Assembly (NCBI GenBank): GCA_963827235.1 | Contig: CAWHAE010000018.1 | Span: 224,001 to 288,000, forward strand | DNA from: an uncultured bacterium | GTDB lineage: Bacteria; Chloroflexota; UBA5177; JANWHV01 | Length of the DNA: 64,000 bases | Direction of reading: 5' to 3' | Shown here: positions 1-64,000 of the stretch, piece by piece | Numbering within the stretch: the stretch's first letter is position 1 | Layout of the letters: each line of letters begins with the position of its first letter | Notes under the pieces: model-generated | What the model was told of the DNA's origin: nothing | The model's input: only the letters and a program-made list of their open reading frames with translations | Databases searched by the model: none | Made by a program: the position numbers and the translations under genes

Positions 1-150
1 CTCTCGCTGGCCGTCGCACCCGATCCGCTGGACGCGCGCCTCCTGATGGGCATGTGCGTGCGCTACGAGGTCGGCAACGTGTTCGATCCGGCCTACACGG
101 TCGTCTGCAAGATGGCCAGGCAGATGCTGCCCGGCTACTCCGCCACCTGA
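1..150 (+). CDS. 3' end of a hypothetical protein (runs off window start)
   Basis: Frame 1 is open from base 1 to TGA at 148-150 (LSLAVAPDPLDARLL...MLPGYSAT*) with GC3-rich codons. Confidence 0.6.
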   Translation, partial: LSLAVAPDPLDARLLMGMCVRYEVGNVFDPAYTVVCKMARQMLPGYSAT

Positions 151-437
151 GCACGGGATCTACCATCCGTCACGGTTTAGGCACGGATCGTCGCGTCTGC
201 CGTAGGAATCGATCTTTACGGTCTGTAAATCCCGCTACAGACTGTGCGCTCTGTATGTCACGATGCTGTTCTATGCGCATGCCCATGGTATGGTGCAGTT
301 GCACGTGATCGCAGTGAGGCGGGAACGGGCACGAGGGCGTCGTACGGGCAAGCGGAGTCGCTGGTGAGAACGGACGGCACGGATCCGCCAAGCTTCTAGA
401 AGCCGGCTGCGCAGGCGGTGGGGATAGTTCGCCGCGC

Positions 438-467
438 GCACTTCCACGCCGAACGGCGTGGAAGTGC
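438..467. other. Perfect hairpin in the leader of the MMPL gene
   Basis: GCACTTCCACGCC-GAAC-GGCGTGGAAGTGC, 13-bp stem, no U-tract. Confidence 0.6.
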
Positions 468-577
468 CTGATCATAGCCGGCAGTAGCCGGGAGCCGCGG
501 TGGCGTGTGCCTGCTCATCCGCGTCGATTTGCTTGCTCGACCTTCGCTAGGAATCTAGTCTCAGGAGGTTCGAGCTG

Positions 578-2758
578 GTGCGATCTCTTACACGTTGGGT
601 GCTCGCCCACAAGGCGTTCGTGATCGTGGTGTGGGTGGTTCTGGCCGTGGTCGGTTTCGCTACCGCGGGGAAGGCCACAAACGCTCTCTCACAGTCCTTC
701 GCCCTGCCGGGCAAGGAGGGCTACGACGTCAGCCAACAAATAGCACGCGTCTACGGCAGCGGCGGCACGAGTGATCCCGTGGTCGCCGTGGTCACGCTGC
801 CCCGCGGCGTGACCGTCGACAGTCCCGGCATACGCCGGGACCTGGCCGCGTCGTTCGCGAGCATGGCGGCTGCCGTGCCCCACTCGCGGATGGAGTCCTG
901 GACCACGACGTCCAGCAACGCCTTCGTCTCCGCCGATCGCCAGACCACCTTCGCCCTGATCTACGGCTCCGTGCCGCCCGGCTTCGGCACCGTACCGTGG
1001 CTGAGCGGTCTGCAGGCAATCGCGGCACGGCAACACGTCGCCGGCGCACCGTTCCATCTCACCGGTCAGGAGCTTCTGCGTACCAGTACCAGCGGCAACA
1101 GCGGACCGGGCGTGCTGACCGAAGCGCTGATCGGCGGACTCGGCGCCTTGATCGTCTTGGCCTTCGTCTTCGGCTCGTTCCTGGCCATCATACCCCTGCT
1201 CATGGCGGTCGTGGCCATACCCACCACCTTCCTGCTCGTCTGGGGACTGGCCACCGCGACCGACGTCAGCTTCATCGTGCAATACCTGATCTCGCTGATC
1301 GGCCTGGGCGTGGCCATCGACTACTCCCTGCTCCTCGTGCTTCGCTGGCGCGAGGAACGCCTGCATGGACTGGCCGGTGACGAAGCCGTGCAGCGAGCCA
1401 TGGAGACGTCGGGCGCGGCGGTGGTATTCAGCGGCACGACGGTCGCCGTCGGCCTGCTGGCGCTGGTCGCCTTGCCTGTACCCTTCCTGCGCAGTATCGG
1501 CTACGGCGGCATGCTGATACCGTTGGTCAGCGTCACCGTGGCCATCACGCTGTTGCCGGCGCTGCTGGCCACCATCGGCACCGGGCTCGACAGACCGCGA
1601 CGCCACCGCTCCGAGCAGGCCAGCCCCTTCTGGTCGGCATGGGCCCGCCTGATCGTGCGGCGCCGGTGGATCGCCACTGCCCTGGCCGTGGCCATCCTGG
1701 CAGTGCTGGTAGTGCCGCTATCCCGCATCGTAGTGGGCGATCCGTCGGCGGACTCGCTGGCGAAGGGCGGCGACGCGCACGCGGGACTGGTAGCGCTCGA
1801 GCGCGCCGGCATCGGGCCGGGCGCTCTGGACACCATCGAGGTCCTGGCACCGCGCTCGGGCGTGCAACCGGCGCTGGCCGCCCTGCGAGGCATCCCGGGC
1901 ACTCGCGGAGCCGTGGCCCCGGATGGACCCGCTTGGCGACGCGACGGCACGGCGCTGCTCTCAGTGGTGCTGAGCTCCGACGGCAGCACGTCCGCCGGCA
2001 GGTCGGCCATCGACCGCGTGCGCACGGCTGCGCATAGCGTGCCCGGCGTACGCATCGGCGGCAACGCCGCCTACAACCAGGATTTCGTTTCTGCCGTCTA
2101 CGGGAACTTTCCCCTCATGCTGGCGCTGATCGTGGTGGCGACTTTCGTGCTGCTCACGCGCGCCTTCCGCTCGCTCCTGCTGCCGTTGAAGGCGGTGGTG
2201 CTGAACCTCGTCTCGCTGGGTGCCGCCTGGGGTGTGCTGGTCCTCGTCTGGCAGGACGGGCATGGCTCGAGCCTGATCTGGGGTATTCCCGCCACCGCGT
2301 CCATCACCAGCTGGATCCCAGTCATGGTCTTTGCCTTCCTGTACGGCCTCTCCATGGACTACGAGGTGTTCATTCTCTCCCGAATCCGCGAGGAATACGA
2401 CCGCTCCGGCGGCACGACCGGGGCAGTCGTGGAGGGTGTCGGGCGCACCGGCCGCCTGGTGACCAGTGCGGCGATCATCCTCTTCCTCGCTTTCGTGTCC
2501 CTGGGCTCCAGCCCCGGCACGGAGATCAAGATCCTGGCGACGGGTCTGGCAGTGGGCATCCTGCTCGACGCCACTGTGATTCGCATGCTGCTCGTGCCCG
2601 CCCTGCTCTCGCTGTTCGGGCGCTGGAACTGGTGGCTGCCCGCCGGCGTGGCCAACGTGCTGCGCGTGCAGCCCTCGCCGCTGGCGCCGCGTTGGGCCAG
2701 CGTGCCGGCGGCTGCCTCCGCCGAGTCCGAGGGGGACAGGGAAGAGCGCACCGCCTAG
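578..2758 (+). CDS. MMPL family (RND superfamily) transporter
   Basis: 726 aa with two MMPL halves. Motifs GLGVAIDYSLL..R.REE and YGLSMDYEVFILSRIREE. AGGAGG RBS before the GTG. Confidence 0.95.
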   Translation: MRSLTRWVLAHKAFVIVVWVVLAVVGFATAGKATNALSQSFALPGKEGYDVSQQIARVYGSGGTSDPVVAVVTLPRGVTVDSPGIRRDLAASFASMAAAVPHSRMESWTTTSSNAFVSADRQTTFALIYGSVPPGFGTVPWLSGLQAIAARQHVAGAPFHLTGQELLRTSTSGNSGPGVLTEALIGGLGALIVLAFVFGSFLAIIPLLMAVVAIPTTFLLVWGLATATDVSFIVQYLISLIGLGVAIDYSLLLVLRWREERLHGLAGDEAVQRAMETSGAAVVFSGTTVAVGLLALVALPVPFLRSIGYGGMLIPLVSVTVAITLLPALLATIGTGLDRPRRHRSEQASPFWSAWARLIVRRRWIATALAVAILAVLVVPLSRIVVGDPSADSLAKGGDAHAGLVALERAGIGPGALDTIEVLAPRSGVQPALAALRGIPGTRGAVAPDGPAWRRDGTALLSVVLSSDGSTSAGRSAIDRVRTAAHSVPGVRIGGNAAYNQDFVSAVYGNFPLMLALIVVATFVLLTRAFRSLLLPLKAVVLNLVSLGAAWGVLVLVWQDGHGSSLIWGIPATASITSWIPVMVFAFLYGLSMDYEVFILSRIREEYDRSGGTTGAVVEGVGRTGRLVTSAAIILFLAFVSLGSSPGTEIKILATGLAVGILLDATVIRMLLVPALLSLFGRWNWWLPAGVANVLRVQPSPLAPRWASVPAAASAESEGDREERTA

Positions 2759-2760
2759 CC

Positions 2761-2827
2761 GGCGCAGGCGCTGCCTGCGCCGCTGGCCGCGAAATCTGCC
2801 GGGCCCGGCCCAAACTGCCGGGCCCGG
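2761..2827. terminator. Two GC-rich hairpins between convergent MMPL and threonine-synthase-like genes
   Basis: GGCGCAGGC-GCT-GCCTGCGCC (2761-2781) and CCGGGCCCGGC-N7-GCCGGGCCCGG (2799-2827). Confidence 0.55.
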
Positions 2828-4042
2828 TCGGTTCCGCGGCACGATCCGCTCGACCTCGTCCAGTCTGCCCTGCACCGCGTGAGTCGCGCCCCGCGGCTGC
2901 AAGTACTGTGGGTTCTTGAGACCGGTGCCGGTGACCAGCACGACGATGTGCTCGCCGCGCGCCAGGAGCCCGCTGGATAGCGCCGCCTCGAGACCCGCGT
3001 ACGCGGTGGCGCCGGCAGGCTCGGCCAGGATCCCTCCACGCGCGGCCAGCGTCCCGATCGCCTGCAGCATCGAGGCGTCGGAGACGGCGACGAAGCCACC
3101 CCCGGTCTCGCGGACGTCCCGGAGCGCCATGGGCCCGCCGAACGGAGCACCCACCGCGATGCCGTCGGCGATGGTGTCCGGCTCGACGGGGATGAGTGCA
3201 GCTCCTCTGTGCCAGGCGCGAGAGATCGGCTGGCAGCCCTCTGCTTGCACGCCGATCACTCGGGGTAGCCGCCCGGCTGCGCCGCAGGCGCGCAGCTCGC
3301 GAAATCCCTTCACCAGCGCGCACATCGTAACGCCGTCGCCCACCGGCGCCACCACGGCATCCGGCAGCTCTCGGCCGAGCTGCTCCCAGATCTCCAGGGC
3401 TACCGTCTTCTTCGCTTCCAGGGTGAGCGGATTGACGCCGGTGTTGCGGTCGTGCCAGCCGAAGACTCGCGCCGCCTGCCGCGAGAGGTTGAACGCCGCC
3501 TCGTAGCCGTTTCTGACCTCGATCACCGTGGCGCCGGCAAGCAGCATCAGGCGCAGCTTCGTGTCGCTGGTGCCTGCCGGCACGAAGAGGACGGCCCGAA
3601 GTCCCGCCGCCGCGGAGCCCACCGCCAGGGATACGGCGACGTTTCCGGTGGACGCACAGGTTACAGTCGTGGCGCCGGCCCGCAGCGCCTGCTCGAGCAC
3701 CAGCGCCGTGGCGCGATCCTTGTTCGAGCCCGTGGGCGTGCGCGTCTCATCCTTGAGCCACAGGTGAGGCAGACCCAGCTCGCCGCGAATCAGCGCCGGG
3801 GCAATCAGCGGCGTGCCGCCCACCGCTAGCGGATACCGGATCGGACCCTCGTCCACGGGCAGCAGGAGGCGATAACGCCACATGCCGTCCAGGGACACCG
3901 GCTCTGCCGGCAGAAGGTCCGGCCCATACGCATAGTGCAGCTCGATCTGGTCGCCGTCATCTTCGGTCGACCAGGGAGGACCGGACAGAGGCGCTTCGGT
4001 GCCGTCGCGACGGACGACCGTCGCCCCACTCACGATACCCAT
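2828..4042 (-). CDS. thrC: Threonine synthase-like PLP enzyme (fold type II); stop codon apparently lost
   Basis: LKDETRTPTGSNKDR (PLP lysine), ASTGN, VGDG, EPAGA and LVTGTGLK motifs. Homology ends near 2830, while the ORF-finder frame runs on antisense into the MMPL gene. Confidence 0.85.
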
Positions 4043-4048
4043 CGCCGT

Positions 4049-5230
4049 TCAGCCCAGCATCGCCATGAAGTTCGTGACGAGGGCGGCGTAGCCGTGCGCC
4101 GCGGCCGCGAGGTCGCCAAGATCCACGTGTTCATCCGGCCGGTGGGCGAGGCGCTCGTCCCGGGTCCAAAGCCAACCGTGCGGATGCCCATGCCCGCGGT
4201 GCCGCTGCCGTTGGTACAGAAGGCGTAGTGCGTGGTTCGCGGCTCGATGCCCGCCTCGCGCATGGCCCGCAGCGCGCGCTGCACGATCGCGTCCCCCTCG
4301 GGGACATACCAGGCGTCGGCGAAGTTACGGCCGGTGACGCGCGCCCCCGTGTAGGTAGTGAAGTCGTCCTCGGCGATGCACACGCTGCCGTGCGCCCCGC
4401 TCTCCGCCACCGCAACCTCCACGCACCGCGCGATCGGCGCCAGCACGCCGTCGGCCGTCTCGCCGGGCAACGTGCGGCGGTCGAACGTGGCGACGCAGTG
4501 GTTGGGCACCACTGAATTGGCGGGATACGGCTCTGACATCACGTCCGTCAGCACCAGAATGCCGTCGCCGAGCGCCTCGTGATGCGGCGCTTGCAGGGTA
4601 CGTAGCGCGTACACCACGTCGACCATGGCCTGTGCCGCGTTCACACCCAGCTCGGGACGCGACGAGTGCGTCGACTCGGCCGAAGACGTCGACGCGAAGC
4701 TCGGCTCGACCGCGTTGCCCGTGGGCGATGCGCAGGCTGGTCGCTTCGCAGATGATCGCTACGTCCGGGTGCACGCGCTCGGCCACGTGAACGGTGGCAG
4801 GGCCCTCGAGCATCTCCTCGGCGATCGTGGCTGAAACGACCACTTTCCCGCGCTGCAGGCGACCGCGCAGCGAGGCGGCACCGCACAGGCACGCGGCGAG
4901 CGCTCCCTTCATGTCCATCGCTCCGCGACCATACAGGCAATCACCCACGATCTCACCTTCGGGACTGTGCGTCCAGGCCGGGCGGTCGCTCACGCCGACC
5001 GTGTCGAGATGCCCGTCCAGCAGGATGCAGGGGCCGGGGCCGGCCTCGATCGTGCCAATCACGTTGCCGAGATCGTCAACCTCCACCGTGAAGCCCAGGT
5101 CCTTCATCTCCTCCGCCACGATCCGCGCGACGGCTTCCTCCTGGCAAGACAGGCTGCGTTCCCTGATCAGCCTCAGGGCGATCTCGCCGACTCTCCGCGC
5201 GTCGCCGGCGTGGCTCACGGAATTGGACAT
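4049..5230 (-). CDS. M20 family (YgeY-like) metallo-amidohydrolase, two frameshifts (~4680 and ~4160)
   Basis: DGHLDTV, YGRGAMDMKG, EE, CEAT, GQRGRAE | STHSSRPELGVNA, YAFCTNGS, GFGPG | DERLAHRPDE are spread over three frames. TGA at 4049-4051. Confidence 0.85.
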
Positions 5231-5288
5231 GGTTGCATCCCTCATGGTGTCATTTGATAAGGGTTCAGTGATCTATGCCATAATAGCG

Positions 5289-5328
5289 CGCGCCGCCACC
5301 CTCGGCGTGGGCCGAGGGTGGCGGCGCG
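5289..5328 (-). terminator. 18-bp perfect stem-loop downstream of the 5348-6550 gene
   Basis: CGCGCCGCCACCCTCGGC-GTGG-GCCGAGGGTGGCGGCGCG, followed on the minus strand by CTATTAT. Confidence 0.7.
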
Positions 5329-5347
5329 ATTGCGATGGATCCGGTGC

Positions 5348-6550
5348 TCAGTGGACGCGAATCAAGGCCGTGGAAATGAAGTGCTGGCTGGCCCGATTGT
5401 AGACACCCAGCGCTGTCACCACGTTATTAACCGCGATGTTGGCCACGCTGCCGGTAACCGCGGTCACTGCCGTGGTCCCGGGCGTGGCCGTCGGGCCGGC
5501 CGCGGCTCCGGCTGTGCTGGTGCCGGGCAACACGATTTTGGTGGTGCTACCGATGGGCAGAACGATCGACTGGCCCACGACGAAGGGCGACCGGCCCTGC
5601 TCGTCCTTGCGCACGGTGACCGTGATGCTCGTGGGTGAGACCGCCGTGACCACGCCAACTAGGCGGGTGTAGGCAGCCTGAATGGAAACGTCCTTGATGC
5701 TGGTGGCCGCTACACTCCCCACGCCCGTGGTCTGGCCGGTCACGTCGAGGATGTCGTTAGGGCTCAGCTCGTCCAGCGACGACTGGCCGTTGTAGCGGCG
5801 CACGATGGTGGTCGAGATCGACACGGTGACCGTGATCTGGCCGCCCGTCGTGGTCAGGCTGAGCGTCGCGGGAGGTGTCGTGCTCGACGGAAGACCGGCA
5901 AGGTATCCCTGGTAATGCACCCGGGTCGCGTGCAGAGTGATGCGAGCCACGCTGACGAAATTCCTGCTCGTACGGTCAAACACGCCGAGAGCAGTCACCT
6001 GTTCGCCGGCTACGATGCCGTTGAGACTGCCGGCTACCGTGGTGCCGTTCGCCGTCACCTGCGTGGTTGCCCCGATCGGCAGCGTGTAGGACTGGCCGGG
6101 AGCAAAGGGAGCGCGTCCCGAGCCATCCTTAAGCACGGTCACGGTAAGCGAAGGCGCCGCACCCGGGGTGGAGACGGCCGTTACCTGGCCCAGCATGCGG
6201 GTATAAGCAGCCTGAATCGACAGGTCCTTGACCCGAGTGGCCATGATCGTGTTGCCGGTTTCGATGGTGCCGGTGACCGTGAGCTGATCGTTTGCGGCAA
6301 ATTCGTCGAGCGCGGACACGCCGTTGAAGCGACGCACCAGCTTGGTGGTAGTGCTGATGTCGACGGTGTAGCTCGTACCGTTGCTCTGCAGGGTCAGCGT
6401 GGTGGGCGGGATGAGCGCCGCCGGCAATCCAACCAGGCTACCGGTGACGCTGGGTACGCGCGCGGCAAGGCTCGGACTCACGCCAGATGGAAGCAGCGTG
6501 AGCGTGCCTGCGAGGAGAGGAATGATGGCGAGGACGGCGTATCGCTTCAT
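5348..6550 (-). CDS. Secreted Thr/Val-rich protein with duplicated DUF5666-like (OB-type) beta domains
   Basis: Signal peptide MKRYAVLAIIPLL. Two ~180-aa repeats sharing VRR(F/Y)NGxSxLDE and KD(L/V)SIQAAYTR. AAGGAG RBS. Confidence 0.8.
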   Translation of the reverse strand: MKRYAVLAIIPLLAGTLTLLPSGVSPSLAARVPSVTGSLVGLPAALIPPTTLTLQSNGTSYTVDISTTTKLVRRFNGVSALDEFAANDQLTVTGTIETGNTIMATRVKDLSIQAAYTRMLGQVTAVSTPGAAPSLTVTVLKDGSGRAPFAPGQSYTLPIGATTQVTANGTTVAGSLNGIVAGEQVTALGVFDRTSRNFVSVARITLHATRVHYQGYLAGLPSSTTPPATLSLTTTGGQITVTVSISTTIVRRYNGQSSLDELSPNDILDVTGQTTGVGSVAATSIKDVSIQAAYTRLVGVVTAVSPTSITVTVRKDEQGRSPFVVGQSIVLPIGSTTKIVLPGTSTAGAAAGPTATPGTTAVTAVTGSVANIAVNNVVTALGVYNRASQHFISTALIRVH

Positions 6551-6900
6551 GGTTGTCTCCTTTTCCCACGCTGGCCGGAACCGGGGCGGGCATTGTTCAC
6601 CCGCTCAACGCCGGCTCAGTACCAGCATGCTTAGCATAGGCCCGATCTGTAGCGTTGCGATTGCCGAACTGTAAACGTTTCGCCGTCGGGGCGAAAGGTC
6701 GCATTTCCACAATGCCCTCGCGGCCCGGCGAGCGTACAATCTTGTATGGGACGTCTTTTCTCCTCACCCGTCGTCGCGCGGACCGCCCGGACTTCGCCGG
6801 CCGCCGGTACCGGCCATCACGGCGATTTCGAGCAGGCTGCTCGGGGACCGCTAGACCATGTGGCGCTCCTCCACGAAGGCCGCGCCGGAGAACGGATTCG

Positions 6901-9114
6901 TTGCTGAACACGCTGATTGCGAGACTCGCGCTTTGCCTGGCGGGCGCCTCTGCCGTGCTGCTGCTTGCGCCCGGCATCGCCCTGGCACATGCCCACCTCG
7001 TGCGCGCGGACCTTTCGCCTGGCGGACGGCTGCTCGTGCCGGGCGGCGTGGTGCACTTCTGGTTCGACGAGCCGATCAACGCCCCGTTGTCCCCGATCGT
7101 GATCAAAGATGCTCAGGGCAGTCAGGTGACTGCCGGCCCCGGCCGACAGGATCCGGCGAACAGCGAAGAGCTCGACGTGACCGTCCCGGCACTGCCCGAT
7201 GGCCAATACAGCGTGTTCTGGACGAGCGATTCCTCCCAGGACGGGCACGTCTTGCACGGTTTCTATACGTTCACCGTGGGTGGTGCCGGCGCGCAGGCGG
7301 CCGGCTCGGGATCGGGCATGGTCGCCGTGGTCCGGCCCACGCTCGATTCCACGGATCTGGTCCTTGCTCTGGCGCACTGGCTGGTGCTGGTGGGATCGAC
7401 CATTTGGACGGGAGCCCTGGCCTTTGAGCTCCTGGTCCTCCGTCCGGCGCGCTTTCACGCCCGCGGCGCGATAGCAGCCCTTTCAGGCCGCGCCTCCGAG
7501 CACCTGATCGCCGTCGTTCAGCTCGGCCTCCTTGCCGCGCTGCTGGCGAGCGTCGCCGAGATCGAGGCACAGTCGTATGCCGGCGGGGGCACGATCGCGT
7601 CCCTTTCCGTGATTCGCGACATCCTGCATTCGCACTACGGAGCGATGTGGCTCGTGCGACTGGCGCTGCTGTTCCTTGTCCAGGTTGCGCTCATGTTCGT
7701 GCCCACCACGCCCGCGGGCAGGCTCGATGTGCGAGCGTCGGCATGGCCGGCCATGCTCTGGCTTCCCGTTGCCGGCCTGCTGGGCTCGCTCTACCTGGTA
7801 GGGGTGGCTATGTCCGGGCACGCCGACGCGGTGATGCAAATGGTTGCCACCTCGGTACTTCTGGACTGGCTGCACCTGCTCGCCAACTCGCTCTGGGTAG
7901 GAGGCATGGCCGCCATTGCCCTCGCCCTCGTTCCGGCGTTCCATGCTGCCGTGAAGGAAAGCACCGGAAACGGCAATGACTCGCGGCTCGCCTTTCTGGT
8001 CATCCTCTCCCGCTATTCGCCGGTTGCCCTGGCGGCAGTGCCGACCGCCATGGTCACCGGCACGTTCAACGCCCAGGTCCACCTCGACAGCCATGACGCC
8101 TTCTTCAACTCCCAGTACGGCCGATTTCTGATCGCCAAGCTGGTGCTCGTCGGCCTGCTCCTGACCATCAGCGCTTCGCACGTGCTCGTCACCCGCCCCC
8201 ACCTGATGGCCACGCTGGCCGATCGCCGTACCGGCTCGCTTACCGCGGGCTTCGCCTCGCTCACCCGCCGCCTCGCAATCGAGCCGCTGCTGGGTGCCGG
8301 AATCCTGCTCTGCGTCGCACTCATGGGAGAGGTAGCGCCGGCGGTCACCGTGTTCTCTGCCACGTCCGCGGCATCGCCTGTCCGTCCGGCGGCTGCGTCC
8401 CCCGCGGCAGACTCAACACCGGTGGGCCGGAGCAGCATCAACGACAGTGCGCGCAAAGGGCTGCTCGACGTCTCGCTGGTGGTCAGCCCGCCGGCCGTCG
8501 GGCGTGCCCGTCTGTTTGCCGTCGTGCTCGAGCGCGGTAAGGTGGTGACCGATGGCCAGGTGCGCATCAAGCTCTCCATGCCGGGCAACGGTTCGATCGG
8601 TGCCGTATTCTCGGAGACCACGCCGTCCGACGGCGGCTACGCCGGAACGGGTGACCTGGTCCAACAGGGCCGCTGGCAGGCCGACGTCCTGGTGCGCACG
8701 CATAGCGATCCAGGGGAGTACCGCGACGTGCCGTTCGAGTTGCTCGTGGGACCGGGCGCAGGCTTCCTGCCCATGGGCTTCGACCCGTCGGCGATCCGGG
8801 TCACGATCAACCCGGGCCGTCTCAACCTGGCCAACACCCTGACGCTCTCCAGCTTGAAGGCCGCCGCGGTGCGGATCTCGTCGGCATCATTGGACATGGA
8901 CATGGGCAGCGAGATCGTCGATGCGGCGCCGCTCGGTGGCGGTCGCTGGCGGGTCGCCGGAATGTACGCGCCGATGGAAGGACGCTGGGGCTTGACCGTA
9001 CAGATCAAGGTCGGCGACTCCTGGACCTCCGTCCGTACCTTCGTATACCAGGTGCCCTTCAGCGGGCCCATGCGCCTGCTGACCGGGACACCAGCGGCGG
9101 CGCCGGCGGCATAG
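6901..9114 (+). CDS. Copper resistance CopC-CopD fusion with C-terminal FixH/YtkA-like domains
   Basis: Signal peptide then AHAHL, CopC DGH motif, CopD SGHA and DWLHLLA..LWVGG, Met-containing C-terminal domains (MPG, DMDMG). Start TTG 6901 is inferred from GGAG. Confidence 0.88.
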   Translation: MLNTLIARLALCLAGASAVLLLAPGIALAHAHLVRADLSPGGRLLVPGGVVHFWFDEPINAPLSPIVIKDAQGSQVTAGPGRQDPANSEELDVTVPALPDGQYSVFWTSDSSQDGHVLHGFYTFTVGGAGAQAAGSGSGMVAVVRPTLDSTDLVLALAHWLVLVGSTIWTGALAFELLVLRPARFHARGAIAALSGRASEHLIAVVQLGLLAALLASVAEIEAQSYAGGGTIASLSVIRDILHSHYGAMWLVRLALLFLVQVALMFVPTTPAGRLDVRASAWPAMLWLPVAGLLGSLYLVGVAMSGHADAVMQMVATSVLLDWLHLLANSLWVGGMAAIALALVPAFHAAVKESTGNGNDSRLAFLVILSRYSPVALAAVPTAMVTGTFNAQVHLDSHDAFFNSQYGRFLIAKLVLVGLLLTISASHVLVTRPHLMATLADRRTGSLTAGFASLTRRLAIEPLLGAGILLCVALMGEVAPAVTVFSATSAASPVRPAAASPAADSTPVGRSSINDSARKGLLDVSLVVSPPAVGRARLFAVVLERGKVVTDGQVRIKLSMPGNGSIGAVFSETTPSDGGYAGTGDLVQQGRWQADVLVRTHSDPGEYRDVPFELLVGPGAGFLPMGFDPSAIRVTINPGRLNLANTLTLSSLKAAAVRISSASLDMDMGSEIVDAAPLGGGRWRVAGMYAPMEGRWGLTVQIKVGDSWTSVRTFVYQVPFSGPMRLLTGTPAAAPAA

Positions 9115-9388
9115 GCCGGGCCGGGCCATGTCTGGTGCACCTTGACCCGCGCGCCTGGGGCCAAACGGCACTGTTTCGCAGGCGCCGCGGAACGCACTAT
9201 CTTGGATAGGGGCACTGAGCCTTCGGCAACTCGCGGTCGGCTCTGCTCGGCCGGTCCCTTCCAGGCGGCAGGTCTCGCAGGCCGCCGGGAACGTGCGAAG
9301 GCGGACTGGGGTAGCGGCCCATCCGTCGAGTCCTGATACACAGTCAAGATAGCCGGGTTCGACGACGAATACCGGTCGAGATGAAACG

Positions 9389-9799
9389 ATGGAACGAACG
9401 ATACTGCTCCTCGATGGCCATGACGGGGTACGAGCTGCGCTTGCGTCGCGTCTTCGGCATGCCGAAGGCGTCGTCGCGGTAGTTGCCGCCAAGAGCCTGG
9501 CCGACGCCCTGACCGCCGTGCGGGAAACGCCGCCCGACGCCGTTATCTATGATCCGCACACGGTTGAGGGAGATGCCGCCGACGCGATCTCGCGTCTGGC
9601 CGCCACTGGCTGCCCTGTGATCGTGCTCACATCGTCGCTGGTTGGCGACGAAGCGGCAGCCCTCTGTGATGCGGGCGCTGCGGCGCTCCTGCTCAAGGGC
9701 GGGAACGTCACGCAGCTGCTGCACGACGTTGAACGAGCGATCGAGACCGGCACAAGAATGGGCCCGCAAAGCCGCCATCCAGCACTATCAGGGGAGTAA
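9389..9799 (+). CDS. Stand-alone (degenerate) response regulator receiver domain
   Basis: ILLLDGH, PDAVIYD, VIVLTS, GAAALLLK in NarL-type receiver layout with no output domain. Confidence 0.75.
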   Translation: MERTILLLDGHDGVRAALASRLRHAEGVVAVVAAKSLADALTAVRETPPDAVIYDPHTVEGDAADAISRLAATGCPVIVLTSSLVGDEAAALCDAGAAALLLKGGNVTQLLHDVERAIETGTRMGPQSRHPALSGE

Positions 9800-9919
9800 A
9801 CCCGGCCGTTCGGCCCTTGCAGGATGGGCCGGTTGGGCGTAGTATGGCCTAGCGATGGTGGTGCCGCTCACCCCGATGCTTGCAACTCCAGTGAGTCTCG
9901 GGTTCCTCGGAGGTCAGGG

Positions 9920-10516
9920 ATGAACAGCACAGCGAAGAACCCCAGTTTGCCACAGCGAATCGGTCTGGTGTTGTTCGACGAAGCTCGCACTAGGGTCTTT
10001 GCTCTGCGTGGCACCGGGATTGAGGATGCCCGGGAATACACTGTCGACGTCCACAGGCTGGCAGGCACGCGAGCCGCGGATCTGGTGGCGCCGCGCCCGC
10101 TCGGCACCATGCGCATTCGCGAGCGTGCCGCGCACACCGCGCGCCTGGTTACCGCGCTGCACGAGGAGTGTCCGTTCGACCATCTTCTCGTGGCAGGGCC
10201 TCCCTGGGCCCAGCTTCTCATGCTGCAGCAATTGCCACCGCAGTTGCGCGCACGCCTTATCGGCTCCCTGGCGCTTTCGGTCTCCGCCGGTGAGAGCGCG
10301 ATCCTTGCCGCTACGCTGCCCATTATGCCGACGATCTGTCGACGGACACATGCAACGCAGCATCGCGCCGCAGTAGCGGGTTCTCAGCGGTCGAGGTTGG
10401 GCAGCGCAAAGCAATTTATGGTTATGATTGGGGCACCGGCCTGGCATGTGGCCCAGCAGGTGCGCGGCACGACGATGCTGGCCCCGTCCGGCCTGAATAA
10501 CCCAGCCTGGCCATGA
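9920..10516 (+). CDS. Hypothetical protein with partial bacterial archaeo-eukaryotic release factor-like (baeRF/host-attachment) domain
   Basis: LVLFDEARTRVF ... PFDHLLVAGP ... LPPQLRARLIG pattern. GGAGG RBS before ATG 9920. Confidence 0.5.
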   Translation: MNSTAKNPSLPQRIGLVLFDEARTRVFALRGTGIEDAREYTVDVHRLAGTRAADLVAPRPLGTMRIRERAAHTARLVTALHEECPFDHLLVAGPPWAQLLMLQQLPPQLRARLIGSLALSVSAGESAILAATLPIMPTICRRTHATQHRAAVAGSQRSRLGSAKQFMVMIGAPAWHVAQQVRGTTMLAPSGLNNPAWP

Positions 10517-10642
10517 TTGGCGGCCTGACGCGGTGATCGCCTTCGCGTCGATGCTATCTGAACGCGGTGCCGGCCCGCGCGGCGCGCGTATGCGTGAATG
10601 AGTGCTGTGTAGTATCCATCTGCAGCTTGAAGGAGACGGACT

Positions 10643-11593
10643 ATGAGCACGATCCTGGTCCCGCTCGATGGCTCACCTCACGCCGAACAAGCGTTGCCAC
10701 ATGCTTGCCGTCTCGCTCTCCTGACCGGTGCCGAGCTGCTTCTCGTGCGTGCCGCGCTACCGGTGGTCGACCCGGAGGCCGGCGTCGCTACTCGCTCTTC
10801 CGTGCAGCACGCCGAAGCCTATCTCAACACGCTTCGCGATCGTCTGCAGGCAGAAGGCTTTTCGGCTGAGAGCATCAGCCTGTTCAGCAATCCCGTCCCC
10901 GGTATTCTGCGCGTTGCTCGGACGCACGAGGCATCGACCATCGTCATGAGCACACACGGGCGGACCGGGCTGCGCCGGATGGTGGTGGGCTCCGTGACCG
11001 AGCAAGTCGTCCAGGAGAGCCTCATCCCCGTCCTGATCGTCAACGGCGATTCACCGAGCATGGCGCCGAATGGCCGCTATCGCCGTATCCTTGTCCCGCT
11101 GGACGGATCGAGCTACGCCGAGTCCGCGCTCGAGGCGGTCAAAGATCTTCGCATGGCAGGCGACGTCGAGATCGTGCTGCTTCAATCGGTGCAGCCGTCG
11201 TTGTCTGGCGCCATGCGCAACCAGCGCCTGGCGCGCGACCTCGAGCAGCGACTGGATGCGGCACGCACGTATCTCGCGCGGGCGGCCGCGACCATGCTGC
11301 CCGGTTATGCCTCCTCGGTGCTGACGCCGATCGCGGACCCGGCTGCCGCCATCCTCACCGCTGTGGAGGCCCAGCATGTCGACCTGATCGTGCTCGCCGC
11401 GCACGCCCGACGCGGCCGGGTTCGCTTCTCCCCCACGAGCGTGGCGGGCCAGGTGCTGCGGGAGACCGGCACCCCGGTACTCATCGTGCGCGGCATCGAT
11501 GAGGCAGGTGCCGTGGCAAAGACGGTTCTGCCGGAAGTCGAGCAGAGCGAGAGCGAAGAAGACAGCCACTTCGACGACTTCCTCTTCGTCTAG
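10643..11593 (+). CDS. Universal stress protein (two USP domains)
   Basis: Two ILVPLDGS motifs, MSTHGRTG..GSVTE. AAGGAG RBS. Confidence 0.93.
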   Translation: MSTILVPLDGSPHAEQALPHACRLALLTGAELLLVRAALPVVDPEAGVATRSSVQHAEAYLNTLRDRLQAEGFSAESISLFSNPVPGILRVARTHEASTIVMSTHGRTGLRRMVVGSVTEQVVQESLIPVLIVNGDSPSMAPNGRYRRILVPLDGSSYAESALEAVKDLRMAGDVEIVLLQSVQPSLSGAMRNQRLARDLEQRLDAARTYLARAAATMLPGYASSVLTPIADPAAAILTAVEAQHVDLIVLAAHARRGRVRFSPTSVAGQVLRETGTPVLIVRGIDEAGAVAKTVLPEVEQSESEEDSHFDDFLFV

Positions 11594-12156
11594 CCCGAAG
11601 AGTCCGCGTCCTCTACGTCTTCCCGGAGATACCGCAACGCCGCGGCCGGGTCGCGTACCGAGACGACGCGCTTCCGCCACCAATCGAGCACGAAGAGATC
11701 GTGTATAGTCGCCAGCTCGGCCAGAATCGTGGCGTATGCTTCCAGAACGTCCGGATCGGCCGACTGCGGCAGCGCCAGGTTGAGCGCGGTGACGATGCCG
11801 TCTTCCTGCAGGCCGTAGAACGCCCCGCGGTCGCCGTATCCCTCGCCGAAGGCATACGCGTTGCAGAGGATGCGCAGCGCCGTGCTCGACCCGGTCTGCA
11901 CCAGCGTCGCGGGCGCGAAGCTCGGCCGCAGGCGTTCTTCAAGATCCTCGACGCGAATCTGCCGCTCGATCAGTCGACAGTCCTGCTGTACGTCGGGCAG
12001 AACGAATGCCTTATCGGTCCGTGCTCCCAACGCCTGCGCGCTCGTATAGGCACGAAGCTGCTCCATGGCGGCCAGGCAATGGATCCGGTTCTCCACCGGA
12101 AGCAGGACATTGTCCTCCCAGTCGGTCTCGTGCAGGAAGAAGATCGAGTCCGGCAT
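11590..12156 (-). CDS. Hypothetical protein
   Basis: 188-aa ORF with protein-like composition, AGGA RBS, stop overlapping the USP stop. Confidence 0.7.
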   Translation of the reverse strand: MPDSIFFLHETDWEDNVLLPVENRIHCLAAMEQLRAYTSAQALGARTDKAFVLPDVQQDCRLIERQIRVEDLEERLRPSFAPATLVQTGSSTALRILCNAYAFGEGYGDRGAFYGLQEDGIVTALNLALPQSADPDVLEAYATILAELATIHDLFVLDWWRKRVVSVRDPAAALRYLREDVEDADSSG

Positions 12157-12281
12157 GCGTTACGTCCTGGAGCAGCCGCCACCGCGACCGGAAGCGGTGG
12201 GTGAATCCGCACATGCCGTCGCGCCCGCTCGGATCCCGGATCGGACATGTACGCTGAGCGACTCGCCGTGCACCGAAAGAG

Positions 12282-12311
12282 TTGACACGCTGCGTTCAGC
12301 CCCCCTACCCT
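12282..12311 (+). promoter_or_regulatory. sigma70-type promoter, probably leaderless transcript for the PLD-like gene
   Basis: TTGACA-N18-TACCCT, GTG start 8 nt downstream, no SD. Confidence 0.55.
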
Positions 12312-12318
12312 CATACGC

Positions 12319-13782
12319 GTGATGGTACAGCGTCTGGTTCGAATCCTCATCGCCTGCGCGTGTCTTGCCCTCTCAATACAGCCGGCCGAGGCGCACCGGA
12401 CCGGGGCGGCGAACGCGCCGGTGTACGTGCTCCTCTCGGAGCCGCGCGCCGGCAGGGATCCCGTGGTGACTCTGATCGGCGAGGCGCAGGCCAGTGTGCT
12501 TGTGGAGACCCAAGCCTTGAACGACCAGACGGTGGTCGATGCGCTCTCCGCCGCGCGATCGCGCGGCGTCGACGTGCGCGTGATGGTCGATCCGCATTCG
12601 GCTTCCAGCGGCGCTGTGCTCACTGCGCTCTCGGGGCACGATGTGCTGACGAGGCGCGGCAATCCGTCGTTCAGCCTGACCGGGCAAAGTACCATGCTGA
12701 TCGACGGATCGACCCTGGCGCTTTCCAACGCGCCCTTCACCGCCGTCGCGCGTACCGCTCAGCGGCGGTTTGTGCTGGTCGACTTCAACCCTGCCGACGT
12801 TCAACAGGCTTCCTCGGTGTTCTTCGACGATTGGGAACGCCGTACACCGGTGGTAGTGCCCAGCAACGTGGTCCTCGGTCCGGTGAACTACTCGCAGGAC
12901 GTCGTGGCGGCAATCGACCGCTCGGTGGTAACCCTGGACATCATGGCCGCCTCGATTACAAGTCCCGAGGTGTTGCAGGCGCTCGTCACGGCAACGCACC
13001 GCGGTGTCTCGGTGCGCGTGATGCTCGACCCAGGCGTGCCGTCTTCGCTCATACAAACGCTCCTGCTCGACGGCGTGTCCGTGCGCCTGCTCGGCTCCGG
13101 CTTCGCCGGATCGGCCCTGTCCGTCGACAATGCCCGCGTCCTGCTCGGCAGTGCTTCGCTGGTCGACGATGCACTCCAGCAGTATCGGGAGATGGGCCTC
13201 ATGATTAAGGATGCGGCCGTCAGCGCGGTGCTCGCCAGCGAGTTCGGCTACGCGTGGCGCGCGGCGGCGCCGATCTCCCCACCGACCGCTACGCCGACCA
13301 ACACGCCCGTGCCCACGAACACCATCACGCCGACGCCGAGCAAGACGCCGGTCCCGACCAGGACACCCAAGGGCTATCACCCCAGCAGGACTCCCACTCC
13401 GCGGCCGGAGACGCCCACTCGCACGCCGGTGCCGTCGCGCACGCCCACGCCGATTCGACCTACCAGCACACCGCCGCCCACGCCGACGCCCAGCTCACTC
13501 GGTCTCAGCGTCGACTATGCCCAGAGCGTGCGTATAGGCAGCACGCAGCAGATAGTCGTGCACACGGCTGCCGGCGCTGCTGTGTCGGTGATCGTCACCT
13601 ATCCCGACGGCACGGTAACCAACCCGGGTACCAAGGCCGGGAAAGCGGATGCCACCGGAACGTTCACCGACTCCTGGCAGGTGTCGCTGACGGTCAATCC
13701 CGGACCGGCCAAGGCGTCGATCGTGGTAGCGGCCGGAAAGCTGCGCAAGAGCGCGGCAATCGCCTTCACGATCACCTTCTAG
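12319..13782 (+). CDS. Secreted phospholipase D-fold protein with degenerate HKD motifs, Pro/Thr-rich linker and C-terminal Ig-like domain
   Basis: Signal peptide ending AEA. Two PLD-like domains (AARSRGVDVRVMVD; ATHRGVSVRVMLD). PTATPT repeats. Confidence 0.85.
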   Translation: MMVQRLVRILIACACLALSIQPAEAHRTGAANAPVYVLLSEPRAGRDPVVTLIGEAQASVLVETQALNDQTVVDALSAARSRGVDVRVMVDPHSASSGAVLTALSGHDVLTRRGNPSFSLTGQSTMLIDGSTLALSNAPFTAVARTAQRRFVLVDFNPADVQQASSVFFDDWERRTPVVVPSNVVLGPVNYSQDVVAAIDRSVVTLDIMAASITSPEVLQALVTATHRGVSVRVMLDPGVPSSLIQTLLLDGVSVRLLGSGFAGSALSVDNARVLLGSASLVDDALQQYREMGLMIKDAAVSAVLASEFGYAWRAAAPISPPTATPTNTPVPTNTITPTPSKTPVPTRTPKGYHPSRTPTPRPETPTRTPVPSRTPTPIRPTSTPPPTPTPSSLGLSVDYAQSVRIGSTQQIVVHTAAGAAVSVIVTYPDGTVTNPGTKAGKADATGTFTDSWQVSLTVNPGPAKASIVVAAGKLRKSAAIAFTITF

Positions 13783-13943
13783 GCGGCACATCCGTCAAGG
13801 TTCGTGGTCTCAGGTGCGCCGGGTGTCATCTTCGTTACACGTGGCGCCGGTACGCCGGATCCCGGTGAGATGCGGTTGCGTACCAGGCGCCCTCAGCATC
13901 GCTGAGATCGGCAGTGTCGCACCGGCCTGCAGGCTGACCGCAC

Positions 13944-13978
13944 AGGGAATGCCCGGGCCTTCTGCGCAGGCATTCCCT
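13944..13978. terminator. Hairpin between convergent PLD-like and GH18 genes
   Basis: AGGGAATGCC...GGCATTCCCT 10-bp inverted repeat. Confidence 0.55.
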
Positions 13979-13995
13979 CGCATCTTCCGCAGTGG

Positions 13996-15210
13996 TCAAT
14001 CATGCCCATGCACAAGGCGCGCGATCACGTCCCATTGCGTCGGCTTCTCCTGGCCAAGACGCCAGAACGAGAAGCCGGCAACGCCATGGGCCAGTACCGC
14101 CTGCAGCTTGGCGCCCAGGCTCACACCATCCTCATAGTGCACGATATGCCGGCCCAGTGAATCTTGCCAGGTGAAGCGAGGCGTTGCGTCAGAGGCGGGG
14201 CGCAGCAGCGGAGCGCCTGTCCGCGCCAGCAATGCTTCCGCGCCTTCCTGCGTAAGGTCGGTATGGGTAACGGTCGAGCCGTTCACGATCCAGTGCCGCC
14301 CGTAAAACGACTGCCCAACCACGAGCTTCCCTGACGCGACCTGCTCACGCGCGAAGGCCGTGGCGTCGCGAACCCACCACAGCGGTGAAAGTGAGCCAGG
14401 CAGCTGATCCGACTTGGAATACGCCATCAGCACGACCGCGTCACAGACTTGAGCCAGTGCCCGGTAGTCATACGGCGCCGCCCAAGAGGATACAGGGATC
14501 CCCGAGAGCGGCTGGAGCTGCGGTCCGACATTGACCGTGACCTGTTTTCCCTCGGCGTGCAGTAGCGTTGCGAGCTGGGCCGTGAAGTCGGTGAATTTGT
14601 CGCGATAGGCGCCGAATGGACCCTCGAAATCTATGTTGGCTCCAGCATAGTCATGTTCGAGCACCAGTGCGAGGATCCTCCCGGCCATGTTTCTGCGGCT
14701 TCCAGGTGATTCCAGCACCATCCTGGCAATCAGGGGATCGAAGCCTGCGTTTCGAAACAAAGGAACCAGTGCGACTCCTCTTTCGCGAGCGAGCCGGATG
14801 ACCGCGGCTTGGGCATCCGACGAGATCGAGCCACTCGACCCGATGGTGTACCAGGTTGGACACACGGCGGTCAGGTGGTGGGCCTCCTTCTCGAGATCGG
14901 CAACGCTGGCGGTATCCTTCGAGTAGAGCCAGGCGCTGACGGTGAGCGCGGATACCGGCGTCGATTGCGGTGGGAATGCAGCCCTGGCGGAAGCCGTCCC
15001 GAGCGGGGTGTGCCGGAACGGCGCTGCTCCCACCGAGGCCGCGACGACTCCCGCCGCGCCGGTGAGGGTCGACTGGAGAAGCCTTCGCCTGGTGAGACGT
15101 GTGCGGTCCGGCGGCCGGTATCTCGGGCTATCGGTTAGGATCTGCCTTCCGAGCGTGTGCGCCGCGGTTCGCGAGCCCGGGGGGCGGTGCGGTGCGATTC
15201 GCCTCTTCAT
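13996..15210 (-). CDS. GH18 glycoside hydrolase (YaaH/YdhD-like) with Tat signal
   Basis: TRRRLL Tat motif. YAGANIDFE catalytic motif, YDYRAL, VLMAY, FWRLGQE. Confidence 0.88.
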   Translation of the reverse strand: MKRRIAPHRPPGSRTAAHTLGRQILTDSPRYRPPDRTRLTRRRLLQSTLTGAAGVVAASVGAAPFRHTPLGTASARAAFPPQSTPVSALTVSAWLYSKDTASVADLEKEAHHLTAVCPTWYTIGSSGSISSDAQAAVIRLARERGVALVPLFRNAGFDPLIARMVLESPGSRRNMAGRILALVLEHDYAGANIDFEGPFGAYRDKFTDFTAQLATLLHAEGKQVTVNVGPQLQPLSGIPVSSWAAPYDYRALAQVCDAVVLMAYSKSDQLPGSLSPLWWVRDATAFAREQVASGKLVVGQSFYGRHWIVNGSTVTHTDLTQEGAEALLARTGAPLLRPASDATPRFTWQDSLGRHIVHYEDGVSLGAKLQAVLAHGVAGFSFWRLGQEKPTQWDVIARLVHGHD

Positions 15211-15386
15211 TCAGTCATCTCCTCTTGAGTTGGTTCTCTGAGTCGTTTCCACCATGTGCCGGTCCCAAAGGACTCGGCACGCTGCATCTCGGTCACCAGT
15301 AGCCACACCAGAAAGCGCGCTCCTGAGGCTGCAAGATTGGCTCCTCACACCAAGTATTTGCCGCGAGCGCTTGTTGATAACGTGTC

Positions 15387-16100
15387 CTACTGCACACTCG
15401 GAAGTGAGAGGTTGGAGGTGTTCCAGTCGTCCCACGTTGTGGTGGTGCTGGTCTTGGCGGCCTCGCCGGCAGTGACCGCCACGCTGCCGAGAGCCAGGTG
15501 CTCGCACGGAAGATGCCTGTCAACCGCGACCCACCACTCCTCATGGTCGCCCTTACCCGTGAACTGATAGCCGACACATCGCTGACCTTGCATCGTGCGC
15601 GGTCTACCTGAGATGGGAGCCCAGTGGATGTCGAGGCTACCCGAGAAGCCCGATGTAAGCGTCAGAAACGCCGGCCCGAACAAGGTGCTGCCCATTTCAG
15701 CGAGTTGCGTCTGGGAAAGGGAGCGGCAAAGCCAGGCGCCAGGCGTCTGCATCGTTCGCGCGCAGGCCTGTGTCGCGGTGACCTCCAGCTCGGTCGTGTT
15801 CGCGCGACCGGCTTGAACGCGCACACTCTTGGAATAACCAAGCCATCGGCTGCCGCGGCGCATGCCGATGATTTGCTCAATACGCGAATATGGGCTGCTC
15901 ACGCCGGGCACGCCAGTGCCGGTAGTGACCTGCGTGAGTTGATAGCTATGGACTGCTGCGAAGGATTGTGCCATCTGGACCATGAACTGCGGCCCACCCG
16001 CCCGCGCCGCGGTCATACTGAACTGCGCGACTCCGAGGGCAAGCAGCGTTGCCATGCCAAGACGACAGACTACTTTGTACACGTTCAGATGTTCTTTCAC
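15387..16100 (-). CDS. Secreted hypothetical protein (possibly LppX/LolA-like fold)
   Basis: N-terminal signal peptide, beta-rich body ending TTWDDWNTSNLSLP. AAGGAGG RBS before the GTG. Confidence 0.65.
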   Translation of the reverse strand: MKEHLNVYKVVCRLGMATLLALGVAQFSMTAARAGGPQFMVQMAQSFAAVHSYQLTQVTTGTGVPGVSSPYSRIEQIIGMRRGSRWLGYSKSVRVQAGRANTTELEVTATQACARTMQTPGAWLCRSLSQTQLAEMGSTLFGPAFLTLTSGFSGSLDIHWAPISGRPRTMQGQRCVGYQFTGKGDHEEWWVAVDRHLPCEHLALGSVAVTAGEAAKTSTTTTWDDWNTSNLSLPSVQ

Positions 16101-16611
16101 CGATCGGCCTCCTTGACTGCACGCTGCCGATGTCTCGCTTCCACCGGTTCCGCTGTGGACTCCACTAGCGAGCGATCAGAGCCGGCGCCCTCATCTGCGC
16201 TGTTGCCTCGATCGGTTGGCATGAGCGGCAGAGCCTCATCGTCCAACAACGCAAGCGTGCTGTAGCCGGGAAGGATCAGCCATGCAGTACCCACGTAGCA
16301 GACCCACGTAATTGTCTGATTCGCCAACTACGTGGAGCGTGGCGGCCGGGCTTGCCCAGAAAGTCGTGAATTAACCCGGTCTGATTTCCAGGCTGCAGGC
16401 AGCGTCACGGACAGGCAGCTGAATCTGCTGCGACGAAGGCAGCGGATGTCGTCGCCGGGAAGCACGTAGGTCACGACTCAGCGTAGTTCGCGGCAGAGTC
16501 TGAGCCGGCGAATCGGTGTCGCCAGCTGTGTTATGATGCGCAGCAGTGTGCTGGATTCTCGGTCTTGGCGGTTGAACTGCGCTGCCCGGGATGAGGCGGC
16601 GGGGACACGAC

Positions 16612-18414
16612 GTGGAGCTGACGCCGGCCTCCAGGCAAACCTCCTTTGGTGAGCTGCTCAAGCGCTATCGGATTGCTGCCGGACTCTCTCAGGAGGCACT
16701 GGCCGAGCAAGCACGACTCAGCGTGCGGGGGATCAGTGACCTGGAGCGCGGTATCAACCGCACGCCGCGCCGGGAGACAGTGGATCTGCTTGCCGGTGCA
16801 TTGCGCCTGAGCGGCGAGGAGAGAGGCTCGCTGGAGGCATCGATCGTGCGTCGCCGCGGCCCACCGGCAGGACGCTCCGTCGTCGCTGAAGCGCCCGCGC
16901 TCGAGGCTTCACCTCAACCTGTCACACTCGCTTCCCAACCCGCTGTCGCCCAGGGCGAAGGCGCGCAACGGGTGCCGCTCGTACGAGGACGAACGCTGCC
17001 TCGGCCCGGCAGATTGGGCTCGATGAGTCTGTTCGGCGTGCTGGCCCTGCTGCTCGTGATCGGCGCCGGGGCGGCCCTTGGGTTTCACGCTTTCAGGGCG
17101 CAACAGGCTTCGACGGGGCCGCGATCCAGCAGCACGGTGATCGTGGTTGCCGATTTCACCGGCCCGGATCCGCAGGAGTATCGCGTCACCGACTTCATCC
17201 TCAATCAGCTCATCGGCGCTACCGCGAAGTACCGCGATGTGCGCGTCCAGGCGCTGGGTGCGTCGATTACCGAACACCAGGGAGGTGACGTGTGGGCACG
17301 GAGCGTGGGCCTCAGTCACCAGGCCACGATGGTGCTGTGGGGCTGGTATAGCAAGACGGCTACCAGCGCCTACGTGACGGCGCACCTGCAAGTGCTGAGC
17401 GGGTTGCATGCGCTGCAACCGCAGCAGCAGACCGCCGACCTGGTAACCCCTTCCGCCGAGCTGGATGGTTTCCAGATCCAGACCGCGCTCTCGGCCAAGA
17501 CCGGCTTCCTGACGCTGCTCACGCTCGGGGTGCTCAGATATGCTGCCCACGACTATGCCGGGGCCATCTCGCGTTTCAGCGATGCATTGGCGGCGCGCAG
17601 CCCGGCGCCGGACCTTCAAAGCCGGCTGGACACTGCCATTGTCTACTTCTATCGAGGAAACGCGCGGGCGCACCGTGAGGACTTCCACGACGCGATTCAA
17701 GACTTTGATGCCGCGCTCCAGTTTCGTCCTGCGTTTGCTTCCAAAGCCCTCTACAACCGCGGTGAGGCGCGGCTCAGTCTGGGCGACGACCGAGGCGCTG
17801 CGGCAGACTTCACCGCGACATTGCGGTCTGAGCCCAGCAATGCCGGCGCCTACTATGACCGGGGATTGGCGCGGTTCCGCTTGGGCGACAAATCCGGCGC
17901 GGTGACAGATTTCAGTCAAGTGCTCGCGCTCCATACTTCCTTCGACGCCAGGGCCCATTACCTTCGCGGCGATGTGAGGCTGAGTCTGGGTGATAACCGC
18001 GGCGCAGTGTCAGACTTCACCGAGGCGCTGCGCGCCGAGCCCGCGAACGCGGCTGCCTACTACAACCGGGGATTGGCGCGTTCTCGTCTGGGCGACAAGC
18101 ATGGAGCGGTAGCCGACTTCAGTCGGGTGCTCGCGCTGAACGCTTCCTTCGCGGCCAAGGCCTACTACCTGCGCGGCGAAGCGTGGTTGAGCTTGGGTGA
18201 CGACCGCCAGGCTGAGTCGGACTTCACCGCCGCGCCGAGCACCAGTCCTGCCAACGCCGCCGCCATCTTCAACCGCGGCGTAGCGCGCGCCGCGTTGGGC
18301 GACGGACAGGGCGCACTCCAGGATTGGCGCACGGCCGCGGAGCTGTATCGGAAGCAGGGGAACCGGTCGGCATATCAGCAGACACTGCAGCATATTGCGA
18401 GGCTAGGATCGTAA
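16612..18414 (+). CDS. XRE-family HTH - transmembrane - TPR repeat protein
   Basis: FGELLKRYRIAAGLSQEALAE..SVRGISDLERG HTH, hydrophobic segment LFGVLALLLVIGAGAALGF, several TPRs (AYYNRG). Alternative start at 16591. Confidence 0.88.
   Translation: MELTPASRQTSFGELLKRYRIAAGLSQEALAEQARLSVRGISDLERGINRTPRRETVDLLAGALRLSGEERGSLEASIVRRRGPPAGRSVVAEAPALEASPQPVTLASQPAVAQGEGAQRVPLVRGRTLPRPGRLGSMSLFGVLALLLVIGAGAALGFHAFRAQQASTGPRSSSTVIVVADFTGPDPQEYRVTDFILNQLIGATAKYRDVRVQALGASITEHQGGDVWARSVGLSHQATMVLWGWYSKTATSAYVTAHLQVLSGLHALQPQQQTADLVTPSAELDGFQIQTALSAKTGFLTLLTLGVLRYAAHDYAGAISRFSDALAARSPAPDLQSRLDTAIVYFYRGNARAHREDFHDAIQDFDAALQFRPAFASKALYNRGEARLSLGDDRGAAADFTATLRSEPSNAGAYYDRGLARFRLGDKSGAVTDFSQVLALHTSFDARAHYLRGDVRLSLGDNRGAVSDFTEALRAEPANAAAYYNRGLARSRLGDKHGAVADFSRVLALNASFAAKAYYLRGEAWLSLGDDRQAESDFTAAPSTSPANAAAIFNRGVARAALGDGQGALQDWRTAAELYRKQGNRSAYQQTLQHIARLGS
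17734..18354 (+). repeat. Three tandem 207-bp (69-aa, double-TPR) coding repeats
   Basis: Units start at 17734, 17941 and 18148 (FASKALYNRGEARLSLGD / FDARAHYLRGDVRLSLGD / FAAKAYYLRGEAWLSLGD). Confidence 0.85.
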
Positions 18415-18529
18415 GCCGGCAACCGGCCTGCCGGATCCCGTCATTGATCGTGTGCTCCCGCATACACGGAGGCCGGCGCGCGACCCGTGACGGCATCGTG
18501 ACCGCCTGCATGGCGTGGCCCGCACCAGC

Positions 18530-19330
18530 TCAGGCCGCTGCCGCGGCGGCTTCGGGCACGCCGGCGCCGCAGGGCACGGGCGTCTGGCGCACCATCCGGA
18601 AGTTGAGTGCTCCGCACAGCACGATGAACGCGGCGCCGGTAGCTATCACCTGGCGCACGCCCAGCAGGTCGGCCAGCACCCCACCCCAAGCCAGCGAGAT
18701 CAGCAGGCCCGCGGCCACGGTCATGTTGCACAGGCTCATCACCCGGCCCATCATCTGATCCTCCGCGCTCAGCTGGATCAGCATGATGAAGGAGACGAGG
18801 GACATGCTGAACAGGAAGCCGACGGCGCCCACGGCCATCACGGCCACGCGCAGCGACGGCGCCAGCGCATAGGCAAGAAGTGCGCACCCGTTGGGAAGCA
18901 CCGGCCAGCGCACGAGGTGGTGGTAGTGCCAGGCCACGCGGCCGCCGGACCAAAGAACTGGGAGGCCCCGTTGACCAGCAGGGTGACCAGCACGATCAGC
19001 GGTAGCTGCGCGCGCATAGTCACCAGGAGGAGGGGCAGCAGCAGCGCGGCGCGGGTCAGCACGGCCGTGGCCATCATATGGCCGCGGTGCCAGCAATCGA
19101 CCAGGGCCTCGGCAACGGGCGAGAGGGCTAGCAAGGGCAGCGCTCCGGCCAGCCCCACGAGGCTGGTGCCCACGCCCGAGTGGGTCAGGCGATACACCCA
19201 CAGCAGCAGCTTTGCTGGCAGCGCCCAATCGGCAAACAGACTTGAGAAACTGCCCGACCCATAGCCGGGCGAAGCCGCCAGTGCGTAGGACCAGCATCGT
19301 TCTCCCCGCCCCTCCGTCACGCGTCCGCAT
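18530..19330 (-). pseudogene. MFS transporter (DHA3/macrolide-efflux-like) pseudogene, frameshifted and internally deleted
   Basis: GFARLWVGQF | ..DWAL..LLLWVYRLTHS..SQFFGPA | ..QLSAEDQMMGRV..GGVLADLLGVR. Only ~800 bp, so the middle helices are missing. Confidence 0.75.
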
Positions 19331-19356
19331 CAATCCACGGCCGCCGGCATCAACAG

Positions 19357-19617
19357 TCACACGCCGTGCTGCGGACCGGCACGCCTGCCGGCGAACACGC
19401 CGCGCAGCAGCGCCATCGGCGCGAAGCGGAGTGGGCGCGTCGCACACGCTCCACTCTCCGCGGCGACAGCCTCGAACGGGTACGGACTGGCAAACGTCCA
19501 TGGCGCCGGCGCGTCGCCGGCCGGGCTGGCTGGAGGGTCCGCGAACTGTGCGTCAACCATCGCAGTCAACAGCGACGGCAGCCAGGCTCGAACCCATGAG
19601 GTGTCATTCTGGTCCAT
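19357..19617 (-). CDS. Small hypothetical protein
   Basis: 86-aa ORF with strong AGAGGAG RBS directly upstream of the MFS remnant. Confidence 0.45.
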   Translation of the reverse strand: MDQNDTSWVRAWLPSLLTAMVDAQFADPPASPAGDAPAPWTFASPYPFEAVAAESGACATRPLRFAPMALLRGVFAGRRAGPQHGV

Positions 19618-19850
19618 GGTGGTCTCCTCTGCTTGTCTACCTCACGGCCTGCGCCGTGCGGCCAGTTGCTCATGCGTACCAGTCTGCGGTTCGCCGCTTC
19701 TCCCTACCACGCAGACCCGCGGTTCTACCCGCAGGGTTGCACGCAGCGGGCCAGCTTTGCGGCCCACAAGCCTGTCGCAGCGGCCGCCGTGGCGCATACC
19801 GCCAGGGAGCTAACCGTAAGCAACGCGCCGTGCTCCACGCGGAAGGCAGA

Positions 19851-19990
19851 CCTGAAATCTGCGATCGAGCGCTTCGGAGAGCCGATCCTGGGACCGCAGC
19901 CCTCTCGACCGCCTCCGGACATGGCCGACATGGCTTCCATCGTCGCGAGACAACAATCTGCTGCATCCGCAATGCCCGGGTGGGCCCCCA
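19851..19990 (+). repeat. Dispersed intergenic repeat, copy A
   Basis: About 81% identical to copy B (50371) over the first 110 nt (21 mismatches counted by eye). Confidence 0.85.
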
Positions 19991-20062
19991 CGCGGATATG
20001 TCCACACGGTAGAAATCGGTCTGGTAGGCTAAGGTAATAGTCGCACCGCCGCGAGGGGGACC

Positions 20063-23044
20063 ATGCCTGCCGCACCGCCGAGCGTGTTCGGTTCACTGCT
20101 CAAGCAGTACAGATTGGCGGCCCGGCTCACGCAGGAGGCCCTGGCGGAGCGAGCGGGGCTGGGCGTGCGGAGCATCCAGGCGCTCGAGCGCGGGGACAGC
20201 CGGCCGCTACGGGACACGTTGCGCCGCCTTGCGGGCGCGCTTGCCCTCCCGGAGGGCGAGCAGGCCCGGCTGCTGGCGGCGGGTACGCCGGCCCCACGCC
20301 GGCTGTCGGCCGGCGGTGCAGCCGGGCCTGGCCGGCCGCCCCGCCACAATTTGCACTCTGACTGTGCGGCCCGGTCCGCCACCAATCGGGCAGTGCTGCT
20401 GGTCGGCCGCAGCCGAGAGCTGGCCCTGCTGGATCGGCATCTGTCCGGCCAGGGTCCCCCTGTGTTGCTCCTGGCAGGCCAGCCCGGCATCGGCAAATCG
20501 CGCCTGCTGCTGGAAGCGGCCGAGCACGCCCACGCTCAGGGCTGGCGGGTGCTGCACGCCGGCTGCACCCGTGCCGGCGGCCAGCAGCCCTTCGCCCCGC
20601 TGCTGCAGGCCCTCCAGCGTCGGCTCGTCGGCTGCACGACGGAGGAGCGCCGGCTGGATCTGCGCGGCTGTGCCTGGCTGGTGCGCCTGCTGCCGGAGCT
20701 TGCCGCGGACGAGATCGTGCCCCTTCCCAGCTGGCCGCTGCCGCCCGAACAGGAGCGACGCCTGATGTTCGACGCCGTACGGCAGTTCCTCACCAACGTG
20801 GCCGGACGAGCCGGCACCCTGTTGGTGCTGGACGACTTGCAGTGGGCGGAGAGCGACGCGCTGCAACTACTGGCCTCTTTGCTGCACCAGGCTCCGGCCT
20901 CCCCGGTGCGGGTCGTCGGGGCCTACCGCGATACCGACGTGGAGCCGGAGCACCCACTCCTCACTCTGCTGGCCGAGCTGGCCGAACGGCAAGAGGCACT
21001 GCAATACCGGCTGCGACCGTTGGCGGAAGAGGACGCACAGGATCTCCTCCATCAGCTACTGGGGGAGCGGGCAGGGGCAGCGCAGCCGGCACAGATCGTG
21101 CGGCGTACCGGGGGGGTGCCATTCTACATGGTCACCTATGTGGGTGGCCTGGAGCGCGAGGAAGCCGGCGCGGAGACGCCCGGGAACCTGCCCTGGGATC
21201 TGGGGCAGAGTATTCAGCGACGGGTGCAGGCGCTGCCTGAGCAGGCACGCGAGCTGCTGGCCGTGGCCGCGGTGGTCGGCCGTGTGGTTTCGCGCGCGCT
21301 GCTGCAGGCCGTGCTGGCTCGATCTGAGCAGGAGGTGCTCGACGCGGTGGAGCGTGCCTGCAGAGCCGGATTGCTCGAGGAAGCTGGGGTGGACAGCTAC
21401 GGCTTCGTGCACGACGTGATCCGGGAGGCGATCGAGGGGAACCTGCTGCCGGCCAGGCGGCGCCTGCTGCACCGGCGCGTGGCCGAGGCCCTGGAGGCTC
21501 AATCCGGCACGGCGTCCGTGGAGGCCCTGGCCTACCATTTCCGCGAGGCCGGCGAGCAGGCGCGGGCGGTGGCCTATCTGGAGCGGGCAGGCGATTTGGC
21601 TGCGTTGCGCTTCGCCCACGCGGCTGCCGCGGAGCACTATCGGGATCTGGTTAGCTGCCTGGAGGCCCTGGGACGTACGTCCGATCTGGTCGGCGCGGGC
21701 CAGAAACTCGCCGACGCGCTGGAAAGTACTCTGCACTTTGAGGCCACGCTGGCGGCGTTGGAGCATGTCGCGGAGACGCTGCGTCTGACCGGTGACCTGG
21801 GCGGCATGGGACGCGTAGAGGCGCAGATAGGCCTCATACAAGAAGCTCGCGGAGCAGTGGCGACGGGGCTGGCTCGCCTGCAGCCGATGGCGGCGCTGCT
21901 CGCGTCCCACGGTCTCTCGTCCAGTCTGGCGCTCGTGTACAGGTCGATGGCCCTGCTCTTCTCGCACGACGGCCAGCCCGACAGAGCGTTGGCGGCTGTC
22001 GAGCAAGGCATCGCTGCCGCGCGCGCAGCAGGAGATGACCTGGTTATGCCTCATCTCCAGGGGCTCCACGCGCTTTTCCTTCTGACGCTCAATCGTGCCG
22101 ATGACGCCCTGCAGGGGACGCAAGAGCTGGTACGATGGGCCGAAGAAGCCGGAGATACCACCGCACTCGCCTGGTCGCTCGCGTTTTGCGCCTGGATCCA
22201 TGAAGAACGTGGAGAGTACGAGCAAGATCGACGCTGCGCTGCCCGCGCCCTTGAGCTGGCGGAGCAGCTGCGCAATCCGTATGTCCTCATCTGGAGTACG
22301 GTCCGGTTGGGCCTGAGTGCCCTCCTGACCGGCGATTGGCCGCTGGCGCACACGTGGCTGGAGAAGGCCATGGCCTTCACCGCCGAGGTCGGGCTCACCG
22401 AAGGCCATTGGTATACGACACCCCGGGTAGACCTTGGACGCCTCTGCACGGCCGAGGGCGCCTGGGAGGAAGCATCCCGCTACCTGGAGGAAAGCCTGGC
22501 CGCCTACGCCGAGAGCGGCCAGGCTAATCTGCGACAGGTAGCGCATGCACACCTCGCCGAGCGCGACATCCTCACCGGGCGGCCGGCAGCAGCCCAGGCG
22601 CGGCTCCTCCCCCTGCTGGATCGTCCCGGTGTGGAAGAGCGGACGGTCTCGCAGTATGTTCTACCGGTGCTGGCCTGGGCCCAGCTGGAGTTGGGCGAGT
22701 CGCAGCGTGCCGCGGCCACGGCGGCAGAGGCGGCTAGACGCGTACGCACCGGGCAGTGCCGGCTGGGGTTGGTCCACACGCTGCGGGTCCAGGCGATGGC
22801 AGCGATCGCTCAATCACGCTGGGAGGATGTCGCACCCGCCCTGGAGGAAGGCCTTGCCATGGCGCGGAGCATGCCGTACCCGCACGGCGAGGGCCGCCTT
22901 CTGCACGTCTACGGCCGGATGCACCTGGCGCGTGGAGAAGTGGAGCCGGCACGCCTGCGACTGGACGCGGCGCTGGCCATCTTCCGGCGGCTGGGGGCAC
23001 ACAAGGATGTCGAGCGTGTCGAGCAGGACTTGACCATCCTGTAG
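20063..23044 (+). CDS. XRE-HTH / AAA ATPase (STAND-like) / TPR transcriptional regulator
   Basis: N-terminal HTH (LTQEALAERAGLGVRSIQALERG), LVGR..EL, Walker A GQPGIGKS, Walker B LLVLDDLQWA, TGGVPFY, FVHD, TPR-like C-terminus. Confidence 0.92.
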   Translation: MPAAPPSVFGSLLKQYRLAARLTQEALAERAGLGVRSIQALERGDSRPLRDTLRRLAGALALPEGEQARLLAAGTPAPRRLSAGGAAGPGRPPRHNLHSDCAARSATNRAVLLVGRSRELALLDRHLSGQGPPVLLLAGQPGIGKSRLLLEAAEHAHAQGWRVLHAGCTRAGGQQPFAPLLQALQRRLVGCTTEERRLDLRGCAWLVRLLPELAADEIVPLPSWPLPPEQERRLMFDAVRQFLTNVAGRAGTLLVLDDLQWAESDALQLLASLLHQAPASPVRVVGAYRDTDVEPEHPLLTLLAELAERQEALQYRLRPLAEEDAQDLLHQLLGERAGAAQPAQIVRRTGGVPFYMVTYVGGLEREEAGAETPGNLPWDLGQSIQRRVQALPEQARELLAVAAVVGRVVSRALLQAVLARSEQEVLDAVERACRAGLLEEAGVDSYGFVHDVIREAIEGNLLPARRRLLHRRVAEALEAQSGTASVEALAYHFREAGEQARAVAYLERAGDLAALRFAHAAAAEHYRDLVSCLEALGRTSDLVGAGQKLADALESTLHFEATLAALEHVAETLRLTGDLGGMGRVEAQIGLIQEARGAVATGLARLQPMAALLASHGLSSSLALVYRSMALLFSHDGQPDRALAAVEQGIAAARAAGDDLVMPHLQGLHALFLLTLNRADDALQGTQELVRWAEEAGDTTALAWSLAFCAWIHEERGEYEQDRRCAARALELAEQLRNPYVLIWSTVRLGLSALLTGDWPLAHTWLEKAMAFTAEVGLTEGHWYTTPRVDLGRLCTAEGAWEEASRYLEESLAAYAESGQANLRQVAHAHLAERDILTGRPAAAQARLLPLLDRPGVEERTVSQYVLPVLAWAQLELGESQRAAATAAEAARRVRTGQCRLGLVHTLRVQAMAAIAQSRWEDVAPALEEGLAMARSMPYPHGEGRLLHVYGRMHLARGEVEPARLRLDAALAIFRRLGAHKDVERVEQDLTIL

Positions 23045-23319
23045 CGGCGGCCAACCGCGAGTCGCCAATTCCGAATCCAGGCGGTTCCGATGGCTTCCCG
23101 CCTGCCCGCGTGAGCATCAGCTGCGATGACGGCCAGGCGAGTGATAAGGCCATTGATCGCGCCACGCTGACTGCTGGGACAGCTTTGAAGCCGCGGATGT
23201 CCTTCGCCTCCGGCGCCCGAGCATCACGGCCAAAGACCACCGGTGGCGGCACTCGCAAGACGCGGCGAGTCGTCCGCGAAGTGTTTGGCAGTCCGCGAAG
23301 CGTGGGCTGATCGCGTACG

Positions 23320-24222
23320 TCAGGCCGGCCACGTGGAGGCCGCCGGCAGGACCTGCACGCTCACCGACAGCTCGCTTCTGGTCGTCCCCTTATACACGCC
23401 ATGCGTCGGCGGCACGTCGGCGTAATCGCGGCCAACGGCCACGCGGATGTGGCGCTCGCCGGCAATCAGATCGTTCGTTGGGTCAAAGCCCACCCAGCCC
23501 AGCTCCGGCAGCAGGGCCTCGACCCAGGCATGTGAGGCATCGTGCGCGCCCGCCGAGTCCGCCCGATCCGCCGGCTGGTCGTCGCCTGCCTCCTCAGCCG
23601 CGCGGTGATGCAGATAGCCGCTCACGTACCGGCACGGCACTCCCAGCTCGCGTACGAGGGCAATCATCACGTGCGCGAAGTCCTGGCATACCCCCCGGCG
23701 GAGGCGCAGCGCGTCGTCGATCGGCGAGTCGACCTTCGTCGTGTCCAGCGCATAGACGAAGCTGCCGTGCACGGCGTGGCTGACCCGGCTCAGCGTAGTG
23801 AGCGGATCGCTGTCGCGCGCGATGCCCAGCTCGGCCGCCAAGCCCCTCAGTAGCGGACTCGGCCAGGCAAAGCGGCTGGGCGCCAGTGTGTCCCAGTATG
23901 CATCCGAGCTCGTCAGGGAGTCCAGAGCGCTCCAGGCATCGCCGGGCAGGGCGGGCGGCAGCGTGAGCGGCGCATCCACCTCCACCGAGGCGCTGGCCGT
24001 AATGGTCAGATGCGAGTGGCCGTGCAGGATGTCGAAGTAGTGCACGATGTTGCCGTCCGCGTCGCGATAGGCCGACACATGGGAGCGCGGACTCGTCTGC
24101 AGATCGAAGGTCAGGCAGCGTTGCCGCCCGTCCGTCCGCGGCTGCATGCGCGCCTCCACCACGCTCTCGCAGATCGGGTCGTGATAGCTGAACTTCGTAA
24201 CGTGCTTGAGTACATAGCGCAT
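23320..24222 (-). CDS. Transglutaminase family protein with bacterial transglutaminase N-terminal domain
   Basis: GVCQDFAH, RYVSGY, SHAWVE, GWVGFDPTN, VGRDYADV (Cys-His-Asp triad intact). Confidence 0.95.
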   Translation of the reverse strand: MRYVLKHVTKFSYHDPICESVVEARMQPRTDGRQRCLTFDLQTSPRSHVSAYRDADGNIVHYFDILHGHSHLTITASASVEVDAPLTLPPALPGDAWSALDSLTSSDAYWDTLAPSRFAWPSPLLRGLAAELGIARDSDPLTTLSRVSHAVHGSFVYALDTTKVDSPIDDALRLRRGVCQDFAHVMIALVRELGVPCRYVSGYLHHRAAEEAGDDQPADRADSAGAHDASHAWVEALLPELGWVGFDPTNDLIAGERHIRVAVGRDYADVPPTHGVYKGTTRSELSVSVQVLPAASTWPA

Positions 24223-24238
24223 GCGGACTGTCGCCGTT

Positions 24239-25240
24239 CTACTGATCTATGGTGGCGGCGGCTGCCACGGCCGCGGGATATACCTGCGCCCTGCCGTCCG
24301 GAATTCGCCGTGGCGCGATGTACGTGTGGCCGGCGGCAGTATGAATCTCGGCGCAGAGATGCTGAACCTCCCTCAGGAAGGCATGCGCGTCACCGCCCGG
24401 TAGATCCTCAATCTGAGCATAGTCCAGCATGGCACGCAGTCGCCCTGCCAGGCGATCGGTGCGGCCACCAGTTCGCCCGGTCCCCCGGCCGATAGCCTGC
24501 AGGGAGGTCTGCATCATGCCGGCGCAACACCTGAGCGAGTGTGGAAAGGCCGGATCGAACAGCAGGAACTGCAGGACGCGCGTCGGCTCCAGCGCTGCCG
24601 AATGGACCTTGCAGAAGGCCTCGACGGCCACGCAGCACTCGAGCAGGCCGGCCATCTCCAGATACGTCGATGCATCGGGCGAGTGCCCCGCGCGCACCGA
24701 GCTGCCCAGGTGCGAGTCCAGCAGCACCGTCATGGATTCTGCGCGCTCGAGAAACCGGCCGAGCTGGATGAAATGCCAGCCTTCGCCGTGCGTCATCGTA
24801 TCGTCGGTGACGCCCTGAAAGAGATACACACCGCTCTTCACGGTGACATAGCAGCCGTGTGGCTCGACCAGCCACTTCTCCGCCATGCCGGGATCCTGGA
24901 AGCTCAGGTAGAGCCGGTTGACCTGCTCCCACATCTCCGACGAGATCTCCTGGCGAGCCTGTCGCGTGTTCTCGCGCGCGAACGAGATGCAGGCCAGTAC
25001 CGATGCAGGGTTCGTGAGATCGAACGTGAGCACGCGCGCGATCTGCTCGGGAAGGGCCGGCGCCTCCACGGGCATCGCCACCCGCAAGCCGTCGCACACG
25101 CGTTGCCAGTGTGCCTCGGTCGGCTGCCTCGGCTGCTCCTGCTCCCGGTGCAGGTGCACGTCGATCACGCGCGCCGTGTGCCCGGCGCGTTCCAGGTAGC
25201 GGCTAGCCCAATACAGGTTCTCGGCGACGCGCGACAGCAT
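24239..25240 (-). CDS. Alpha-E domain protein (DUF403)
   Basis: MLSRVAENLYWASRYLERA, ARENTRQAR.EISSEMWE, LGRFLERA (two ER motifs). Confidence 0.95.
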   Translation of the reverse strand: MLSRVAENLYWASRYLERAGHTARVIDVHLHREQEQPRQPTEAHWQRVCDGLRVAMPVEAPALPEQIARVLTFDLTNPASVLACISFARENTRQARQEISSEMWEQVNRLYLSFQDPGMAEKWLVEPHGCYVTVKSGVYLFQGVTDDTMTHGEGWHFIQLGRFLERAESMTVLLDSHLGSSVRAGHSPDASTYLEMAGLLECCVAVEAFCKVHSAALEPTRVLQFLLFDPAFPHSLRCCAGMMQTSLQAIGRGTGRTGGRTDRLAGRLRAMLDYAQIEDLPGGDAHAFLREVQHLCAEIHTAAGHTYIAPRRIPDGRAQVYPAAVAAAATIDQ

Positions 25241-25273
25241 TCCCGCCCTCCTTTCCGGACCGGATCCGCCGCC

Positions 25274-26797
25274 TCATTCCGCCAACACCCACGTGTCCTT
25301 GCTGCCGCCGCCTTGAGACGAGTTCACCACCAGGGAGCCCTCTCTCAGGGCTACCCGGGTGAGTCCGCCCGGTATCACGGAGACTGTCCCGCTGTAGAGC
25401 ACGAACGGCCTCAGATCGACGTGCCGCGGCACGACCCGCCCTTCGACGAAGCATGGGGCCCGAGAGAGGGCCAGGGTCGGCTGGGCAATGTAGCCGCGCG
25501 GATCGGCCTGGATCCGCTCGCGGAACTCCTCGCGCTCGGCGGCGGTGCTGTGAGGCCCGATCAGCATGCCGTATCCTCCCGATTGGCCGGTGGCCTTCAC
25601 CACCAGATCTTGCAGGTGCTCCAGCACGTACCGGCGCTGCAGGCGATCGGTGAGCAGATATGTCTCGACGTTGGGCAGCACCGGCTCTTCAGCCAGGTAG
25701 TAGCGAATGATCTTGGGAACGTAGGCATAGACGGCTTTGTCGTCGGCCACGCCGGTGCCGATCGCGTTGGCCAGAGTCACGTTGCCCTCGTGCCAGGCGT
25801 GCACTAGACCGGCCACGCCCAGCAACGAGTCGGCGCGAAACGCCAACGGATCGAGGAAGTCGTCGTCCACCCGACGGTAGATGACGTCCACGCGCTGCAA
25901 TCCGGCCGTCGTGCGCATATACACCGTGCCGTCGTGCACGAGCAGGTCCCGGCCTTCCGCCAGATCGATGCCCATCTGATGGGCCAGAAACGTGTGCTCG
26001 AAATATGCGGAGTTGTGTATGCCCGGCGAGAGCAGGACGACCGTCGGATCGGTCCTTCCAGGCGGTGCGATCGCGCGCAGCGTGTTCAGCAAGGACTGCG
26101 CGTAATGATCGATCGATCGCACCGCGTAACGGTCGAACATGGGCTTGCAGACGTGTTTCATCACTCGCCGGTTCACGAGCATGTACGAGGCACCACTCGG
26201 CACCCGCAAGTTGTCCTCGAGCACGGCAAACGATCCGTCTTCGAGGCGGACCAGGTCGCTGCCGACGATCGCCGCATAGACGTCGCGCGGCACCTGCAGC
26301 CCCCTGATCTCCCGCCGATACTGGGGACAGCTGTAGATCAGAGCGCGCGGCACGACGCCGTCGGCCAGAATGCGGCCCTCGTGATAGATATCCTTGAGAA
26401 AGAGGTTCAGAGCGGTGACGCGCTGTGTCAGGCCGCGCTCGATGGTCGCCCACTCGGCGGCCGTGATCAGGCGCGGCAGGAGATCGTATGGCCAGACGCG
26501 CTCGGTTCCCTGCTCCTGGCCATAGACGTTGAACGTGATCCCCTCATGGAGGAATGCCTTCTCGGCAGAATCCTGGCGATAGTGCAGGTCGAAAGCCGGC
26601 AAGTCGTAAAGACGGTTGTAGAGCTCTTGATACGGCGACCGGGGCCGGCCCGCGGCATCGAACATCTCGTCAAAGGAAGCCTCGAGCGGATAGCCGCCGA
26701 ACGGCGACACGCGATCTTCGCGCACGCGGCGCAGACGGGCGACGGGGGGCAGCGTTGGCTGGCTCACAGGCAATTCAAACGGCTGCACAATACCCAC
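25274..26797 (-). CDS. Circularly permuted type 2 ATP-grasp protein
   Basis: [69 protein letters not shown]. Confidence 0.96.
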
Positions 26798-27123
26798 GGT
26801 TCCTTCCTGGCGCGACGAGGCAGTGTGGATGCCACACCCCTTGCCACATCTCCACTGCTTCCCGAGCAGGGACTGTCGTTACGTCACGCTACGCCGCCGG
26901 CAGCCTCGGTCGCCGAGGAGTGCCGCCCCGTGCAGCACCTCGCTGCGGGAAAGCGGCTCAGGCAACGCTGCCTACAGAAACGACAAAACCGCTCACACCG
27001 GTGAGCGGCAACACAGCCGGGCTCGCGTGCACGGCGACGAGCACCGTCGAGCACGCACCCCTTGTGCTCGATACGAATGCGTTGAGGCTATCAAGTCCGT
27101 GCTTACGGGTCAAGCCGGCGCGA

Positions 27124-28194
27124 TTAGGGCATCAATACCGCTTTCACGGCCTCGCGCTGCTGCATGGCCGCGAACGCCGTCCGCCAATCGAGCAAATCGT
27201 ATTCGCGCAGCAGGGGACGAACGTTCAGCGTGCCTGCCACCATCAGGCGCAAGACGCGCTCCCAGGTATCGAAGCCGTGTCCGAATGAGCCGCGCAGCGT
27301 CGCGGCCTTTCTCACCAGCGGGTCGAGGTTCACGAACGACGAGCTGCCGCTCAAGCCGATGCGTGTGATCTGCCCGCCCGGGCGCACGATGCGTATCGCC
27401 TGCTCGAGCGCAGTCTGCGAGCCGGAGGTCTCGATCACGAGCTGTGGCCCGGCCCCATCGCCCAGATCCTCGAACAGCGCCGGCAGGTTTCCATAGCCGG
27501 AATCCACCGTCTGGGTGGCGCCGAACCCGTATGCCAGCTTGAGGCGAGCGCCGTCCTCGGCCAGCCCGACCACGATCAGGTTTGAGGCACCCAGGGTCAT
27601 CACGATCTGCGTGCACAGCAGTCCTATCGACCCCGGCCCGAAAATAACCACCGTGTCGCCTGGTCGCACGCACGACCGGTCGATGCATGCCGTGGCTGCC
27701 ACACAGCACGGTTCTGCGGCCGCGCCTTCCTGCCACGAGATCGCCTGGGGCAGTCTGTGCAGCAGCCCTGCACGCACGACGATGAACTCGGCACACGCCC
27801 CGTCGGCTTCCTGACCGAAGCCGGCACGCCGCGGACAGAGGCTGAAGCGACCGCTCATACAGTATTCGCAGGTGCCGCACACGCTGGCCGACGGCTCGCA
27901 CACGACACGGTCGCCCGCGTGCCACGCCGTGACCCCATCGCCGACCGCCCAGACCTCGCCGCTGAACTCATGCCCGATGATCACCGGAGTGCGCACGGTC
28001 CATGGCTGCGTTCCGCTGAACCGCTGGATGTCGCCGCCGCAGATCGCAGCCGCGCGCACCCTGATCAGCACTTCTCCCGCCGCCGGCCGCTGGACTGCCA
28101 CGGCGCGCATCTCGAGGGCGCGGGGCTCCGGTGCATACTGCACGAGCGCACGCATGGTGACCGGCAGATCGGTATGGCCTGTCATACCAGACAT
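27124..28194 (-). CDS. Zinc-dependent (MDR) dehydrogenase, sorbitol/threonine DH-like
   Basis: AICGGD, GHEFSG, CGTCEYC..C, GPGSIG. Confidence 0.92.
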   Translation of the reverse strand: MSGMTGHTDLPVTMRALVQYAPEPRALEMRAVAVQRPAAGEVLIRVRAAAICGGDIQRFSGTQPWTVRTPVIIGHEFSGEVWAVGDGVTAWHAGDRVVCEPSASVCGTCEYCMSGRFSLCPRRAGFGQEADGACAEFIVVRAGLLHRLPQAISWQEGAAAEPCCVAATACIDRSCVRPGDTVVIFGPGSIGLLCTQIVMTLGASNLIVVGLAEDGARLKLAYGFGATQTVDSGYGNLPALFEDLGDGAGPQLVIETSGSQTALEQAIRIVRPGGQITRIGLSGSSSFVNLDPLVRKAATLRGSFGHGFDTWERVLRLMVAGTLNVRPLLREYDLLDWRTAFAAMQQREAVKAVLMP

Positions 28195-28259
28195 GATCGG
28201 TCCTTATCCTACCCGAGTCAAGAGCGTTATCGCGTAGCCCAAATGGCTGGTCTGCACAG

Positions 28260-29225
28260 TCAGCGCGCCGTTCGGGCCGGCTCCTTCAGTTCCTCTGTGC
28301 GGATCTTCACGTAGGTGCGGTAGCGTTCGGGGTCGATGAGACACTGCTCCAGTGCGCGGCGTACGGCGCACGACGGCTCGTGAACGTGCGTGCAGCGCGC
28401 AAACCGGCAGGCATCGAGATAGGGCCGCATCTCCGGAAAGAGTAGTGGGAGCTCCTCTGGACTCAAGTCCCAGAGAGCCAGCTCTCGCAGTCCGGGCGTG
28501 TCTGCCAGGTATCCGCCGATATCCAGGGCGACCAGCTCGGAGACCGTGGTCGTGTGCCTGCCCTTCCCCGTGGCGGCGCTCACCGCCTCTGCCCTGAGAT
28601 GCAGGCCGGGCTGCAAGGCGTTCAAGATGGTCGACTTGCCGACGCCGGACGGTCCGATGATCGTGCTGATCCGCCCGGCGAGCAGGGCGCGCAGCCTGTC
28701 GAATCCCTGACCCGTCCGGCTGCTGCTGATCACCACGTGGTAGCCGATATCGCCGTATGCCTGCATGGCGCTCTCGGCTTCCTGCTGCGTGCCGAGATCG
28801 AGCTTGGTCACCAGTATCACCGGCGTTATCTCGCTTTGCTCGGCAGCCAGAAGAAAGCGATCCAGGCGCGCTCGGTTGAGCGGCGGCTCGCGCAGGGCCA
28901 CGGCAAGGACTACCAGGTCGATGTTCGCGGCCAGCACTTGCTTGAGTCCCGTCTCGCCGCTTGCCTGGCGGGCAAGCTCGTTCCGGCGCGGGCTGACACG
29001 CTCTATCACACCCTCGGTGGCAGAGAGTCGGCGGATCACCGCCCGATCGCCCACGACAACCGGGTTCTTGACGGTCCGTCGCCCCTGCTTGAAACGTCCG
29101 GGCAGGGTGCACGTCACGGTTTCGTCCCCCACGCGCACGGTATAGAACCCACTCTGTGCGCGCAGCACCAGGCCCTCGATCGTATCTACCGTAAAGCCAC
29201 CGCTCCAGCGCTCCGTCGCGCGCAC
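28260..29225 (-). CDS. rsgA: Ribosome small subunit-dependent GTPase A
   Basis: OB N-terminus VVGDR, ANID, TKLD (G4), GPSGVGKS (G1), GRHTT, DTPG, CRFARCTHVHEPSC zinc finger. Start is uncertain. Confidence 0.93.
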   Translation of the reverse strand: MRATERWSGGFTVDTIEGLVLRAQSGFYTVRVGDETVTCTLPGRFKQGRRTVKNPVVVGDRAVIRRLSATEGVIERVSPRRNELARQASGETGLKQVLAANIDLVVLAVALREPPLNRARLDRFLLAAEQSEITPVILVTKLDLGTQQEAESAMQAYGDIGYHVVISSSRTGQGFDRLRALLAGRISTIIGPSGVGKSTILNALQPGLHLRAEAVSAATGKGRHTTTVSELVALDIGGYLADTPGLRELALWDLSPEELPLLFPEMRPYLDACRFARCTHVHEPSCAVRRALEQCLIDPERYRTYVKIRTEELKEPARTAR

Positions 29226-29363
29226 TCCCCGCCGCTCCGGCACAACACATGCCGTCGCGGGCGCCGGCGGCATGGCCGCGACACCGTGCATTGTAACCCG
29301 GAAGGCAGGCAAGCACGGCAAGCGGTCGTAGCGCGCTGCCTGGCTGCGGCCGGCCACACGAGA

Positions 29364-29418
29364 CTTAATACACGTTTAACGCCGAGTTAACCATGGCCTC
29401 TTCCGCCGGCGTTACGCT
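29364..29418 (+). promoter_or_regulatory. Pho-box-like triple direct repeat plus -10 element
   Basis: CTTAATAC / TTTAACGC / GTTAACCA with TTAA at 29365, 29376 and 29387 (11-bp period). TACGCT at 29413-29418. Confidence 0.6.
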
Positions 29419-29551
29419 GGCGTTGAAACCGGCATGCCCGATCGGAAACCGTGGCCGGTCGGATGTCAGCGGCAACTGCCATGGTGTACATGCACGCCGG
29501 GAGTGATAGCGCGTACCGCATGGTCGCGGCGCGTTGCGCCGGGGTGGCGCG

Positions 29552-30739
29552 ATGAGAATTGCTATCGTAACCGAGTCCTTTCTTCCCCGGTCCGACGGCG
29601 TGGTTCGCGGGCTATTGGAGATGCTGTCCTATCTTCGCGAGCACGGCCACGACGCGCTGGTCGTCGCTTCTGGGCCGGGGCCGTGCGAACACCTGGGCTT
29701 CCAGGTCGTTCGGGCCGCCGGACTGCCTTTCCCCTTCTACTCGGACCTGACGTTGTCGCCGTTCTGTCCCGGAATGGCCCGCCTGTTCCGGGCTTGGCGA
29801 CCGCAGATCATTCATCTGGCCAGCCCGTTCGTGCTCGGCGCCGCGGGATGCCGGATCGGACGCCGGCTCGGGCTGCCCGTTGCAGCCCACTATCAAACCA
29901 ACGTGGCGGGCTATGCCCGCCACGTTGGTTTAGGGGCCTTTGCCAGCCTGGCAGCGCGGCGCATCAGGAGCCTGCACAATGACTGCCTGGTCAACTACGC
30001 GCCCACCGCCGGCCAGCGGCTCGCCCTGATCGCGGATGGCGTGCGCAACGTGCGTGTGCTAGGCCGGGGCGTGGACTCTCAGCTGTTCAATCCGGGTCGC
30101 CGCTCGCCGGCAGTACGGCGCTCGCTGCTCGAACCGGGCGAAGACTGTATGTTCCTCTACGTCGGCAGGCTCTCCAGTGAGAAGAACATCGAGAGCCTGG
30201 CGCCCATGATCGCAGCGGTCCCGGCCGCGCGCCTGGTCGTGATCGGCGATGGGCCCAAGCGCGCCAAGCTAGAGGCCCATTTCAGGGGACTGCCCGTCAC
30301 GTTCCTCGGCGCGCGCTATGGCGTGGAGCTGGCAACATTGTATGCCTCGGCCGACGTCTTCTCATTCCCGTCGTTGACCGAGACCTTCGGCCAAGTGGTA
30401 CAGGAGGCAATGGCATCGGGCCTCGCCGTGCTCGCTTATCGCGCGGGCGGTGTGCAGGACCTCTTTCGTCACGGCATCGAGGGCTATCTCTGCGTTGCCG
30501 GCGACGGCGTGCTGTGGAATCAGATGGCGCGCCTGCTGGCGGACGATCGCCCGTTGCGCGCCCGTCTTGGCGCCAGGGCGCGGCAGGCGACCCTGAGCCG
30601 GACCTGGGAAGCCATATTCTCACGCCTGCTCGAGGACTACGAGCAGCTGACCCAGGGCATTGCCGCCGATCCGGCCTTGGCGCGACGCGCCGCGGCCGGA
30701 TCGGGACGGGTGGGGGCGTTGACCATCAACGGCGGCTAA
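29552..30739 (+). CDS. GT4 glycosyltransferase (SqdX/MgtA-like glycolipid synthase)
   Basis: MRIAIVTESFLP..DGV, GRGVD, YVGRLSSEKN, FPSLTETFGQVVQEAMASG. Confidence 0.92.
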   Translation: MRIAIVTESFLPRSDGVVRGLLEMLSYLREHGHDALVVASGPGPCEHLGFQVVRAAGLPFPFYSDLTLSPFCPGMARLFRAWRPQIIHLASPFVLGAAGCRIGRRLGLPVAAHYQTNVAGYARHVGLGAFASLAARRIRSLHNDCLVNYAPTAGQRLALIADGVRNVRVLGRGVDSQLFNPGRRSPAVRRSLLEPGEDCMFLYVGRLSSEKNIESLAPMIAAVPAARLVVIGDGPKRAKLEAHFRGLPVTFLGARYGVELATLYASADVFSFPSLTETFGQVVQEAMASGLAVLAYRAGGVQDLFRHGIEGYLCVAGDGVLWNQMARLLADDRPLRARLGARARQATLSRTWEAIFSRLLEDYEQLTQGIAADPALARRAAAGSGRVGALTINGG

Positions 30740-30819
30740 TCGGGCAGCCACCGGGTGTCATGCTGGAACGCCGCGCGTCGACGCCCGCACCAATGCTCGC
30801 CGGGCCATACCGGCCTGCC

Positions 30820-32325
30820 TCACGCCGCCCCTTCCATCGCAGCCTGTGTTGCCACCTGCTGCAGCCGGTCGTGTCGCCCCACGTGCCGGGAGATGGTGAA
30901 GAGCGCCACGATCGCGGCCGCTACGGCGAGTCCTGCCGCCACGACGAACGAGCGGTCGAAGCCCGCTACCAGCGCGTGCGCCAGGCTGGCACCCGCATCG
31001 CTGCCCATCACGCTGTTGGTGTAGGAGGTGGCAATGGTGGAGAGCAGCGCCAAGCCGACGGCTCCGCCCACCTGCTGCGAGGTGTTCAAGAGGCCCGAGG
31101 CCAGGCCGGCATCTCGCGGGCCGGCGCCCGACACCGCGGCATTGGTCATGGGCAGGAACACCATGCCCGCTCCCAGCGCGGTCACCACGAAGGCGGGCAG
31201 GATATTGGCCAGGTAGGTGCCGTTGTCGGGCAACCGGGCCAGCAGCAGGAGACCCCCAGTGAGGATCAGGAGACCGGTAACCAGGAGCCACTTCACACCG
31301 ACGCGGCCGACCAGGCCCGCGCCGACGCCCGACGCCAGGATGATCCCTACAGTGAAGGGCAGATAGGCGAATCCTGCCTGCAGCGGCGTGAAGCGCAGCA
31401 CCTGCTGCATGTACAGGGTCAGGAAGAAGAACACCGCGAAAAGGCTCAACCCGACCAGCAGGGCCACCGCGTTTGCCCCGGAGAGCGTCCAGGAGCGAAA
31501 GATCCGCAGCGGGACCAGCGGATGGACGGCAAATCGGGCCTCCACGACCACGAAGAGTGCCAGCAGCGCGGCGGCCCCGATGAGCTCGCCGATCGTGCGT
31601 GCCGAGCCCCAGCCATAGGTGCTGGTATTCACAAGTGCGTACACGAGCACGATCAGGCCGGCAGTCACGGAGCTGGTGCCCAACAGGTCATAGGTGCGGG
31701 AACGATCCGCGGCCCGGCTCTCGGCAAGCAGCCGGGCGGCGAGCACGGCGGTGATCAGGCCGATCGGAACGTTCACAAAGAACACCCAGCGCCAGCCCGG
31801 GCCCTGAGAAAGGATACCGCCAAGGATGACGCCGACCGCGATGCCGCCGCCCGAGACAGCCCCCCACACGCCGAGGGCCCGATCGCGTTCACGGCCCTCT
31901 GTGAAGGTGACGGTGAGCAGCGAGAGCGCGGCGGGGGAGATCACTGCTCCGCCCAAACCCTGCACGGCTCGAATCACGATCAGCTGCGTCGAGGATTGCG
32001 ACAGACCGCAAGCCAGCGAGGCGAGAGTAAATATCGACAGTCCGGCGATTAGCACCGCGCGGCGGCCCAGCAGGTCGGCCATACGACCGCCGAGCAGCAA
32101 GAACCCCGCGAAGAGCAGGGTATAGGCGTTGACTACCCATTGCAGGTCCTGCTCCGAGAAGCGCAGAGCGGTCTTGATCGAGGGAAGCGCCACGTTGACG
32201 ATGGAGATGTCGATGATCACCATCAGCTGTGCCAGGCACACCAGCACGAGAGCAACCGTCTTGTGCGCCTGGTTTCCGGTATCCGGCACCGCCGCGGTGG
32301 CGGCACGTGTGTCGGCCTGAGCCAT
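30820..32325 (-). CDS. DHA2 family 14-TMS MFS efflux transporter
   Basis: DISIVNVALPSI, WVVNAYTL, GGRMADLLGRR, WRWVFFVNVPIG. GGAGG RBS before ATG 32325. Confidence 0.94.
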   Translation of the reverse strand: MAQADTRAATAAVPDTGNQAHKTVALVLVCLAQLMVIIDISIVNVALPSIKTALRFSEQDLQWVVNAYTLLFAGFLLLGGRMADLLGRRAVLIAGLSIFTLASLACGLSQSSTQLIVIRAVQGLGGAVISPAALSLLTVTFTEGRERDRALGVWGAVSGGGIAVGVILGGILSQGPGWRWVFFVNVPIGLITAVLAARLLAESRAADRSRTYDLLGTSSVTAGLIVLVYALVNTSTYGWGSARTIGELIGAAALLALFVVVEARFAVHPLVPLRIFRSWTLSGANAVALLVGLSLFAVFFFLTLYMQQVLRFTPLQAGFAYLPFTVGIILASGVGAGLVGRVGVKWLLVTGLLILTGGLLLLARLPDNGTYLANILPAFVVTALGAGMVFLPMTNAAVSGAGPRDAGLASGLLNTSQQVGGAVGLALLSTIATSYTNSVMGSDAGASLAHALVAGFDRSFVVAAGLAVAAAIVALFTISRHVGRHDRLQQVATQAAMEGAA

Positions 32326-32338
32326 GTTGGTCCTCCGG

Positions 32339-32488
32339 TTAAGCGCGTATCGGTTCGACGATAGTTTGAGGGTGCAGACCACCTGTGGCGGCCGCAGGAA
32401 GCGGGAGAGATATCCGGCGGTGTCCGGAAAGCCGGCGCCACTCAGGATTCGCCGGCGATATCATGGGGTGAGGTGGGCAATCGATCAT
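32339..32488 (-). CDS. Possible 49-aa leader/small protein upstream of the MFS gene
   Basis: AGAGGAG RBS before the ATG. Stop lies just before the MFS RBS. Confidence 0.35.
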   Translation of the reverse strand: MIDCPPHPMISPANPEWRRLSGHRRISLPLPAAATGGLHPQTIVEPIRA

Positions 32489-32504
32489 CCACAGCTCCTC
32501 TACG

Positions 32505-32535
32505 TTATGTGTACGGTACGGTAGCGTACACATAA
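32505..32535. promoter_or_regulatory. 31-bp palindrome, probable TetR-family operator
   Basis: TTATGTGTACG-G-TAC-G-GTA-G-CGTACACATAA; AT-rich and upstream of the MFS gene. Confidence 0.75.
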
Positions 32536-33147
32536 GACTATACGCCCCCCGTCGCTATGTAGCAACGCTTTCCCGCCTGTATCCCCCGCGGATGTGACCG
32601 ATGTTACAGGCCCTCCCCGGACCTGTCTCCGCGCACGACCCGCGAGCGATCGCCGGCCCCGCGTCCCCACACCGAGCTGTCGAGCACGAACACCTGCCGC
32701 CCGTCCGCAGCCGGCCCTGCTTTCCTGCCGGGGCAGGCAGCTCCGTGCCACCTGGGACCGCTGTCCCCCGCCGGCCGCCCTGCGACCTCAGCCGGAGGCA
32801 CGCCGGCCGCACTCGACCACGACCGGCTGCCGCAGGTACCCTATCCACTGCCGTGCGACCTCGGCCGGAGGTACCGGGGTACCGCCGTGTCTGGGACCGG
32901 CATGTCCTGTTTCGCGTGCAGGCGGCTGGATGCTTGCGGGCCATGACGTGCCGTATCGTGCTGCGAGTGATCAAGTTCGCGTAAGGAGATCCGGTGGCGG
33001 CTTCCTTGTGGTTGATGTGCGCCAGGGCTCGCAGCCGCGTGGTGGCTGGGGCTCGCCTCCCCAGCCCGACATATCCCGGCGCTGTTGCGCGCTAACCTCT
33101 GATCGGGCCGGTGTGCATGGCGCGATTGCCTTGAAGGATGGTCCTGA

Positions 33148-33333
33148 TCATGGCATCGGTGCCAGGCCCTCGGCTTGCACCACCCAGGTCCCGTCGTCAG
33201 GGAAGCCGGGCGCGGGCCCACCCGGCGCGCCATCCCAGCCGGCGACCATCAGGGCGACCGCCGCCAAGAGCCCGCCGTTACCCGGCAGGTACAAGGGCAG
33301 CCCTGGAGCCTGCGGGTTATGGCCGTTGGGCAG
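33148..33333 (-). pseudogene. C-terminal fragment of a six-hairpin glycosidase-like (GH65-related) gene
   Basis: Manual translation LPNGHNPQAPGLPLYLPGNGGLLAAVALMVAGWDG..PGFPDDGTWVVQAEGLAPMP*. No start, so it is absent from the ORF track. Confidence 0.7.
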
Positions 33334-34142
33334 ACGGCGAGGGCTCAGTCTCCTACCCGTACTACCCGTCCAGCGAGCACTTCTGCAAGCCGGCGCAGGG
33401 AGCGGAGGACCTCATAGACTGCCTGAACCTTGATGGCTGGACCGTCGAGTTGGTCGCCGCGCGCCTGGCCGGAGAGTACCGCAAGCATGGCGTGCGCTAC
33501 TGCTCACGCATGGGCGTGGGCCCGCTGGAGACCCTGCACACCTACGGCCTGGCGATCGGCCTGCGCGAGATGCAAGCGACCACCGTTGCCCACTTCTGCG
33601 ACAAGAACGTGGCGCGGAATCCATTCGGCTGGATCACCAACAACTACGAGATCTGCGAGGTCACCCCCTGGGTGGCGCGCGGCGCCCTGGACGCCTTTAG
33701 CGAGTGGATCGCCTGGATCCATCGCACCTGGCCTGACGTGGAGTGCCCGACCATGGCGGACTTCGGCGCCGCGGTGCGGGCGTCACACCCCGACAATGAG
33801 ACGCTGCGCTATGTGCTCCGGCAGCGCGGCAGCGGCATCGGCGCCTCTTTCGCCGGCCAGGATGTGACCTGGTTCATGAACCCGGACTTCCGCCTTGGTA
33901 TCGTCGTCGAAGCGGGTCGGGCCTCGGTCTTCGATTATACGGACTATCGCCGGCACTACGCCGAACCCCTGGAGGCCGGTCAGCGGGACTGGAGCATCTT
34001 CGGCGAGATCAACCAGAAGGGCCTGCGCCGGCAGGATCGTCCGGCGCCGCTAGTCCAGTTCCTGGAGGGCCGGCCCGAGGTCGCAGAGCGGCTGCAGATT
34101 CACCCCGCCGAGCGACGTGCACTCGCGCAGTTGATCGGCTAG
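33330..34142 (+). pseudogene. 5'-truncated DUF3863-like protein
   Basis: DGEGSVSYPYYPSSEHFCKPAQ..DCLNLDGWTV..SRMGVGPLET..WFMN..EINQKG. Upstream of 33330 the frame is the antisense of the glycosidase fragment. Confidence 0.7.
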
Positions 34143-34306
34143 ACCAGGCTCACAACCTGGGTACCGCCCAACCAACCCGCACCAAGCTGCAGCGCGGTCC
34201 CGTTGGCTATTGTGGCCTGGCACCAGACTATCAACCGCAATTGAGCCACGTCTAGGGCATGGAATGACGCTGTGCTATCCTCAAAGCGACGGGGGAGAGG
34301 AGCCGG

Positions 34307-34910
34307 ATGTCCGAACAAGCGACGTCGCCGCGCCCCACCAGACTACGACTGGACGCGGCGCGTGAACGAGTGCTGCTCGAGGTGGCGCTGGCACTGCTCG
34401 CCGAGGTCGGCTACGATCGCCTGTCGCTCGACGAGGTGGCTCGCCGCGCCCACACCAGCAAGGCAACCCTCTACAGGCGCTGGCCGGGCAAGGCCGATTC
34501 TGATCGCGGCCGCCCTCGTGGCGCACAAGGTCGACGTCGTGAACCGCCCGGCAGGAGCGTCCCTACGTGAGGACCTCATGGCCACGATCGGCGCGCTCTG
34601 TACGCAGGCCGGAACCGACGGCCCGCTCACCCAGGGCCTGCTCACTGCGATGTGCATCGACCCATACCTGAGCCGGCTCATCAAACTGCAGGGTGCCAGT
34701 GGCATGCAGCAGGACGTCGCCCTGATCATCGAACGGGCGGTGGCGCGAGGCGAGCTGACCCGGGACGCCGCGACCAGGGCCGGCACGGTCGCCGAGGTCG
34801 TCTATTCCGTGGTTGCCAGCCGATTCCTGCTCAGCCACGCCCCGCTCGACACCGCCTTCGCCGAATACCTGGTCGACTCGATCTTGCTGCCTATCCTGCG
34901 CGCCGACTGA
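34307..34910 (+). CDS. TetR family regulator with one frameshift (~34498)
   Basis: EVGYDRLSLDEVARRAHTSKATLYRRWPGK, then after a frame change LIAAAL...SLREDL..IERAVARGEL..LVDSILLP. GAGGAG RBS. Confidence 0.85.
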
Positions 34911-34927
34911 CGTTCATCACCTCCGGT

Positions 34928-35638
34928 TCACGGTTCAATTACCAGGCGCAAGCGCTTGTTGACGCGCCCCTTGCTCTCATGCCCGACCACGCGGATATGC
35001 CCCACTTCACCCGTCCACGCCACGTGGGTGCCGCCATCTGCCTGCAGGTCGAGACCGGCTATCTCCACCACGCGTATCTCCGCGATCCCTTCCGGCAGCA
35101 AGTTCACCTTCGTGCGGATCAAGTCTGGAATGGCGAACGCCTCGGCGCGCGGGAGGACGCGCACGCGAATCTCGCGATCGGCGGCGATCTCGGCGTTGGC
35201 CCGTGCCTCTATCTCCTCCGCGAAGTCGGCGCTCATGCGCTCGAGCTCGAAGTCCATCCGTGCCTTGCCCGGTTCCATGGAGCCGCCGGTCACCGGAGCC
35301 TGGTAGTCGCGCCAGATCACGCCGCACAGTATGTGCAGCGCGGTATGCGCGCGCATCAGAGAGTGGCGCCTCTCCCAGTCCACCACGCCCTCCACGGTCG
35401 CGCCCTGTTCCGGCACCCGGCCGTCGAGGTGGTGCCAGACGGTCGCTCCCTCCCGGCGCACGTCGACCACGCGCGCCTCGCCGCCCAGCCAGGAGATCGT
35501 GCCTTGGTCCGCCGGCTGGCCGCCGCTCTGAGCGTAGAACACCGTTTGATCGAGCTCGACACGCGAGTCCAGGACCTGAGTGACCGTCGCCTGCATCTGC
35601 TTCAAGTAACTGTCGGCGTGGTACAGCAGGATCGTCAT
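34928..35638 (-). CDS. alaX: Alanyl-tRNA editing protein (AlaX-M type)
   Basis: TVFYAQSGGQPADQG, MRAHTALHIL, DLQADGGTHV, SKGRVNKRLR. Confidence 0.93.
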   Translation of the reverse strand: MTILLYHADSYLKQMQATVTQVLDSRVELDQTVFYAQSGGQPADQGTISWLGGEARVVDVRREGATVWHHLDGRVPEQGATVEGVVDWERRHSLMRAHTALHILCGVIWRDYQAPVTGGSMEPGKARMDFELERMSADFAEEIEARANAEIAADREIRVRVLPRAEAFAIPDLIRTKVNLLPEGIAEIRVVEIAGLDLQADGGTHVAWTGEVGHIRVVGHESKGRVNKRLRLVIEP

Positions 35639-35850
35639 GATGGCATGCTCCATTCAGATGGGCGCCGTTGAATATCGGTCCGGCCTGCCAGCTCCAGCAG
35701 CTTGCCTGCTATGCGCGCGCGCAGCGGCGCGTCCGCGTGCACGGTTGTGATGCCCTCCATGAGTAATTCAGGCGACGCAGCGGCGAGGGCGATCGCCAGC
35801 GCATCGTCCACGTCGGTGCCTACGTCGGTGTCGAGGATGATTCGCTTCAT
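35635..35850 (-). pseudogene. N-terminal fragment of a nucleoside hydrolase
   Basis: MKRIILDTDVGTDVDDALA..GITTV..AGRTDI, then homology stops after ~60 aa. Strong AGGAGGAG RBS. Confidence 0.8.
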
Positions 35851-35889
35851 CCCTCTCCTCCTGCTACATGTGGCCTATCGGGCTCTCGA

Positions 35890-36810
35890 TCACGATCCGG
35901 TGGCGCCCAGCTTCGCGAACATATCGGCAAAGATCGGGTCCCGATCGACAGAGCCGACTTCACGAATCAGGTGCCGGCGGGCGTCGTGACTCCAGGTGCG
36001 CTCGCTGGAAAGGACCGGACTGTGGACCAGCATGCTCTCCGCCCAGGCGGGATTCACCAGCCAGGCTACCGGCCCGACGTCCCAGATCGCCTTGGATCGC
36101 GCGAAATGATCGTCGTAGTAGGCCGAGTACTCTTCGGCCAGAAAATCGCCCAGCCTGCTTTTGCCGCGGACAAAGCGGTCGATCTCCGCCTCCGAAGTGC
36201 TCAGACGGTCGGTGACGGGCAGGCAGGGCACGTGAACCAGCGGCACGCCCGAATCAAACAGGATGCGCGACGCGTGCATGTCCTGCTTCAGGTTGAACTC
36301 CGACGCCGTGTGCCAGTAGCCGGCGTTGCCGCCCAGCCACACAACCACGATGCGCGACCGGATCTCCGGGGCCAGCACCAGCGCCGAGGCCACGTTGGTC
36401 GGTGCCGCGATCGCCACCACGTACAGCGGTTCGGCGCGATCCGCTGAAGCACGCGCGATCAGGTCGTCCACGGCCGGGCTGCGCACCGGCTGATCCGGCC
36501 CGGCCATCCACGACCGCGCCCCGCGAAACACGAACCCCTCGTGTGAGCGGCCGAGCAGATCCAGTAGCCGAAGGATCTCCTCGTAGCTCTTCTCCATACC
36601 GTCCGCGGGGCCGGAGGAGCGGTCGTTGTGGAAGGGAGCGGCATAGACCGCTTCCAGCTCGATACGCTCCGGCGACAGCATGGCGTATGCCAGCGCGAAC
36701 TGGTCGTCGATCTCGTTGTACGTGTCCGTGTCCATCACCATGGCGACCTTGCCGGCCGGCGGATCGAGCAGCGCCAGCCGCTCGCCCGCCCGCAACGCGA
36801 ATTCCGTCAT
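35890..36810 (-). CDS. Inosine/uridine-preferring-type nucleoside hydrolase
   Basis: MDTDTYNEIDDQFA, TNVASAL, WLGGN, EFNLKQD, KAIWDV. Confidence 0.92.
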   Translation of the reverse strand: MTEFALRAGERLALLDPPAGKVAMVMDTDTYNEIDDQFALAYAMLSPERIELEAVYAAPFHNDRSSGPADGMEKSYEEILRLLDLLGRSHEGFVFRGARSWMAGPDQPVRSPAVDDLIARASADRAEPLYVVAIAAPTNVASALVLAPEIRSRIVVVWLGGNAGYWHTASEFNLKQDMHASRILFDSGVPLVHVPCLPVTDRLSTSEAEIDRFVRGKSRLGDFLAEEYSAYYDDHFARSKAIWDVGPVAWLVNPAWAESMLVHSPVLSSERTWSHDARRHLIREVGSVDRDPIFADMFAKLGATGS

Positions 36811-37162
36811 CTCTCACGCCCTCCAGCTGTCCATCGATGGTGAACCTCGCGGTTCCGCCAACCCAGTGCGGAGCCGCCTCTCGCTGCAACGCCTGGTTGT
36901 TGGCATTTTACCGGGCGGGCCTGCGGCCACGTGAGCCTCTGCTCGAGTGCCGGCAAGGCCCGACAGCGCCATCCACAGGAGAGCGCCGCGGTGGCTGCGG
37001 CGCGCTCTCCGGCGCCCTCCGTTCGAAAGCGAGCTCAGGCATAATGGATGTGGACGGGCCGATCATTGCGTCGCCGCGCGCTCCGTGCAGTCCGGAAGCG
37101 TGTCGCGCTGTTGTCGTTGGCTCGACGCCGTAGTTGGTCGCACCGAGTTCGAGGAGGTTCTC

Positions 37163-37499
37163 GTGGCAAAGGTTGGATTTCTCTCGATAGCCGGTGCCTG
37201 CGCAGGAGGCCGCACGGCACATCGAGACGCTGCAGACCGAGCTGGTACCGCTTATCAGCAACGGCAGCATCTGGGCACGCCACGAATGGCATCTTGGCAG
37301 CCGGTTCGCGGCACAGCAGCCGCCCACGGTCATCGCCACCGCTGCAGACGACTACATGGATCACGACGTCACCTCCATGTGCACGTGCAGCGTGCTGGTA
37401 CAGGGTGCACCGGGCGCCTATCACGCCCTGATCATGGTGCGAGGCATACACCCCAGAGCCAGTTCCGTGCAAGTGCACGCCGTGGCAATCGGCGCCTGA
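37163..37499 (+). CDS. Hypothetical protein, probably frameshifted near 37193
   Basis: GAGGAGG RBS plus GTG (MAKVGFLSIA) joins ORF 37194-37499 if one base is removed. Confidence 0.4.
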
Positions 37500-37691
37500 C
37501 GGGCGCCTGCCGCGAAGTGCCGATTGCCATGCATCGACGAAGCAGATAGACGCGATTGACCCGGGCTGACCTGAAGACCAGACCCGCGCTGACCGGAGGC
37601 CGTGCTCAGATGGTGCCCGGCCTCCGGTATCTGCCTGCTGCCTCAGACGCCCGTAGCTGCCACGGCTCCGCGTAGCCAGGCAGAAGCACCG

Positions 37692-38771
37692 TCAGACGAC
37701 TGCGAGCAACGGCTGGTAGTCCAGGTCGTAGCCGAAGGCATGCGGTCCGACCAACGCCAGCCCGGCTTCGCTCCGCCAGGGAGCGGCGCAGGGCATCCCG
37801 ACCACGACCACGCGGAAGCCGTAGCGCAGCGTCTCCGTGGTGATCGGCTCTCCGCTGTCCTCGTTCAGCACGGTCACCAGGTCGGGCACCATGGCCACCG
37901 GCTTACCATCGCGCAGGGCGATCAGGTTCTCGTTCTGAAAGCGGATCTGCAGCTCGTGTCCCTCGTCCTCGCCCAATCCGCGGAATGTGGCCTCGCCGCG
38001 GGCAAAGCCCCGCTCGGTCCGCCGCTGCACATCCATGATCTTGCCGTGGAAGAGCCTGCGTCCGCCCGTTACGCTCAGCAGGGCGTCGATCGGGTTGCTC
38101 TTGTCACGGCGCGCGGCACGGATCGTGGCGCCCAGGCGAATAGCCAGGCTTACGCTGCCGGGAATCAGGGCCGCCTTGGCCTGTGCTCCGCTGAGCGCGT
38201 AGAGCGCCACAAAGGCAACGCCGCCCATTTGGATGGTCATAGTGCGTGCTATACGCTCCGCCCAGACGTTGTCGCACGTGTTGAGAATGGCGCTGTTTCC
38301 CTTTTCGTCGCCGATCGCCATGGGCGTGGCTGCGATGCCGTACATGGTCGGGCTCACCATCTGCAGCTCCGGGAATGCCCGGCCCATGCCGTCGGCATCG
38401 ACGATCGGCAATCCCAGCGAGGCGGCGACGATGAAGGGCGTGGTGGAATTGAGTCCACCGGCCTCGATCGGTGTCACCGCCGTGACCTTGCGGCCCAGAT
38501 ATGCCTCCAAACCCTGGAACGCGTGCACGATTTCGTCGCCGCGAGGCAGCTTCTCCACCATCACGGTCGGAGCGCCCATCATCGCCGCCGGCACGACCAG
38601 ATCGTCGTCGCCGAGGTCGGCCAGGTCTATCATGCTCACCCGGCCATGCTCCCGCATCGCAGCTATAGCAGTGAGCTTGCCGATATGCGGATCGCCGCCT
38701 CCGCCTGTGCCCAGCACCGCCGCACCCAGTGCCAGGTCATCCATGGCCTCCGGACCGACTTGTCGCCTCAT
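37692..38771 (-). CDS. DUF917 family protein (copy 2)
   Basis: GAAVLGTGGGGDP, EAGGLNS, DADGMGRAFPELQM, FQNENL, VPDL, EPITTE.LRYG. ATGA overlap with the upstream gene. Confidence 0.93.
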   Translation of the reverse strand: MRRQVGPEAMDDLALGAAVLGTGGGGDPHIGKLTAIAAMREHGRVSMIDLADLGDDDLVVPAAMMGAPTVMVEKLPRGDEIVHAFQGLEAYLGRKVTAVTPIEAGGLNSTTPFIVAASLGLPIVDADGMGRAFPELQMVSPTMYGIAATPMAIGDEKGNSAILNTCDNVWAERIARTMTIQMGGVAFVALYALSGAQAKAALIPGSVSLAIRLGATIRAARRDKSNPIDALLSVTGGRRLFHGKIMDVQRRTERGFARGEATFRGLGEDEGHELQIRFQNENLIALRDGKPVAMVPDLVTVLNEDSGEPITTETLRYGFRVVVVGMPCAAPWRSEAGLALVGPHAFGYDLDYQPLLAVV

Positions 38772-39865
38772 GCATCGCCTCCTCGCCGTAGCGGTTTGTA
38801 CTCCATGTCGTAGCCAAAGGCGCGCGGTCCAATGACCGCCAGCGCCTTCGGCGTGGCCATCAACGGGTGGCAGGGCAGTCCCAGCACCGCCACGCGCAGG
38901 CCATAGCGCAGCACTTCCGTCGTGATCGGCTGTCCCGACTCCAGATCCACCATGCAAATGAGGTCGGGTACGGTCGCCACCGGGCTGCCGTCGCGCCGGG
39001 CGACCAGATTCTCGTTTTGCAGGTCGATTTCCAGCATGGATCCGTTGTCAGCACCCAGCCCATGCAGCGTGGCGCGTCCCACGGCGAACCCGCGCGAGAG
39101 CCGCCGGTTGACGTCCACGACCTTGCCCTCGAACAGCAGCACGCCGTCGCAGGCGGCCAGGACCGCTTCCACCGGGTTGCTCTTCGCCCGGCGGGCGCGC
39201 TGCACAGCGTAGCCCAGATCTATCGCCTTGGTCACCGCGTTGGGCACGCTGTACTGCCGGATGAAGCTCCCGCGCATGGGAGGGAAGGCGTAGCCGGCGG
39301 CGGCACCCATGTCCACCGCCGTGGCACGCGAAAGCCGCTCCAGCCAGAACATGTCCTGCGTGCCCGTGAATACCACGTGGTTGCCCTTATCGTCCGCGAT
39401 AGCAGCCGGGGCAGGGGCATGGCCGTAGATGAAGAACGTGCACATCTGCAGCTCGGGAAACGCGCGGCCCATGCCGTCCCCGTCCACGACCGGGAGTCCG
39501 GCTTGGATGGCCGTGATCATCGGCTCCATGGAGTTTGCGCCGCCGATCTCGCCCGAGATGAGCGCGGTCACCCGCTCACCGGACGCGCGTTGCACGGCCC
39601 GCAAGGCCTGAAGGCATTCGTCGCCGCGCTCGATCTTCTCGATGCCTACGACCGGCGCGCCGATCCCGCCTACGCTGACCACTCGATCCTCGTCGCTCAG
39701 CTCCTCAAGCGGCAAGAGGGTCAGCTCGCCGCCGGTCGCCAGCAATTGTTGCGTGCGGAGCCGCCCGATATGCGGATTGCCGCCGCCCCCAGTACCGAGG
39801 ATGGCGGCGCCGATCTCGAGGGCCTTGACGTCGTCAAGCGTAAGAGTACGACCCTGCCTAGCCAA
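38768..39865 (-). CDS. DUF917 family protein (copy 1)
   Basis: GAAILGTGGGGNP, EIGGANS, DGDGMGRAFPELQM, QNENL, VPDLIC. TTG start overlaps the hydantoinase stop. Confidence 0.93.
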   Translation of the reverse strand: MARQGRTLTLDDVKALEIGAAILGTGGGGNPHIGRLRTQQLLATGGELTLLPLEELSDEDRVVSVGGIGAPVVGIEKIERGDECLQALRAVQRASGERVTALISGEIGGANSMEPMITAIQAGLPVVDGDGMGRAFPELQMCTFFIYGHAPAPAAIADDKGNHVVFTGTQDMFWLERLSRATAVDMGAAAGYAFPPMRGSFIRQYSVPNAVTKAIDLGYAVQRARRAKSNPVEAVLAACDGVLLFEGKVVDVNRRLSRGFAVGRATLHGLGADNGSMLEIDLQNENLVARRDGSPVATVPDLICMVDLESGQPITTEVLRYGLRVAVLGLPCHPLMATPKALAVIGPRAFGYDMEYKPLRRGGDA

Positions 39866-41402
39866 CGGCCAGATCCCCGACCGCCTTGACGTGGATGCGC
39901 GTGGCATTGCTCGGCAGGTAGGCAAGCGGCACTTCCTCTACCTCCACGATCTGCACGCCGCCGGCCGCCGCGCCCGCTTCGATCGCCCGCTCTGTCGCCT
40001 GGCGCTTGGCATCTTCCAGCGCCTGCTCGCGCGGTACGTCGGAGAGCGCATAGACCCTGTCGATCTCACCGCTGACCTGGGCGATCGCCGCCCCGACGGC
40101 ATTTGCCACCTGGAAGTACGGCGGCCTGGTCGCCGTCAGCACGCCGATCTGCTCGCCCACCAGGATGCTGCCGCCGCCCACGACCAGCACAGGCACCGGC
40201 TCCGGTGTCAGCAGCATGCGGTCGCATGCCTCCGCGGCCATGCTCTCGATCGTGTCGACCGCTCGCCGCACCATCTTCTTCTCCAGGCCGCTCACGCGCC
40301 CGACTTCGCCGATCTCGGCCATTCCGGCCGCCACGGCCACGTCGGTAGCCGTGAGCGTGGCGCCGCCGAATACGAGGCCCTCCTCGACCAGCTTGTAGCC
40401 CACGCTCTGCGGCCCAACCGTGAGGCCCCCATTCTCAATCACCAGCGAGCCGCCGCCTAGGCCTATGCTCAGCACGTCGGGCATGCGGAAGTTGGTGCGC
40501 ACGCCGCCCACTTCGATCGCCACGCCCGCCTCGCGTGGGAATCCGCGGTGCAAAGCTCCAACGTCGGTGGTGGTACCGCCGATGTCGACTACCAGTGCCT
40601 CCTGCAGGCCGGAGAGGAAGGCAGCACCGCGCATGGAGTTGGTCGGGCCGGACGCGAAGGTCAGCACGGGGAAGCGCTTGGCGTACTCCGCGGTCATCAG
40701 CGTGCCGTCGTTCTGCGTGAGGTAAAGCGGCGCCGTGATGCCCGCATCGGCGAGCGCCTTGGCAAACGCCCCGAGCACACGTTCGCCCAGGGGCTGCAGA
40801 CAGGCGTTCAGAATCGCCGCGTTCTCGCGCTCGAGCAGACCGATCCGCCCGATCTCCTCCGAGATCGTGATGCGCGCGTCGGGCAGCTCCTCGGCGAGTA
40901 TCGCCGCCGCGCGCTTCTCCATCTCGGGGTTGATGGGCGAGAAGACGGCCGACACGGCGATGGCCTTGATACCGCGCTCCCGGATCTGCCCGGCGATACC
41001 GCGCAGCTCTGCCTCATCCAGAGCGGAAATCTCGCGCCCGTCGAACTCGTAGCCGCCGTGTGCGAGGAACCAGCAGTTGCCCACGGCGTCGCGCAGATCC
41101 TCCGGCCAGTCGACCATGGGGGGCAGAGACTGCGCGGCCGGCAGGCACAGCCTGACCGCCGCCACGCGGGCCAGATCGCGACGCTGTACCACGGCATTGG
41201 TGAACTGCGTGGTACCGATCATCAGGGCGCCTATTTGCCCAGGGCCGACCTTCGCCTGAGTGAGCAACACGTTCAGCGCGGCCGTGATGCCGGCTGTGAT
41301 GTCAGCTGAGTTATTCATCTTGACCCAATCGACAACCCGCGTGCCGTCCATGGCCACGGCGTCTGTATTGGTGCCGCCGACATCGATCCCTATTCTGAGC
41401 AC
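39858..41402 (-). CDS. Hydantoinase/oxoprolinase A-type (actin-like ATPase) protein
   Basis: IGIDVGGTNTDAV, GLLERENAAILNA, SGPTNSMRGA, DIGGTTTDVG, RTNFRMPDV.SIGLGGGS, ANAVGAA. Confidence 0.94.
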   Translation of the reverse strand: MLRIGIDVGGTNTDAVAMDGTRVVDWVKMNNSADITAGITAALNVLLTQAKVGPGQIGALMIGTTQFTNAVVQRRDLARVAAVRLCLPAAQSLPPMVDWPEDLRDAVGNCWFLAHGGYEFDGREISALDEAELRGIAGQIRERGIKAIAVSAVFSPINPEMEKRAAAILAEELPDARITISEEIGRIGLLERENAAILNACLQPLGERVLGAFAKALADAGITAPLYLTQNDGTLMTAEYAKRFPVLTFASGPTNSMRGAAFLSGLQEALVVDIGGTTTDVGALHRGFPREAGVAIEVGGVRTNFRMPDVLSIGLGGGSLVIENGGLTVGPQSVGYKLVEEGLVFGGATLTATDVAVAAGMAEIGEVGRVSGLEKKMVRRAVDTIESMAAEACDRMLLTPEPVPVLVVGGGSILVGEQIGVLTATRPPYFQVANAVGAAIAQVSGEIDRVYALSDVPREQALEDAKRQATERAIEAGAAAGGVQIVEVEEVPLAYLPSNATRIHVKAVGDLAVG

Positions 41403-41496
41403 GTCCTTCCGATCCTTTCCATTCAACGAACGCGGTGCCATGACGGCCGGCACCATTGCCACGAGAAGCGACGAACTGCCTCGAACTTGAATGCTC

Positions 41497-42516
41497 CTAG
41501 CGACGCTCGTGCAAGAAGCATCGCACCTCCGATCCCTCCACCGGATAGAGCGGCGGCGGACTGTGCCAGCAGCGCTCGCTCGCGTGGGGGCAGCGCGGAG
41601 CAAAGGCACAGTATTCCCCCGGCTTTGCCGTGGCCGCGGCGTGGTGCGTGCCCTCCTGCACGGCAGGCGGCCGGATGAGCATCGCCTCCTCGGGCGTGAT
41701 CACGGGTACGGCGGAGATCAGAAGCTGGGTGTAGGGATGCTGCGGTGCCGCGAACACGCGCGCCGTGTCCCCGCTTTCCTGAACCTTCCCTTCGTAGAGC
41801 ACCAGGACCCGGCCGGCGATGGTGCGTACCAGGCTGATGTCGTGGGTGATGAACATGTAGGATAATCCTAGCCGCCGCTGCAGCTCGAGCAGTAGGTCAA
41901 TCACCTTCGCCTGTACCGAAACGTCGAGCGCCGACGTCGGCTCGTCGAGGATCAGCATCTCGGGACCGGCTGCAAGGGCCCGCGCGATGGCAACGCGCTG
42001 GCGCTGGCCACCGCTCAGACCGCCCGGGTGACGGGCGGCGAATTCCGGCGGTAGCTCGACCAGACCAAGCAGCCGCTCGATCTCGCGTCGCGCAACAGCG
42101 CCGCGCATGCCGCGGTGGATATGCAGGGGCAGCGCTAAGGCCTGTCCGACCGTCCGCCGCGGGTTTAGAGCCGAGGCAGGGTGCTGGAAGACCATCTGCA
42201 CGCGCCGCTTTTGATCGCGCGATCGCTGCCCGGACTCAGGCGGAAGAGCCTCGCCATCCAGCAGGATGGTGCCCGTGGTCGGACGGTAGAGGCCGACGAT
42301 GCTGCGAGCGATCGTTGACTTGCCCGATCCCGACTCGCCGACCACGCCCAGGATCTCGCCGCGGCGTACCACGAGCGAGACGCCGTCCACGGCCCGCTTG
42401 AGCTCCCGGCTTCCTCTCGTCTTGAAGTGCTGGCGCAGATCCTGCACCGACAGGATTGGTCCTTCCGGATCGCCGCGGCCGTCCGCGGTCGCGCGCGTCT
42501 GTGCGTCAGCGGCCAT
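41497..42516 (-). CDS. Oligopeptide/dipeptide ABC ATP-binding protein (OppF-type)
   Basis: GESGSGKS, LSGGQRQR, LDEPTSALD, HPYT..L, C-terminal CAFAPRC..C..C. Confidence 0.95.
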   Translation of the reverse strand: MAADAQTRATADGRGDPEGPILSVQDLRQHFKTRGSRELKRAVDGVSLVVRRGEILGVVGESGSGKSTIARSIVGLYRPTTGTILLDGEALPPESGQRSRDQKRRVQMVFQHPASALNPRRTVGQALALPLHIHRGMRGAVARREIERLLGLVELPPEFAARHPGGLSGGQRQRVAIARALAAGPEMLILDEPTSALDVSVQAKVIDLLLELQRRLGLSYMFITHDISLVRTIAGRVLVLYEGKVQESGDTARVFAAPQHPYTQLLISAVPVITPEEAMLIRPPAVQEGTHHAAATAKPGEYCAFAPRCPHASERCWHSPPPLYPVEGSEVRCFLHERR

Positions 42517-43540
42517 CGTACAACCAGCAGGCTACGCGATGGTCGTCCGCCCCGGCTGCAAACGACAGCGGGCGCTGTTCGGCGCAAATGGGCATGGCAT
42601 GCGGGCAGCGCGGATGGTAGCGGCAACCGCTTGGCGCCTCCGTATAGTTCGGCAGCGTGCCGGGGATACCCTTCGCGATCATCTGTCCCGTCAGTCGCGG
42701 CACGCATTCAAGCAGGGCGATCGTGTAGGGGTGGCGCGGGTTCGCAAACAGCTCGGCAGTTGCCGCTTCCTCCACCACGATCCCGGCATACATCACCGCC
42801 ACGCGGTCGGTCACCGTGCGCACGACGCCCATGCTATGCGTGATCAGCAGGGCGGAGCGGCCCTCCTCGCGTACCAGCCGTGTGAACAGTGAGAGAATCT
42901 CGGCCTGCACGGTGACGTCCAGCGCCGTGGTCGGCTCGTCCGCCACGATCAGCCAGGGATCGGTCGAGAGGGCCAGGGCAATGGAGACGCGCTGATTCAT
43001 GCCTCCCGAAAGCTGGAAGGGATAGGCACGCAACACGCGGCCCGGATCGTCGAGCTGCACGTGGCGCAGCAGGGCCTCCGCCCGCTCGTCAAGCTGGCTG
43101 CGCGAGAGGCGCTCGCCCCGCCGGCGACCGGCCTGGCGCAGTATCTCCCGCATCTGATTGCCGATCGTGAAGACCGGGTTGAGCGATCCGACCGGGTCCT
43201 GAAAGACCATGTTGAAGTGAGCCAGGATGACCGCGCGGCGATCGCGCCGCGACATGGTCCGCAGGTCAGCGCCGTCGAACTCGACCAGTCCCTCGATCTG
43301 CGCCGGCGGGCTGGCCAACAGGTCGAGCACCGCGCGCATGAGGACGGATTTGCCGCATCCGGTCTCGCCCACCACGCCGATCAGCTCGCTGGCGGCGATC
43401 TGCAGGTTGGCACGATCGATCACGCGCGCCCGGCCCTCGAAACTGCGGAAGGTCACGGACAGATCGACCAGGCGCAGGCTATGCGGCGTGTGCTTTGGCG
43501 ACGCGAAGGCGCCGGTACCGGGCTCCACTGAGTTACGCAT
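42506..43540 (-). CDS. Oligopeptide/dipeptide ABC ATP-binding protein (OppD-type)
   Basis: GETGCGKS, LSGGMNQR, ADEPTTALDVTVQ, GCRYHPRC. Confidence 0.95.
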   Translation of the reverse strand: MRNSVEPGTGAFASPKHTPHSLRLVDLSVTFRSFEGRARVIDRANLQIAASELIGVVGETGCGKSVLMRAVLDLLASPPAQIEGLVEFDGADLRTMSRRDRRAVILAHFNMVFQDPVGSLNPVFTIGNQMREILRQAGRRRGERLSRSQLDERAEALLRHVQLDDPGRVLRAYPFQLSGGMNQRVSIALALSTDPWLIVADEPTTALDVTVQAEILSLFTRLVREEGRSALLITHSMGVVRTVTDRVAVMYAGIVVEEAATAELFANPRHPYTIALLECVPRLTGQMIAKGIPGTLPNYTEAPSGCRYHPRCPHAMPICAEQRPLSFAAGADDHRVACWLYDGR

Positions 43541-43542
43541 GC

Positions 43543-44448
43543 TCAGACATCCACATCGAACAGATCTCGCAGCCCGTCGCCCAACAGATTGAAGCCGAGC
43601 ACCGCTACCACGATCGCCAGGCCGGGGAACACAGTCTCCCACCAGCCGCTGGGAAGGTCGCCGACTCCTGCCGACACCATGGTGCCAAGGTCCGCCTGCG
43701 GCGGCTGCACGCCCAGTCCCAGGAAGCTCAGCGCGGCGCCGATCAAGATCACGAAGCCGGCATCCAGCGTGACCTTGACCAGCACCGCGGAGGCCGCGTT
43801 GGGCAGAATCTCGCGGAACATGATGTGGATCGAGCCGGCCCCCATCAGGCGCGCCGCGTCTACGTAGTCCTCCTGCTTCAGCGACACGGTGATGCCGTGC
43901 ACCAGCCGGGCATGCCAGGTCCACCAGAGGGAGGTGACGGCGATCATCGCGTTAAACAGGTTAGGAGTGAGCACCGACGTGATGGCCATGGCCATGACCA
44001 GCGGCGGCACGGAGAGAAAGACGTCGGTCAGCCGCATCAGGACAGTCTCGATCCAGCCGCCGTAATAGCCGGCTACCAGGCCGATGATCACGCCCATGGG
44101 GACGCCGATGGCAAGCACGAAGAGCACCAGCACGAGCGAGGTCTGGTAGCCGAACAGAACCCGGCTGAAGAGGTCGCGGCCCGCGTTGTCGGTGCCGAAC
44201 ACGTGCTGCCACGTGGGTGGCTGCAGCATGTGCGTAAAGTCCACGAAGCTGCCCGCGGCGCTCGGGTACGGAGCGACCAGCGGAGCGAGCAGCGCGACCA
44301 GGATGACCGCCACGGTGAGGATGAGCCCGACCACCGCGGTGGAGTTGCGCGCGAATCTGTACCAGCCCCGCCGCCAGCTTTGCCTGCGCAGAGTGCCCAG
44401 GCTGGTCTGCGGCCCGCCCTCGGAGGTTGCGGACGCCGGCACTTCCAC
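43543..44448 (-). CDS. ABC permease (OppC-type)
   Basis: HVFGTDNAGRDLFSR, YVDAARLMGA, LSFLGLGVQPP. Confidence 0.95.
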   Translation of the reverse strand: MEVPASATSEGGPQTSLGTLRRQSWRRGWYRFARNSTAVVGLILTVAVILVALLAPLVAPYPSAAGSFVDFTHMLQPPTWQHVFGTDNAGRDLFSRVLFGYQTSLVLVLFVLAIGVPMGVIIGLVAGYYGGWIETVLMRLTDVFLSVPPLVMAMAITSVLTPNLFNAMIAVTSLWWTWHARLVHGITVSLKQEDYVDAARLMGAGSIHIMFREILPNAASAVLVKVTLDAGFVILIGAALSFLGLGVQPPQADLGTMVSAGVGDLPSGWWETVFPGLAIVVAVLGFNLLGDGLRDLFDVDV

Positions 44449-44449
44449 G

Positions 44450-45472
44450 CTACACCGTCCCCTTCAGCCTGATGCGCGGGTCGAGGTAGCCACGCAGCAA
44501 GTCCATTGCCAGATTGGAGATCGAGAACATGACGCCGACGATCAGCACCACGCCCACGATCGCGTTGAGGTCCTTTTCCAGCATGGCGCGCACGCCGTAG
44601 CTGGCCATGCCCGGCCAGCCGAACACCTGCTCGATCAGGAAAGCCTCGCCGAATAGAGAGGCGAAGGTCAGACCGACCACCGTCAGGGCCGGGATCAGCG
44701 CGGGCTTGAGCGCGTACTTGAAGGCGATCCGGGCCCGCGGCACACCGCGCAATCCCATCGCCTGCACGTACTCGCGTCGCAGGATCTCCACCATGCTGGC
44801 GCGTACCAGCCGCACGACCTGCGAGAGTCCCGCTGCCGCAAGGGCAATGGAGGGCAGTATGAGATGCACGAGCGCGCTGCCGAACACCTGGAAATTGCCT
44901 ACCAGCAGCGAGTCGAGTGCCACCATGCCCGTAATCGTGTGGTGGAACTCCAGATTGGGACTGAGCTGGCCGCTCACCGGTAGCACCCCGAGCGCGTAGC
45001 CGAATACGAGCTGCAGGCAAATGCCCACCAGAAAATCCGGGGTGGCAACGCCGAACAGGGCCAGCAGGCGGGCTATCGCGTCGATCGGTCCATCGCGATT
45101 GAGGGCCGCGAGCACGCCGAGCGGAAGCCCCACCACGACCACGAGCAAAGTACTGGCCAATACCAGCTCCAGCGTGGCCGGGAACGTATCGCGAAGGTCG
45201 TCGAACACGTTGCGCCGCGTGAGAATGGCCGTGCCGAAGTCGCCGTGCACGGCGCCGCCCAAGTAACGTGCGTATTGCACCCAGACGGGCCTGTCGAGAC
45301 CGAAGTCATGATCCAGCGACTTGACCTGTGACAGCGTGGCGTTGGGACCCAGGGCGAGACGCCCTGGGTCCCCTGGCACCACACGGGCGAGGACGAACAT
45401 CAGTACCGACAGCCCCAGCAGCACGAGCACCGCCTGGGCGGTCCGGCGACCGAAAAAGGACAGCAGTTCCAC
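44450..45472 (-). CDS. ABC permease (OppB-type)
   Basis: VPGDP, FGLDRPVWVQY, FPATLEL, IEQVFGWPGM, LDPRIR. Confidence 0.95.
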   Translation of the reverse strand: MELLSFFGRRTAQAVLVLLGLSVLMFVLARVVPGDPGRLALGPNATLSQVKSLDHDFGLDRPVWVQYARYLGGAVHGDFGTAILTRRNVFDDLRDTFPATLELVLASTLLVVVVGLPLGVLAALNRDGPIDAIARLLALFGVATPDFLVGICLQLVFGYALGVLPVSGQLSPNLEFHHTITGMVALDSLLVGNFQVFGSALVHLILPSIALAAAGLSQVVRLVRASMVEILRREYVQAMGLRGVPRARIAFKYALKPALIPALTVVGLTFASLFGEAFLIEQVFGWPGMASYGVRAMLEKDLNAIVGVVLIVGVMFSISNLAMDLLRGYLDPRIRLKGTV

Positions 45473-45502
45473 CCGCTTGCCTGATTCAGACCACCGCTAC
45501 CC

Positions 45503-47158
45503 CTACGACTTCTTCAGATCGTAGAACTGGTACTGGCCCGCCGGGATCCATTGGAAGCCGGTCACGCTTGGTCGCACCGCCTGTCTCCAGAGGTCCGCGA
45601 GCATGAACACGTCGGGCTGCAGCGCCACGATGCGCGCCTGAAGCTGCTTGTAGATCGCATTCCGCTTGGCCGTGTCCACGGTCAGGCGCGACTGGTCGAT
45701 CAGCTTGTCGACCTGGGGGTCGTTGAGCCATTCCATGGACGACCAGCTACCGGACGACTTGGAGTCGTACTGCTGGAAGAACATGCTGTCCGGCGACGGA
45801 TAGAGCACGTCGTAGAACACTTCGGTTACGTTGGGCGTGTCGCTGATCTTCGTGGCAAGCTCGGTGATCCGGTTCCAGGGCTGCGGGCTGATGCTGACCT
45901 TGAAGCCCAGCGGGCTCATGATGCTGTTGAAGAGCAGGGCAATCTGCGACTCGAAGATGGCGCCGGTGACGTAGCTCAGGGTGATCGGAATGTCGCCCTT
46001 GCCGGCATACTTGCTCTTGGCAAGCTCCGCCTTCGCCGCGGCCAGATCCTGCTTCGGCACCGGCAGACCGGCGTCATAGGCATCCTTGAACACCGGCGAG
46101 AGCGGGCCGCCGATCGCCGCGCCCGGACGCAGGTCGTTGCGCGTCGTCGTATAGTCGAAGGCCAGGGCGATCGCCTTGCGCACGTGAATGTCGTCGGTAG
46201 GGGGGATGCGCGTGTTCAGCTTGAGGTAGAACACGCTCGTGGTGGGCGACGACCAGATGTTGAAGCCCAGGCTCTTGAGTGTCGTGTAGGTGGTGTTGCT
46301 CTGGTAGTTGCTGGTCATGTCCAGCACACCGGTCTTGGCCAGAGAGATCACGGTGGGATCCGAGGCTGCCGAGAAAACCAGCACGCGCACCTCGTCGATT
46401 GCTCCGGCCTGCCAGCCGCGGAAGTAGCTGGGGAAGCGCTTCATGCGGAGCTCACTGCCCTCGACGTCGCTTTCCAGCGTGTACGGACCGGAACCGGCCT
46501 CGTTGGAACCGAGCCACGCCTGGCCATAATCACCATCGGCGCCGAACTTGCCGGACTTCTGGTGCGCCTTCAGCGTGGCCTTTTCCATGATGAACAGAAC
46601 CGCCATGGTAGACGGGAACGGCGCGAAGGGCGTGTGCAGCGAAAACTGCACCGTATAGCGATCCAACGCCTTCACCCCATCGGCGGTCAGATAGCCCAGC
46701 CAGACGAAAGAGTAGCCCTGGTTGATGGCAAGGATTCGCTGCGTCGTGTAGACGACGTCGTCGGCCGTCACCTCGTTGCCGCTGTGGAACTTGACACCCT
46801 TCTTGAGGTAGAAGGTGAAGGTCTTGGCATCCGGCGAGGCGGTCCACCGCTCTGCCAAACGGCCCGTCATCGCTCCGCTGGCGGTAGGAGTCAAGAGGGT
46901 ATCGTAAAAGTTGATAGAGGCCATGTTCTGGGTATAGTCGGTGCCGATCGCCGGATCGATGTTGCCGAACACCTGCACGGTATTCAGGGTCAGGGTATTG
47001 GAGCCGGCTTCCACGCGTTCTGCGTGGACGTCGAGTGCGGTGGACAGTTGGGCGAGCGTGGTAGCGCCGATGCCTAGGGCGGCAGCACGTGCCACGAAGT
47101 CGCGACGCGACAGATCACCGGCTACCACAGACGCGAGGAGTTGATCCAGCTTGCTCAC
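45503..47158 (-). CDS. ABC substrate-binding protein (family 5), Tat-exported
   Basis: SRRDFV Tat motif, LKKGVKFHSG..VTADDV, GSGPY. AGGAGG RBS before GTG 47158. Confidence 0.94.
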   Translation of the reverse strand: MSKLDQLLASVVAGDLSRRDFVARAAALGIGATTLAQLSTALDVHAERVEAGSNTLTLNTVQVFGNIDPAIGTDYTQNMASINFYDTLLTPTASGAMTGRLAERWTASPDAKTFTFYLKKGVKFHSGNEVTADDVVYTTQRILAINQGYSFVWLGYLTADGVKALDRYTVQFSLHTPFAPFPSTMAVLFIMEKATLKAHQKSGKFGADGDYGQAWLGSNEAGSGPYTLESDVEGSELRMKRFPSYFRGWQAGAIDEVRVLVFSAASDPTVISLAKTGVLDMTSNYQSNTTYTTLKSLGFNIWSSPTTSVFYLKLNTRIPPTDDIHVRKAIALAFDYTTTRNDLRPGAAIGGPLSPVFKDAYDAGLPVPKQDLAAAKAELAKSKYAGKGDIPITLSYVTGAIFESQIALLFNSIMSPLGFKVSISPQPWNRITELATKISDTPNVTEVFYDVLYPSPDSMFFQQYDSKSSGSWSSMEWLNDPQVDKLIDQSRLTVDTAKRNAIYKQLQARIVALQPDVFMLADLWRQAVRPSVTGFQWIPAGQYQFYDLKKS

Positions 47159-47244
47159 GATCGAAGCCCTCCTACAACTGGTAGTAGCACTACTCGACGC
47201 TGAGCAGCCGCATACACCTGCAACGCCGAACAGATACGGCGAGG

Positions 47245-47258
47245 AATCATATATGATT
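47245..47258. promoter_or_regulatory. Palindromic GntR-type operator 1
   Basis: AATCATATATGATT, perfect 14-bp palindrome just downstream of the minus-strand promoter. Confidence 0.7.
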
Positions 47259-47264
47259 GCATGT

Positions 47265-47294
47265 ACCGTAAGCGATGGCTGCAATGTCTGTCAA
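47265..47294 (-). promoter_or_regulatory. sigma70-type promoter of the ABC/hydantoinase operon
   Basis: TTGACA (47294-47289)-N18-TACGGT (47270-47265). Confidence 0.55.
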
Positions 47295-47360
47295 GCGCCG
47301 GCTCGCGGCCCCTATACGAAACCGCAACGGAACGGATGATGCCATAGCGCCATCGGTGAC

Positions 47361-47374
47361 AATCGTATATGATG
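47361..47374. promoter_or_regulatory. GntR-type operator 2
   Basis: AATCGTATATGATG, 12/14 match to operator 1, upstream of the GntR fusion gene. Confidence 0.6.
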
Positions 47375-47456
47375 TGGCGGTGAACGGCAGCATGCGACAC
47401 AAGGTATGGTCAAACGCGCCGTTGCGTTATGCGGAGCCTGCTGGATTGGGGAGTCT

Positions 47457-49244
47457 GTGATCAACGACGGTGATCACCAGAGCAAGCACGAGCGAGCCTA
47501 CCAGCTCATTCGCTCGCGCATTCTGGATGGCAGTTATGCGCCCGGCGAGCGTCTCGTCATCGACGCGCTGGCTGGCGAATTCGGTATCAGCCCGGTCCCG
47601 GTGCGCGAAGCGATTCGCCGCCTCGAAGCGGAGGGTCGGATCGTCTATAGATACAACTCCGGCGCCCGGGTCGCCCTGACCGACGCCCGCCGGCATCTGC
47701 GTATCGGCATTGACGCCGGGCGCACGAGTACGGACGCCGTGTTGATGGACGGCTCGTCCGTGCTTGCCGCGGTCAAGCACCCGACCACCACCGACGTGAG
47801 CGGCGGTATCGAGGCCGCACTCGACGCGCTTTTGAGGGAGGCGCGGGCCGCCCCGGGCAGTGTTGACGCCGTGCTGATCGGCACCACACAGTTTTCCCGC
47901 GCCTTTGAGGAGCGACGGTTCGCACCTACCGCCTGTATCCGCCTGGGACTGCCGGCGACCGAAGCTGTCCCGCCCATGATCGACTGGCCGGACGAGCTCC
48001 GCCGGGCGACGGGCTGCCACTGCTACCTTGCTCACGGAGGTCACGCCTACGATGGGCGCGTGGTGGCTGCCTTGCGCGAAGACGAGCTCCAGGCCATCGC
48101 CGTCGATCTGCGGCGCCGGGAGGTCAAGTCCGTTGCCATCTCCTCCGTGTTCTCGCCCGTGGCCTTCGGTGCCGAGCAGCAGGCGGCCACGCTGCTCCAG
48201 GCCATGCTTCCCGGCGTCGCCGTGACGATGTCGCACCAGATCGGTAGCCTCGGCTTGCTGGAGCGGGAAAATGCCGCGATCATCAATGCCTGCCTTCGCC
48301 CCCACTCTCAGCTCGTCATCGAGGCCCTTCAGCGAATGCTGCGAGCAGCCGGTTTCGCCGCCCCCCTGTATCTGACTCAGAACGACGGCACGCTCATGAC
48401 CGCGGACTACGCACAGCGGTTCCCCGTGCTGACCTTCTCCTCTGGCCAGTCCAACAGCATGCGCGGAGCCGGTTTCCTCGCCGGGCGGCGCGATGGCCTG
48501 GTGGTCGACGTCGGCGGGATGACCACGGTGATCGGTATGTTGGTCGACGGATACCCGCGCGTGGCGGCAACGCCCGGGCTCATGGAAGGCGTGCGCACCA
48601 ACTTCCGCAGGCCGGACGCGCAAACCATGGCCATGGGCGGCGGCAGCGTGATCGAAGGCAACCCGCCGGCTATCGGCCCTACCGCGCTTGGCCCGGCGCT
48701 CTTCAAGGATGCGCTGGTCTTCGGTGGCTCCACGCTCACCCTCACCGACCTGGCCGTAGCGGCCGGCCAGACCAGCCTCGGCGATCCGGCGAAGGTCTCA
48801 CACCTGCGCTCCCTGGCAGAGCCAGTGCTCGAGCGCTTCGGCGAGACGTTGCGTCGAGCAGTGCAACGCGCCGGCGCACAGGAAGGGGACGGCCCCGTGA
48901 TCCTGGTCGGCGGAAGCGCCTGGCTGGCCCAGTCCGCGCTGGCCGGCCTGGAGACCACAGTGCCGGAGTACTACGCGGTGGCCAACGCGGTGGGCGCGGC
49001 GACTGCCCCGATTTCCGGTGAGGTGGACCGCGTGGTATCCCTGGCCGGCGTCTCTCGCCAGGACGTGCTGTCGGGAGCCGTCTCCGAGGCGGTGGGCCGG
49101 GCCGTGTCCGCCGGCGCCGCGCCCGATACGGTTCGTGTCACCTGGGCGGAGGACATTCCGCTCGCCTACTTGCCCGGCAGCGTCACCCGTGTGCGGGTCA
49201 AGGCGACGGGATCTCTGGCAATTGGAGTACCTCTTGGCCGCTAG
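47457..49244 (+). CDS. GntR winged-HTH fused to hydantoinase/oxoprolinase-A domain
   Basis: SKHERAYQLIRSRILDGSYAPGERL...ISPVPVREAIRRLEAEG..SGARV is continuous in frame with LRIGIDAGRTSTDAV...GLLERENAAIINA...VRVKATG. Confidence 0.9.
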   Translation: MINDGDHQSKHERAYQLIRSRILDGSYAPGERLVIDALAGEFGISPVPVREAIRRLEAEGRIVYRYNSGARVALTDARRHLRIGIDAGRTSTDAVLMDGSSVLAAVKHPTTTDVSGGIEAALDALLREARAAPGSVDAVLIGTTQFSRAFEERRFAPTACIRLGLPATEAVPPMIDWPDELRRATGCHCYLAHGGHAYDGRVVAALREDELQAIAVDLRRREVKSVAISSVFSPVAFGAEQQAATLLQAMLPGVAVTMSHQIGSLGLLERENAAIINACLRPHSQLVIEALQRMLRAAGFAAPLYLTQNDGTLMTADYAQRFPVLTFSSGQSNSMRGAGFLAGRRDGLVVDVGGMTTVIGMLVDGYPRVAATPGLMEGVRTNFRRPDAQTMAMGGGSVIEGNPPAIGPTALGPALFKDALVFGGSTLTLTDLAVAAGQTSLGDPAKVSHLRSLAEPVLERFGETLRRAVQRAGAQEGDGPVILVGGSAWLAQSALAGLETTVPEYYAVANAVGAATAPISGEVDRVVSLAGVSRQDVLSGAVSEAVGRAVSAGAAPDTVRVTWAEDIPLAYLPGSVTRVRVKATGSLAIGVPLGR

Positions 49245-50334
49245 GCCGGCGTTGCAGGAACGCCGCCGGCTCGATGCCGAGGACGTGGAGCTGATCGCGC
49301 AAGGCGCCGGCGTGCTCGGCTCCGGCGGCGGCGGGCACCCGTATCTCGGGAAGCTTCTGGTACAGAGTGCCCTGCAGCGGGACAGGCAGATCTCGCTGAT
49401 CCCAGTCGAAGAGGCCCCGCCGGGGTTGCTGCTGTGCGTGGCACAGGTCGGGGCACCGGTCGTGCTGGCCGAACGGCTGGCACAGGGTGCCGAAGCCCTG
49501 CAAGTCTGCGCGACGCTGGAAAGCCATCTGGGCGAACCGGCGGTGGGTGTGGTCTGCAACGAAATCGGCGGCATCAACAGCCTGATCCCGCTGTTGGTGA
49601 GCGCGTATCGCAACATACCGCTGCTGGACGCCGATGCCATGGGCCGCGCCTTTCCCGGGATGCATCAGGATACGCTCAGCATCTACGGCGGCACGCCGGT
49701 ACCGATCGCGCTGTGTGACGACGAAGGGAACGTGGCGATCGTTCACGCTGCCGACATGCGGGCAACCGAGCGGATGGGGCGCGCGCTTACCACGGCCATG
49801 GGAGGCCTGGCCTACCTGGCGAGACCGGTGCCGCGGGCCCGGGGGCTGGACCAGGTGCTGATCCCGGGCAGCTATAGCAGGGCGCACGAGATCGGCCGCG
49901 CTCTCAAACAGGCGACGCGGAGCGGCGATCCTCGCGCCATCGACCTCGAGTGCGTCGGTGGTCGCCGCCTGTTTGCCGGCACGATACACGCCGTCGAGCG
50001 CCGCGCGCCGGGAGAACGGATTGGCGGCATGGTGAGCATTGCCGGGCAAGGCGACGGGTATCGGGGCATGCTGCGCATCGGCTTCCAGACCGAGTACCTC
50101 GTGGCCTGGTACGGCAAGGATCTGCGCGCCGCCACGCCCGACGTGATCAGCGTGATCGACGAGGATACCGGCGAGCCAATCAGTACCGAGGCGCTGCAGG
50201 TCGGGCTGCGCGTGATCGTGCTCCACCTGGCCGCCGACCCGCGCCTGACGACACCGCAGGGCCTTGCCTGCGTGGGCCCGGCCGCGTTCGGCTACGGCGT
50301 CACGTACGGCTCGCCTGAATGGCACACGGACTGA
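49234..50334 (+). CDS. DUF917 family protein (copy 3, divergent)
   Basis: GAGVLGSGGGGHP, EIGGINS, DADAMGRAFPG, FQTEYL, TPDVI, EPISTE. TTG start with GGAG overlaps the upstream stop. Confidence 0.9.
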   Translation: MAARPALQERRRLDAEDVELIAQGAGVLGSGGGGHPYLGKLLVQSALQRDRQISLIPVEEAPPGLLLCVAQVGAPVVLAERLAQGAEALQVCATLESHLGEPAVGVVCNEIGGINSLIPLLVSAYRNIPLLDADAMGRAFPGMHQDTLSIYGGTPVPIALCDDEGNVAIVHAADMRATERMGRALTTAMGGLAYLARPVPRARGLDQVLIPGSYSRAHEIGRALKQATRSGDPRAIDLECVGGRRLFAGTIHAVERRAPGERIGGMVSIAGQGDGYRGMLRIGFQTEYLVAWYGKDLRAATPDVISVIDEDTGEPISTEALQVGLRVIVLHLAADPRLTTPQGLACVGPAAFGYGVTYGSPEWHTD

Positions 50335-50370
50335 TAGACATCCTCTCGCACCCGCCCGCGGGTGGGCGGG

Positions 50371-50510
50371 CCTGAAGTCGGTGATCCAACGCTTCGGTAC
50401 GCCGATCCTGGGACCCCGGCCGTCTCGACCGCGGCCGGAGATGCCCGGCATGGCGTCCATCGCCGCGGGACAACAAGCCGCTGCGTCACAATGCCTAGGT
50501 AGGCTCCCGC
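50371..50510 (+). repeat. Dispersed intergenic repeat, copy B
   Basis: CCTGAAGTCGGTGATCCAACGCTTCGG...ATCCTGGGACCCCGGCCGTCTCGACCGC...ACAATGCC. Confidence 0.85.
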
Positions 50511-50587
50511 GCGCCGGCCGCCGACTGCTAACGATCTGCCAAGTATGCTGAAGTAGATCGAAGTGGATCGCAGGGAGGCAATGACCG

Positions 50588-51025
50588 ATGACCACTGTTG
50601 CACATCTGTTGAGCGCCAAGGGAAGCGACGTCTGGTCCGTTTCGCCGGACGCGTCGGTGTACAAGGCCATCGAGTACATGGCCGACAAGCAAGTGGGAGC
50701 CCTGCTCGTCGTCGACGCCGGGCGCGTGGTCGGGATCGTCTCCGAGCGCGACTACGCGCGCAAGGTGATCCTTCAAGGCAGAGCCTCGGAATCGACTTTG
50801 GTACGCGAGATCATGACCGACAAAGTTCTCTTCGTGCGGCCGGAGCAGACGATCGAGGATTGCATGGCCATGATGACCACGCGGCGCATCCGGCATCTCC
50901 CGGTAATGCAGGGCGAGCGCCTGCTGGGCATGATCTCGGTCGGCGACGTGATCAAAGGTCTCCTCACCGAGCGCGACGTGCGCATCGAGCAGCTCGAGCA
51001 ATACATCTCCGGCCGGCGAGCCTGA
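50588..51025 (+). CDS. CBS domain protein
   Basis: VGALLV..VVGIVSERDYARK, MTTRRIRHLPV, GMISVGDV. GGAGG RBS. Confidence 0.95.
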   Translation: MTTVAHLLSAKGSDVWSVSPDASVYKAIEYMADKQVGALLVVDAGRVVGIVSERDYARKVILQGRASESTLVREIMTDKVLFVRPEQTIEDCMAMMTTRRIRHLPVMQGERLLGMISVGDVIKGLLTERDVRIEQLEQYISGRRA

Positions 51026-51108
51026 GACCGGCGCGACGGCGCCCGGTTGAGCCACGCGCTACGCCGCGTTCTCGCCTCGCGGCACCGGCTGCGTAGCTTG
51101 ACCGCGGC

Positions 51109-51801
51109 CTAACAGGACCGGGCTGCCGGCCGGCTCTGCAAGAGACGGGCGATATCGGCGGCCGCGCCGACCAGTGACGATCGAATGACGTTGGCGTGCG
51201 CGAACGATTGCGTGGCCGTACTGGCATTTGGCACCGCGATCACGTGCATGCCGGCTGCTCTCGCGGCTGCCGTGCCTGCCTGGGAGTCTTCCACTGCGAC
51301 GCACCGAGACGGCGACACATGGAGACGATCGGCGGCCAGCAGGTAGATCTCGGGGGCGGGCTTTCCCAGCCGCACCTCCTCGCCGGACGCCACGGCATCG
51401 AGCAGGGGCACGAGACCAAGCCTGTCGACCACGATATCGACCTGCCAGCGCGGGCTCGACGAGGCGATCGCCACCGCGTAGCCCATCGCGGCTACCTGGG
51501 CGACGAGCTCGGGCGCGCCCTCCATGATCTCGGCCTCGTCTCGCAGCAGTGGCTCGTAAAACCGGGACTGTGCCTCGGAAAGCTCCTGGGCAGTGCCGGG
51601 CAAGGAGTACAGCTGTCGTAAGCTCTCCCAGGCTTCGATGTTGCGCACGCCGACGAACGGCAGCATCTCCTCCTGCGTGATGGTCAGGCCGATTTGCTCT
51701 CGGAACACGCGCTCGGCAGCCCGAAACTGCAGCGGCTCGGTGTCGACCAATATGCCGTCCATGTCAAAGATCACCGCGTCGCGGCTCAGTCCATCATTCA
51801 T
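51109..51801 (-). CDS. HAD family phosphatase (beta-PGM/CbbY-like)
   Basis: IFDMDGILVDTE, IASSS, GKPAPEIY, VEDS. Confidence 0.93.
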   Translation of the reverse strand: MNDGLSRDAVIFDMDGILVDTEPLQFRAAERVFREQIGLTITQEEMLPFVGVRNIEAWESLRQLYSLPGTAQELSEAQSRFYEPLLRDEAEIMEGAPELVAQVAAMGYAVAIASSSPRWQVDIVVDRLGLVPLLDAVASGEEVRLGKPAPEIYLLAADRLHVSPSRCVAVEDSQAGTAAARAAGMHVIAVPNASTATQSFAHANVIRSSLVGAAADIARLLQSRPAARSC

Positions 51802-51885
51802 CAGCGCGTTCCAGCTCCCTGCTGTGCTCCCTGCAGTACACCTGAGGCTCATCAGCAGTGTAGCGTGCCGGCTCGGACCGGCGCA

Positions 51886-52022
51886 CCCGAAATCGGTGAT
51901 CCACCGCTTCGCTCCGCTGGTCCCGGGAGCGCCGCCGTCTCGGCCGCCTCCGGACGTACCCGGCTTGCGGCCGTCGTCGCGAGGCACCAAGCCGATGCGT
52001 CACAATCTCCGGGTGGGCCCGG
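51886..52022 (+). repeat. Dispersed intergenic repeat, copy C
   Basis: CCCGAAATCGGTGATCCACCGCTTCG...GGGAGCGCCGCCGTCTCGGCCGCCTCCGGAC...GCGTCACAATCTCCGGGTGGGCCC. Confidence 0.8.
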
Positions 52023-52116
52023 CCGGGACACGTTCTCCGTCGCTGCGCTCGAGGCCGGCGAGCGGTGCGCGGGAGATCGGCCGCTCGCACATCCAACGCC
52101 GCCGCACGGATCGCGC

Positions 52117-53865
52117 TCAGAAGGGGAGCGTGGGCTGGCCCTTGGCCCGCGCCAGCAGCTCCCCGGCCGCGCGCAGCGTGCTGTCGCTGATCGGCATGCC
52201 GCCCAGCATGGCCGCCACCTCGCGCACGCGCTCGTTACCGTGCAGCGCGGTGAGGACGGCGCAGGTGCGGCCGTCCACGATCTTCTTTTCCACCCGCAGA
52301 TGCTCGTCGCCCAGCGCGGCTACCTGCGGCAGGTGGGTGATACAGAGCACCTGGTGGCTGCGTGCCAGGTCGCGCAGCTTCTCTCCCACAACCTGACCGC
52401 TCCGGCCGCCCACTCCCGTGTCGACCTCGTCGAAGATCAGGGTAGGCGTGCGGTCCGCGTTCGAGAGAATGGTCTTCAGGGCGAGCATCAAGCGCGAGGC
52501 CTCGCCGCCGGAGGCGATGCGAGCCAGGGGCTTCAGGTCCTCGCCCGGATTCGGCGACACGAGAAACTCCACCCGGTCGAGCCCCGTTTCGTCGCAGGCA
52601 AAGCGACTCTCGTCGCCCGGAACCGGCACGCCGTCGGCGCTCGCTCGCCTCTCGAGCGCCACATCAAAGCGCGCCCGCTGCATGTTCAGGTCGTTTAGCT
52701 GCTCCTCTACCCGCCTCGCCAGGGTCTGCGCGGCCTCACGTCGGGCCGCGGACAGCGCGGCCGCCTCGCGGCCAATCTCCATGCGCACCTGCTCTGCTTC
52801 GGCGGAAAGCTCTTCCAGCCGATCTCCGGCGCCGAGCAGCTCCTCCTGCTCCGCCGCGGCGCGCCGGCCAAACTCGATCACGTCGGCCACCGAGGCGCCG
52901 TACTTGCGCTTCAGGGACTGCAGCAGGAGCGCCCGCTCTTCCAGCGCGGCGAGCCGAGCCGGATCTGCCTCTATGGAGGCACGGTAGTGCGCAAGGTCGT
53001 GGGCGACCTCGTCCACCACGATCATCGCGCCTTGCAACGCCTCGACGAGCGGCGTCTGGCTGCCGTCGACACGGGCAAGATCGCCCAGCATCTGCAGCGC
53101 GCGGGTTAGCAGGTCCACGGCACTGTCGCCGTCCCTCGCGCCCTCGCTCAAGAGCGCCTGGGCGCCGGCGCCCAGGCTCGCCAGGCGGTCGGCATTGGCG
53201 AGCACCACCAGCTCGGCCTCCAGCGTCGTTTCCTCGCTCGCGCTGAGGTGCGCTGCCTCGATCTCCTCGAGCTGGTAGCGCAAGGTGTCGAGTCGCCTGG
53301 CGGCATCCTGCCGGGAGGCGCGTAGCCGCGCCGCCTCGGCCTCTACGGCGCGCAGGCGGTGGACCAGCGCGGCGACTGCTCGTCGCTGCTCGAGCGTGCC
53401 GGCATAGCGATCCAGCAAGTCGATGTGGCCGGCCACCCGGAACAGCGAGAGATGCTCGCCCTGGCCGTGTATGTCGACCAGCACCTCGCCGACCGCCGCC
53501 AGCACCCCGACGGGGACCGCCCGCCCGTTGACGCGCGCCGTGCTTCGGCCTGCTGCGTTAATCTCGCGCGCCAGGATCACCATACCCTCGTCCCGGTCGA
53601 GCAGATCGTAGCCCTCGAGGGCGAGGGCGACCGCATCGGCCACCTCTGGCGCGTCGAGCGAGAATATCGCCTCCACACGTGCCGCGCGGGCACCGCTGCG
53701 CACCGTCTCGCCGCTGATTCTGCCGCCCAGGACGGCGTCGACTGCGTCGATGATGATCGACTTGCCGGCGCCCGTCTCGCCTGTCAGCACACAGAAGCCC
53801 GGCTGGAAGGGCACGACGAGGTTGTCGATGATTGCGAAATCGGTGATCGCCAGTTCCTGGAGCAT
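52117..53865 (-). CDS. recN: DNA repair protein RecN
   Basis: LTGETGAGKSIIIDA, DIHGQGEH, NPGEDLKPLARIASGGE.SRLMLALK, IFDEVDTGVGG, CITHLPQVAA. Confidence 0.97.
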   Translation of the reverse strand: MLQELAITDFAIIDNLVVPFQPGFCVLTGETGAGKSIIIDAVDAVLGGRISGETVRSGARAARVEAIFSLDAPEVADAVALALEGYDLLDRDEGMVILAREINAAGRSTARVNGRAVPVGVLAAVGEVLVDIHGQGEHLSLFRVAGHIDLLDRYAGTLEQRRAVAALVHRLRAVEAEAARLRASRQDAARRLDTLRYQLEEIEAAHLSASEETTLEAELVVLANADRLASLGAGAQALLSEGARDGDSAVDLLTRALQMLGDLARVDGSQTPLVEALQGAMIVVDEVAHDLAHYRASIEADPARLAALEERALLLQSLKRKYGASVADVIEFGRRAAAEQEELLGAGDRLEELSAEAEQVRMEIGREAAALSAARREAAQTLARRVEEQLNDLNMQRARFDVALERRASADGVPVPGDESRFACDETGLDRVEFLVSPNPGEDLKPLARIASGGEASRLMLALKTILSNADRTPTLIFDEVDTGVGGRSGQVVGEKLRDLARSHQVLCITHLPQVAALGDEHLRVEKKIVDGRTCAVLTALHGNERVREVAAMLGGMPISDSTLRAAGELLARAKGQPTLPF

Positions 53866-54185
53866 GCATTCATTCTACCGGGCGCCGTGCACGGTCAACG
53901 CGATATCTTCTGAACGCAGCCAGGCAGCCGGTGAAGCCAGCCAAGCAGTGGCAGTGCGGCTCGTTCCGGTGAAGCGGCCTGCTGTACGAGGAGCTCTCGA
54001 CGGGCGGGACCACCCATCGATACCGCAACTCCACGGCGCCACATGGCTGCCCATCACATCAATCGGGAGATCGCGCTGCTCGAATGCCGCGCGGACGGCG
54101 CGCTGGTGCATCGGCGGCGCAAGAACGAAGACGCAAGCTATCCACGCCGTGCAAGCCCGCAGTGCGGTCGCTCGGGGCCAGCAGG

Positions 54186-54231
54186 CGACAACCAGCCGGC
54201 AGAGCGCTCCCGCTCTGCCGGCTGGTTGTCG
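54186..54231. terminator. 21-bp perfect inverted repeat downstream of the MFS gene
   Basis: CGACAACCAGCCGGCAGAGCG-CTCC-CGCTCTGCCGGCTGGTTGTCG. Confidence 0.65.
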
Positions 54232-54294
54232 TGGTACCGTGTGATGTCAGCCGCGATACACGCGGCCGCGGCCACAGGTGCAACACGCCGGCCG

Positions 54295-55707
54295 CTAGGC
54301 CACGAAGGTTGCCGCCCGGCGGCCCGACTCCTCGGCCGCCGGCACGGCGGAGGCGATGCGCGGCAGGCCGGGCAGGAGCACGCTGATCGCGACGCAGAAC
54401 AGCAGCACCCCCGACCCGGTCAGCAGTACGGCGTGGAATCCTGCCACGAAATCGGTCGGTCGCACCACGATGTGCTGGAATATGGCACCCAGGATGGCGA
54501 CGCCGAAAACACCGCCGAGCTCGCGGATGGTGCTATTGGTGCCCGACGCCTGGCCCTGCATGCTCTCCGACACGCTGGCCATGACCGTGCTCGAGAGAGG
54601 CGCGAAGCTCAGGCCCTGACCGAAGCCGCCGAGCACGAAGCACGGCAGGAGCGTCGTGTAGCCGACCGACGTGCTGACAAGGCTTGCCATCCAGGCAAGC
54701 GCGATCGCCTGGCAACTCAGGCCCAGGAGCACGATCGGCCGTGGCCCGATGCGACCGGTGAGTAGTCCGGCGAAAGGAGCGACCAACATGATGGTGCCGG
54801 TCCATGGCATGGTGCCCAGTCCGGCCCGCAGGGCAGAGAAGTGGAGCACGTTCTGCACGAACAGGGTGACGAAGAAGATCGAGCCGAACATGCCGAAGCT
54901 CATCAGGAAGGATGCCGCGTTGGCCACCGAGAAGCCGCGCGAGCGGAACAGCGACAGGTCGAGCATCGGCTCGTGAGCCGTCGATTGGCGGACCATGAAG
55001 ACCAGCAGGACCACGCTGCCGCCGATCAGTGAGCCGAGGATCTCGTAGCTGCTCCAGCCCACTCCATTGCCGCGGATCAGGCCATAGACGATGCCGAGCA
55101 GTCCGGCGCCCACCAGGGCGATGCCGGGCAGGTCGAGCTCGCGGGTGTCGCCGTACGACTCCGAGAGCTGGCGGCTTCCAAGCACGAAGAGCAGGATGCC
55201 CACCGGCACGTTCACCCAGAAGACCGCGTTCCAGCTCCAGCCGCTGACGATCGCCCCGCCTACCAGCGGTCCGGCCGCCAGTCCCAGTCCGGAGACGCCC
55301 GACCAGAGGCCGATGGCAGCCGGTCGCTTCTCGGGTGGGAAGACGCCGATCAGGATGGTGAGCGTGAGCGGCATGATCAAGGCTGCCCCCATCCCCTGCA
55401 CGGCGCGCGAGAAGGCAAGGGCCGTGGCCGAGCCGGCGAGTGCCGAGGCCGCCGAGCCGCCGGTGAAGAGTGCCACGCCGGCGAGCAGGACGCGGCGGCG
55501 GCCGATGCGGTCGCCGAGCGCCGCCGCCGGCAGCATGAGCACGGCAAAGGCCAGCGTGTAGGCGTTGACCGTCCACTCCAGGTCGGCAACTCCCGAGTGC
55601 AGGGCGCGGCCGATGGAAGGCAGCGCCGTGGTCACGACGAGGTTGTCGAGCATGCCCATGAAGAGCGCGATCGAGACTATCGCGAAGGTCCACCAGCGAT
55701 GTGTCAT
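54295..55707 (-). CDS. DHA2 family MFS efflux transporter
   Basis: LDNLVVTTALPSI, WTVNAYTL, LGDRIGRRR, FWVNVPVG, RELGGVFGVA. Confidence 0.94.
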   Translation of the reverse strand: MTHRWWTFAIVSIALFMGMLDNLVVTTALPSIGRALHSGVADLEWTVNAYTLAFAVLMLPAAALGDRIGRRRVLLAGVALFTGGSAASALAGSATALAFSRAVQGMGAALIMPLTLTILIGVFPPEKRPAAIGLWSGVSGLGLAAGPLVGGAIVSGWSWNAVFWVNVPVGILLFVLGSRQLSESYGDTRELDLPGIALVGAGLLGIVYGLIRGNGVGWSSYEILGSLIGGSVVLLVFMVRQSTAHEPMLDLSLFRSRGFSVANAASFLMSFGMFGSIFFVTLFVQNVLHFSALRAGLGTMPWTGTIMLVAPFAGLLTGRIGPRPIVLLGLSCQAIALAWMASLVSTSVGYTTLLPCFVLGGFGQGLSFAPLSSTVMASVSESMQGQASGTNSTIRELGGVFGVAILGAIFQHIVVRPTDFVAGFHAVLLTGSGVLLFCVAISVLLPGLPRIASAVPAAEESGRRAATFVA

Positions 55708-55755
55708 CTCACTGTTCCTCCTGTCAGTCACTGTGCGGCTTCATCTCTTGGTATG

Positions 55756-55812
55756 TAGTGAGTACTCACTAACTACTGACACCACGATAGAGCATTCGCG
55801 GCAGCCTGTCAA
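55756..55812 (-). promoter_or_regulatory. sigma70 promoter with downstream 16-bp palindromic operator
   Basis: TTGACA (55812-55807)-N17-TATCGT (55789-55784). TAGTGAGTACTCACTA at 55756-55771. Confidence 0.75.
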
Positions 55813-55939
55813 CGGGGGAGACTGTCACATGCGGCACAGTCCCCGGAATGCTAGCCAGTTGGAATTTCGCGATGTACGCTGGAAATGCATCGGTACGCCC
55901 TTTGGGCCGGTGTGGCATTCGCAAAGAGGAAAAACCCCG

Positions 55940-56824
55940 ATGAGCACTACGTCGTCATCCGCCAGCCAATGTGCCATCTGTGGCGAGCCCCGCATTCCGG
56001 GCGCAAAGTTCTGCAGCCGCTGCGGAGCCACGTTCCAGGCCGCGCCGCGCACGCCATCGCGTCTGGGCGCCACGAGTCGCACGGGCCGGCCCGCGGATCT
56101 CGTGTATGTGGTCATCGCCGCCGCGCTGGCCGTGACACTCTCCCATCTCCCGATCGTGGACACGGCGATCTACCCATTCAAGCTCTTCGGTACCTTCGTC
56201 CACGAGTGGTGCCATGCTATCGTGGCGATCGCCACCGGCGGCCAGGTGAAGCAGCTGCAGATCAATGCCGACCTCAGCGGCGAGACCTTCACCACCGGAG
56301 GCTGGCTGCTGCCCATCTTCAGCGCCGGCTACGTGGGCGCCGCGTGCGTTGGGGCTCTCCTGCTCGTGCTGCCCACGCGCTGGGCCAACAAGGTCTTGAT
56401 CTGCGTCGGGGCCCTCTCCATTCTCATGCCCCTGGCGGGTGAGCTGGCGTTCGGCACCAGCTTCACCGGCACGACGTGGCTGTGGACCGCGGTGTTCGGC
56501 TGCGTCACACTGGTAATCGGCTCCCGCGCGCCGGCGCGTGCCGCGGGTCTGTTCCAACAGTTCCTGGCCGTGGAGTTGTGCCTTACCGCGATCGACTCGT
56601 TACGAAACCTGGCCTGGATCACCGAAAACTCCAGCGGCGCCCAGATCAACACCGCGAGGGGCATCTGCTACTACACGCAGCCTCTCAGGACAGGGACCGA
56701 CGCTTTGAACGCCCAGTGCTACTTCTCCGCTCCGGCACTGTTCTGGACCGTCCTCTGGTTCGCTCTGGCTATCGCCGTCATCGGATTCGCGGCGTACCGC
56801 GTAGTACGCCGCTCGATTGCCTGA
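55940..56824 (+). CDS. Zinc-ribbon + M50B-like membrane metallopeptidase
   Basis: CAICG..AKFCSRCG, TFVHEWCHA (HExxH), SAGYVG, TDA motif, multiple TM helices. Confidence 0.88.
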   Translation: MSTTSSSASQCAICGEPRIPGAKFCSRCGATFQAAPRTPSRLGATSRTGRPADLVYVVIAAALAVTLSHLPIVDTAIYPFKLFGTFVHEWCHAIVAIATGGQVKQLQINADLSGETFTTGGWLLPIFSAGYVGAACVGALLLVLPTRWANKVLICVGALSILMPLAGELAFGTSFTGTTWLWTAVFGCVTLVIGSRAPARAAGLFQQFLAVELCLTAIDSLRNLAWITENSSGAQINTARGICYYTQPLRTGTDALNAQCYFSAPALFWTVLWFALAIAVIGFAAYRVVRRSIA

Positions 56825-56842
56825 GCGCCACGTGTTCGTGCC

Positions 56843-57295
56843 ATGATCGACGATGATCTGCTGGCGCCCGGGCCGTCCCTGCGCGATCCCGAGTACCAGA
56901 GCCTCTGCGCATTCTTTGCTACGTTCCCGCCTGCACTGGACCGGGCGCTTCGATTCGGCGACTGGATCGCCTTGCCGCCGTCGCATGAGCCGCTGCTCGT
57001 GCTGTCCGCGACGTCCGGAGCGAGCACTGTCGTGACGGCCAATCCGGGCGGAGGCGTGCAGCGTGAAGTGGAGCGGTCGCAGTGCGTGTGGCTGCCGACG
57101 CTCGAACAGCTCCGTGTGCTCGTGCGCGAGGAGTTCGGCACCACCGGCTTCTTCAGCTCCGCCTTCAACGACGATACCTATTGGTTTACAGGCCAGCTCC
57201 TGGGCATGGCCGTCACGAACCTGCAGCCCCTTGCGGAGGGCGGCAGTCCCGCGGAGGCCGCGGTCAAAGCACTGTTGATGCGGCATCAACGGTAG
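56843..57295 (+). CDS. Hypothetical protein
   Basis: 150 aa, VWLPTLEQL and SPAEAAVKAL motifs, operonic position. Confidence 0.7.
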   Translation: MIDDDLLAPGPSLRDPEYQSLCAFFATFPPALDRALRFGDWIALPPSHEPLLVLSATSGASTVVTANPGGGVQREVERSQCVWLPTLEQLRVLVREEFGTTGFFSSAFNDDTYWFTGQLLGMAVTNLQPLAEGGSPAEAAVKALLMRHQR

Positions 57296-57309
57296 AAAGG
57301 GGCGCGGAC

Positions 57310-58122
57310 ATGCGCCGTGGCCCCGTCAAGCCGTTTCCCTATCTCCGCCCCGGAACGAGTGGCCCGCCGATCAACGTCCTGCCGCCGCGCATCGACACTA
57401 TTCCGGTGGCCAGGATCAAGGGAAGCGTGGACAAGGCGCGACAGCTCACGCCGACCTTCTTGCCCAAGCGCGAGCAGAAGCGGTCGTCCCGGTTCCGCTC
57501 CATTGCCCAGGCCATGGCTCGCGGCGTGGTGCTGCCGCCGATTGATGTCTATTATGTCAATCGCGAATACTACGTCATCGACGGGCACCACCGCGTGGCC
57601 GCGGCCATTGCCAACGACGTGAAGTACATCGACGCCATCGTCCAGGAATGTATCTTGCCCGAGCGGAAGCCCAAAGATCACCTGGCCAACGTCCGTATCC
57701 GCTTCGAGCGGCGTACTGGACTGAACCGCATCGATTTCAGGTCCCCGGAGTCATACGACCGCCTGCTGGAGGAGATCACCGCGTACAGGGACCGCCTGCG
57801 CGAGACCGATCCTTCGATCACCCTGCGCCTGGCAGCAGGTCGGTGGTATCGCGAAGAGTTTGTCCCCGTCGCCGAGCCGATCGACATGAGCGCACTCACT
57901 CTGGCCTTTCCCGGCCGCACGGTCAGCGACCTGTACTTCGCCGCCAAAGAGCATCAAGCCTACCTCGAGCAGACGACAGGCCACCCGGTCACTCCCGTGG
58001 AAGCCGTCGCGGATCTGCAGCGCATGCACCCGCGACCGCTCACCGCGCGCGTCCTGCGCCCGCTTCACCGTCACGCTCGCCGGGCGTTATGGCGCATGAC
58101 CGGAGGCCCGCCTGCTCTATGA
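57310..58122 (+). CDS. ParB/Srx N-terminal-fold protein with DUF4032-like C-terminus
   Basis: IKGSV, LPPIDVY...YYVIDGHHRVAAA, FERRTGL, WYREEF.P, RTVSDLY. Confidence 0.8.
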   Translation: MRRGPVKPFPYLRPGTSGPPINVLPPRIDTIPVARIKGSVDKARQLTPTFLPKREQKRSSRFRSIAQAMARGVVLPPIDVYYVNREYYVIDGHHRVAAAIANDVKYIDAIVQECILPERKPKDHLANVRIRFERRTGLNRIDFRSPESYDRLLEEITAYRDRLRETDPSITLRLAAGRWYREEFVPVAEPIDMSALTLAFPGRTVSDLYFAAKEHQAYLEQTTGHPVTPVEAVADLQRMHPRPLTARVLRPLHRHARRALWRMTGGPPAL

Positions 58123-58847
58123 AGGTCTTGTTCGTCTCCGATCACGAGGAACGCCAGCTGTACGAGCACTTCGATCCCGAGCGATGGGTCGGCAGCATCG
58201 ACCTGGCGATATCGTGCGGCGACCTGCGGGCCGACTACCTGTCCTACCTGGTCACAGTGCTGCGCGTGCGCCTGCTCTACGTGGCAGGCAATCACGACGC
58301 CCGCTTCCATCGGCAGCCGCCGGACGGCTGCGACAACATCGACGGCAAGCTGGTGCGTGTCGGCAACCTCAGAATCGGCGGCCTGGCCGGCTCGCTGCGC
58401 TACAACGGCGGGCCCGAACAGTTCCAGTACACGAGCTGGGAGATGCGCAAGAAGGTATGGCGCCTCTCGCGAGCGATCATGCGCCGCGGCGGCGTCGACC
58501 TGGTCGTCTCACACGCCGCCCCTCATCGATGCCCGCTGGTCACGCATCAGTGCCTGGCTCCAGCCGGCGCGGGCTTTCCCTGCAGCAAGCCGGACCTGGA
58601 AGGGCATCCTCCCGTTTGTCCCGAGTCGACCGATCCCTGCCACCTCGGCGTGGCTGCTTACGATGCCGCCATCCGGCGATGGCATCCGCGCTGGTGGGTG
58701 CACGGGCACAACCACCTCGAATACGGCCAGGTTCCCCGCCTGTGGTGGGTCGGCCAGAGCCAGATCATCAATGCCGACGGCCACATCGTTCTTGACACGG
58801 ACATGCCCGTCGACCCGGAGCGCGGCTCGATGGTACGCGGCCGCTAG
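58119..58847 (+). CDS. Calcineurin-like metallophosphoesterase
   Basis: VSD, SCGDL, VAGNHD, VSHAAP, VHGHNH. ATGA coupling to the upstream gene. Confidence 0.9.
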   Translation: MKVLFVSDHEERQLYEHFDPERWVGSIDLAISCGDLRADYLSYLVTVLRVRLLYVAGNHDARFHRQPPDGCDNIDGKLVRVGNLRIGGLAGSLRYNGGPEQFQYTSWEMRKKVWRLSRAIMRRGGVDLVVSHAAPHRCPLVTHQCLAPAGAGFPCSKPDLEGHPPVCPESTDPCHLGVAAYDAAIRRWHPRWWVHGHNHLEYGQVPRLWWVGQSQIINADGHIVLDTDMPVDPERGSMVRGR

Positions 58848-59545
58848 GTCTCCAGGCGGTAGCCGATACCGCGCACGGTCTTGATGTGTTGCGGGATCGC
58901 TGGCTCCGCTTCCACCTTCTCGCGCAGCCAGCGTATGTGCACGTCCACCGTCCGGCTGTCACCCGCGTACTCGTAGCCCCAGACCTTGTCCAGGAGCACT
59001 TCGCGCGACATGACCTTGCCGGCATTGGCCAGCAGGTAATCGAGAAGGTCGTACTCCTTCAGGGTGAGCACGACCTCGCGGCCATCACGGAATACCTTGC
59101 GGCTGTCTCGCTCGACCACGATGCACCCGAACTGCACGCGATCGAGAGACACTGCGGGCCGCGACTGGGGCATCTCGGCACGCCGCAGATGTGCCTTGAC
59201 GCGGGCAAGCAGCTCGCGCAGCCGGAACGGCTTCACCAGGTAGTCGTCGGCACCCAACTCCAGTCCGAGCACCGTGTCCACTTCCGAATCCTTCGCCGTC
59301 AGAATGATGATCGGCACCGTTGAGTCCCGCCGCACCGCCCGGCAAACCTCCAGCCCATCCATCCGCGGCAGCATGAGGTCGAGGATGACCAGGTCCGGGT
59401 TGCACACGTTGGCCTGTTCCAGTGCTTCCACGCCGTCGACCGCGGCTACCACCCGATAGCCTTCCTTGGTGAGGTTGTATCCGAGCGCTTCGATCAGTGT
59501 CGGCTCGTCGTCCACCAGCAGGATCGTCTTGGACGGCGGCGTCAT
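58844..59545 (-). CDS. OmpR/PhoB family response regulator (PhoP/SphR/RegX3-like)
   Basis: LVDDE, LDLMLP, LTAK, GADDYLVKPF, SRTVDVHIRWLREK, TVRGIGY. Alternative start at 59563. Confidence 0.93.
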   Translation of the reverse strand: MTPPSKTILLVDDEPTLIEALGYNLTKEGYRVVAAVDGVEALEQANVCNPDLVILDLMLPRMDGLEVCRAVRRDSTVPIIILTAKDSEVDTVLGLELGADDYLVKPFRLRELLARVKAHLRRAEMPQSRPAVSLDRVQFGCIVVERDSRKVFRDGREVVLTLKEYDLLDYLLANAGKVMSREVLLDKVWGYEYAGDSRTVDVHIRWLREKVEAEPAIPQHIKTVRGIGYRLET

Positions 59546-59662
59546 GTTCGCGACCGCGTTCATATGTCTCAGCCATATCCTTCGAGATGCGTCTCCGACC
59601 TGTGTCGCTGGCAGTGTACCAGAGCCCGGCGCAGTGAATCGGCCATGGTGAGCAGGTGAGCA

Positions 59663-59766
59663 GTGCACCCGCCTGGACAGCGCGAGGCAACGGCTGTCCA
59701 TCTCACGGCGATGGAAGCCATACCGAGCACGTCCGGAAGAGGCCGAGAAGGCCGCGGTGCCGGGAT
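59663..59766 (-). repeat. Dispersed intergenic repeat, copy D (inverted)
   Basis: Reverse complement reads ATCCCGGCACCGCGGCCTTCTCGGCCTCTTCCGGACGTGCTCGGTATGGCTTCCATCGCCGTGAGA... Confidence 0.75.
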
Positions 59767-59874
59767 GGCCGGGCCGACGATCCGGACTACGCCACGCAGC
59801 CCCGCCCGCTAGCAGGCGGGACCAGCCGAAGGCGCGTTTCTGGTAGCATAGCCACACAGGGAGTATCACACCGG

Positions 59875-60120
59875 ATGCAGGAACCGCCGAAGCGGCGCTA
59901 CAGCCAGAGCACCTACGACTTCCTCATGGTGCTGCTCTGCAGTCAGGCTAGCTACTGGGTGCTGGCCAGTCCCCTTGTCCCCTACGCGTTCAACGAAGCG
60001 CAGTTCCTGGTTGCCTACACCGTGCTCACCATCGTGCTCGCGGCCACCGGGGTGAAGCTCAATCACCTGGCCGCCCGCAACGTGCGTGTCTCGTTCGGCA
60101 TCGGGCGTCGACGGCGGTGA
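59875..60120 (+). CDS. Small two-TM membrane protein
   Basis: 81 aa, two hydrophobic segments, AGGGAG RBS. Confidence 0.6.
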   Translation: MQEPPKRRYSQSTYDFLMVLLCSQASYWVLASPLVPYAFNEAQFLVAYTVLTIVLAATGVKLNHLAARNVRVSFGIGRRRR

Positions 60121-60441
60121 ACGACAGGCGGAATCGGAAGACCGTCCGTCGCCGCGAGACAAGCTGCCGTTCGACCATGAACGTCTGCGGGTTCGAGCGA
60201 TACCTTCGGAGTCCTCGTCCCCAGCTTGCGGCGCTCGCAAGCAGCTTGTGATCTGAACCATGTCATGTCGTGCGCGAATTGGCTCCGCCTGTGCACTGTG
60301 ACACGCGCGGCGGTATTCTCTCTTTGACGACCCCAGAAAGGCAACAGCGGCAGTGACTGAAGCGACCGTGGCGCCGGTTGTGCAAGCAATGCGCGCCCGT
60401 TGCTGCGAGCGCGTGCCCGTGCCGGGAACGGACCGTTCCTC

Positions 60442-61479
60442 GTGAGCACGGCGACGATCAAGTATGGCCCGATCAGCATTCACTGGTACGGTATTGTCGT
60501 CGCGCTGGCCATCGTAGTTGCCTTTGCCGTCTCCGCTATCGTTGCCCGCGTGCGCGGGCAGCGCGCTGAGCCCCTCGCCGGCATCGTTTTCCTGGTCGTG
60601 CTCGCCGGCCTGATCGGGGCCCGCGTCTGGTACTACATGTTCAGGCGGTCCTGGTACAGTCCCGATCCCGGCCGCATATTCGCCGTCTGGCAAGGCGGCA
60701 TGGCCCTGCACGGCGCACTGATCGGCGGCATCCTCGCTCTCCTGATCATCACCTGGAACCGCCGGCTCAGCTTTTGGGATTGGGCCGACATCTGCGCCCC
60801 GGGAGCGATCTTGGGGCAGGCCATCGGCCGTATCGGCGACCTGCTCAACCGCCAGGCATTTGGGCCGCCGACCTCCGGATCCCTCTTCGTCACCATCCCA
60901 CCGGAGAACCGTCCACCGCAGTACCTTGCCTTCGCTCATTTCACGCCTACGGCCGCGTACGAATGCGCCTGGGATCTGGTGGTCTTTGCCGTGGTGATAG
61001 GTCTCCTCTTCCTGCAGCGCTGGCGTCCGCGGCTGCTGCCAAGCGGCTCCCTCTTTCTGGCCTACCTCGTGCTCTATTCGGTGGGCCGCATCCCGCTCGA
61101 AGGTCTGCGTGTCGACAGCCTTTGGCTGGGCGACTTCCGGGTTGCCCAGGTGGCCAGCGGCCTGATTATCGCGGCGGGCTGTGCGCTGTACGCCGTGCTG
61201 CAGCTCACGCAGCGGATCGAGACGGCGGTAACGACTGCGCCTGTCAGGCCGGGCCTGGTCAGCGATGCCTACCTCCTGGCGGCAACGCGCAGCAGCCAGC
61301 TGCGCTTGGGACACGACCCGCTGGAATGGGACGATCTGGATAACGACGACGACGACGACGACATCGGTCGGGAGGCGCGGAACGGCAGCCGCTTGACAGC
61401 TCCCACGAAGCTTCAGCCGTCCGCGGCCGAGCCGGAGGAGACCGTGTTGACGTCGTCACAGGCGGAGGACGTATCGTGA
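60442..61479 (+). CDS. lgt: Prolipoprotein diacylglyceryl transferase with acidic C-terminal extension
   Basis: IHWYG, GLIGAR, WQGGMALHG, GQAIGRIG, YSVGRIPLEGLRVD. Start is inferred. Confidence 0.87.
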   Translation: MSTATIKYGPISIHWYGIVVALAIVVAFAVSAIVARVRGQRAEPLAGIVFLVVLAGLIGARVWYYMFRRSWYSPDPGRIFAVWQGGMALHGALIGGILALLIITWNRRLSFWDWADICAPGAILGQAIGRIGDLLNRQAFGPPTSGSLFVTIPPENRPPQYLAFAHFTPTAAYECAWDLVVFAVVIGLLFLQRWRPRLLPSGSLFLAYLVLYSVGRIPLEGLRVDSLWLGDFRVAQVASGLIIAAGCALYAVLQLTQRIETAVTTAPVRPGLVSDAYLLAATRSSQLRLGHDPLEWDDLDNDDDDDDIGREARNGSRLTAPTKLQPSAAEPEETVLTSSQAEDVS

Positions 61480-62255
61480 TGAGACTCACCATTCTGGGTG
61501 CCAGTCCGGCATGCCAGAACCCTGGAGGCGCCTGCTCGGGATATCTCGTAGAGCAGGACGACACGGCCATTGTGTTGGAGTGCGGCAGTGGCGTCTTTTC
61601 CCGGTTGCAGCACTACGTGAAGCCGGAGGGCGTGCGCGCTATAGTGATCTCTCACATGCATGCGGATCACTCGCTCGACCTGATGCAGTACCGCTACTAT
61701 CTCAGCTTCTTGGCCGCCCGTCGGGCCGGTGTTGCCCATCCCATGCTTTTCTTCCCCCCCGAGGGTCACGCCAAAATGCTTGGCGTGAGCAGCATGCAGG
61801 ACTCCTCGCCCACCTTCTTCAGCGACTTCTTCGACACCCGAGAATACGAGCCCGCCCGCGAGCTGCAGATCGGTCCGCTGACCATCGAGTTCATACCCGT
61901 CATGCACATCGCGCACAGCTACGGCTTGCGCATCCACGGTGACGGCCTGCTGGCGTTTTCCGGTGATACGGGGCTCTGCGAGAACCTCTCCGCACTGGCG
62001 CACGGCAGCGACCTCTTTCTCTGCGAGTGCTCGAACACCGAGCTCTCGGACTATGCATTCCACCTCACCCCCCATCAGGCAGGCGCGGTGGCGCAAGAGG
62101 CAGGCGCCAAGCAGCTCGTGCTCACGCATCGTTGGATCGTCGACGGCCAGGATAGTGCTGCCGGCGAGGCCCGCCGATCCTTCCGCGGGCCGGTGGCAAT
62201 CGCCCGCGAGGACATGCGGTTTTCTATCGGCCCGGATCCTGCTGCCGCACGGTGA
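61479..62255 (+). CDS. MBL-fold metallo-hydrolase (RNase Z/BN-like)
   Basis: ACSGYL, SHMHADH, FSGDT, HLTP, LVLTH. Confidence 0.9.
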   Translation: MRLTILGASPACQNPGGACSGYLVEQDDTAIVLECGSGVFSRLQHYVKPEGVRAIVISHMHADHSLDLMQYRYYLSFLAARRAGVAHPMLFFPPEGHAKMLGVSSMQDSSPTFFSDFFDTREYEPARELQIGPLTIEFIPVMHIAHSYGLRIHGDGLLAFSGDTGLCENLSALAHGSDLFLCECSNTELSDYAFHLTPHQAGAVAQEAGAKQLVLTHRWIVDGQDSAAGEARRSFRGPVAIAREDMRFSIGPDPAAAR

Positions 62256-63153
62256 GCCAGATCCCGACCAGGATGATCGCGCCCCCGGTGACCGTGGAGA
62301 GCGGCGGCTGCTGGCCGAGCAGCGGCCAGGCCAGCAGGGAGGCACCGATCGGCTCGCCCAGGAAGCTCACCGAGACGACGGTGGCCGCGACGTATTTCAG
62401 CGCCCAGTTGTACAGCAGATGGCCGCCCAGGGTCGGCACGATGGCCAGCCCCAAGAAGATCAGCAGGTCCCGGCCACCTACCGCCGTGAGCGGCTGGCCG
62501 AAGGCCAGAGAGCACGGCGCAAGAAACAGCGCGCAGACCGCGTACACGGGTACGCTATAGTCCATCGTCTCCAGGCTGCGGCGAGCGCCGCGTCCAATCA
62601 GCAGGTAGCCGGCGAATACTACGGCGCCCGCGAAGGCCAGCAGGTCTCCGCGCACCGCGGCGCCGCCCAAGCGAACATCGCCGCCGGCCACGACGGCGCT
62701 GCCCAGTAGCGTCAGGGCTATGCCCAGCATCGCCAGCCGGTTGGTGCGCTCGCCGAATATGGTGTAGGCCGCAATCGCCACCAGAACGGGATGCACGGTG
62801 ACGAACAGCACCGAGCTGGCAACCGACGTGTATTGCAGCGAAACCGTCCAGGTGGCAAAGTGCAGCCCGAGCAGCACGCCGGAGGCGGCTATCCAGCCGA
62901 GGGTAGCCCGGTCCAGTCCGCGGAAGCGCGCCAAGCCGCCGCTGCGCACGAACGGCGTCAGCAGGAGAGCAACCGTTATCACCAGTCTGTAAGTGGCAAT
63001 GACCAACGGAGGCGACGTGCTCTCCTTGATCATATTGGCGGAGCACGACACCGCCAGTGTCGCAACGAGGAGGCCCAGGTAGGGGTTGATGATCGGTCGC
63101 AGTGAATCTGCCTCTGTGGTCCGATCCGTAGTATCTGTAGCGGAGATCGACAT
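62224..63153 (-). CDS. EamA/DMT family transporter
   Basis: HFATWTVSLQYTSVASS, GDLLAF, GHLLYNWALK, LGEPIGA. Confidence 0.92.
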   Translation of the reverse strand: MSISATDTTDRTTEADSLRPIINPYLGLLVATLAVSCSANMIKESTSPPLVIATYRLVITVALLLTPFVRSGGLARFRGLDRATLGWIAASGVLLGLHFATWTVSLQYTSVASSVLFVTVHPVLVAIAAYTIFGERTNRLAMLGIALTLLGSAVVAGGDVRLGGAAVRGDLLAFAGAVVFAGYLLIGRGARRSLETMDYSVPVYAVCALFLAPCSLAFGQPLTAVGGRDLLIFLGLAIVPTLGGHLLYNWALKYVAATVVSVSFLGEPIGASLLAWPLLGQQPPLSTVTGGAIILVGIWLTVRQQDPGR

Positions 63154-63275
63154 CAGCCGTTCGTGCTCCGCCCGTACCGCCGGAGGGTCGGGTACGCGCG
63201 CGCTGCTGGAGCCGCCGCGCCGTGGTGCGGCGAAGCCGGCCGAGTGCGCGCATTCAACGCTGTTTGGGAGCACCG

Positions 63276-63974
63276 ATGTCTGAGCCAAGGATCCAGCGCT
63301 TCAACCGCACGCAGCGCGCCCTGCACTGGAGTCATTCGATCACCTTCTTTATCCTGCTGGCCACTGGCGTCATTCTGCTCGTCAGGCAGATCGGCGAGCG
63401 GGTCGGCTATCACCTACTGATTCTACGAATTCACGAGTACACGGCGCTGTTCTACATCTTCGGCCCCCTGTTGTGGGTACTGGTAGGCGACCGGCGCTCG
63501 TTGTTTCGCGATCTGAAGGAGTTCGACGAGTGGGATGAGGACGACGTGGAGTGGCTGAAGCGAGCCGTGCTCCACGGCCCGGCGGCGAGCAGTCTACCGC
63601 CTCAAGGCCGATACAATGCGGGTCAGAAACTGAACGGAGTCCTCACCCTTGCCGCCACTGCAGGCTTTATCGTCACCGGTATCATTCTCTGGCGTCCTCC
63701 GGGCCTGGCCGAGGTTCTGCCATCCTGGGTGTTCAGCGACGCCATCAGCAATAACGCGATCTTCCTGCACCAGCTCCTGCTCTACGTGAGCGTACCGCTG
63801 GTACTAGGCCACATCTACCTTGCGGCGGTCTCTCGCGCCACGCGCCCCTCGCTCAGCGCGCTGGTGAACGGCACGGTACCTCTATCCTACGCCCGCGAGC
63901 ACCACCCGAAGTGGGCAGCAGAAGTTGTGGCGCCGGCCGCTGTGCCGAGGGAGGGAGCCGCCAGTCCCGAATAG
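63276..63974 (+). CDS. Cytochrome b, formate dehydrogenase gamma subunit-like
   Basis: RFNRTQRALHW, GRYNAGQK, four His (LHW, IHE, LHQ, GHIY), YAREHHPKW. Confidence 0.88.
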   Translation: MSEPRIQRFNRTQRALHWSHSITFFILLATGVILLVRQIGERVGYHLLILRIHEYTALFYIFGPLLWVLVGDRRSLFRDLKEFDEWDEDDVEWLKRAVLHGPAASSLPPQGRYNAGQKLNGVLTLAATAGFIVTGIILWRPPGLAEVLPSWVFSDAISNNAIFLHQLLLYVSVPLVLGHIYLAAVSRATRPSLSALVNGTVPLSYAREHHPKWAAEVVAPAAVPREGAASPE

Positions 63975-64000
63975 TGGTTGATCGGCCGGTGTGCCGGTCG

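What the first reader, a model, noticed from the sequence alone, without database searches (positions are those of the whole stretch)
47457..49244. Top candidate: GntR transcription factor whose sensor domain is a degenerate copy of the pathway's hydantoinase-A enzyme
Seen: a ~70-aa GntR wHTH joined in frame, with no FCD/UTRA domain, to a full-length paralog of the 39858-41402 enzyme. Conserved ATPase motifs have drifted: DVGGTNTD to DAGRTSTD, SGPTNS to SGQSNS, DIGGTTTD to DVGGMTTV, MPDVLSIGLGGG to RPDAQTMAMGGG. Known: GntR effector domains are FCD/FadR, UTRA, aminotransferase (MocR), YtrA and AraR types. I know of no hydantoinase/actin-ATPase type. Inference: a new GntR subfamily, analogous to MocR, in which a probably inactive enzyme duplicate senses the substrate and/or ATP and controls the divergent operon.
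Basis: partly seen in the sequence, partly recalled or inferred. Interest (0 to 1): 0.88.

Follow-up and report, generated by a model that had tools for sequence, protein, structure and literature searches.

The report
GntR regulator with hydantoinase-like sensor
A DNA-binding regulator whose sensing half is a re-purposed copy of an ATP-dependent ring-opening enzyme, probably working with a second enzyme-like partner to switch on a neighbouring transport-and-degradation operon; it is a rare new variant of a known way of building bacterial regulators.

Summary
ORF 47457-49244 (+) encodes a 595-aa protein: a GntR winged helix (Pfam E 1.8e-16), a linker of about 9 residues, then a full hydantoinase-A-like ASKHA domain, 49% identical to the enzyme at 39858-41402. 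It is not an artefact. Twenty fused proteins were listed among 5.8 billion, they form one clade, and 7 other loci show the same synteny.

A 12-bp palindrome, ATYNTATANRAT, occurs twice in the divergent intergenic region and only once elsewhere in the 8-Mb genome. It recurs in every fused locus, including two fetched after the pattern was fixed.

Positions in the ATP-phosphate motifs are replaced across the clade (second Gly of DVGGT kept in 3 of 20). The domain is still under purifying selection (omega about 0.27).

New here: a translationally coupled DUF917 gene (about 49252-50334) always follows the regulator. It is predicted to bind the enzyme-like domain (ipSAE 0.82, best control 0.01).

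Best reading: an autoregulated repressor that uses a duplicated, catalytically attenuated enzyme pair as its sensor. ROK repressors (wHTH plus ASKHA) and MocR are clear precedents, so this is a new variant rather than a new kind. The family is narrow: one genus plus soil, peat and sediment metagenomes.

The parts
47457..49244 (+). Fusion gene (595 aa): GntR wHTH plus hydantoinase-A-like ASKHA domain. GTG start, TAG stop at 49242-49244.
   Evidence: ORF and translation; Pfam; 100% match to the 595-aa database entry P0003; AF2 model with pLDDT 90.5 and pTM 0.83.
47490..47672 (+). GntR winged helix-turn-helix (aa 12-72 of the 595-aa form).
   Evidence: PF00392, E 1.8e-16. 29 invariant residues among 20 fused proteins. 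Nearest relatives are FCD-type GntRs, 7 of the 10 scanned.
47673..47699 (+). Short linker / junction (aa 73-81).
   Evidence: Gap between the Pfam domains. The same junction is present in 20 fused homologues and in 7 other loci.
47700..49241 (+). Hydantoinase-A-like ASKHA domain with altered phosphate-1, phosphate-2 and SGPTNS motifs (HydA*).
   Evidence: PF05378 and PF01968; 49% identity to the enzyme paralogue; motif statistics; Foldseek top hits are NMHase, acetone and acetophenone carboxylase and caprolactamase.
49252..50334 (+). DUF917 / S-Me-THD-like gene 'c', coupled to the regulator gene. Candidate TTG starts at 49234 (overlapping the regulator's stop) or 49252.
   Evidence: Pfam PF06032 and PF20906; sequence around the stop; forms its own clade; keeps 37 of 47 family-conserved columns; predicted to bind HydA*.
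47362..47373 (.). Candidate operator O2, ATCGTATATGAT. It ends 84 nt upstream of the regulator's GTG.
   Evidence: Pattern search gave 2 hits in the window against 0 expected and 3 sites in the 8-Mb genome. The site recurs in all fused loci.
47246..47257 (.). Candidate operator O1, ATCATATATGAT (a perfect palindrome), 88 nt upstream of the binding-protein gene's start.
   Evidence: The matching site lies about 75-88 nt upstream of that start in L081, L083 and L084 (my arithmetic).
45503..47158 (-). Family-5 solute-binding protein (Opp/Dpp/Nik type) with a twin-arginine signal; first gene of the divergent operon. The true start is probably the GTG at 47158.
   Evidence: Pfam SBP_bac_5, E 2.6e-64; N-terminus; tblastn alignments begin at ORF residue 43.
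41497..45472 (-). Two ABC permeases (44450-45472, 43543-44448) and two ABC ATPases with the oligo_HPY domain (42506-43924, 41497-42516).
   Evidence: Pfam; conserved order in L081, L083, L084 and L170.
39858..41402 (-). Unfused hydantoinase-A-like enzyme (HydA) with canonical ATP motifs.
   Evidence: Pfam; motifs; 77-80% identical between fused loci.
37692..39850 (-). Two DUF917 / S-Me-THD-like genes, 'a' (38768 to about 39850) and 'b' (37692 to about 38750). Their starts are approximate.
   Evidence: Pfam. NCBIfam scores lie far below the thiohydantoin desulfurase cut-offs. Tree.

Best explanation
The gene encodes an autoregulated GntR-family transcription factor, most likely a repressor.

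DNA binding. It binds as an oligomer to two copies of the palindrome ATC(A/G)TATA(T/C)GAT in the 298-bp divergent promoter region. One copy lies in front of the ABC-transporter / HydA / DUF917a / DUF917b operon. The other lies in front of its own two-gene operon (regulator plus DUF917c).

Sensor. Its effector domain is not an FCD or UTRA domain. It is a copy of the pathway's hydantoinase-A-like ASKHA ATPase with a re-tuned ATP-phosphate pocket, and it has probably lost catalysis. That domain keeps the surface with which this enzyme family contacts DUF917 proteins. It probably forms a complex with the co-translated DUF917c. The sensor would then be a DNA-tethered, catalytically attenuated replica of the HydA-DUF917 enzyme complex.

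Switch. Binding of the imported substrate or a pathway intermediate at this replica site would change the geometry of the winged helices and release the operators. The substrate is unknown but is probably a hydantoin-like or other cyclic amide compound; ATP may or may not be needed.

Status of each step.
- Shown by sequence or computation: the domain architecture, conservation, synteny, operator recurrence, motif changes and selection.
- Predicted only: the complex.
- Inferred: repression, the ligand, and loss of ATPase activity.
For: 1. Architecture. GntR plus Hydant_A_N plus Hydantoinase_A in one ORF. The AF2 model is confident across both parts (pLDDT 90.5, pTM 0.83).

2. Not an artefact. 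20 of the 120 listed hits carry PF00392 together with both hydantoinase domains, at 50-74% identity. On a 52-row tree they form one clade with the N-truncated fragment P0023, SH-aLRT 100.

3. The DNA-binding part is the most constrained. It is 65-80% identical among fused proteins. Omega is 0.12-0.14, against 0.25-0.31 for HydA*.

4. Operator.
- The pattern occurs twice in the window with 0 expected.
- There are only 3 sites in the 7.98-Mb genome and none for the reversed control. The third site lies inside a 914-aa ORF.
- L081-L085 carry 2, 1, 2, 2 and 2 sites. All lie upstream of the fusion gene (between it and the binding-protein gene where that gene is present), against 1 hit in 2.2 Mb of unfused loci.
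- L170 and L171 were fetched after the pattern was fixed. Each has 2 sites, both in the intergenic region and none elsewhere.
- The core GTATAC/ATATAT resembles the GntR NyGTNxACNy consensus. Paired sites in divergent regions are typical of GntR regulators (passages in PMC4494728).

5. Synteny. The divergent order SBP5-permease-permease-ATPase-ATPase-HydA is seen in L081, L083, L084 and L170. Both DUF917 genes (a, b) follow in L083, L084 and L170; L081's contig ends within or just after HydA. L171 breaks off within SBP5. DUF917c follows the regulator in 6 of the 6 other loci with downstream sequence.

6. Pocket changes (20 fused against 100 rows treated as unfused).
- Second Gly of phosphate-1: kept in 3 of 20 (R 8, H 7).
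- Pro of SGPTNS: 0 of 20.
- T of TQFTNA: 0 of 20 (A in 19).
- Last Asp of phosphate-2: 6 of 20.
- The unfused rows keep each of these in 97-100%.
- The paper on CapA names phosphate-1 and phosphate-2 motifs of this kind (DAGGTFTDF, DVGGT...) and ATP/substrate-site residues Asp11, Asp295, Pro272 and Asp302 (passages in PMC8453981). Which of our positions they correspond to is my inference from motif likeness; the only alignment to a solved chain that I printed is to N-methylhydantoinase.

7. Still functional. Omega for HydA* is 0.27 at unsaturated dS (0.17, L084-L085). In the same genome pair it evolves about 3 times faster than the enzyme paralogue (dN 0.227 against 0.068).

8. Partner.
- The predicted HydA*-DUF917c complex has median ipSAE 0.82 against a best control of 0.01.
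- That mark was reached by 58 of 80 solved complexes and 2 of 110 mismatched pairs; these counts hold only roughly because my own alignments were used.
- The runs agree in at least 87% of contacts and the partner's pLDDT is at least 86.
- The only DUF917 hit in the PDB is the entry 2o3i, named 'Hypothetical protein', so a pass from memory is unlikely.
- Enzyme-conserved columns at the predicted interface are kept in fused proteins at 87.5% (22 columns), against 75% elsewhere (192 columns).
- DUF917c is found only beside fused regulators: 5 of 306 DUF917 ORFs in 162 sequences were c-type, all of them beside a fused regulator.
Against: There is no experimental evidence for DNA binding, for the sign of regulation, for a ligand, or for loss of ATPase activity.

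ATP binding is not excluded. The minimal ASKHA signature D-x-G-x-T is still present in the window protein (DAGRT). Asp86, Asp93 and Asp351 are kept in 18-19 of 20 fused proteins.

DUF917c keeps 37 of 47 family-conserved columns. It may therefore still be catalytic, so the pair could be an enzyme as well as a regulator.

The operator pattern was derived from the sites themselves. Only L170 and L171 are an out-of-sample test, and the loci are related to one another.

The consensus scan found no sigma-70-like promoter in the intergenic region, so the relation between operator and promoter is unknown.

The complex prediction is a model's confidence, not a measurement. A close relative of the true partner can also pass.

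The substrate of the HydA/DUF917 pathway is unknown. The DUF917 proteins score far below the NCBIfam thiohydantoin desulfurase cut-offs (133 against 450).
Confidence: 0.7

Rival explanations
1. Bifunctional 'trigger enzyme'. The fused protein, together with DUF917c, is still an active ATP-dependent enzyme of the pathway, or of a side reaction that makes the true inducer. It regulates transcription as a second job, as PutA and BirA do (recalled examples).
For: Purifying selection acts on the enzyme-like domain (omega about 0.27). D-x-G-x-T and the Mg/phosphate aspartates are mostly kept. DUF917c keeps 37 of 47 family-conserved columns. The predicted enzyme-like interface is retained.
Against: Positions kept in 97-100% of the 100 unfused rows are replaced, and variably, in the fused clade. 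The second phosphate-1 Gly is kept in 3 of 20, the SGPTNS Pro in 0 of 20, and the phosphate-2 Thr and Asp in 7 of 20 and 6 of 20. Both members of the pair evolve about 3 times faster than their enzyme paralogues in the same genomes. The operon already encodes a canonical HydA plus two DUF917 proteins.
Confidence: 0.15
2. HydA* is only an oligomerisation and docking scaffold. The ligand is sensed by DUF917c alone, which acts as a co-repressor or anti-repressor by binding to or leaving the DNA-bound regulator.
For: DUF917c is intact at family-conserved positions. It is strictly linked to the regulator gene. It is predicted to bind HydA*. The enzyme-conserved positions best kept in HydA* are those at the interface.
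Against: Several replacements in the HydA* pocket are fixed across the clade (T to A in 19 of 20, Gly to Arg/His in 15 of 20). This suggests a selected new pocket rather than an unused one. The data cannot tell this reading apart from a composite site.
Confidence: 0.12
3. Assembly artefact, or a recent non-functional deletion fusion of a GntR gene with a hydantoinase gene.
For: None, apart from the family being rare. Public-run contigs did not cover the junction, so there is no read-level check.
Against: The same junction occurs in 20 fused proteins from independent sources and in 7 other loci with the same synteny. The fused proteins form one clade reaching down to about 50% identity. Omega is well below 1 in both parts.
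Confidence: 0.01

Closest known systems
ROK-family repressors (Mlc, NagC, XylR, Lmo0178)
   Same: An N-terminal winged-helix DNA-binding domain is fused to an ASKHA (actin-ATPase clan) domain shared with active kinases. The kinase ATP motif DxGxT is altered in most regulator groups, and the former active site serves as the effector site (passages in PMC3553997). Foldseek places 5f7q and 1z05 just after the hydantoinase/carboxylase group.
   Different: The DNA-binding domain belongs to a different family (not GntR). The ASKHA branch is also different: ROK/glucokinase PF00480 against hydantoinase A PF05378 plus PF01968, and one search gave no PF00480 hit. ROK regulators sense sugars. I know of no separately encoded obligatory partner subunit for ROK regulators (recalled).
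MocR/GabR subfamily of GntR regulators
   Same: A GntR wHTH is fused to a whole enzyme fold that has been re-used as a sensor (recalled: a PLP-dependent aminotransferase fold). GabR chains appear as weak Foldseek hits through the wHTH.
   Different: The effector domain is a fold-type-I aminotransferase with PLP, not an ASKHA ATPase. The linker is long, against about 9 residues here. Predicted MocR-subfamily binding motifs include direct repeats, and no common palindrome was found for the subfamily (PMC4494728). MocR regulators are widespread, whereas this family is confined to one genus plus metagenomes in what was searched.
FadR/FCD subfamily of GntR regulators
   Same: The wHTH is closest to this group. 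Seven of the 10 nearest full-length GntR proteins scanned carry an FCD domain, and they are 54-68% identical to the wHTH. The operator is palindromic with a GT..AC-like core, and the sites are paired in a divergent region.
   Different: There is no FCD domain. The all-helical 150-170-aa effector domain is replaced by a 515-aa enzyme-like domain.
ATP-dependent hydantoinase / oxoprolinase / caprolactamase alpha subunits (HyuA, OplA, CapA) and acetone/acetophenone carboxylase ATP-binding subunits
   Same: The fold and motifs are the same. Foldseek E-values are 4e-29 to 2e-20 against 9h03, 5m45, 5l9w and 6yra. A profile match to N-methylhydantoinase 7hk5 has E 3e-33 and aligns the phosphate-1, SGP, phosphate-2 and GGG motifs.
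   Different: The protein is shorter: 515 aa against about 690 for the chains in the PDB table. In this family the gene-neighbourhood partner is DUF917, whereas CapA pairs with CapB. The fused copy has lost canonical residues in the ATP motifs and has gained a DNA-binding domain.

Membership tests
GntR family of transcription factors | N-terminal GntR-type winged helix-turn-helix (PF00392) | tested here: met
   E 1.8e-16; 60 bits against a gathering score of 27; profile positions 3-64 of 64.
GntR family of transcription factors | Palindromic operator of NyGTNxACNy type near its own or a divergent promoter | tested here: inconclusive
   A conserved 12-bp palindrome, ATYNTATANRAT, occurs in pairs in all fused loci. 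Only some half-sites carry the GT/AC dinucleotides. No binding assay was done.
FadR/FCD subfamily | C-terminal all-helical FCD domain (PF07729) | tested here: not met
   No FCD hit at E <= 0.01. The wHTH is nevertheless closest to FCD-type proteins.
HutC subfamily | C-terminal UTRA domain | tested here: not met
   No UTRA hit in Pfam. The NCBIfam HutC and PhnR hits cover only the wHTH (aa 30-97 of the 612-aa form).
MocR subfamily | C-terminal fold-type-I aminotransferase (PLP) domain | tested here: not met
   No aminotransferase hit. The PdxR NCBIfam hit covers only aa 32-96.
ROK family (PF00480) repressors | ROK-type glucokinase-like ASKHA domain (PF00480); zinc motif CxCGxxGCxE/D | tested here: not met
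   No PF00480 hit. The resemblance is at fold level only: Foldseek TM-score on the query 0.23-0.26. I did not search for the zinc motif separately.
Hydantoinase A / oxoprolinase family (PF05378 + PF01968) | Both Pfam domains present above threshold | tested here: met
   98.9 and 83.6 bits against cut-offs of 25.2 and 22.9. The structural neighbours are NMHase, CapA and the acetone and acetophenone carboxylases.
Hydantoinase A / oxoprolinase family (PF05378 + PF01968) | Canonical ATP motifs: phosphate-1 DxGGTxTD and phosphate-2 DxGGTxxD | tested here: not met
   The window protein has DAGRTSTD and DVGGMTTV. Across the 20 fused proteins the second Gly is kept in 3 and the last Asp in 6, while the unfused rows keep both in 98-99 of 100. 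The motif definitions come from PMC8453981.
Hydantoinase A / oxoprolinase family (PF05378 + PF01968) | ATP-dependent catalytic activity | not testable with these tools
   This needs an ATPase or turnover assay of the purified protein, with and without DUF917c.

The most novel reading that the evidence does not exclude
A whole two-subunit enzyme complex (hydantoinase-A-like ATPase plus DUF917) was duplicated and turned into a regulator. One subunit acquired a GntR wHTH, and the other stayed a separate, translationally coupled gene. The effector is then sensed by a DNA-tethered heteromeric replica of the pathway's own enzyme. This would be an eighth GntR subfamily. It would also be a rare case of a one-component regulator that needs a dedicated enzyme-like partner to sense its ligand.
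Probability: 0.45. Interest if true: 0.75.

Novelty: new variant of a known kind. Interest (0 to 1): 0.6.

Why it matters
It adds an effector-domain type to the GntR family, one of the largest families of bacterial regulators. None of the seven subfamilies listed in the passage read in PMC12042122 has a hydantoinase/ASKHA module.

It is also a second, independent case, after the ROK repressors, of an ASKHA ATPase being converted into a transcriptional sensor with an altered phosphate motif. That makes it useful for studying how enzymes become sensors. The active paralogue, its DUF917 partners and the regulator pair sit side by side in one locus and can be compared directly.

In practical terms, the regulator and its operator mark the uncharacterised HydA/DUF917 pathway with a built-in ligand detector. 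Finding what releases the regulator from DNA would reveal the substrate of a widespread but unassigned enzyme system. One search found 4,034 relatives at E <= 0.001 among the 8,000 candidates scored, and the passage read in bioRxiv 10.1101/2023.09.25.559410 says DUF917 proteins have not been characterised experimentally.

The regulator could also serve as a biosensor part. The family is narrow, which limits its general reach.

Tried and rejected
Assembly artefact or one-off fusion: rejected.

Recent duplication of the window's own enzyme: rejected. The window's paralogue sits among the unfused enzymes.

Other, more distant GntR-hydantoinase fusions. I ran a full HMMER search of 1.84 billion representatives with aa 1-130. 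Only P0126 (a 175-aa fragment) and P0009 spanned the junction among the best 150. Weaker fusions ranked below 150 would not be seen.

Genome-contig scan. None of the best 80 loci is fused. The two fused same-genus genomes were found only later, by the genome search.

A related stand-alone GntR gene next to unfused clusters, as a possible source of the wHTH. Only one weak hit was found: L079, 45% identity over 51 aa.

Third genomic copy of the palindrome (contig C9). It lies inside a 914-aa ORF and is probably chance.

Promoter and terminator scan of 47100-47520: nothing found.

Read-level check of the junction. Three metagenome runs hold only 151-258-nt contig pieces that are 100% identical, and none crosses 47629-47908. 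No RNA holder was listed. This is evidence neither for nor against.

Literature.
- No paper was found for 'thiohydantoin desulfurase' or for thiohydantoin plus desulfurase.
- 'S-methyl thiohydantoin' gave one review.
- DUF917 gave 6 papers, none of them functional.
- GntR plus hydantoinase plus fusion gave 2 papers (one work listed), on another subject by its title and abstract.
- Supplementary files were not opened.

DUF917 function. NCBIfam scores lie far below the equivalog cut-offs, so I assign no function.

Full report
**1. The observation**

The window (66% G+C) has one uninterrupted ORF from 47406 to 49244 on the + strand. The GTG at 47457 is preceded by GGGGAG. It gives a 595-aa product whose N-terminus (xxxDGDHQSKHERAY) lines up with the starts of its homologues, and the same 595-aa protein is on record in the collection.

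Pfam finds three domains, numbered here on the 612-aa form:
- GntR at aa 29-89, E 1.8e-16
- Hydant_A_N at aa 99-267, E 3.5e-28
- Hydantoinase_A at aa 287-455, E 1.8e-23

No FCD, UTRA or aminotransferase domain is found. NCBIfam hits to HutC, PhnR, PdhR and PdxR cover only the wHTH. The linker between the two parts is about 9 residues and lies at 47673-47699.

The enzyme-like part is 49% identical over 518 aa to the ORF at 39858-41402(-).

**2. A conserved, rare family rather than an artefact**

Of the 120 best hits among 5.8 billion clustered proteins, 20 carry GntR plus both hydantoinase domains, at 50-74% identity. This count includes the window's own protein. The remainder are unfused enzymes of about 515 aa at 51-56% identity, apart from two fragments of fused-clade proteins (P0020, P0023).

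A search with residues 1-100 alone found the same set plus one partial protein. No other architecture appeared among proteins of 327-1042 aa.

A full HMMER pass over 1.84 billion representatives with residues 1-130 found only two junction-spanning proteins among its best 150: P0126, a fragment, and P0009. All other hits matched the wHTH alone.

On a tree of the enzyme-like domain (52 rows; quick IQ-TREE), the 20 fused proteins plus the N-truncated fragment P0023 form one clade with SH-aLRT 100. The window's own enzyme sits among the unfused proteins. The fusion is therefore old, not a recent local duplication.

In an even sample of 401 genomes of the window's phylum, junction-spanning matches occur only in the window's genome and in 2 of 4 other species of its genus. 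Five further genomes match the wHTH only. The best 80 loci from the species-representative collection are all unfused.

Labels on two database members read 'Chloroflexota bacterium'.

**3. Surroundings**

Diverging from the regulator on the minus strand are the following genes:
- a family-5 solute-binding protein with a twin-arginine signal (45503-47158)
- two permeases
- two oligo_HPY-type ABC ATPases
- the unfused hydantoinase-A-like enzyme (39858-41402)
- two DUF917/S-Me-THD-like genes, a and b

Directly after the regulator's TAG stop (49242-49244) comes a third DUF917 gene, c. Its candidate TTG starts are at 49234, which overlaps the stop, and at 49252.

This layout recurs:
- The divergent order SBP5-permease-permease-ATPase-ATPase-HydA is seen in L081, L083, L084 and L170. 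Both DUF917 genes follow in L083, L084 and L170; L081's contig ends within or just after HydA. L171 breaks off within SBP5.
- DUF917c follows the regulator in L082, L083, L084, L085, L170 and L171. L081 ends just after the regulator gene.
- L081 and L082 carry the same regulator sequence, so they are not independent.

Among 306 DUF917 ORFs collected from the loci and the window, only 5 are c-type, and all 5 lie beside a fused regulator. They form their own clade with support 100.

**4. Operator**

The 298-bp intergenic region holds ATCATATATGAT at 47246-47257 and ATCGTATATGAT at 47362-47373. The same kind of palindrome is the only obviously shared element in the otherwise dissimilar intergenic regions of L081, L083 and L084.

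Results for the pattern ATYNTATANRAT:
- 2 hits in the 64-kb window, with 0 expected from shuffles.
- 3 sites in the whole 7.98-Mb genome and none for the reversed control. The third site lies inside a 914-aa ORF and is probably chance.
- 2, 1, 2, 2 and 2 hits in L081-L085, all upstream of the fusion gene (between it and the binding-protein gene where that gene is present). L082 has only about 350 nt of upstream sequence.
- 1 hit in 2.2 Mb of unfused loci.

The pattern was derived from these same sites, so those counts are partly circular. L170 and L171 were fetched afterwards and act as an out-of-sample test. Each has exactly two hits, both between the regulator and the binding-protein gene, and none elsewhere in 18.3 kb and 5.8 kb.

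The transporter-side site lies 75-88 nt before the binding protein's start in four loci (my arithmetic). The regulator-side site lies 59-160 nt before the regulator's start.

GntR operators are typically palindromes of the form NyGTNxACNy. Paired sites in divergent regions, one near each operon, are a described pattern (passages read in PMC4494728). The present core (G/A)TATA(C/T) fits this only partly.

The wHTH's recognition-helix region is invariant among the 20 fused proteins (S45, P48, R50-E59). That matches the conserved operator.

**5. The enzyme-like domain**

The AF2 model is confident (pLDDT 90.5, pTM 0.83). Its closest solved folds are the following:
- N-methylhydantoinase (9h03, E 4e-29)
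- acetone carboxylase beta
- acetophenone carboxylase
- caprolactamase alpha (6yra)

The next group of hits includes ROK repressors (5f7q, 1z05) and kinases.

A profile alignment to N-methylhydantoinase lines up the phosphate-1, SGP, phosphate-2 and GGG motifs. The caprolactamase paper names phosphate-1 (DAGGTFTDF in CapA) and phosphate-2 motifs. It also names Asp11, Asp18, Thr15, Asp295 and Thr299, and the conserved Pro272 and Asp302 near the phosphorylation site. Asp11 and Asp295 were chosen for mutation to alanine; I did not read the outcome of those mutants (passages read in PMC8453981). Which of our positions these CapA residues correspond to is my inference from motif likeness, not a printed alignment to CapA.

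I compared 20 fused proteins with 100 rows treated as unfused. Of 199 columns kept in at least 97% of the unfused rows, only 71 are kept in all 20 fused proteins. Key positions in the fused proteins:
- Second Gly of phosphate-1: G in 3, R in 8, H in 7.
- Thr and Asn of TQFTNA: Thr kept in 0 of 20 (A in 19); Asn kept in 1.
- Pro of SGPTNS: kept in 0 (Q, H or K in 18).
- Thr and the last Asp of phosphate-2: kept in 7 and 6.

By contrast, the first Asp of each phosphate motif is kept in 18-19 of 20, and the window's DAGRT still fits D-x-G-x-T. ATP binding is therefore not excluded.

Several replacements are fixed across the clade:
- T to A in 19 of 20
- F to L in 20 of 20
- Q to P in 17 of 20

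This looks like a functional shift rather than decay.

Selection points the same way.
- For the L084-L085 pair (dS 0.17), omega is 0.27 for the enzyme-like part and 0.12 for the wHTH.
- In the L083-L084 pair, dN is 0.227 for the regulator's domain against 0.068 for the enzyme paralogue.
- In that same pair, dN is 0.302 for DUF917c against 0.086 for DUF917a.

Both members of the regulator pair are constrained, but they evolve about three times faster than their enzyme counterparts.

**6. The partner**

DUF917c keeps 37 of 47 columns that are at least 90% conserved in 301 other DUF917 ORFs, including the acidic and basic residues.

A complex prediction was run with the regulator's residues 78-595 and DUF917c, using my own alignments A2 and A3. 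It gave ipSAE 0.82, 0.84 and 0.81 (median 0.82), against a best control of 0.01. That mark was reached by 58 of 80 solved complexes and 2 of 110 mismatched pairs; the counts hold only roughly because my own alignments were used. The runs agree in at least 87% of contacts, and the partner's pLDDT is at least 86. The model supports binding but does not show it.

The only DUF917 hit in the PDB is the entry 2o3i, named 'Hypothetical protein', so recall of a solved complex is unlikely. A close relative of the true partner could still pass.

The predicted interface includes the family's most conserved blocks: LPAT, VFSP, GLLE and PLAYLP. Enzyme-conserved columns at the interface are kept in fused proteins at 87.5% (22 columns), against 75% elsewhere (192 columns).

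From this I infer three things. The unfused enzyme contacts DUF917a/b through the same surface. The regulator has kept that surface while changing the nucleotide pocket. The regulator-DUF917c pair is a duplicated copy of the enzyme pair.

**7. Mechanism proposed**

The protein is an autoregulated GntR-type regulator, most likely a repressor. It sits on two palindromes, one for each divergent operon. Its sensor is a DNA-tethered, catalytically attenuated replica of the HydA-DUF917 enzyme. It releases the DNA when the imported compound or an intermediate binds.

The substrate is unknown.
- The DUF917 proteins score far below the NCBIfam cut-offs for (S-methyl) thiohydantoin desulfurase (133 against 450).
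- A preprint states that DUF917 proteins are uncharacterised and suggests a hydantoinase-like activity (passage read in 10.1101/2023.09.25.559410).
- A hydantoin-like or other cyclic amide taken up by the Opp/Dpp-type transporter is an inference only.

**8. Comparison with what is known**

[quoted passage not shown] This protein fits none of them. Its wHTH is nearest to FCD-type proteins, 7 of the 10 scanned.

Functionally, the closest precedent is the ROK family. [quoted passage not shown] MocR is the precedent within the GntR family for using a whole enzyme fold as a sensor (recalled).

The design principle is therefore known. What is new is the combination of a GntR wHTH with a hydantoinase-A ASKHA domain, the very short linker, and the dedicated DUF917 partner.

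I found no paper on this architecture. The library lacks most subscription journals, supplements were closed, and InterPro could not be queried.

**9. Verdict**

Novelty: a new variant of a known kind. The family is narrow: one genus in the 401 genomes sampled, plus metagenome contigs. Interest 0.6.

Noticed in passing
L081:7480-7890: In this relative the two operator palindromes are 494 nt apart. The extra DNA is filled with several copies of a G+C-rich element of about 25-40 nt (...CTCCCAGGAG...GAGCATCTTGCTCGC...) in both orientations, together with short tandem GATCAGTCCGATCGGTC-like repeats. It looks like a REP/MITE-like insertion into the regulatory region.
   Followed up: no
window 47457-47477: The regulator's start codon lies in a short repeat, GTGATCAACG / CGGTGATCAC: 10-nt inverted arms, 90% complementary, 1 nt apart. 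It could be a small hairpin at the translation start, or chance.
   Followed up: no
G000:C9:924399-924410 (L161:6000-6011): This is the only other copy of the operator-like palindrome in the 8-Mb genome (ATTATATACGAT). It lies near the 3' end of a 914-aa ORF (L161 3432..6176 +), which I did not annotate. It is probably chance.
   Followed up: partly
window 35890-37690: Downstream of DUF917b on the minus strand there is a stretch of about 880 nt with no Pfam-recognisable ORF. It is followed by an inosine-uridine nucleoside-hydrolase-like ORF (35890-36810, PF01156 E 2e-21) and an AlaX-like editing-domain ORF (34928-35653). Whether these belong to the regulated operon is unknown.
   Followed up: partly
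loci L001-L160: Unfused HydA-like genes are usually accompanied by two or three DUF917 genes. Counts of DUF917 ORFs per sequence were: 31 sequences with one, 59 with two, 37 with three, and 10 with four to six. This suggests a multi-subunit HydA-DUF917a-DUF917b enzyme that is widespread in Chloroflexota, Actinomycetota and Pseudomonadota and has no assigned substrate.
   Followed up: partly
window 42506-43924: The first ABC ATPase ORF is long (472 aa), and its ABC_tran domain begins only at residue 170. Relatives in L083 and L084 align from residue 148, while those in L081 and L170 align from residue 1. The gene either has an N-terminal extension of unknown role or starts later than the ORF suggests.
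   Followed up: no
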